Position numbers and translations under genes: made by a program. A stretch of 28,344 nucleotides of DNA. Source: a virus. Taxonomy: Duplodnaviria; Caudoviricetes. The notes under the pieces are model-generated. The model was not told where the DNA came from, ran no database searches, and was given only the letters and a program-made list of their open reading frames with translations. Below, in pieces: positions 1-28,344 of the stretch (the first letter of the stretch is position 1; each line of letters opens with the position of its first letter). Where the stretch lies: IMG/VR virus record IMGVR_UViG_3300030104_005449, positions 1 through 28,344 of that record; one strand, given 5' to 3'.

Positions 1-135
1 TTCTACTATTTCAGGAACTAATGTTTTTTTAAGTTCATATATTTTTTGTTGAAGCTCTATGTCATTAAACAAATCTCCTGTTAGTTTTTCTTTAAGATCT
101 TTTATCTTTTCTTTTATTTCTTCTACTTCTGTCAT
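1..135 (-). CDS. small hypothetical protein, 3'-truncated by the window edge (MTEVEEIKEKIKDLKEKLTGDLFNDIELQQKIYELKK...)
   Basis: Hand-translated. ATG at 135, open to position 1, overlaps the end of the 92..289 ORF. Confidence 0.65.
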   Translation of the reverse strand, partial: MTEVEEIKEKIKDLKEKLTGDLFNDIELQQKIYELKKTLVPEIVE

Positions 136-289
136 TTTTCTTAAGATTATCTATGTATTTTTTAACTTCTTCTATAGTTCTTAGGCCAGATATATCTTCA
201 GCCTCAAATTTTTCGTTTACTATATAGTATTCTTTAAAATGAGGCTCATAGATTACTTCTATACCTTTGTATTTTATAAAAATTGACAT
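92..289 (-). CDS. hypothetical protein, 65 aa
   Basis: ORF track. Fits the tightly packed minus-strand operon. Confidence 0.6.
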   Translation of the reverse strand: MSIFIKYKGIEVIYEPHFKEYYIVNEKFEAEDISGLRTIEEVKKYIDNLKKNDRSRRNKRKDKRS

Positions 290-299
290 AGTTATTGTT

Positions 300-1133
300 T
301 TAGAATATGTATCTGATTGTTTTTAAGTCAAAGTATTGTGAATATAATAATTTAAATTCATTAATTCTCCTTTTTTTGTGTATTAAAGGATATCTCATAA
401 CTCCAGAATTATTTTTTATTTCGTTACTAAATCTCATTAATTCTTGAGCTCCTGGAGAACTTCTTCTCATTTGGTTAATATGATTAGTTAAAGCAATAAC
501 CTCACATTTATTTTCTCCTGCAATTTCTTTTACTTGTTCAAACAATTCTTCATAATATTTCTGCCAACTAGGATAAAATACTAAAGGTGAATAGTTTATA
601 TGTACTTCCCAACCTAAATCTTTTAATCTACTAACATCTTTAAGCCTGTCTACAATTTTTTGCATTTTAGGCTCTAGAATATTAGAATATATTTGTGGCA
701 TAACAGATACACGTACTCTAGGTTTTTTATTAAAATGATTTACATCAAGTTTTAATAAACTAGAATATTTTGTAGCCATTGTAGTGTTTAGTCTAGGGTG
801 GTCATCATATCTTTTAATATAATCATGAAGACCTCCTGGTATAAATTTTTGCATCAGAACTAAATCTGAATTACATGCTATATCTACCATAGTATACAGA
901 GGATCCTGTTGATCAGGAACTTTATCATAAGTCATTTCCCATTTTACTACAGAGTTAAATATATCATCTACATTTTCATTTACAAAAACTCTTTCTCCAT
1001 TGTATCTAGACATATAACAATAAGTATTTACACAACCACCAAAACATCCATAAATAATATTTGGAGCTATACAGTTGGCACTATTGTTATTAGGTTTTGT
1101 TACTAAGGTTTTAGTTTTTTGATATTTAATCAT
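300..1133 (-). CDS. splB: spore photoproduct lyase-like radical SAM protein
   Basis: GCFGGCVNTYCY Fe-S motif (Cx3Cx4C variant with YCY). DIACNSD matches the catalytic-Cys region of SplB. ATKY, RVRVS..P....EP and C-terminal IRYIF also resemble SP lyases. Confidence 0.8.
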   Translation of the reverse strand: MIKYQKTKTLVTKPNNNSANCIAPNIIYGCFGGCVNTYCYMSRYNGERVFVNENVDDIFNSVVKWEMTYDKVPDQQDPLYTMVDIACNSDLVLMQKFIPGGLHDYIKRYDDHPRLNTTMATKYSSLLKLDVNHFNKKPRVRVSVMPQIYSNILEPKMQKIVDRLKDVSRLKDLGWEVHINYSPLVFYPSWQKYYEELFEQVKEIAGENKCEVIALTNHINQMRRSSPGAQELMRFSNEIKNNSGVMRYPLIHKKRRINEFKLLYSQYFDLKTIRYIF

Positions 1134-1252
1134 AATATAATTTCTAGTTCTAATAGAACTCTACAAATAATTATTCCTAAAGAAAATCCTAATAAAAAAT
1201 ATTGGATATCGTTTACTATTCGTCTAGTTCTGCGGTTTTTTATTCTTATCAT
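1130..1252 (-). CDS. 40-aa single-TM membrane protein (MIRIKNRRTRRIVNDIQYFLLGFSLGIIICRVLLELEIIL)
   Basis: Hand-translated. Its stop overlaps the lyase start as ATGA. Confidence 0.55.
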   Translation of the reverse strand: MIRIKNRRTRRIVNDIQYFLLGFSLGIIICRVLLELEIIL

Positions 1253-1364
1253 GTTTTATTAGTTTATCTAAAAGCTGTTGCAAAGACCTAATCAATTTAA
1301 AATTAGGTCTAAGCTTCAACTTTTCACTTAAAATTTTCTTAGTTATTTCTGATTTGTTTTTCAT
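1224..1364 (-). CDS. 46-aa basic hypothetical protein (MKNKSEITKKILSEKLKLRPNFKLIRSLQQLL...)
   Basis: Hand-translated. Overlaps both neighbours in the operon. Confidence 0.55.
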   Translation of the reverse strand: MKNKSEITKKILSEKLKLRPNFKLIRSLQQLLDKLIKHDKNKKPQN

Positions 1365-1491
1365 ATTCTGTAAATATACCAGTTAATACATCAGCTACTT
1401 GTTCTTTAGCGTCATATATATTAGTGTTATCATTTACAATTTTAACTATTATTTCAGATATACCTAAGATTTTCTTTTGTTTTTGTGTCAT
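1339..1491 (-). CDS. 50-aa hypothetical protein (MTQKQKKILGISEIIVKIV...)
   Basis: Hand-translated. Starts 10 nt after the polymerase stop. Confidence 0.55.
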   Translation of the reverse strand: MTQKQKKILGISEIIVKIVNDNTNIYDAKEQVADVLTGIFTEYEKQIRNN

Positions 1492-1501
1492 GTTATAAAA
1501 A

Positions 1502-3520
1502 TTAGTGTGTCCAATAAGGAGTTATACACGGTTCTGCTTTAAGAGGCACTGTTTTACAAAATATATCGCCTGCATCTTCCATACATTTTTTTAATATTAA
1601 GGACAACTCTTTTGCTTGGTCTTTCTTACATTCAAGATGTATCTCATCATGAACTACATTAGGCATTAAAACTTTAAACACAAGATTGTGTTTTTCTAAG
1701 TATCTAAACATATAAATGCCTGCAAGTTTTGTAATATCAGCAGATGTACCTTGAATAGGATAATTTAATGCATCCCGTTCAATACCACCTTTCTTTACAA
1801 AATACTCACGTACTTTAGGCTTTAATATATTATTAAAATAATTAGAATTTTTAGTTTTTTCTTGCTTATATGTAGTCCAGAAGTCTTTATCTTCATATAA
1901 TTCTTTATGCAATTTTTTAAAGTCTTCAAATCCATAAACAAAACATTTTCTTTTGCTTACGTCATTAAATTCTATATAACCATTTTTAAGAGCTTTAGCT
2001 TTCTGTTGTTTAAAATAACTATCAAGTCCAGGAAATGCTTCAAAGTATGCTTTATATACCATTTCACCTGTTTCTAAAGGTAAAGATAGATTTTTAGCAA
2101 TAGTCATTCCTACACCACCATAGTTAATAGCAAAACCAGCAGCTTTGGCCATTTGTCTTAAATCAGGTCTAGCTTTTTTTACATCGTTTAGTTTAACATC
2201 AGATAATTCTTCTGTAAATATTTTCTTAGCATTGAACGAATGCATATCGCCTAATCCTTTAGCATAAAATTCTAATAGGTTAGGTTCTAACGATTTATTA
2301 GCTAGCACTACTTGTTCTTGACCAGAATAATCTGCAACAATTAATGTATTTCCTTCTTCTGCAACAAAACAAGATCTTGTTCTATCATCAGCAGGTACAT
2401 TTTGCATATTAGGTTTTTGATGTAAACCACGTTTTTTATTAGCTTTTTGACCACTACTAAGTCTACCTGTATTCATTATTTGTGTATAATTAGTATGAAT
2501 ACGTTTAGTCCTAGAATTAATATAGTCAAACCAGTTATCTCCATAAGTAGAAACTAGTTTGTAAGCTTCACTATACTCTATATACAAAGGTATAATAGAA
2601 TGCTTCTTTTTCTGTGGTAACAATACTCCTTTATCAATAGAGTCTTTCATCAAACCAGATTGCTTGTCTTTTATCTTTGTATCTATACCTATTTTCTGCA
2701 TAAAAGGAATAACCTGTTTAGAGCTATTCCAATTTATACGTGTTTTCGGTTTGTTATCAAACAAATCCATTTGATTATCAATTAAATGCGGAAACAATTC
2801 AGGATTATCGAATATAAATTTATCTAGTTTATCTTCTTTTTGTTTAAGATGTTTTTTATCTTCTAAACATTTTTTATTCCATTTGTCTTTATCTAGTTTA
2901 ACACCACAGTGTTCTATATAAGCCAACACTCTAACATATTCATTGTCTAGGCTTATAGATTTTAATAAATCAAACTCTTGTGCTTTTTCTAGTTGTTTAC
3001 GTTTTATTTCAGACAAATATTTTACATCATCGCCTGCATATTTAATAACTCTAGTACTTAAACCTTCTCTATGGATACTGCCTCTAACAGATTTGTCCAT
3101 ATGTTGTTTACAATAATTCCAAACCAATGCATCTAGACCCTTTCTTGCAGTAGGAATACCAGTAGTTAGTATTCTTTCAGCTAAGAAAGTATCATATATT
3201 TTGCTAGGAACTATACCAAAGAAATATAAAAACTTTAGATCAAATTTAGCATTCTGAAATATTACTAACTTACGTTCCATAATATCTTTAAATAATTGAA
3301 TGCTTACTGTAGAACAATCTATAACAAATTGTTTTTTATCATCACCTAATTGTAAAGACAGTAAATCTGTGTCTACAGAAGGGTCAAACCGTTTAGTTTC
3401 TGTATCTACACCCACTTCATTTAAAGTTTCTAAGTATTCAAGACATTTTTCTACTGTAGAAAAACTATATCCTACAGGAGTAAATAAGCTTTGTTGATTA
3501 GTAATAAGATATGTGCTCAT
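1502..3520 (-). CDS. polA: DNA polymerase family A with N-terminal 3'-5' exonuclease
   Basis: Exonuclease motifs VDTET, QNAKFD and YAGDD. Polymerase motifs TGRLSS, PNMQN, A (ADYSGQE), B (RQMAKAAGFAINYG), NYPIQG and C (VHDE). No 5'-3' exonuclease domain, as in phage enzymes. Confidence 0.97.
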   Translation of the reverse strand: MSTYLITNQQSLFTPVGYSFSTVEKCLEYLETLNEVGVDTETKRFDPSVDTDLLSLQLGDDKKQFVIDCSTVSIQLFKDIMERKLVIFQNAKFDLKFLYFFGIVPSKIYDTFLAERILTTGIPTARKGLDALVWNYCKQHMDKSVRGSIHREGLSTRVIKYAGDDVKYLSEIKRKQLEKAQEFDLLKSISLDNEYVRVLAYIEHCGVKLDKDKWNKKCLEDKKHLKQKEDKLDKFIFDNPELFPHLIDNQMDLFDNKPKTRINWNSSKQVIPFMQKIGIDTKIKDKQSGLMKDSIDKGVLLPQKKKHSIIPLYIEYSEAYKLVSTYGDNWFDYINSRTKRIHTNYTQIMNTGRLSSGQKANKKRGLHQKPNMQNVPADDRTRSCFVAEEGNTLIVADYSGQEQVVLANKSLEPNLLEFYAKGLGDMHSFNAKKIFTEELSDVKLNDVKKARPDLRQMAKAAGFAINYGGVGMTIAKNLSLPLETGEMVYKAYFEAFPGLDSYFKQQKAKALKNGYIEFNDVSKRKCFVYGFEDFKKLHKELYEDKDFWTTYKQEKTKNSNYFNNILKPKVREYFVKKGGIERDALNYPIQGTSADITKLAGIYMFRYLEKHNLVFKVLMPNVVHDEIHLECKKDQAKELSLILKKCMEDAGDIFCKTVPLKAEPCITPYWTH

Positions 3521-3522
3521 AA

Positions 3523-3804
3523 TTAATATAATGTTAATTCTTGTAGATAAAAATCATATACAATAGGTTCTTTATCTTCTTTACACTTCATTTTAATATA
3601 TAATTCATAAAAAGAAGTGTGACCAAGATATTCTATAGTTGTTATTTCTGATTCTGTAGCATTAAACTCTCTAGCAAGTGCAGATTCTATGGCTGTGATA
3701 TTATCTTTGACATTTCCTTTGCCGCTTACTACCCCTTTTATGGTATTGTTATAATCTATAATAACAATAACTTTATCTTTATTTGTTGTTAAGTCTGCAA
3801 TCAT
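3523..3804 (-). CDS. hypothetical protein, 93 aa
   Basis: ORF track. Ends 2 nt before the polymerase start. Confidence 0.7.
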   Translation of the reverse strand: MIADLTTNKDKVIVIIDYNNTIKGVVSGKGNVKDNITAIESALAREFNATESEITTIEYLGHTSFYELYIKMKCKEDKEPIVYDFYLQELTLY

Positions 3805-3809
3805 AATAT

Positions 3810-4049
3810 TTATTCTTTTGGTAAAAAATCGTTTATATATAGTTGTTCTTTGTCTATAGCGTCTAGATATATTTGTTCGTATTTTTTAATATCTTCTACA
3901 CTACATTCTTTATTAAAGTGTTCAGTAATTAATGTTGCTAAATGTGAAGTAGACTCTACTTTATAATCTAAATGTATCAGTCTTATATACAATCCAATCT
4001 CATCGAACTGCACTTTTTTTCTCGTTTCTTTTCTCGTTATATCTGCCAT
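3810..4049 (-). CDS. hypothetical protein, 79 aa
   Basis: ORF track. First gene after the 4101-4129 terminator. Confidence 0.7.
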   Translation of the reverse strand: MADITRKETRKKVQFDEIGLYIRLIHLDYKVESTSHLATLITEHFNKECSVEDIKKYEQIYLDAIDKEQLYINDFLPKE

Positions 4050-4100
4050 TATAGTGTGCTTTAATATGTTACCTAAATTTCTTTTATAAATTATAAAACA

Positions 4101-4129
4101 ATAAAAAAGAGACTCATTATAAGTCTCTT
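4101..4129 (-). terminator. intrinsic terminator
   Basis: Stem aagagact (4107-4114) / agtctctt (4122-4129), followed by a T-run on the minus strand. Confidence 0.7.
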
Positions 4130-4156
4130 AATAATTATTAAACAATTATTTTAACA

Positions 4157-4423
4157 TTAACATTCAGCGTCAATGTTACAGTTTATCATCCAAGTTAAAT
4201 ACTTGGCATCCTGTCTACTATAAGCAATATATTCAGTATGTAATAAGTGTATAAAATCACATAAAGATTCTTCTGAACGATCATCTGTATTAGATACCCA
4301 TAATGAAATAGCTTGATCCATTTCATCATCAGTTAAATTAGTTTTTAATTCCAATTCAAGCGGTTCATTTTCATATGTTATTTTCATAGTAGCAGTTATA
4401 AACTTTCTTGTATTTTCTTTCAT
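4157..4423 (-). CDS. hypothetical protein, 88 aa
   Basis: ORF track. Preceded by TATCTTTAT, a -7-box-like element. Confidence 0.7.
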   Translation of the reverse strand: MKENTRKFITATMKITYENEPLELELKTNLTDDEMDQAISLWVSNTDDRSEESLCDFIHLLHTEYIAYSRQDAKYLTWMINCNIDAEC

Positions 4424-4434
4424 AATATAAAGAT

Positions 4435-4469
4435 AAAAAAAATGGGGAGCTTACAAAAACCCCCCATTT
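4435..4469 (-). terminator. intrinsic terminator
   Basis: Stem aaatgggg...ccccattt followed by a T-run on the minus strand. Confidence 0.75.
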
Positions 4470-4535
4470 CTACCTTTCAATTATGAACTAGAGTCAGTGA
4501 CACTCTCCACAGTTAAACTGACTCCGTCCATATCT
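4435..4535 (-). ncRNA. candidate 3'-UTR-derived antisense sRNA
   Basis: Hairpin gagtcagt/actgactc (4491-4524), then a single-stranded GUUCAUAAUUGAAAGG complementary to two phage start regions, then a terminator. Confidence 0.45.
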
Positions 4536-4943
4536 TTAATCTCCAAACAATTCGTCTAGAGTTCCTATATCATAAGCATAATTTGCATTTTTTGTATCAT
4601 AATATATAACACCAGCATTATTGCTATTAAAATTTACATTCATCATATAATTACCTGGTACAGGAGTTGTAACATATAATTGTTTTGTTTCATTTCCATT
4701 AATAAATTCTAATAAATAATAATTATTTTCAATAGGCAATGCCATAGCATATTCTGCATTATTTCTAACATGTATATCATTACCCATATAATATGACCAA
4801 GTGTCAGTATTTTCAGCAGGTATGTATATGTTGATAAAAGTAATTGGAGCTTCTCCATTTAATGATGCACCAGAAATATTAAATAACTGGCTATATACTG
4901 TTGAACTAACCGCTAACAGTACAATTAATAATAAATTTCTCAT
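4536..4943 (-). CDS. secreted hypothetical protein, 135 aa
   Basis: Signal peptide MRNLLLIVLLAVSSTVYS followed by Gln. The mature part looks beta-rich. Confidence 0.75.
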   Translation of the reverse strand: MRNLLLIVLLAVSSTVYSQLFNISGASLNGEAPITFINIYIPAENTDTWSYYMGNDIHVRNNAEYAMALPIENNYYLLEFINGNETKQLYVTTPVPGNYMMNVNFNSNNAGVIYYDTKNANYAYDIGTLDELFGD

Positions 4944-4967
4944 ATTTTTTTAAGTTTTTTAAGTGAA

Positions 4968-5159
4968 TTAATTTAAATAAACAGTACAATCCTCTACACT
5001 GATACCTGGCATAGAAAAATACTCTGACCTGTATGTCGTAACTAAAGGTAGTAAGATTAATCTCTGTACTACCTCTAGTTTAGACATGTTAGGATAGGCA
5101 TCCACACTATATACCATTTCAAGGTCACTGTTCATTTCTTTGAATGTTGCTTTTAACAT
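4968..5159 (-). CDS. hypothetical protein, 63 aa
   Basis: ORF track. Overlaps the stop of the upstream ORF. Confidence 0.6.
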   Translation of the reverse strand: MLKATFKEMNSDLEMVYSVDAYPNMSKLEVVQRLILLPLVTTYRSEYFSMPGISVEDCTVYLN

Positions 5160-5305
5160 CGCTCTAAAAGTAAAGAAAGTTTTTCTAGATAGACATCACT
5201 AGCTATCTTACGATAAACTTCTAAGACTTTATTCTTGCCCCACGTAGGGTTTGCCTCCAGAGCTTCGGCAAATTTCGAGTCAATCTCGTTCATTATCTCT
5301 TTCAT
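5153..5305 (-). CDS. 50-aa hypothetical protein (MKEIMNEIDSKFAEALEANPTWGKNKVLEVYRK...)
   Basis: Hand-translated. ATGA overlap with the upstream gene at 5302-5305. Confidence 0.6.
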   Translation of the reverse strand: MKEIMNEIDSKFAEALEANPTWGKNKVLEVYRKIASDVYLEKLSLLLERC

Positions 5306-5508
5306 ACTCGTACTCTTATTCTTTTAGTACAATTACTATTAGGAGAACCGTGTTTTCTTTTCCATCTTCTTCTTAATCTTTTACGTTTGTCATAAATAAT
5401 AGAAGATTCTACAGCAACAGAATTATCTGTTGTCTCATTTTTGACTTCAGTGTTAGCTGAAGAACTAAATGATAATAATAAGCTAAATAAAATGATAATT
5501 GATTTCAT
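5302..5508 (-). CDS. small protein with signal peptide and very basic C-terminus
   Basis: Start moved from 5565 to 5508 (MKSIIILFSLLLSFSSSA), which has an A-rich leader and gives a clean signal peptide. Confidence 0.65.
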   Translation of the reverse strand: MKSIIILFSLLLSFSSSANTEVKNETTDNSVAVESSIIYDKRKRLRRRWKRKHGSPNSNCTKRIRVRV

Positions 5509-5554
5509 AGTTTTAAATTTAAAAGGTAAATAAATAATTAATATAATGCTATAA

Positions 5555-5812
5555 TTACTCTGCAATTCTATAAGTACACTTGTTAAATACAGTAGGAACT
5601 TTCTTTATCTTAAGAGTAATTTCTAGTTGGTTAATGTGTCTAATAATATCTAGACCATTATGTAACGTATCTTTAGATACGTGTTCTATTATTTCTAATA
5701 GATCAGGTGATTTTTCTTGTTCTTCTTGTTCATACAAAAAGCTTGTTATACTATGTTGAATAATAAGACTATCTACATAGTTAATTAATTGAGAACTATT
5801 GTCTATGTCCAT
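5555..5812 (-). CDS. hypothetical protein, 85 aa
   Basis: ORF track. Start context CCTTTCAATTATG. Confidence 0.7.
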   Translation of the reverse strand: MDIDNSSQLINYVDSLIIQHSITSFLYEQEEQEKSPDLLEIIEHVSKDTLHNGLDIIRHINQLEITLKIKKVPTVFNKCTYRIAE

Positions 5813-5832
5813 AATTGAAAGGATTAAAAGGT

Positions 5833-6003
5833 TTATAAATCAATTGATTGTCTAGTTATTAACAATGTTAATCCAGCACTAATCAATCCAAATAATATGC
5901 CGTCACCAAATTGATCAGTATGCATACAAAATATCATTGATATAACACTAGTTAATAACAATATTAAGGTAATAAAAATTGGGTTAAAAATAAGTTTTTT
6001 CAT
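5833..6003 (-). CDS. 56-aa two-TM membrane protein (MKKLIFNPIFITLILLLTSVISMIF...GILFGLISAGLTLLI...)
   Basis: Hand-translated. Two hydrophobic segments and an A-rich leader. Confidence 0.65.
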   Translation of the reverse strand: MKKLIFNPIFITLILLLTSVISMIFCMHTDQFGDGILFGLISAGLTLLITRQSIDL

Positions 6004-6026
6004 ATTAAATAAATTAAAAGGTAAAT

Positions 6027-6062
6027 AAAAAATAAAAGGGACTCCTTGAATAAAGAGTCCCC
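6027..6062 (-). terminator. intrinsic terminator
   Basis: Stem gggactc (6038-6044) / gagtccc (6055-6061), followed by TTTTATTTTTT on the minus strand. Confidence 0.75.
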
Positions 6063-6088
6063 ATTATTATTAACTATTATGAAAGCAA

Positions 6089-6634
6089 TTATCCTCCAAT
6101 TGCTTGTGCTACTGCATCATCCGTAGATACTGTAGTAGTTTTTCTTACTGTGTTTTGTAAGAAAGTATGAGTAGGATTTCCTAATACTACATCTGACTTA
6201 ACAAAGATATAATCTCCATCATTACTAAGAATGAAATCACCATCTTTACCTGCACGTTTAGCACGAGTATCTAGATTAGCAAAATCATACTCAGTACCAT
6301 CAATTGTTTCAGTAATTTGGATATGTAATTCCTGTCCGTCAATAGTAGGATTCGATACATCTAAGTCCATTGTATCTCCTTCATTAGCTAAAGAAGAACA
6401 ATCAATTCCCAATGCAGTTTTAATATCAGAAACTTCACCTGAATGCCAAGCATAACGTGGTTTAGATTCTACAGTAAAACGTTCATCAGATTTATTTAAG
6501 ATACCTACAATAGATGAAGGTCTTAAATTAGGATTAGTTATCTTCTCAGCAAACATTAGTTGAACTTTGTTTCCTTTTACTTTCTTTGCACCGATCACAG
6601 CACATTGTCCTTGTTTTAAATTTTCTAAATTCAT
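6089..6634 (-). CDS. hypothetical protein, 181 aa (possibly nucleic-acid binding, function unassigned)
   Basis: ORF track. Has its own long leader and terminator. No diagnostic motif recognised. Confidence 0.8.
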   Translation of the reverse strand: MNLENLKQGQCAVIGAKKVKGNKVQLMFAEKITNPNLRPSSIVGILNKSDERFTVESKPRYAWHSGEVSDIKTALGIDCSSLANEGDTMDLDVSNPTIDGQELHIQITETIDGTEYDFANLDTRAKRAGKDGDFILSNDGDYIFVKSDVVLGNPTHTFLQNTVRKTTTVSTDDAVAQAIGG

Positions 6635-6894
6635 TTTAGATTATTTTATAGATTATAGTTTAGCTTTCAGAACAAACAGACTTTCGATTTAATACAATCT
6701 ATTCTTATATATCTGACTTGGAAGAATGATTGTGTTTATAGAAGTCTTTTACTTATTATGGAAAGCGATTCATAATAAGTAATTTATAATAATGCTATAA
6801 AGAATTAAATAATGTAGTTCTTTATGTTTATAGTTTGGGTAATAAATACCGTGATTTTACTTATCAACCGTAATTACTCTCAGTATTTAGAAAA

Positions 6895-6950
6895 GGTCGA
6901 TGACTTTGTTTCTTTTTTTTCGTTGACGTTGTTACAGTCGTTTGACTTTG
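6895..6950 (-). promoter_or_regulatory. cluster of TCG(W)TGACKTTG motif copies, candidate phage early promoter or operator
   Basis: ggtcgatgactttg 6895-6908, tcgttgacgttg 6920-6931 and gtcgtttgactttg 6937-6950. Another copy lies at 7318-7331. Confidence 0.45.
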
Positions 6951-6978
6951 TTATACTTTATTATACTTTATTACGTAA

Positions 6979-7012
6979 TAAAAGAAAAAAAGAAGAGGAG
7001 CCGAAGCTCCTC
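6979..7012 (-). terminator. intrinsic terminator with a UUCG tetraloop
   Basis: Minus strand reads GAGGAGC-TTCG-GCTCCTC then TTCTTTTTTTCTTTT, just after the 7018 stop. Confidence 0.85.
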
Positions 7013-7017
7013 GTCTG

Positions 7018-7260
7018 TTATGCGTAATGTAACATCTTCAGTGTGATGCCGTCCTCAGTAGTACGTGGAGTACCGTCTTCGTTAAGCATAGGAACTAAAG
7101 AGTAACCGTCAGGTATCTCGATAGTGTCTCCCTCTGATAGGTTAGCTACTGCTTCTCGTGGTACGTAGCAAGGTGTAGCTTGGAATACGAAAGCGTTAGC
7201 TTTGACTAATAATAGGGCACTCTTAGTGCCTCTGTTGGAGTGAAAAATAGCTTGTGCCAT
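7018..7260 (-). CDS. 80-aa hypothetical protein, likely early gene (MAQAIFHSNRGTKSALLLV...)
   Basis: Start moved from 7356 to 7260 (TTTCAATTATG context). Has its own upstream motif and terminator. Confidence 0.75.
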   Translation of the reverse strand: MAQAIFHSNRGTKSALLLVKANAFVFQATPCYVPREAVANLSEGDTIEIPDGYSLVPMLNEDGTPRTTEDGITLKMLHYA

Positions 7261-7317
7261 AATTGAAAAGTTTAAATTTTGGAGCGGGGTACTATTACCC
7301 ATCCAGATATTAGTTAG

Positions 7318-7331
7318 GGTCGTTGACTTTG
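7318..7331 (-). promoter_or_regulatory. motif copy GGTCGTTGACTTTG
   Basis: 13/14 identical to 6895-6908, about 60 nt upstream of the 7260 start. Confidence 0.45.
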
Positions 7332-7354
7332 CTGGTCTCCATTTAAACACGCAC

Positions 7355-7400
7355 AAAAAATTTTATAAAAAAAATTTCTAAAAAAAATTTTATAAAAATT
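7355..7400. repeat. tandem AnTn tracts with about 13-bp period
   Basis: aaaaaattttat-aaaaaaaatttct-aaaaaaaattttat-aaaaatt. Confidence 0.7.
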
Positions 7401-7536
7401 ATCTGCCTTGTCCTTTATAAGACTTTTTGTAATTACGAGAAGATTTTAGTTTACTAGATTTACTCTTGCTGTGAATTCCCTTTCTTTTTTTAGCAGGGGT
7501 AAATAGTTTAGAATCTGTTATTGTTCTTTTAGCCAT
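7399..7536 (-). CDS. 45-aa very basic protein ending YKGQGR
   Basis: Hand-translated as MAKRTITDSKLFTPAKKRKGIHSKSKSSKLKSSRNYKKSYKGQGR. Resembles small phage proteins ending YRGQGR. Confidence 0.75.
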   Translation of the reverse strand: MAKRTITDSKLFTPAKKRKGIHSKSKSSKLKSSRNYKKSYKGQGR

Positions 7537-7546
7537 GATTAAAATT

Positions 7547-7861
7547 TTATGCTATAGTCATAGAAGTAATTGTAGGATTATTTCCTGCCCCATCTGGTTT
7601 AGGTAAAGGAGTAGGAATATAAGTTATTGTACCTACATAAGACTCTTCTTGTGTTTTAGCTATTTCATTAAATAAAAAATTAGCAATACTATTATCATTA
7701 GCGGCCATTACAGCACTTAATGTTAATGTGATAGTTTTGCCTTCTTTATACCAGATCTTAACAGTTTGTGTAGTAGCCATATTTATACCTACTATACCGT
7801 TAGCACTGATTAAACTTCTAGAAGCTGGAGTTGTTAAATAGATACTTAAATACTTTTCCAT
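7547..7861 (-). CDS. hypothetical protein, 104 aa, possibly virion-associated
   Basis: Start moved from 7921 to 7861 (MEKYLSIYL), which has an A-rich leader and an upstream TATCTTTAT box. Thr/Ile/Ala-rich. Confidence 0.75.
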   Translation of the reverse strand: MEKYLSIYLTTPASRSLISANGIVGINMATTQTVKIWYKEGKTITLTLSAVMAANDNSIANFLFNEIAKTQEESYVGTITYIPTPLPKPDGAGNNPTITSMTIA

Positions 7862-8193
7862 AATAAGAGTTTGTTTGTTATTAAAGTATAAAGATAATGA
7901 TAATATAATTATATATGGCAAAACCTAAAGGTTTACCTTATATGTTAGTTGCTATTACGTATGTAACAGTAAAAAAAGTTAAGTGCCTCATAATAAAGAT
8001 ATTGTAAAAAAATAAGCTATCATATTTGGTTGGCCAGTACTATTACGTTTATGATAGTACTGACCTAATACCGTATAATAGTCAGACTGTTATATTTATG
8101 ATAGTAGACCTGTAATCCATTTTAAATATGCAAGAAAAACAACAATTTTTTTTATTTTTTAATTTTGTGATGTATTCCTAATGAATAATTGTA

Positions 8194-8201
8194 TATATTT
8201 G
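8194..8201 (+). promoter_or_regulatory. Bacteroidota-type -7 box (TAnnTTTG)
   Basis: TATATTTG. No TTTG at the canonical spacing upstream. Confidence 0.5.
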
Positions 8202-8206
8202 TTCTA

Positions 8207-8326
8207 TGTGATAATAGTAATCTACCAGTGCTTTTATTTTCTTGTTTGTGCGGTAGTAAAACTTATTCATAATGTTTTATAGTTTATAGTGGTTGAACCC
8301 TCCTATTAATTTAGGAGGGTTTTTTT
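8207..8326 (+). ncRNA. candidate standalone sRNA of about 120 nt
   Basis: Lies between a -7 box and a strong terminator. No ATG-initiated ORF longer than 5 codons. Has a 5' hairpin (ctacc...ggtag) and a UUCAUAAU segment. Confidence 0.55.
8296..8326 (+). terminator. intrinsic terminator
   Basis: aaccctccta-ttaatt-taggagggtt followed by a T-run. No protein gene upstream on this strand. Confidence 0.85.
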
Positions 8327-8375
8327 ATATGTAATGTAAGGCTTCCTATCATTTTTTGATATTATTACTATTATA

Positions 8376-8407
8376 TTTGTAACAGTAACTAAACTTTTTT
8401 ATATTTG
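8376..8407 (+). promoter_or_regulatory. Bacteroidota sigma70-type promoter for the structural block
   Basis: TTTG (8376-8379), 20 nt, then TATATTTG (8400-8407). Extra TATATTTG copies at 8372 and 8434. Confidence 0.6.
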
Positions 8408-8443
8408 TACTATCAATATTTGATATAAAATTATATATTTGTA

Positions 8444-8740
8444 ATGTTTAAACGAAGAAACAGAAAAGTGATAACGGTTTATTTAGATACTAGAGAAAGC
8501 ATTTTATTAAAGTCTAAAGACAGAACTTTCCACGTATTGTACTATATATTAAGACAGACTGATATGGAAAAACATATTTGGTATGCAGATAAAGTACATA
8601 AAGAAAGTATCATGCTTAACCTAGAAATATCACCAGTGACATTAGACAAGCATATTAGTTCTCTTAAACAACGTGATTTAATATTAACAACAACGGTGAG
8701 AGGGAGATATAGATTAAATATGCAAATTTTTTCAACCTAA
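8444..8740 (+). CDS. winged helix-turn-helix protein, RepL-like
   Basis: IMLNLEISPVTLDKHISSLKQRDLI helix-turn-helix followed by an RGRYRLN wing. Confidence 0.7.
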   Translation: MFKRRNRKVITVYLDTRESILLKSKDRTFHVLYYILRQTDMEKHIWYADKVHKESIMLNLEISPVTLDKHISSLKQRDLILTTTVRGRYRLNMQIFST

Positions 8741-8752
8741 AACTAAATTAAA

Positions 8753-9037
8753 ATGACAAAAGAAAAAACAATGGCTACTAAGGAAAAGGAGAAAGAAAAC
8801 TTAAAAGTAGTAGAAACAGTAGAAAAAGAAACTCAGACTGTTCAGGATTTAGCAGAGTTAACTCCGCAAGAGTATGCAGCTTATAGAAAACTACAACGAG
8901 ATGCTTGTGGTGCAGCAATTGATAAGTTATTACTTGAGTATGATACGGATTTAACTGCTAGAGTAATTGTAGGTGCTGATGCAATAATACCACAAGTATT
9001 TTTAGTAGATGCCAAACCTAAAGCACCAGTACAATAG
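8753..9037 (+). CDS. hypothetical protein, 94 aa
   Basis: ORF track. Operon position. Confidence 0.75.
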   Translation: MTKEKTMATKEKEKENLKVVETVEKETQTVQDLAELTPQEYAAYRKLQRDACGAAIDKLLLEYDTDLTARVIVGADAIIPQVFLVDAKPKAPVQ

Positions 9038-9209
9038 TAAAGATCTTTTGTACTTATTTGACAAAGAAAAGAATTTGTTAAAAACTATTGAGTCGTATTG
9101 TGCTAGAATTAATCTAACTATTACAACAAAATATTTTTTAACAGATTCTAATCTTTTTATTTTAGAAATATTAATAAACTATGGAGACGAAGACAAGACA
9201 GCAAGCTGA
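9009..9209 (+). CDS. hypothetical protein, 66 aa
   Basis: Fills the gap between two genes and overlaps each by 29 nt. Confidence 0.55.
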   Translation: MPNLKHQYNSKDLLYLFDKEKNLLKTIESYCARINLTITTKYFLTDSNLFILEILINYGDEDKTAS

Positions 9210-9573
9210 TCAATTATTTAGTATTATAGATGCTATATTTAATGGAGTAAATGATGCTCAACATAGAGCAGGAACAGGTAAATCTTTTAGTTATGATTTA
9301 ATGGCAATACCTCCGTCTAAAAAAGACAAAGAAAAAGACGCTCTTACACAATATAATTTTACAGTTAAAATACATGAAGCAGGTTATAAAGAAATTGAAT
9401 TACAAACTATTCCTTTTACAAAACCTAAAAATTATGACAAGTATAAAATGGAAGTACAAGTATTGTTAGCAGTATTAACTATTATTGCTGAAACTACTTT
9501 TACTCATTGGGTTGAGCTAGGAAAATTATTAAATGTAGATACTGAACTACAAGAAGCCGCTAAGAAAGCTTAA
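9181..9573 (+). CDS. hypothetical protein, 130 aa
   Basis: ORF track. A-rich leader. Confidence 0.8.
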   Translation: METKTRQQADQLFSIIDAIFNGVNDAQHRAGTGKSFSYDLMAIPPSKKDKEKDALTQYNFTVKIHEAGYKEIELQTIPFTKPKNYDKYKMEVQVLLAVLTIIAETTFTHWVELGKLLNVDTELQEAAKKA

Positions 9574-9574
9574 G

Positions 9575-10147
9575 ATGAAAAAGCATATTATTAATATACC
9601 GACAAATAACGAAAAAATCTATAAACAGATTCTTTCTTTTATGAATTTTCTTATGGGGGCAACTCCACAAGAAAGAGATGTAATTGCTGAATTAGTTGTA
9701 TTAAATAGAGAGTACGAAGCATTACCTGTAGATAAAAGAGCTAAGTTTATTTTAAGTACTGATATGCGTAAAGAAATTAGAGAAAAACTAGATATAGAAG
9801 AAAAACAATTTAATGGATTAATATCTAGACTTAAAAAGATTCAATATATGGGCAGGCCTGTATTGAGTTCGGACGGAGTGTTAAATGCTGGATTGATATT
9901 TGAGCCTGACTCGGATGGCTTAGAAATTCAAATTAAAATGAGCATGAGTAAACAACCTTTACATAGACCTGAAAAAAAAGAAATTGAAAATATCCCAATT
10001 GAAGAGCCAGTTGAGGAAAAAACCATTAAGAAGGAGGAGCCTAAAAAACTAGAGGAGACAGCACCTCGTAAGTTGGCACCTCCTGCTAATGGAACAGATA
10101 CTATAATAGGAAGTAAATATTCTGATGAAGACATTACTATTTTATAA
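9575..10147 (+). CDS. putative HTH DNA-binding protein with a low-complexity tail
   Basis: RKEIREKLDIEEKQFNGLISRLKK is HTH-like. E/K/P-rich C-terminus. Confidence 0.6.
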   Translation: MKKHIINIPTNNEKIYKQILSFMNFLMGATPQERDVIAELVVLNREYEALPVDKRAKFILSTDMRKEIREKLDIEEKQFNGLISRLKKIQYMGRPVLSSDGVLNAGLIFEPDSDGLEIQIKMSMSKQPLHRPEKKEIENIPIEEPVEEKTIKKEEPKKLEETAPRKLAPPANGTDTIIGSKYSDEDITIL

Positions 10148-10408
10148 ATGAAAGGAAAACAAAAAAAGATATTAAACGAATTAGCTATAAAACATAATAT
10201 CTCAATAGGACAGGCTGAAGAAATCTTTAGTCTGTTTGTGGATAAAATAGCTTCTACTATTTCAGAAGAAGATAAAATAGAAAACGGATTATATAATCCT
10301 GATAAATTTAAAACTATACATATAGATAACTTTGGAAAATTTATTCCTAACTTAAACAAGATAACACACGCTAATAAATATTTAGAAAAAAAGAAAAATG
10401 GACATTAG
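10148..10408 (+). CDS. HU/IHF-like DNA-binding protein
   Basis: N-terminal helices ILNELAIKHNISIGQAEEIF and an IHIDNFGKF motif. Such genes are typical of crAss-like packaging regions. Confidence 0.7.
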   Translation: MKGKQKKILNELAIKHNISIGQAEEIFSLFVDKIASTISEEDKIENGLYNPDKFKTIHIDNFGKFIPNLNKITHANKYLEKKKNGH

Positions 10409-10934
10409 TATATTTGAAACTAGTTTTTGGACTGCTCATCCTGAGATGAGATTTGCTGCAGAGTTAGATGATTTTTATAAAAAAGATAAATCTAAAAATA
10501 AAAAAGAATCGTCTAGAATTATGTGGGCTATACAAATGTGTGAACAACCTGATTCTAAATTTTATAATAGGCCTAATAAATATGAAGAAATGAGTAAAAC
10601 ATTTCTAAAAAATATTAAAATTAATTGGAAAAAACTTTCTTCTATTGTAGAGTCTTATAGAGACACTGCATTATCAGATGCTGAAAGAGCTCTTACTTCT
10701 TGGAACGAAACTATTAAGATGAGAGATAAATCTATAAAACAATTATACCAAGAATTATTACAAGAAGGAACAGCTATGTTAGATACTAAAGCTTTAAGAG
10801 ATGTAGACGCTATGTTAGCTGCTACTCCTAAAATGTTTGATGATTATAATAAAATTAAAGCTACTTTCGAAGAAGAAAAAATTCACAAAAAAGGAGGGCA
10901 AACATTATCGCTTTCAGATGAAGACGCATTATAA
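10398..10934 (+). CDS. hypothetical protein directly upstream of the large terminase (possible small terminase subunit)
   Basis: Position and helical composition only. Confidence 0.5.
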   Translation: MDISIFETSFWTAHPEMRFAAELDDFYKKDKSKNKKESSRIMWAIQMCEQPDSKFYNRPNKYEEMSKTFLKNIKINWKKLSSIVESYRDTALSDAERALTSWNETIKMRDKSIKQLYQELLQEGTAMLDTKALRDVDAMLAATPKMFDDYNKIKATFEEEKIHKKGGQTLSLSDEDAL

Positions 10935-10936
10935 TT

Positions 10937-13129
10937 ATGATAAATAACTCTAATTTTCTTATAGGTAAAATTCCTGATTTACATCCTGAGTTAGAGTATT
11001 ACGAAAGGTTATCTTATTGGCAAACACAAAAACGTAGATGTATTGAAGGATACTGGGTCTCTGGTAAGTGGATGCCTGGGCCGTTATATTACTACGTAAA
11101 TTTTCATAACATATTATTTGAAGATGATAGTTCTGTTGCACAAGCTTCAGGACTTCCTTGGTTAAGAGATCTAGATTGGGAAATGTTTTATATTTATGAA
11201 GAATGTAGAGGATTCTCAGGATTTTCAGAAGATACAAAATATACATGTGATAGAAGATACGGGCCTGAAAAAGATTTAGCTATTTTATTAGGACGTATAA
11301 CTAAAGAAGAAATTAAGAAAAAAGTATATGTTTCTGCTAGAGAATATTTAAGAAAAACTCATAACAAAAGTTTAGGAAAACCGTTATATAAAAACGAAGC
11401 TAGACATTTAATAAGTATACAGTCTCGTGGAGGCGGTAAATCTTATGGTACATCAGGATTAATTAATCATAATTATTTATTTGATGGAGCTACAGATTAT
11501 GATATATATTTAGAACGTAAAAAAGAAAAGAAATATATTGCTTCTGATACAATAGTAGGAGCTATTGATACTAAATATACAGGGCCATTAATTAAAAAAA
11601 TATTACATGCTTTAGAAATGCTACCTGGAGAATATAAATTAGCTTCTGATAAAATACATCCTTCTCCTTTACTAGTATCTCATACAGGATCACTTGCTCC
11701 TAATAAAGAATATCAATCAAAAACAGGATCTTTGCTTAGACATAGAACTTTTAAAGATAATCCTCTTGCTGCCAATGGTACTAGACCTAACTTAGTAGCT
11801 ATGGATGAAATAGGGTTTATGTATAATATTAAAGAATCTTGGGCAGCTATAGAAGCAACACAGCAATCTAAACAAAAAAAGAATCTAGTTATTTGGGCTT
11901 TAGGTACTGGCGGTTTGGTAGCAGGTAAAGCGGCTTTGTATGCTGAATCTATATTTCGTAATCCTCAAGATTATAATTGTTTAGTATTTGAAGATATATT
12001 TGAAAATAGAGGACAAATAGGATATTTTGTTCCTTATACAAAAACTTTAAATGAGTTTAAGGATAAACCTAACTACATTACTGATGAAAAAAGAGCTGAC
12101 CTTTATATAAAACATAGAAGAGAAGAAGCTAAAAAATCAGATGATCCTTCTGTTTATCAAGGAGAAATTATTAATGGGCCTATAGTTCCGTCTGAAGCAT
12201 TTTTAGTTGTAGAAGGATCTTATTTTCCTACATTATATTTAAAAAATCATTTAGCAGAAGTAGAAGGAGGAGAGTGTCAAAAATATGTAGACAGTTCTTT
12301 TAAAGGAGAATTAATATTTAATGATAACGGAGAAATAGAATTTTCTACAATACAAGATGCTAGACCTATAAGAAATTTTCCTTTAAAGAAAAATGATCCT
12401 AAAGAAGGGTGTATAGAAGTATGGGTAAAACCTCAAAAAAATGAAGACGGGGTAGTTCCTAGAGGAACTTATATAGCAGGGATGGACGTTGTAGATAAAG
12501 CCAGGGCTACTACAAGTTCATTACCTTCTATAGTAATAATGAATAGATTTACTCGTCAAATTGTAGCAGAATATACAGGACGTACAGATGATCCTAACGA
12601 TTTTTATGAAATATGTAGAAAATTATTATTATATTATAACGCTACTGGAATGTATGAACAAAACTTACCAGGATTGTTTACATACTTTGAACGTAAAAAA
12701 TGTTTGTATTTGCTAGCAGATACTCCTTATCAGTTACGTAATTCAGATACATTCAGACAAGGTACTAATACTTCTAAAGGAATTAATGCCTCAGAAAAAG
12801 TTAACCAAACAGCTAGAGATTTTATTAAATCATGGTTGTTAGAAAAAACATCTAGTAATTCTGATCAAAGAGTACTAGAATTAATTTATTCTCCTGCAAT
12901 GTTATTAGAACTTATTATGTGGAATAAAAGAGGTAACTTTGACCGTGTATCTTCTTTAGGTATGGTAATGTGGCACGATGCTACAACACAAAGAAATATA
13001 GAAAAAGAAACAGTAGCTGTTAAAACATTTTTAGACGATGAATATTGGGAAGATATGGGAGTATTAAAATTTTCAAAATCTAAATCCGTTTTTAACGACT
13101 TTGAAGATCCTTTCAATTTAAGAAAGTAA
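10937..13129 (+). CDS. terL: terminase large subunit
   Basis: Walker A SRGGGKS, Walker B VAMDEIG, nuclease motifs IAGMDVVD, YEQN and GNFDRVS. Followed by the portal gene. Confidence 0.93.
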   Translation: MINNSNFLIGKIPDLHPELEYYERLSYWQTQKRRCIEGYWVSGKWMPGPLYYYVNFHNILFEDDSSVAQASGLPWLRDLDWEMFYIYEECRGFSGFSEDTKYTCDRRYGPEKDLAILLGRITKEEIKKKVYVSAREYLRKTHNKSLGKPLYKNEARHLISIQSRGGGKSYGTSGLINHNYLFDGATDYDIYLERKKEKKYIASDTIVGAIDTKYTGPLIKKILHALEMLPGEYKLASDKIHPSPLLVSHTGSLAPNKEYQSKTGSLLRHRTFKDNPLAANGTRPNLVAMDEIGFMYNIKESWAAIEATQQSKQKKNLVIWALGTGGLVAGKAALYAESIFRNPQDYNCLVFEDIFENRGQIGYFVPYTKTLNEFKDKPNYITDEKRADLYIKHRREEAKKSDDPSVYQGEIINGPIVPSEAFLVVEGSYFPTLYLKNHLAEVEGGECQKYVDSSFKGELIFNDNGEIEFSTIQDARPIRNFPLKKNDPKEGCIEVWVKPQKNEDGVVPRGTYIAGMDVVDKARATTSSLPSIVIMNRFTRQIVAEYTGRTDDPNDFYEICRKLLLYYNATGMYEQNLPGLFTYFERKKCLYLLADTPYQLRNSDTFRQGTNTSKGINASEKVNQTARDFIKSWLLEKTSSNSDQRVLELIYSPAMLLELIMWNKRGNFDRVSSLGMVMWHDATTQRNIEKETVAVKTFLDDEYWEDMGVLKFSKSKSVFNDFEDPFNLRK

Positions 13130-13146
13130 ATTTAAATTTTTATATT

Positions 13147-13154
13147 TAACTTTG
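13147..13154 (+). promoter_or_regulatory. -7 box upstream of the portal gene
   Basis: TAACTTTG, 21 nt before the ATG. Confidence 0.4.
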
Positions 13155-13175
13155 TAAATTAAATAAAAAATTCTC

Positions 13176-15614
13176 ATGGCATACGAATCAAGTATAAAAC
13201 TAAATAATTTAACTAGTTTTCCTAGACAAAAATTATCAGAAAAAAGTAAAACAAAAAAATGGTTTAAAAAATGTGTAGACTACGCAGAAAATCTTTTAAC
13301 TTCTGATTTTGAATTAAGAGCAAATTTTAAAAACAAACAGACTAACTATAGGTTACGTTCTAATGTAATAAATCCAAAAGATTTTCAAAGATATATTAAT
13401 CCTGATAATTTAGATTTACAAAAACTTCCTGCACAATTTCAACATGTTGGAATAGAAAACTCTAAAATTAATCTTTTACTAGGAGAATACTCTAAAAGAA
13501 GAAAAGAATATCGTGCCTATCTTTCTTCTAATGATGTAGAAGGAATTTCTAGAAAAGAAAGAGAATTAAGATCTCAAATGGATAAGCTTTTTATGGAAAT
13601 TGTAACAGGAGAAGCTAAATCAGAAAAAGAAATACAAGAAGCATTAAAAGCTCAAATGGATTATGCTACTTATGATTTTCAAGATATTGCAGAAATTACT
13701 GCTAATAGAATTCTTAAAAGAGAATACAAAGAACAAAATTTAGATTTTTTATTCTTACGTACATTTGAAGATCTTTTAGTAGCAGGAGAAGAAATAGTAT
13801 ACTGTGGAGTACTAGGAGGAGAACCTGTAATGAGAAGGGTAAACCCTATGAACTTATATACATTAGGAGGTAGTTCTATGTATGTAGAAGATTCTGATGT
13901 TATTATATGGTATGACTACATGTCTACTGGACAAGTTATAGATGATTACTGGGATGAGTTAACTCCTAAAGATGTAGAATTTTTAGAAACAGGAACAAGT
14001 ACTACTACAGCAGCTACTACTGCTATAGGTCTTAATAAAGATTATTCTATAGATGAAATTTATGGTGATTTAGATGCATTACAAATTTTTCATCCTAGTG
14101 AAGTAGGAAGTAGAACTTTTGCAGGATCTTTTGATTCGTCAGGAAACGTAAGAGTTGTTAGAGCATGTTGGAGATCTAGACGTAAATTATATAAACGTAA
14201 ATATTACGATCAAGATGGAGAAACTCAATATGATTTTGTAGATGAATTTTATAAAGCTAAAAAAGATTTAGGAGAAGAACTTGAAGAAGTATGGGTTAAT
14301 GAATGGTTAGAAACTACAAAAATTGCTGATGATATTTATGTAGGTATGAAACCAGTGCCTTATTCTGGAAAATCTTTAGTAAATAAATCTAAAGGAACTC
14401 CTCCATTTGTAGGATCAGTATATAGTACTAATGATACTCGTGTACAATCTTTGTCAGATGTAATGAAACCATTAGCTTATTCTTATGATATTGCTTATTA
14501 TAAACGTGAATTAGAAATAGCAACATACAAAGGTAACTTTGCTGCTATTAATGCATCTATGATTCCTGCAGGTTGGAAACCAGCAGAATGGATTAGATAT
14601 ATTACTATAAATAAATTTGGATTTTTAGATCCTACAAATGAAATATTAAAAGGCCCTTCACAAGGAAAATCTGCAGGAGCATTTAATCAATTAACTGCTA
14701 CTAATGTACAGATGGGGGATCCTAATGCTATACAAATGTATACTAATATATTATTAGATATAGAAAATACATTAGGTAAATTAGCAGGTGTATCTGGAGC
14801 CAGAGAAGGACAAATACAAAATCGTGAAGCAGTAGGTAATGTAGAACGTGAAGTTGCACAAACTTCTCATATTACTGAAAAGTGGTTTTCAGTAGATGCT
14901 AATTTTCGTAAACGTGCAGTAACTAAATTTTTAGAATGTTGTAAATATGCTTATAAAAAGAATCCTAAACGAGGTCAATTTTTAATGGACGATATGGGAT
15001 CAGTTATGATTAAAAACTTTGATGAATTTGTTTCTTCAGAAATGGATATTCATATTGGAGATTCTACAGCAGATACTCAATTATATTCAGAAATTAAATC
15101 TTTATCACAAGCAGCTATACAAAATGGTCAAGCTAAAATAGAAGATTTAATTGCTATTTCTACTTCTGAATCTGTACAAGAAACTTCTCGTAAATTAAAA
15201 GCTTCAGCAGAACGTATTAGAAAAGAGCAACAAGAAATGGCTGCACAAGATAGAGAAGCTAATATGCAAATGCAACAAATGAAAAACGAGCTTCAAGAAA
15301 AAATGTGGGAAAGAGATGATTTCCATAAAGCAGAAGATCGTAAAATTGAGTATGCTAAAATTAATGCAAAACTTGAAGAGGTTACTTTAAAAGAAGAAGT
15401 AAATCTTATGCGTGATAATATGCGTATAGATAGTGACGGAAATGGTATAGCAGATGAAATAGACTTAAGACGTACAGAAGTAGACGAAAACTTTAAAGAA
15501 AATAGTATTAGAGTACAAGAAGAAAAACTTAATGAAACTATTAGAAATAATAAAGCTAATGAAGAAATAAAAAGAGAAAAAATAGCAAAAACAACAAAAC
15601 AAGAAAAAAAATAA
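13176..15614 (+). CDS. portal protein (crAss-like)
   Basis: 812 aa. Motifs FPRQKL, KINLLLGE and GVSGAREGQI...EAVGNVER, plus a C-terminal coiled coil. Follows the terminase. Confidence 0.88.
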   Translation: MAYESSIKLNNLTSFPRQKLSEKSKTKKWFKKCVDYAENLLTSDFELRANFKNKQTNYRLRSNVINPKDFQRYINPDNLDLQKLPAQFQHVGIENSKINLLLGEYSKRRKEYRAYLSSNDVEGISRKERELRSQMDKLFMEIVTGEAKSEKEIQEALKAQMDYATYDFQDIAEITANRILKREYKEQNLDFLFLRTFEDLLVAGEEIVYCGVLGGEPVMRRVNPMNLYTLGGSSMYVEDSDVIIWYDYMSTGQVIDDYWDELTPKDVEFLETGTSTTTAATTAIGLNKDYSIDEIYGDLDALQIFHPSEVGSRTFAGSFDSSGNVRVVRACWRSRRKLYKRKYYDQDGETQYDFVDEFYKAKKDLGEELEEVWVNEWLETTKIADDIYVGMKPVPYSGKSLVNKSKGTPPFVGSVYSTNDTRVQSLSDVMKPLAYSYDIAYYKRELEIATYKGNFAAINASMIPAGWKPAEWIRYITINKFGFLDPTNEILKGPSQGKSAGAFNQLTATNVQMGDPNAIQMYTNILLDIENTLGKLAGVSGAREGQIQNREAVGNVEREVAQTSHITEKWFSVDANFRKRAVTKFLECCKYAYKKNPKRGQFLMDDMGSVMIKNFDEFVSSEMDIHIGDSTADTQLYSEIKSLSQAAIQNGQAKIEDLIAISTSESVQETSRKLKASAERIRKEQQEMAAQDREANMQMQQMKNELQEKMWERDDFHKAEDRKIEYAKINAKLEEVTLKEEVNLMRDNMRIDSDGNGIADEIDLRRTEVDENFKENSIRVQEEKLNETIRNNKANEEIKREKIAKTTKQEKK

Positions 15615-15709
15615 TTTAACATAAAGCTATACTCCCTAGAAGATAATAACATAAATAAAGTTTATGGAGTATAAAAATAATTTTAATATTGTAATTAAAT
15701 AATGACAGC

Positions 15710-16918
15710 ATGAGTAAAGGAGAAAATGAATTATTTGATGGTATTCAAATACTATCACCTCAAGAATTGGAAGAATCTCAAGTAAGTGGAGAAGTTACTA
15801 ATAAAGATTCTGAAACTTCTACTCCAGATAAAGGAGTAGAAGAAAATACTAAAAAAGAAATAAGCATTAGTGACGGCTTAACAGTCACTCCTCCAGAAGA
15901 AACGACTTCTAATGAGGAAATTGAAAGTAAGATAGAACCTGTTTCTGATAAACCAGAAATTCCAAAAAAAGGAACTAATCGTTATTCAGCTCTTATAAAA
16001 GACTTAATGAACGAAGATATTTTTTATGGAATTGAAGAAGAAGAAATTGAAGAAATGCTAGAAGATGCTTCTGCTGATACTATTAAACAATTAATGTCTA
16101 AAACATTAAAAACTGAATTTAATAAGCAAGCAAAATCTTGGATGGATACTTTTTCAGGAGCTAAGAAAAGATTTTTAGAAATTGAAGACAAGTTTTCTGA
16201 TACTGATCAGGCTATTCAAATGGCACAAAGACTTGATTTTCTAGATAATGTTTCTGTAGATGCTCTTAAAGAAGATACAAATCTTCAAAAAAATATCTAC
16301 TTCGAATATTTAAAAAGTAAAAACTTTTCAGATGTTGAAGCTAGAGATATGGTAGAAGAAGCAGACGGTATTGATAAGTTGGAAGAAAAAGCATCTAGTG
16401 CTATACCTGCTCTTAGAAAACAAGCTCATACTATAGTACAAAGAGCTGAAGCAGATAAACAAGCTAGAATGGAGCAATATCAAAATGCTCAAAGTCAACA
16501 ATTTCAAAACTTAATGGACACAGTTGATTCTAAAGAAGAATTCATTAGTGGATTAAAACTTAATAAAACTGTAAAGGATAAGATCAAAACTAATATGACT
16601 ACTCCTGTCTATAAAGATGAACAAGGTAGAGAATATACTAGCTTGATGTATAAACAAATGAAACAGCCTGCAGAATTTCAGGCACTTATGAGTTACTACG
16701 ATCAACTAGGACTTTTTGATATTAATAAAGAAGGAAAATTTATTCCTAATATTGATAAGTTAAAAAAAGTAGCTAAAACAAAAGCTGTATCAGAATTAGA
16801 TAGAGTATTAGCATCAGAAGATGAAAAAGGAATTGGAAGACAAAATTCTAATTCAGTTTCTGGTAAAACTTCTGGAATTCTTGACATGCTTGAAAGAGGT
16901 TATAAGAAAAAAAGATAA
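15710..16918 (+). CDS. acidic head-assembly (scaffold-like) protein
   Basis: Acidic low-complexity N-terminus and helical body, between portal and capsid genes. Confidence 0.6.
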   Translation: MSKGENELFDGIQILSPQELEESQVSGEVTNKDSETSTPDKGVEENTKKEISISDGLTVTPPEETTSNEEIESKIEPVSDKPEIPKKGTNRYSALIKDLMNEDIFYGIEEEEIEEMLEDASADTIKQLMSKTLKTEFNKQAKSWMDTFSGAKKRFLEIEDKFSDTDQAIQMAQRLDFLDNVSVDALKEDTNLQKNIYFEYLKSKNFSDVEARDMVEEADGIDKLEEKASSAIPALRKQAHTIVQRAEADKQARMEQYQNAQSQQFQNLMDTVDSKEEFISGLKLNKTVKDKIKTNMTTPVYKDEQGREYTSLMYKQMKQPAEFQALMSYYDQLGLFDINKEGKFIPNIDKLKKVAKTKAVSELDRVLASEDEKGIGRQNSNSVSGKTSGILDMLERGYKKKR

Positions 16919-16956
16919 TAAATAATATATTCGTTTAACAATTAAAAAAAAGAAAA

Positions 16957-18465
16957 ATGTCACAATTACTTCCGTTACAAAAGTATGCTGCGGTTGATTA
17001 TAATGGTTTAGTTACCGATAATCACTTTCATGCTTTGTATCAACAAAAACCAGAGTTGATCTCTAACGTGATCAAGTCTATTTACAAAACTAACTTACAA
17101 GGAAAACTACGTGAATTCGTAGATCGTTTCCCTGTAAAAGAAGTTGAGCAAGAAAATGGTTTCTATAACTGGATGTTACAAGGTCAACATGACAAGAATT
17201 TAGCTCTTGTTGACGCTGAAACAATTGGTGGTTCTTCTATTTCTGCAGGAACTTTCCCTGCAAATGTAGGAGCAAATGGAGAGCGTTTTTACCTTTTATT
17301 TGATGAGCCTTTATTTGAAGAAACAAACGTTTTACGTGGTGAATCAGATGCTTATCACTATTTAGTAAAAAAAGTAACTGACGCAGGTTCACGTTACAAA
17401 GTAGAGGTAGAATTACTTACAGATGATACAGATATGACTGTACCTTCTGATGAGTTAGCAGTTAGCACTCGTTTCTCTAAATTTTATGGAGCAGCTCCTT
17501 CTACGTTATCTTACAGAGGTTCTGAGCCTTATTTTACTTCTCCTTGGAGAATGGAAAACCGTCCTTCTACATTGCGTATGCAATATGAAGTTGCTGGTAA
17601 CACAATTAACAAAGGAAAAAATGAACCACTAGAGTTTGGATTTAACTACAAAGGTCAACAAGAATCTATGTGGATTAATTACCAAGATTTAGTTGCTCAT
17701 CACCAATGTGAAGAAATGTTTGCAAGAATGTGTCTTTACGGTAAGAAAAACTGGGGATCAGATCATAAATATTTAAACAAAGACGATAAGACTAAATATG
17801 CTATCGAGTCTGGTGCTGGTTTCTTTGAGCAAATAGCTCCTTCAAACGTACACTATTACAATACTTACGACCTTGATTGGCACTTAGAAATGTTATTAGA
17901 CATGGGTGTTGGTAAATTGGAAAGAGGTAAACGTGTAGTTCACATCTTAACTGGTGAGTTTGGTGCAATTGAAATTTCTAAACAAATTTCTGCTAAAACT
18001 GACGCTAAAGTACAGATTGTTTCTGATAAATGGATAACAGGTAAAACTGCTCCAGGAACTATCGGAGGCAGTAATACTTACTCTTCTTTAGAGCCACAAT
18101 ATAATATTTATCAATATTACAATGGTGTTGAGCTTAGAGTTGAGATTTTAGATTTCTTCGATGATGATGTATACTTCCCACAACGTCACCCAGACGGATT
18201 AGGAATTGTAGAATCTCATAGAATGTTAGCTCTTGACTATGGTGAAGATGCAGGAATCTATAGAGTTAAGCCAAAAGGTGTTCCAGATTATAACTGGGCA
18301 TACATCGCAGGTATGCGTGATCCGTTTACTGCAGGTGGTAAAGGTTCTCCTAAATCAGTATCATCATCTATTGATGGTTACGAAGTACACTTCCAAAAAT
18401 GGGGTGGAATGATGATTGAAGATCCTACTAAAGTTGTAGATTTACGTTTAAACGTAACTAAATAA
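16957..18465 (+). CDS. major capsid protein (crAss-like)
   Basis: 502 aa with high-expression codon choice (cgt, ggt, ttc, tac). Motifs SGAGFFEQI, TGEFG and C-terminal DGYEVH...GMMIEDPT. Gene order fits. Confidence 0.88.
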   Translation: MSQLLPLQKYAAVDYNGLVTDNHFHALYQQKPELISNVIKSIYKTNLQGKLREFVDRFPVKEVEQENGFYNWMLQGQHDKNLALVDAETIGGSSISAGTFPANVGANGERFYLLFDEPLFEETNVLRGESDAYHYLVKKVTDAGSRYKVEVELLTDDTDMTVPSDELAVSTRFSKFYGAAPSTLSYRGSEPYFTSPWRMENRPSTLRMQYEVAGNTINKGKNEPLEFGFNYKGQQESMWINYQDLVAHHQCEEMFARMCLYGKKNWGSDHKYLNKDDKTKYAIESGAGFFEQIAPSNVHYYNTYDLDWHLEMLLDMGVGKLERGKRVVHILTGEFGAIEISKQISAKTDAKVQIVSDKWITGKTAPGTIGGSNTYSSLEPQYNIYQYYNGVELRVEILDFFDDDVYFPQRHPDGLGIVESHRMLALDYGEDAGIYRVKPKGVPDYNWAYIAGMRDPFTAGGKGSPKSVSSSIDGYEVHFQKWGGMMIEDPTKVVDLRLNVTK

Positions 18466-18472
18466 CATAATA

Positions 18473-18523
18473 TTTAAATATAGCTTCCTTACTGTAATAA
18501 GATAGTAAGGAAGCTTATTTAAA
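18473..18523 (+). terminator. stem-loop after the capsid gene (partial terminator or mRNA stabiliser)
   Basis: 12-bp stem agcttccttact (18482-18493) / agtaaggaagct (18504-18515), extended by tttaaata/tatttaaa. Weak U-tract. Confidence 0.65.
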
Positions 18524-18559
18524 TTTTGAGGAAAATTTATAATATTAAAAGACAGCAAA

Positions 18560-19552
18560 ATGAGCGAGAATATTAAAACTAAGGCTCCAAAAAAAGAAGA
18601 GCCGAAAAAAGAAAAAGTAGCAGTAATAGAAAAGAAGACTGTTTGGGGTTCTTATTTAGAAAAAAGAACTGTAGAAGTTAAACCAATTGAGTCTTCAGGA
18701 AAATGGAAAAAATTATTAGTAGCAGGACAGGATCTTACAAAAGAACCTTTTATGTTTAACAAAGTAAAAAAAAGTTTTCAAGTTCCATTAGTAAGTGCTA
18801 GAAAAGGAGGAGGAATAAAAGTAATACTTGATGACATTGAAAGAAAAATGATCAAAAAGTATGTTCAGAAATATCCACAAGGTATGACTGAACGTCAGTT
18901 CTTTGAAGAGGAATTAGGTGCAGACCTAAGTCCCTATAATTCTTCAGAAACTAATTTCTGGAGAATAAATAAAAAAAGTAGAGTTACTTTAACTAAGCAA
19001 GGTTTAACTCTTGATTTAAATACTGCTTTAGGTATGCTTAGATATAAAATTTTATTATCTAACCATAACTTAATTTCTCCTTCTTATGAAGATAGAAAGA
19101 AAAGAGCTACCTATGAATTTATGATTGTAAGTCAAGGTAAATTAATTTCTAAGAAAGCTGAAGCAGGTAAATTAAAAACTAAAGCCTTTGCTGAGTATGG
19201 CAAAATTGTATCTAGTGATTCTAATATGAAAGGTTTCATTAGAGCGTTAGGAAGAACAGTTCCTGCTAATTATAATAGTGATTGGTTAGAAACTGAAATT
19301 TTACAGGTACTTGAAGAAAGTCCTGCAGGTTTTTTAAGAATTGTTCAAGATCCTACATACAAAGGAAGAATCTTTATGCAACAAGCAGTAGAAGCTGGTG
19401 CTGTTAAAAAGATGAATGATAGACGTTATACTTTAGATAACGGAATTGAAATAGGAGATTTACAACAAGCCTTAAGGTGGATGGATGATCCTGAAAACCA
19501 AGACATGTACATGAGAGTAAAAACTCAAGTAGAATTGTCTAATAAAAAATAA
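18560..19552 (+). CDS. conserved capsid-module protein following the major capsid gene
   Basis: 330 aa. Position matches the crAss-like capsid block. Confidence 0.7.
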   Translation: MSENIKTKAPKKEEPKKEKVAVIEKKTVWGSYLEKRTVEVKPIESSGKWKKLLVAGQDLTKEPFMFNKVKKSFQVPLVSARKGGGIKVILDDIERKMIKKYVQKYPQGMTERQFFEEELGADLSPYNSSETNFWRINKKSRVTLTKQGLTLDLNTALGMLRYKILLSNHNLISPSYEDRKKRATYEFMIVSQGKLISKKAEAGKLKTKAFAEYGKIVSSDSNMKGFIRALGRTVPANYNSDWLETEILQVLEESPAGFLRIVQDPTYKGRIFMQQAVEAGAVKKMNDRRYTLDNGIEIGDLQQALRWMDDPENQDMYMRVKTQVELSNKK

Positions 19553-19559
19553 ATAGAAT

Positions 19560-20315
19560 ATGACTGCAAATGAAATGGCGGCTGAACTAGATCAACAAGT
19601 TGATAGAGCTTCAAGTTTTGGTTCACCAGGGTATGAAGATTTTGAATACTCATCAGTTCTTACTGACGCTATGAATGTGTATGTCAAACAGTTCATTGAT
19701 AGAAAGAATAACCGTAAAGGTGAAAGTTTAGAAGAAACTGAAGTAAGAAGCCAAGGGCTCAGTGCTCTTATTAAAAGAGGCATTGCCCTTACGGTTTCTG
19801 CTGATCAAACAGGTACTTTTACTAACGGTACATTTTATGATTTACCTACTGATTTTATGTATACAATACATGAAGACGGGACAATAGATAAAAAGATTTG
19901 TACAGACGGGGTTACTCCAATAAGTACTACTTTTAATGTAATAGCACATGATGAGGTTTCTAGACTAGAAAAAAATAAGTATAAAAAACCTTATTATAAA
20001 ACATACGGTGATGCGATGACTTGGAGATTAGTATTTTCTAGAGTAAATGATGGATATACTGATAATACAGCACAAACTGCTAAAAGACATCAGTTAGTTA
20101 CGGATGGAACATTTAATATAGAAAGGTATTCTATTAATTATTTACAAAATCCTCCTAATATTGTAGTAAATAGAACTACTGCAGCTAACCAAAGAAACTG
20201 TATTTTAGATGACTCAACACACTTGCCTATTATTGATATAGCTAAAAGTTTGTTGTTAGAAAGAGTACAAGAAAGAGAATTAGCCAATATGGCTTCTTCC
20301 AAAGACTTAGAATAA
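19560..20315 (+). CDS. putative head-tail ring/adaptor protein
   Basis: PGYEDFEYS, LEETE, LPTDFMY, INYLQNP and CILDDSTH..IIDIA resemble crAss-like ring proteins. Confidence 0.6.
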   Translation: MTANEMAAELDQQVDRASSFGSPGYEDFEYSSVLTDAMNVYVKQFIDRKNNRKGESLEETEVRSQGLSALIKRGIALTVSADQTGTFTNGTFYDLPTDFMYTIHEDGTIDKKICTDGVTPISTTFNVIAHDEVSRLEKNKYKKPYYKTYGDAMTWRLVFSRVNDGYTDNTAQTAKRHQLVTDGTFNIERYSINYLQNPPNIVVNRTTAANQRNCILDDSTHLPIIDIAKSLLLERVQERELANMASSKDLE

Positions 20316-20351
20316 ATTAACATGAATATTAACTAAAAAAAACAAAAAAAG

Positions 20352-21683
20352 ATGTTAAGAAAATCAAAAAACGTATTCGCTGCTTTATTAAGTGACGGTA
20401 CATTAAATTCAGCTAACTTACCTGCCGATGGTACAGTAGTAACAAACGACAACCTTCCTATAGGAATGGTGTGTTTAGTAGATGCGGGAGGAAGAAGAGA
20501 AAATGATCTTGATGATATAGCTACAGGTGATCAGTATGCTATTGTTCAAAGTTTAGGGCCAAATAAGCCTTTAATGAGATCTCCTATGATTACTAAAGGA
20601 AAAGAGACTATTACTTCTCAAAAATTTGTACCTTCTGCACAACAAGTTACTGCAATTGGTTTTAATGGAACTACAGGTTCTTTACCAGCAGCTAATTCTA
20701 CAGAGTATTACATTAGAATTAAAAGAAATGATAATAATGGAAGAGACAACTCTCAAGGAACTAGTATGTTTGCAGGCCCTATTAAAAGTAGTGCTGCTGC
20801 AACACAAGTAGGTATAGCAGATGCTCTTGTAATAAACGGAATTAAACAAAATGATCTTGAAGCAGATCCTTATGTAATATTTGAAGGTCTTAGTTCTAAT
20901 GCTGGAACTGCTGTAACTTCTGCTGGAGGTGGAGCTTTTGCTAGTCTTAAGTTTACTAAAGGAAGCAAAGAAGTATCTAGTGTAAGCAATGGAGTAACAA
21001 CTAGTTCAAATCTTGAAGTAGGAACATATGTTAAAATAGCAGCAGCTACTACTTCTCCGATTTATAAAATTACTGCAGTGTCTCTTGGAACAGCAGGTAC
21101 ACCTACTAAATTTACTCTTGATAGACCTTATCAAGGAGAAACTACAGCATTAATTGCAAAAGGAACTTTAAGAATGATTACTGCAGCTTTAGCTCAAGCA
21201 GGATCAGCAGGTGTTAGAATAACAGGTGTTGAAAATGCTTTTGATGTAAGTAAATGGAGAAATTACTATGTAAATCGTTTTACAGCTAATTTCTTTGGCG
21301 GTACTGCTACACTTACTTCTTTAACGGGAGCTAATACAGGTACAGGTGTATGGCAACAAGTTGCTATGGACGAGTATATGAATTATGGATTTGAAGGACA
21401 AGGTACTATTGGTACACCTCCAACAATTCGTGAATCTGTTGTTAAAATTCCTGGAGTAGGTTCTGAAACAGCTTTAACTTCTAAATATTCAATTATTAAT
21501 ATTGCTTGGACAGAAGATATTGATGGTTTAGTATCTACTGGAAAAGGTAAAGGTAATGTATTACTTTATTTAAATCTTCAAGATGATAGTGGTGTTGGTA
21601 AATTAGATACTTCTACTGCTAATCCTGGGGAAACACTTGCAGTAGCATTAAAACTTACTGCCGCTACATTAAATGAAGCATAA
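20352..21683 (+). CDS. putative auxiliary capsid/structural protein
   Basis: 443 aa, G/A/T/S-rich. Sits at the end of the capsid block before a terminator. Confidence 0.6.
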   Translation: MLRKSKNVFAALLSDGTLNSANLPADGTVVTNDNLPIGMVCLVDAGGRRENDLDDIATGDQYAIVQSLGPNKPLMRSPMITKGKETITSQKFVPSAQQVTAIGFNGTTGSLPAANSTEYYIRIKRNDNNGRDNSQGTSMFAGPIKSSAAATQVGIADALVINGIKQNDLEADPYVIFEGLSSNAGTAVTSAGGGAFASLKFTKGSKEVSSVSNGVTTSSNLEVGTYVKIAAATTSPIYKITAVSLGTAGTPTKFTLDRPYQGETTALIAKGTLRMITAALAQAGSAGVRITGVENAFDVSKWRNYYVNRFTANFFGGTATLTSLTGANTGTGVWQQVAMDEYMNYGFEGQGTIGTPPTIRESVVKIPGVGSETALTSKYSIINIAWTEDIDGLVSTGKGKGNVLLYLNLQDDSGVGKLDTSTANPGETLAVALKLTAATLNEA

Positions 21684-21706
21684 TTAGGATTTTTCTCCTC
21701 AACCTT

Positions 21707-21751
21707 AGTAGCCTGCCGAAATATTGCTGTCTAGGCAGGCTACTTTTTTTT
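21707..21751 (+). terminator. intrinsic terminator with a 16-nt loop
   Basis: agtagcctgcc / ggcaggctact followed by a T-run. Confidence 0.9.
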
Positions 21752-21802
21752 ATTATTAAAAAAAATTACTACTTTTAGGTAGTAAATTTAAATCCTACTA
21801 AA

Positions 21803-22408
21803 ATGGCTCTTATTCCAAAAATTAATATATGTGTAAATTCTAAATGTACTTCAATAGATGTATACGAAGAAACAAGTCCTTATCATGTAAGCACTAATCC
21901 AGGAGGTTGGAAAAACAGCAGTTCAGTTGCTGCTAATATAGATACTTCACAAATTACAGAAGCTACTTTAACAATTTTTGATCATACAGGAGTTACTTTA
22001 CATACTACTGTTACATTAACTAGTGTTTATGCAGGAGTTGCAGGAGCACCAGAACCAGGTAGATTCTTAGCAGCATCCGCTGTATCTTTTACACAAGGAG
22101 ACGGAGTATATAGACTTAAATATAAAGTAGTAGGAAATAGTACAACGTTTCATAATAGTCCACAATATGAACTTATTACTTGTGGGATAGAATCTTGCCT
22201 AGATTCATTAAAAGGTAAGATAGCTACTGAATGCGACAGTAAAACAATACAAAAAACAAAAGAAAATATAGATCAAATAGAGTTAATACTTTATGGAATC
22301 CAAACAGCTTTTTCATGCTCAGACTTTGTCACAGCAACTAGTTTAATAGCAAGTGCTAAAACTATTTGTGATAATTTATGTGATTGTGGCTGTGGAGACT
22401 GTAGTTAA
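21803..22408 (+). CDS. putative tail hub/structural protein with a Cys-rich C-terminus
   Basis: Beta-rich N-terminal part (DGVY) and a helical end finishing CDNLCDCGCGDCS. Confidence 0.55.
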   Translation: MALIPKINICVNSKCTSIDVYEETSPYHVSTNPGGWKNSSSVAANIDTSQITEATLTIFDHTGVTLHTTVTLTSVYAGVAGAPEPGRFLAASAVSFTQGDGVYRLKYKVVGNSTTFHNSPQYELITCGIESCLDSLKGKIATECDSKTIQKTKENIDQIELILYGIQTAFSCSDFVTATSLIASAKTICDNLCDCGCGDCS

Positions 22409-22422
22409 AAAAATATAATATT

Positions 22423-23364
22423 ATGGGATGTACATCATGTGATTCGATCACTTTATTTAAAGGAGAAACAGGAGCCGCTGGTGCTGCTGCTTCAGTAGCT
22501 GTAGGTAGTGTTACTACTTTATCTCCTGGTGCTTCAGCTACTGTTGTTAATGCAGGAAGTTCTTCTGCAGCAACTCTTAACTTTGGAATTCCTCAAGGTG
22601 CTACAGGGGCAACTGGCTCTGCAGGTGCTACAGGTGCTCAAGGTATAGCAGGAGGATTTTCAGGAACATGGTTATATGATACAGGAACAACAGCAGGAAC
22701 TTCTTCAGGAGATTTTAGATTTAATCATGGTACTCCAGGATCAGTTACTGCTTTATTTATAAATGATACAGATTCTACAAGTAGTGCTATGCAAGCTTTT
22801 TTAGATGCTTTTGATAATAGCGGAAATTTTGGTTTAATTAAAATAACTAAAAAAACAGATGCTTCTGTATTTTGGATGGGTAAAGTTACAGCAGAAACAG
22901 ATTCAGGATCTGAACATAATGTAGCTGTTACTTATGTTACTAACAATGGATCTTTTACTAATAATGACCCATGTGTAATATCTTTTGTAGATAGTGGTAC
23001 TGATAAAGCTGCTCCTTATACAAAATATTATACAGCTAGAATAACACAATCAGGATCAAGTGCTCCTTCAGGAAATCCTGCGGCTGTAGTGCCTACTGGA
23101 GTAAGAGCAGCTACTGATTATTTAGGAGATATAGTATGGACTTATACTAGTACAGGAGTATATACAGGAACTTTATCAGGAGCATTTACACAACCTGTTA
23201 TTTGTAGTATAACACAAGGAACTGATGGCCCAGTAGCAGCAGCTTTTATTCAATTATCAAGAACAAATGATAATACTGTTACATTAAAAACATTTAATGC
23301 ATCAGGAGTTGCTACAAATGCTCTTTTAGGTAACGCTAATATAGAAATTAAGAAATACGCTTAA
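22423..23364 (+). CDS. fibre protein with short collagen-like repeats
   Basis: G-X-Y runs GETGAAGAA and GATGATGSAGATGAQGIAG. Also VGSVTTL...LNFGIPQG segment. Confidence 0.75.
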   Translation: MGCTSCDSITLFKGETGAAGAAASVAVGSVTTLSPGASATVVNAGSSSAATLNFGIPQGATGATGSAGATGAQGIAGGFSGTWLYDTGTTAGTSSGDFRFNHGTPGSVTALFINDTDSTSSAMQAFLDAFDNSGNFGLIKITKKTDASVFWMGKVTAETDSGSEHNVAVTYVTNNGSFTNNDPCVISFVDSGTDKAAPYTKYYTARITQSGSSAPSGNPAAVVPTGVRAATDYLGDIVWTYTSTGVYTGTLSGAFTQPVICSITQGTDGPVAAAFIQLSRTNDNTVTLKTFNASGVATNALLGNANIEIKKYA

Positions 23365-23365
23365 T

Positions 23366-23725
23366 ATGCATTCTAACGAACTTACATTTAATCAAATAGC
23401 TGTATCAGAGTTTATTCCTAATATTTGGGGAACTATAGATATTAATTCTTATGCTGCATATAAAGATGATGTTCAAGTATGCTATAAATTATCTGTATGG
23501 TCATTACAATGTAAGTTTGCAAAATTAGTTAATACTTATGTTAATCATTTAATATATGGTATACCTCAACCTTGTAATTTAGAAGAGCTTACTATATTTA
23601 GATATGGATTAGAAGTTTTAAATAATTATAATCCTAGAGATATAAATAATGATACTACAACATATAACGATATAAAATATTCTACAATATTAAAAATTTT
23701 AAAAACATTAAATAATAAATATTAA
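23366..23725 (+). CDS. hypothetical structural-module protein, 119 aa
   Basis: ORF track. Tight gene packing. Confidence 0.7.
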   Translation: MHSNELTFNQIAVSEFIPNIWGTIDINSYAAYKDDVQVCYKLSVWSLQCKFAKLVNTYVNHLIYGIPQPCNLEELTIFRYGLEVLNNYNPRDINNDTTTYNDIKYSTILKILKTLNNKY

Positions 23726-23727
23726 TC

Positions 23728-24078
23728 ATGGGTACAACTAATAAATTAACACAAATAGTTAACCAAAACGGAACTGCCGTAGGAGTTACTAATAATAATA
23801 GACTTAAAGTAGAAGTAGGAGGCGATTCTGTTGCTAGTAGTGCTAGAATGCTTAGAATAACTTCTTCTGTAACTATATCAAATGAAGTTAAATCTATTTC
23901 TTGTTATAATGCACATGCCTCTGCTACAGCTACTATTAACATTGGTGGAGCAGGAGCTATAAATTTATTAGCAGGAGAAACTGTTAATTTTGATGCAGGA
24001 GGAAATGATAAATTTCCAGCAGATTACTTTGTAATAAATGGAAGTAGTTCTGATGTATTAACAATATATGTATATTAA
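23728..24078 (+). CDS. putative small fibre/decoration protein, 116 aa
   Basis: Beta-rich composition (INLLAGETVNFDAG). Structural context. Confidence 0.6.
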   Translation: MGTTNKLTQIVNQNGTAVGVTNNNRLKVEVGGDSVASSARMLRITSSVTISNEVKSISCYNAHASATATINIGGAGAINLLAGETVNFDAGGNDKFPADYFVINGSSSDVLTIYVY

Positions 24079-24084
24079 TATTTT

Positions 24085-24831
24085 ATGGGAGTTTCTATAA
24101 ATAGACATAAAATATTGGGGACAAAAAAAGGAAGTTATATAACTGCTCCTTTTAACTTAGCTTATTCTAATCTATACTCTGTAGAGTTTGATGGATCAGA
24201 TGATTATTTAGTAAGAACAGGTGTTGTTCCTTCTGTAGGTGCAGGAGATTTTTCTGTTAGTTTTTGGGTATACCGTATAGCAGATAGTGGAGCTGATGAA
24301 TACATTATGTTTTCAGATGCTGCTAGTGATTGGAAAATATATATTAAAGGAAGCAATGATAGAATGCAATTTGAAAGTGCTGATTTTAATGATGTAGCTT
24401 CTCAAACTGTAGCAACTGGTGCATGGGAACATTGGGTACTTACTATAGACAGAGGTAATAAAAGTATATGGTATAAAAATGGATCAGCAATAGATCAAAA
24501 AACTATTTCAGGTACAACTAATTATAGTGATACCCCTGTTGCTTTTACAATAGGTAGAGATAATGGATCTACATATAATTTTAATGGAAGATTAGACGAA
24601 GTTTCTATATGGGAGTCTGCATTAAGTGCAAGTAATGTAACAGCTCTTTATAATAGTGGTGATCCTACTGATGTAAAAGCAGAATCATTTGCAGGTAGTT
24701 TAATACATTGGTGGAGAATGGGAGACCCTAGTGGACAAGCTTCTCATCCTACAATATCTGATGCTAAAGGAACTTTGCATTTAACTATGACAAATATGAC
24801 AGATACTGATATTAATACAAATGTTCCATAA
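24085..24831 (+). CDS. LamG/concanavalin A-like lectin domain virion protein
   Basis: SVEFDGSDDY, FSVSFWV, WEHWVLT, FNGRLDEVSIW...LSASNVTALYN and WWRMGD. Confidence 0.85.
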   Translation: MGVSINRHKILGTKKGSYITAPFNLAYSNLYSVEFDGSDDYLVRTGVVPSVGAGDFSVSFWVYRIADSGADEYIMFSDAASDWKIYIKGSNDRMQFESADFNDVASQTVATGAWEHWVLTIDRGNKSIWYKNGSAIDQKTISGTTNYSDTPVAFTIGRDNGSTYNFNGRLDEVSIWESALSASNVTALYNSGDPTDVKAESFAGSLIHWWRMGDPSGQASHPTISDAKGTLHLTMTNMTDTDINTNVP

Positions 24832-24843
24832 TAACTATTAACA

Positions 24844-25098
24844 ATGGCTTTAACATACGCAATAATAAATATAGCAGATATTGATAAAATAGATTTTTCA
24901 CAAGTAAGTGAAGATTCTAAAGATACTTTAAGAAAAAATTTAGTAGATCCGTCTACAAAATTTCTTTTAAAATGGAGTACTGAACCTACATTTATAACTG
25001 ATGCCACTGTTACACCTGTAGATACATATACTCATTCAGAATGTTTAACAGTAATGGCAACAACAGAATGGTCTACTGTATCTAATATACCAGATTAA
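24844..25098 (+). CDS. small hypothetical protein accompanying the LamG protein
   Basis: ORF track. IDFSQV...TLR and YTHSE....M...EW pattern. Confidence 0.7.
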   Translation: MALTYAIINIADIDKIDFSQVSEDSKDTLRKNLVDPSTKFLLKWSTEPTFITDATVTPVDTYTHSECLTVMATTEWSTVSNIPD

Positions 25099-25103
25099 AT
25101 AAA

Positions 25104-25766
25104 ATGATTGGGTTTATTCAAAAATATCTTTCATTATTATTAATGATAATTATTATTATAATTTGTTTTTTATATATAAAAAGCTGCACTGATTATAAAG
25201 AAAGTATTGCTACAATAGAAGAATTAAAAGCTTATAAACATACTGTAAAAAATTATAAAAGTAAAAACGGTACTACCGTTAATTACAATAATACGATAGC
25301 GGTGACTCCTGAAGATTTGAAGATCGCTCAGGACACACTGCTTTCGTATATAGAAGATCTAAAGCTTAAAGCTAAGAATGTTAAATCTAGTGTTATAGTT
25401 ACAGAAAGATTAATAGTAGATACTATAAAAATTCCTATGTATATAAGCGATTGTAAGTTTGATACTACAGTACATATAGAAGATACTCACTATCATATGG
25501 ATATTGCTGTAGCTAATACAGGGTTAAATATAAATAGATTAGAGTTTCCTAATCGTTTAGGAGTCACTTTAACAGAAAAACGTAATGGATTATTTAAGAA
25601 AAAAGAATCTATTGTAGCTATAACTAATAGTAATCCTTATATGCAAGTAGACGGAATCTCGTCATATACCTTTCCTCATAAGAAAAAATGGTTTGAAAAA
25701 TGGTGGGTACACACATTAGGTGGAGTAGCTATTGGAGCTGTTGGTTATAGGTTAATTAATAAATAA
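25104..25766 (+). CDS. membrane-anchored protein, possibly lysis (spanin-like)
   Basis: N-terminal TM helix, short coiled segment, and C-terminal KKWFEKWW followed by a Gly-rich hydrophobic tail. Confidence 0.5.
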   Translation: MIGFIQKYLSLLLMIIIIIICFLYIKSCTDYKESIATIEELKAYKHTVKNYKSKNGTTVNYNNTIAVTPEDLKIAQDTLLSYIEDLKLKAKNVKSSVIVTERLIVDTIKIPMYISDCKFDTTVHIEDTHYHMDIAVANTGLNINRLEFPNRLGVTLTEKRNGLFKKKESIVAITNSNPYMQVDGISSYTFPHKKKWFEKWWVHTLGGVAIGAVGYRLINK

Positions 25767-25781
25767 TTAATATTTTTAAAG

Positions 25782-25940
25782 ATGAAAAAAATAAATTGGA
25801 TAAATAGTTGGAAAAAAGGTAATAAAAAAAATAAAATACAAATTATTGCCAGAATTGGACTTATAACAGTATTTGAATTTTATTGGAATCCAGGTACACA
25901 ATTTAGATTATTAATACTTAATTGCGGTATACAATCATGA
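25782..25940 (+). CDS. 52-aa hypothetical protein (MKKINWINSWKKGNKKNKIQIIARIGLITVFE...)
   Basis: Hand-translated. ATGA overlap with the next gene. Confidence 0.65.
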   Translation: MKKINWINSWKKGNKKNKIQIIARIGLITVFEFYWNPGTQFRLLILNCGIQS

Positions 25941-28344
25941 AAAATTTATTACTAATACTATTATTATTACCAACATTTTTGTTAGCACAAGATAGTTGGG
26001 TTAATTTTAAAGTACAATACGATTACTGGGCACCAGGTGAAGCTGAGTTTACATTTGTAACTAATAGTAATGGTGATACAGTATTTTATCATGAAGCTAC
26101 AGTTCCTTATGAATTAGTAGATACATTGATTTACTGTAATTCAGGAGACTATCTTGTTACTTTATATGATTCATTTGGAGACGGATGGCAATCAGGATCT
26201 AATGGAGTACTAGATCCTGTGTATTTTAAAATGGTAAATGATTGTCAAGGATTAATATTAAATTTTGATCCTTTAACAGGGCCTTTTTCAGTATTAGATA
26301 CACTAGTAAATATAAACCCATGTGCTCCTCCAGTAATAGGATGTATGGATCCTATTGCTAGTAATTTTGATTCTTTAGCTACAATTAGTAATCCATCATC
26401 TTGTGTATATCCTCCATGTGCAGGAATTGCTACATCTAATTCTTATGATGTATGTATTAATAATGGTCAATATACACAAATAGTTTGGGAATGGACATTT
26501 GCTAATAGTAATCCTAATTGTAATGTAGGTAATATTATATTATGGAATGAAGACGGATTAGGGCCTTATAATTACGCTCCTGCACCAGTACCTAACTTTG
26601 GTTTTATAGCAGGAAACGGACAGATGCCCCCTAATTGGTCAGTAGAATATTATATACAATTACAATTTACAGATGGTACTTTTTCTGATACTTTAGCTCA
26701 TACTCCTGTACCTTGTATACCAGGATGCACAGATCCTAGCAAACCTTCATATAATCCTTGGGCTAACTTTGATAATGGTTCTTGTGGTTCAACAGGAGCT
26801 GCTTGTGATCCTGAAGACAGAGAAATAACAGTATCGATAACATTAGATAACTGGCCTACTGAAACATCATGGCAAGTCATATCTTTATCAGATGGAGGTA
26901 TTGTAGCACAAGCACCTCAAGGGGATTATGATTATTCAGATATAGGAAATACATATAATTATACATTATGTGTAGATACTTTAGGTTTTGAATTTATAAT
27001 AAATGATACTTATGGTGATGGACTAGTAGGTAGTAGTCAACCTGGAAATGTTGTTATAACAGATTGCGATGACGATACTTTATGGGTATTAACGGATGTT
27101 GCTCCAAATCTTGACTTTGATTATGTAGCTTATTCAGGAGCAATATTTGGAACTGCTTGTAATAATAGTTCTGTTGTTCTAGGGTGTATGGATCCAAACT
27201 TTCAAGAATTTGATCCTACAGCAACTATAGATAATGGTACTTGTTTAACGCCTCATATATATGGATGTATAGATACAAATGCTTATAACTACGATCCTAA
27301 TGCTACAATGATGGAAATATATCCTACTTGTGATTATGAATTATGGATAGGAGATGCAGCGGCAGATGGATGGGGTAATTGTTATATAGGAGTTGCTCAA
27401 GAAGGTGTTTCATTAGGAACATTTACAATGGGCCCTCAATCAGGATATAGTCAAACATTCCCTTTAACATTACAAACAGATATACCTGTAGAAGTATTTT
27501 ATTTTGAAAATAAATCTTTCCAACAAACGGCACAAGAGATAGAATTCCAAACGTGGCAGAACTCATTTAAATTAACTAACGCAGATGGAGTAGTATTAAT
27601 GCATGAAGGAGCCAATCCTTTTGCTAATAATGGTGCAGGAGCTTTACAGCCTTTTGAGGCACCATTTTATGAAAAATATGATGACTTACCATTCTGTGGA
27701 AATTTATGTATACCAAAGGTATTTGGATGTATGGACTCTACATCATTTAATTATAACCCATTAGCAAACACAGATGACGGAAGTTGTATTCCTATAATTT
27801 ATGGATGTACTAATGATTTAGCTTTTAACTATGACTCATTAGCAAATACTGATGATGGTTCATGCTTACCTATAATTACAGGTTGTATGGATCCTGATGC
27901 AGATAATTATAATCCTAATGCAAATACAGAAGATGGATCTTGTTATTATATAGGATGTACAGATATAATAGCATGTAATTATGATTCTACTGCTACTATA
28001 AATAATGGATGTATATATCCTCCTGTAGCTTATATAGATTGTAATGGTGACTGTATTAGTGATGTAGATGGTGACGGTATATGTGATGAAGACGAAATAC
28101 CTGGATGTACTAACCCTCAATCAATTAATTATGATCCGAATGCAACAGATGATGACGGTTCTTGTATACCATTTGTATATGGGTGTATGGATCCTACAGC
28201 GTTTAATTATGACCCTAATGCTAATGTAGATAATGGATCATGTGTGCCTGTTATCTTTGGATGTATAGATTCAACAGCTTTAAATTACAATCCTTTAGCT
28301 AATACAGATAATGGAACATGTATATTACCAGTTATAGGTTGTAC
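25937..28344 (+). CDS. large secreted Cys/Asp-rich repeat protein, more than 800 aa, 3'-truncated
   Basis: Open frame from ATG 25937 to the window end. Signal peptide MKNLLLILLLLPTFLLA-Q. Twelve GC(M/T/I)D..A.NY...A..DDGSC-type repeats. Confidence 0.9.
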   Translation, partial: MKNLLLILLLLPTFLLAQDSWVNFKVQYDYWAPGEAEFTFVTNSNGDTVFYHEATVPYELVDTLIYCNSGDYLVTLYDSFGDGWQSGSNGVLDPVYFKMVNDCQGLILNFDPLTGPFSVLDTLVNINPCAPPVIGCMDPIASNFDSLATISNPSSCVYPPCAGIATSNSYDVCINNGQYTQIVWEWTFANSNPNCNVGNIILWNEDGLGPYNYAPAPVPNFGFIAGNGQMPPNWSVEYYIQLQFTDGTFSDTLAHTPVPCIPGCTDPSKPSYNPWANFDNGSCGSTGAACDPEDREITVSITLDNWPTETSWQVISLSDGGIVAQAPQGDYDYSDIGNTYNYTLCVDTLGFEFIINDTYGDGLVGSSQPGNVVITDCDDDTLWVLTDVAPNLDFDYVAYSGAIFGTACNNSSVVLGCMDPNFQEFDPTATIDNGTCLTPHIYGCIDTNAYNYDPNATMMEIYPTCDYELWIGDAAADGWGNCYIGVAQEGVSLGTFTMGPQSGYSQTFPLTLQTDIPVEVFYFENKSFQQTAQEIEFQTWQNSFKLTNADGVVLMHEGANPFANNGAGALQPFEAPFYEKYDDLPFCGNLCIPKVFGCMDSTSFNYNPLANTDDGSCIPIIYGCTNDLAFNYDSLANTDDGSCLPIITGCMDPDADNYNPNANTEDGSCYYIGCTDIIACNYDSTATINNGCIYPPVAYIDCNGDCISDVDGDGICDEDEIPGCTNPQSINYDPNATDDDGSCIPFVYGCMDPTAFNYDPNANVDNGSCVPVIFGCIDSTALNYNPLANTDNGTCILPVIGC
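27725..28344 (+). repeat. coding tandem repeat, 78-bp (26-aa) unit
   Basis: Units start at 27725, 27803, 27881, 27953, 28103, 28181, 28259 and 28337. Dispersed copies at 26339, 26723, 27182 and 27263. Confidence 0.9.

Follow-up and report, generated by a model that had tools for sequence, protein, structure and literature searches.

FopS (Rfam RF04319) is described in PMC11697453 as a family of paralogous small RNAs of Bacteroides; the paper adds that a Caudovirales phage carries a FopS sequence. GibS (RF04182; PMC7366714) has the same R1-type core and pairs over start codons through long AT-rich stretches, in a phylum without Shine-Dalgarno pairing. Both RNAs repress translation at start codons, and the FopS consensus and GibS begin with GTGTTTTTCATAGTATTAG. 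Binding to RbpB is a further trait of FopS. In the fold-back inhibition of hok mRNA, a sequence at the 3' end pairs back onto the translation start of the same transcript. PMC3562002 names fbi. For Cellulophaga phage phi14:2 (Crassvirales), 10.1101/2020.03.07.982082 reports that the virion polymerase transcribes early genes and the host polymerase middle and late genes, that early transcripts share no promoter motifs, and that intergenic non-coding RNAs with no known function are abundant.

Here we analysed a 28,344-nt stretch of phage DNA (the window) carrying three elements, A, B and C, which are a FopS-like variant: FopS and GibS already have this seed and layout, with seed TTTTTCATAGT followed by a terminator. 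The phage elements resemble FopS in three ways: an anti-AUG core, TTCATA(A/G)T, comes before an intrinsic terminator, some members are of the promoter-driven and others of the 3' UTR-derived type, and pairing across start codons is predicted. They differ from it in a variable flank that in element A tracks a phage gene, in copies that are not clear paralogues, and in their location in a phage instead of a host chromosome; unlike GibS, they have no R2 or body similarity. Element A probably serves as a self-repressor of the phage, putting a small RNA brake on the translation of gene 5812, since it is complementary to that gene's start and varies in step with it across related phages.

Results

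The fragment belongs to a crAss-like phage

The contig was placed among crAss-like phages by its terminase, portal and major capsid genes (PHROG 6681, 6547 and 11589; tblastn matches to crAss phages and phi14:2), all three being of the crAss type that marks Crassvirales; the best cultured terminase match is phi14:2, at 35%. This 28-kb fragment is about 23% complete and is without the giant virion RNA polymerase genes. Across the window, an Rfam search returned a single chance-level match to an L20 leader, and a tRNA search returned none. A bacterial genome scan gave no confirmed relatives of gene 6089-6634 and 0 exact complements of the C seed, and thus no hint of the host. The viral scan with the C seed returned only four contigs, all already among the compared relatives. 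Diverged relatives over 3500-9500 were present in two contig-only runs of one sample, in which nothing matched 8150-8360.

Table 1 Features of the locus and their positions in the window.
Feature	Positions	Strand	Remark
Element A	4433-4535	-	Candidate regulatory RNA in the 3' UTR of gene 4943: 5' hairpin followed by the anti-AUG core, a short unpaired stretch and a terminator
A 5' hairpin	4482-4532	-	Predicted fold; ATG (4529-4531) in the 5' arm, predicted paired with the core CAT
A core	4480-4487	-	TTCATAAT
A terminator	4438-4471	-	Intrinsic-terminator-like hairpin
Alternative cis fold of A	4405-4487	-	Core with AUG of gene 4157-4423, across the terminator in read-through RNA
Predicted main target site of A	5807-5822	-	Start region of gene 5555-5812
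Predicted second target site of A	7254-7271	-	Start region of gene 7018-7260
Gene 4943	4536-4943	-	135 aa, hydrophobic N-terminus; element A in its 3' UTR in relatives
Gene 5812	5555-5812	-	85 aa; no family
Gene 7260	7018-7260	-	80 aa; near the head of the leftward arm
Element B	6027-6104	-	Hairpin over the stop of gene 6089-6634 (6082-6104), core 6076-6083, terminator 6037-6062
Best anchored partner of B	5494-5509	-	Start of gene 5302-5508, 15/16
Element C	8206-8330	+	Predicted stand-alone RNA of ~125 nt: 5' hairpin, core 8266-8273, terminator 8295-8322
TATATTTG box	8194-8201	+	Bacteroidota TAnnTTTG promoter box ahead of C
Terminase, portal, major capsid genes	10937-18465	+	Place the contig among crAss-like phages

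Anti-start cores lie beside terminators

A first-pass annotation had located three copies of TTCATAAT in non-coding segments, and all three were confirmed (Table 1). It had put them 10-22 nt 5' of terminator stems; the stems begin at 4471, 6062 and 8295, and the cores are near them in all three cases, but at distances of 8, 13 and 21 nt, respectively. Two further CATAAT sites that it had listed were rejected, both being stop-codon overlaps: CATAAT at 18466, after the capsid-gene stop, is missing in 3/3 close relatives, and at 21679 it arises where GCA meets a TAA stop, with GAATAA in its place in 1/3 relatives. Enrichment over shuffled sequence, the check it had proposed, was found for the placement near terminators but not for the word window-wide, because the 8 occurrences of TTCATAAT seen (4.5+-2.1 expected) are also reached in 10/100 shuffles. 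Specifically, three of the four strong intergenic terminators in the window have TTCATAAT, against at most one in every one of 5000 shuffles, in a test that is post hoc (a looser scan gives 24 terminator-like sites). Among relatives, 20 of 174 non-redundant intergenic terminators have TCAT[AG][AG]T ahead of them (mean of shuffles 2.65, maximum 9), compared with 0/174 in a control interval 53-95 nt upstream. These 20 sites are not independent because nine are homologues of A, B or C; three are starts of long opposite-strand ORFs, six share sequence with a called ORF or a stop, and the remaining 11 are clean. Taking the motif as the starting point, a terminator follows at 14/197 sites, versus 5/359, 2/229 and 1/207 for three control words (Fisher p about 0.001).

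Element A is complementary to the start of gene 5812 and co-varies with it

Element A keeps a constant position in the 3' UTR of gene 4943 homologues, although the downstream gene varies. Its core, TCATA.TT, is invariant in 10/10 aligned homologues at a mean column identity of 45%, and stays fixed while the terminator stems diverge. The core CAT is predicted to pair in cis in 7/9 homologues, which could alone account for its conservation, and the read-through fold of 4405-4535 has a predicted energy of -48 kcal/mol. Compensatory changes are visible by eye in the hairpins of A and B. The 16-codon mini-ORF that begins at the hairpin ATG was rejected as a conserved function, as it has only 2-3 codons in L021, L011, L017 and L018.

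The complementarity of A to the start of gene 5812 is 15.5/16 (P = 0/3000 against the best of 40 foreign phage starts), and this pairing is still the best, at -9.6 kcal/mol, when opening costs are included. The gene product matches no Pfam or PHROG family and has 11 close and 3 distant homologues; an Atlas lead points to small DsrD/Mnd1-like HTH clusters (0.88-0.91), a putative assignment. Gene 7260 lies two terminators upstream of A, and A and gene 5812 are within one block between terminators. Six phages have both A and a 5812 orthologue. In four of them no start in the same genome pairs better with A than that of this orthologue, and in the other two it ranks third; the four top-ranking cases have P values of 0.001, 0.001, 0.013 and 0.35 against best-of-N foreign starts. 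The partners of A in G001 and L097, where no 5812 orthologue is visible, are not beyond chance (P 0.62 and 0.17).

Seed and target also vary together. Across the six phages, each seed pairs with its own 5812-orthologue start at a mean of -17.2 kcal/mol, versus -13.0 kcal/mol when swapped (permutation p=0.008 uncorrected, about 0.1 after Bonferroni because twelve families were tested); three of the six have near-identical seeds, and the statistic ignores relatedness. The p value stays at 0.008-0.042 over six seed windows and at 0.017-0.05 with any one phage dropped, and is 0.042 in 11/12 tests with near-identical seeds collapsed. The A seed gave p=0.042 with 7260 orthologues, p=0.017 with 5508 orthologues and p=0.17-1.0 with nine other gene families. 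Pseudo-seeds taken from other gene starts reached p<=0.017 in 0/42 control pairings, and generic within-genome likeness of starts produced no comparable signal. Own-orthologue duplexes are weak in L017 (-11.0), L019 (-13.5) and L098 (-11.9), and three different seeds all reach -24.1 on the L018 start.

Elements B and C have no phage target beyond chance in the window

Element B was found only in L014, L015 and L021. Of the 73 distinct 3' UTRs in the family of gene 6089-6634, no more than a few carry B, and 10 hold any TCAT[AG]. Its core is largely free of pairing in the predicted fold, and its pairing with the 5508 start is not beyond chance (P=0.23 in the best-of-40 comparison with foreign phage starts). 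Element C is conserved in five relatives and missing from 5/9 loci initially examined. The TATATTTG box ahead of it, which follows the TAnnTTTG consensus given in PMC7366714 and PMC9723704, is kept in 4/4 aligned relatives. Its hairpin has compensatory changes at 3/36 pairs, and in its consensus the CAT is predicted to pair with the upstream arm. C is complementary to the start of gene 7861 at 13.5/16 (P=0.75 in the same best-of-40 comparison); the 6634 leader is its top partner within the window, yet at P=0.62. Phage starts vary, whereas the C seed hardly changes, and strong pairing to a phage start occurs in only one of six phages with that seed type. A 13-codon frame in C, present in relatives and missing from the window, was rejected as a conserved function.

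The first-pass annotation had assigned each segment 15-16 nt of near-perfect complementarity to a phage gene of its own. The length of match holds for A and B and less well for C, and a target beyond chance in the window for A only. Its reading of these RNAs as antisense to early phage gene starts is supported by conservation and co-variation for A, where this role is predicted, but not for B and C; the compensatory seed-target change that it proposed to look for in relatives is seen for A and gene 5812, with the uncorrected p value above. The network that it proposed is thus supported only in part, and what it called a family denotes a common core-terminator build.

Comparison with the FopS and GibS models

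The RF04319 covariance model (cut-off 56 bits) left A, B and C unmatched on their own strands; its best matches in the window, at 8-21 bits, are antisense of gene starts, and the relatives' elements score 29-34 bits. The sole RF04182 match scores 27.6 bits versus 115; it lies antisense to the start of gene 4423 and is not an element. AT-rich start regions thus mimic these models. The elements have the TTCATA(A/G)T core alone in common with the FopS R1' seed consensus GTGTTTTTCATAGTATTAGATTTAAGG, and the flanks differ. As in FopS, a Rho-independent terminator hairpin lies 3' of the seed, and the origins agree by sequence, C having a TAnnTTTG (sigma-ABfr) promoter and A and B lying in 3' UTRs. 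The FopS seed lies in a single-stranded 5' end, whereas in A and C a 5' hairpin is predicted to precede the core and partly pair with it. FopS has paralogous copies; the three elements here have little in common beyond the 8-nt core and the terminator (P=0.027 for A-B, 0.54 for A-C, 0.20 for B-C), so "family" denotes a common build and paralogy is not established. Phage phi14:2 has no clear element copy at the 22 terminator-like sites called, with one weak candidate, and was rejected as a ready test system. A literature search, with most subscription journals outside its scope, found no description of such RNAs in crAss-like phages.

Discussion

With moderate confidence, we propose that A pairs over the start codon of gene 5812, and probably of gene 7260, and would block translation in the manner of FopS and GibS, C being a host-polymerase RNA and B a clade-limited copy. 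The conserved hairpin-anti-AUG-terminator segment closes an early-arm gene block. Its core CAT is predicted to fold against the ATG in its own 5' arm; the 3' flank AATTGAAAGG would stay free as a toehold, and the hairpin would open only on a well-matched leader. A may build up as a stable 3' fragment and could act as delayed negative feedback on the upstream early genes. Action in trans is weakly favoured because of the position of gene 7260, two terminators upstream. Fold-back within one mRNA, as in hok, suits gene 5812 equally well, this gene sharing a block with A; unlike in hok, no toxin-antitoxin pair is shown here, the span is about 1.3 kb with several genes, and gene 7260 is in another block. 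C is predicted to be a separate RNA from the host polymerase with the same core and possibly a target in the host, and B would be a recent copy of the build without a supported target.

Three other explanations were weighed. The CAT could be kept for purely local reasons, closing the 5' hairpin over the upstream ATG or pairing across the terminator with the AUG of the next gene in read-through RNA and silencing that gene. This is consistent with the predicted cis pairing in A homologues and the C consensus, with read-through folds of A onto the 4423 start and B onto the 6003 start, and with 7/12 elements, from a broader TCAT[AG] list, that fold onto a downstream start <=100 nt away. We consider it unlikely as the whole explanation: no co-variation was seen between A seeds and the starts of downstream orthologues (p=0.67 for the 4157 family, p=0.54 for the 3810 family), the A core persists where the neighbour gene differs, C has no matching downstream start, and the match of the free 3' flank of A to the 5812 leader is left unexplained. 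An inverted copy or remnant of a "terminator + gene start" module, without RNA function, might also arise in an AT-rich, shuffled early region, and the FopS and GibS models do score on the antisense of real gene starts next to hairpins. The three opposite-strand starts among the 20 enriched sites, the rarity of B and the loci without C point the same way. Such a by-product seems to us improbable, the least likely of the three, given an A core that is invariant despite diverging flanks and stems, short and non-conserved opposite-strand frames from the cores (A 2, B 15 codons), the compensatory hairpin changes, and the failure of generic start likeness to yield such a signal.

The elements might instead be broad FopS-like mimics directed at the host, masking the ATGAAA-type starts of many host genes (those of outer-membrane transporters and perhaps of the phage receptor) or soaking up an RbpB-like RNA-binding protein. 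The core is identical to that of FopS R1', mRNAs for outer-membrane proteins are over-represented among the predicted FopS targets, and between 2 and 17% of foreign starts, depending on the seed, pair with it at <=-12 kcal/mol. C, with its host-type promoter, near-constant seed and scarcity of strong phage partners, suits this explanation better than A, whose flank tracks a phage leader. As an account of all the elements it is less likely than local structure, though not the least likely; it is compatible with translational masking by A, and is more plausible for C.

Beyond masking of gene 5812 by A, a wider picture is conceivable and rather doubtful: a crAss-like lineage may have built an RNA timer from FopS-type parts, in which a toehold-gated A co-evolves with and shuts off its own upstream early genes, the host-polymerase RNA C arrives when late transcription begins and covers the starts of host or early genes, and such phage elements form a reservoir for Bacteroidota anti-start small RNAs. 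These elements bear on how crAss-like phages switch early genes off, and the predicted pair of A and gene 5812, with its co-variation, makes translational shut-off directly testable. If true, FopS-type start-codon masking would extend from the metabolism of gut Bacteroides to the self-regulation of a phage.

Genome context of the terminator-linked elements

The record is a linear 28,344-nt fragment, about 23% complete, from a crAss-like phage, whose capsid protein matches those of crAss phages at about 29% and whose terminase has its best match in Cellulophaga phage phi14:2 (35%). The genes lie in two diverging arms, a leftward arm with small genes and the polymerase and a rightward arm for morphogenesis, which are probably early and late, respectively, by analogy with phi14:2 (bioRxiv 10.1101/2020.03.07.982082). 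The lineage and the TAnnTTTG boxes suggest a Bacteroidota host. The putative early arm also contains a radical SAM gene (300-1133) resembling Spore-photoproduct-lyase (PF20903, E 5e-18), and a long repeat protein rich in cysteine and aspartate (25937-28344) runs off the contig end.

Positions of the elements and of the landmark genes in the window
Feature	Coordinates	Strand	Core	Context or match
Element A	4433-4535	-	4480-4487	3' UTR of gene 4536-4943
Element B	6027-6104	-	6076-6083	3' of gene 6089-6634
Element C	8206-8330	+	8266-8273	between the arms, downstream of TATATTTG box at 8194
DNA polymerase	1502-3520			
Terminase	10937-13129			PHROG 6681
Portal	13176-15614			PHROG 6547
Capsid	16957-18465			PHROG 11589

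The core is linked to terminators

The elements are a real, conserved feature. The three anti-start cores reported by the first-pass annotation were borne out, with terminator-like stems starting 8, 13, and 21 nt downstream. In comparison with shuffles, the 8-mer shows no overall excess (8 vs 4.5±2.1 expected), while its terminator-proximal position is enriched. Specifically, the core precedes three of the four strong intergenic terminators in the window (a post hoc test). Across 79 loci, the window among them, it precedes 20 of 174 non-redundant intergenic terminators where 2.65 would be expected, and it is found at 0/174 farther upstream of the same terminators. Homologues of A, B, or C account for nine of these 20 sites; 3 coincide with opposite-strand gene starts, 6 overlap a called ORF or stop, and 11 are clean. 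A motif-first count over the collected loci gave 14/197 sites, compared with 5/359, 2/229, and 1/207 for control words. Two weaker sites in the same annotation did not hold, as the one after the capsid gene is absent from all three close relatives and that at 21679 is a stop overlap. Nearby (21684-21750), a pyrimidine tract, TTTTTCTCCTCAACC, resembling an anti-Shine-Dalgarno sequence, is followed by a conserved terminator and kept in 3/3 relatives. Additionally, an intergenic hairpin at 6748-6783, whose arms are start-like ATTATG and its complement CATAAT, holds a 5-codon frame and carries a start/anti-start motif like that of the elements but no terminator.

Architecture of the elements

Homologues of A in relatives keep a constant position, and the downstream gene varies. 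TCATA.TT is invariant in 10 aligned copies, in which mean column identity is 45% and the terminator stems have diverged. A 5' hairpin with an ATG in its 5' arm lies ahead of the core; the CAT is predicted to pair with this ATG in 7/9 homologues, and the 3' flank is predicted to be more open. Element B was found only in the window and the related loci L014, L015, and L021.

Flavobacterial boxes of the TATATTTG type are placed at -12 to -5 in PMC9723704, which would set the start of C near 8206 and give an RNA of about 125 nt. The fold of C beats 200/200 shuffles (z -3.8), two-sided changes occur in 3/36 predicted pairs, and five related loci (L005, L006, L008, L011, and L018) retain the element together with its promoter and terminator, while it is missing from 5/9 loci of the initial comparison set. 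In those five relatives a 13-codon frame, which the window lacks, begins in the 5' arm with its ATG pairing the core; it is preserved through one synonymous change and a switch of stop codon. Between the arms (7930-8440), several copies of a partly palindromic TACTATCAYGTTTRTRACAGTA-like repeat, conserved in loci L005-L011, adjoin stacked TATATTTG boxes (8372, 8400, and 8434) and a gene at 8444-8740 that may encode an HTH protein (weak Rrf2 match, E 0.043), forming a candidate operator or origin array.

Co-variation of element A with phage gene starts

Pairing was scored against 40 curated window starts; for the chance level, sets of 40 were sampled from 1378 foreign phage starts and the best of each set was taken. 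The best partners were the starts of minus-strand genes 5812 (5555-5812) for A (15.5 of 16) and 5508 (5302-5508) for B (15 of 16), and the gene start at 7861 for C (13.5 of 16). A separate phage-gene target had been proposed for each element; this is supported for A/5812 (P 0 of 3000) but not for B (0.23) or C (0.75). Of 17 elements from 11 genomes or loci, 5 pair with a start in their own genome at P<=0.013 and the other 12 do not.

The A flank varies by phage and follows the leader of the 5812 orthologue: AATTGAAAGG with CCTTTCAATT in the window, AATTAAAAGGGG with CCCCTTTCAATT in locus L018, and AATTAAAGTTAAG with CTTAACTTTACATT in locus L020. Across six related phages, A seeds (core plus variable flank) paired with 5812 orthologues of the same phage at a mean of -17.2 kcal/mol, against -13.0 for swapped pairs (p=0.008, 720 permutations), a result robust to window changes and leave-one-out. 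The 5812 orthologue ranks top among A's partners in 4/6 phages and third in 2/6. Orthologues of minus-strand gene 7260 (7018-7260) gave p=0.042 and those of 5508 gave p=0.017, the latter signal coming from L017 and L019; the nine remaining families gave p 0.17-1.0, and 0/42 pseudo-seed controls reached 0.017. The leader 5' of gene 7260 (7285-7345), conserved and also found in L007, L009, and L010, is possibly a phage-polymerase promoter or genome-end signal.

Proposed mechanism and alternatives

In the most likely reading, to which we give about even odds, A covers the start codon region of gene 5812, and perhaps that of 7260, with repression as the predicted outcome. A would enter via its free 3' flank and then displace its own hairpin, and the A/5812 pair amounts to -9.6 kcal/mol after opening costs. 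The sequence of A is compatible alike with trans action and with fold-back on the same mRNA. As a rival account, local cis folding seems unlikely to us. Less probable still is host-directed mimicry, a reading mainly for C, whose seed is strong on a phage start in L098 only (P=0.001-0.013) and has no strong phage-start partner in the window or in the remaining four of the six phages that carry it. We give least credence to the elements being a by-product. Several points weigh against the A/5812 reading: the six phages are related, twelve gene families were compared, own A/5812 duplexes are weak in three of the six phages, and the own-genome partner search for A in G001 and L097 gave none that was significant.

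Relation to Bacteroides sRNAs

As described in PMC11697453 and PMC7366714, FopS RNAs combine a single-stranded seed with a terminator and act at start codons to repress translation; GibS and FopS-10 start with GTGTTTTTCATAGTATTAG (PMC11697453). The phage elements are predicted to work in this way, but they are not members: they have no match to the FopS model (RF04319) on their own strand, some relatives' elements reach only 29-34 bits against a cut-off of 56, their core is hairpin-guarded and their flanks are variable. Among the elements compared, the most FopS-like, G003:C1:33192-33266 (L012/L013), scores 34.2 bits and has an own-genome partner at P=0.001. In a distant relative, L054:2261-2324 matches the RAGATH-1 hammerhead ribozyme below threshold (43.5 bits, E 0.00055).

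Together, the proposed three-target network is supported only in part. Delayed negative feedback by A would fit, since all three co-varying families sit upstream of it, and the sequences point to a new phage variant of the FopS/GibS kind with one specific predicted RNA-target pair.
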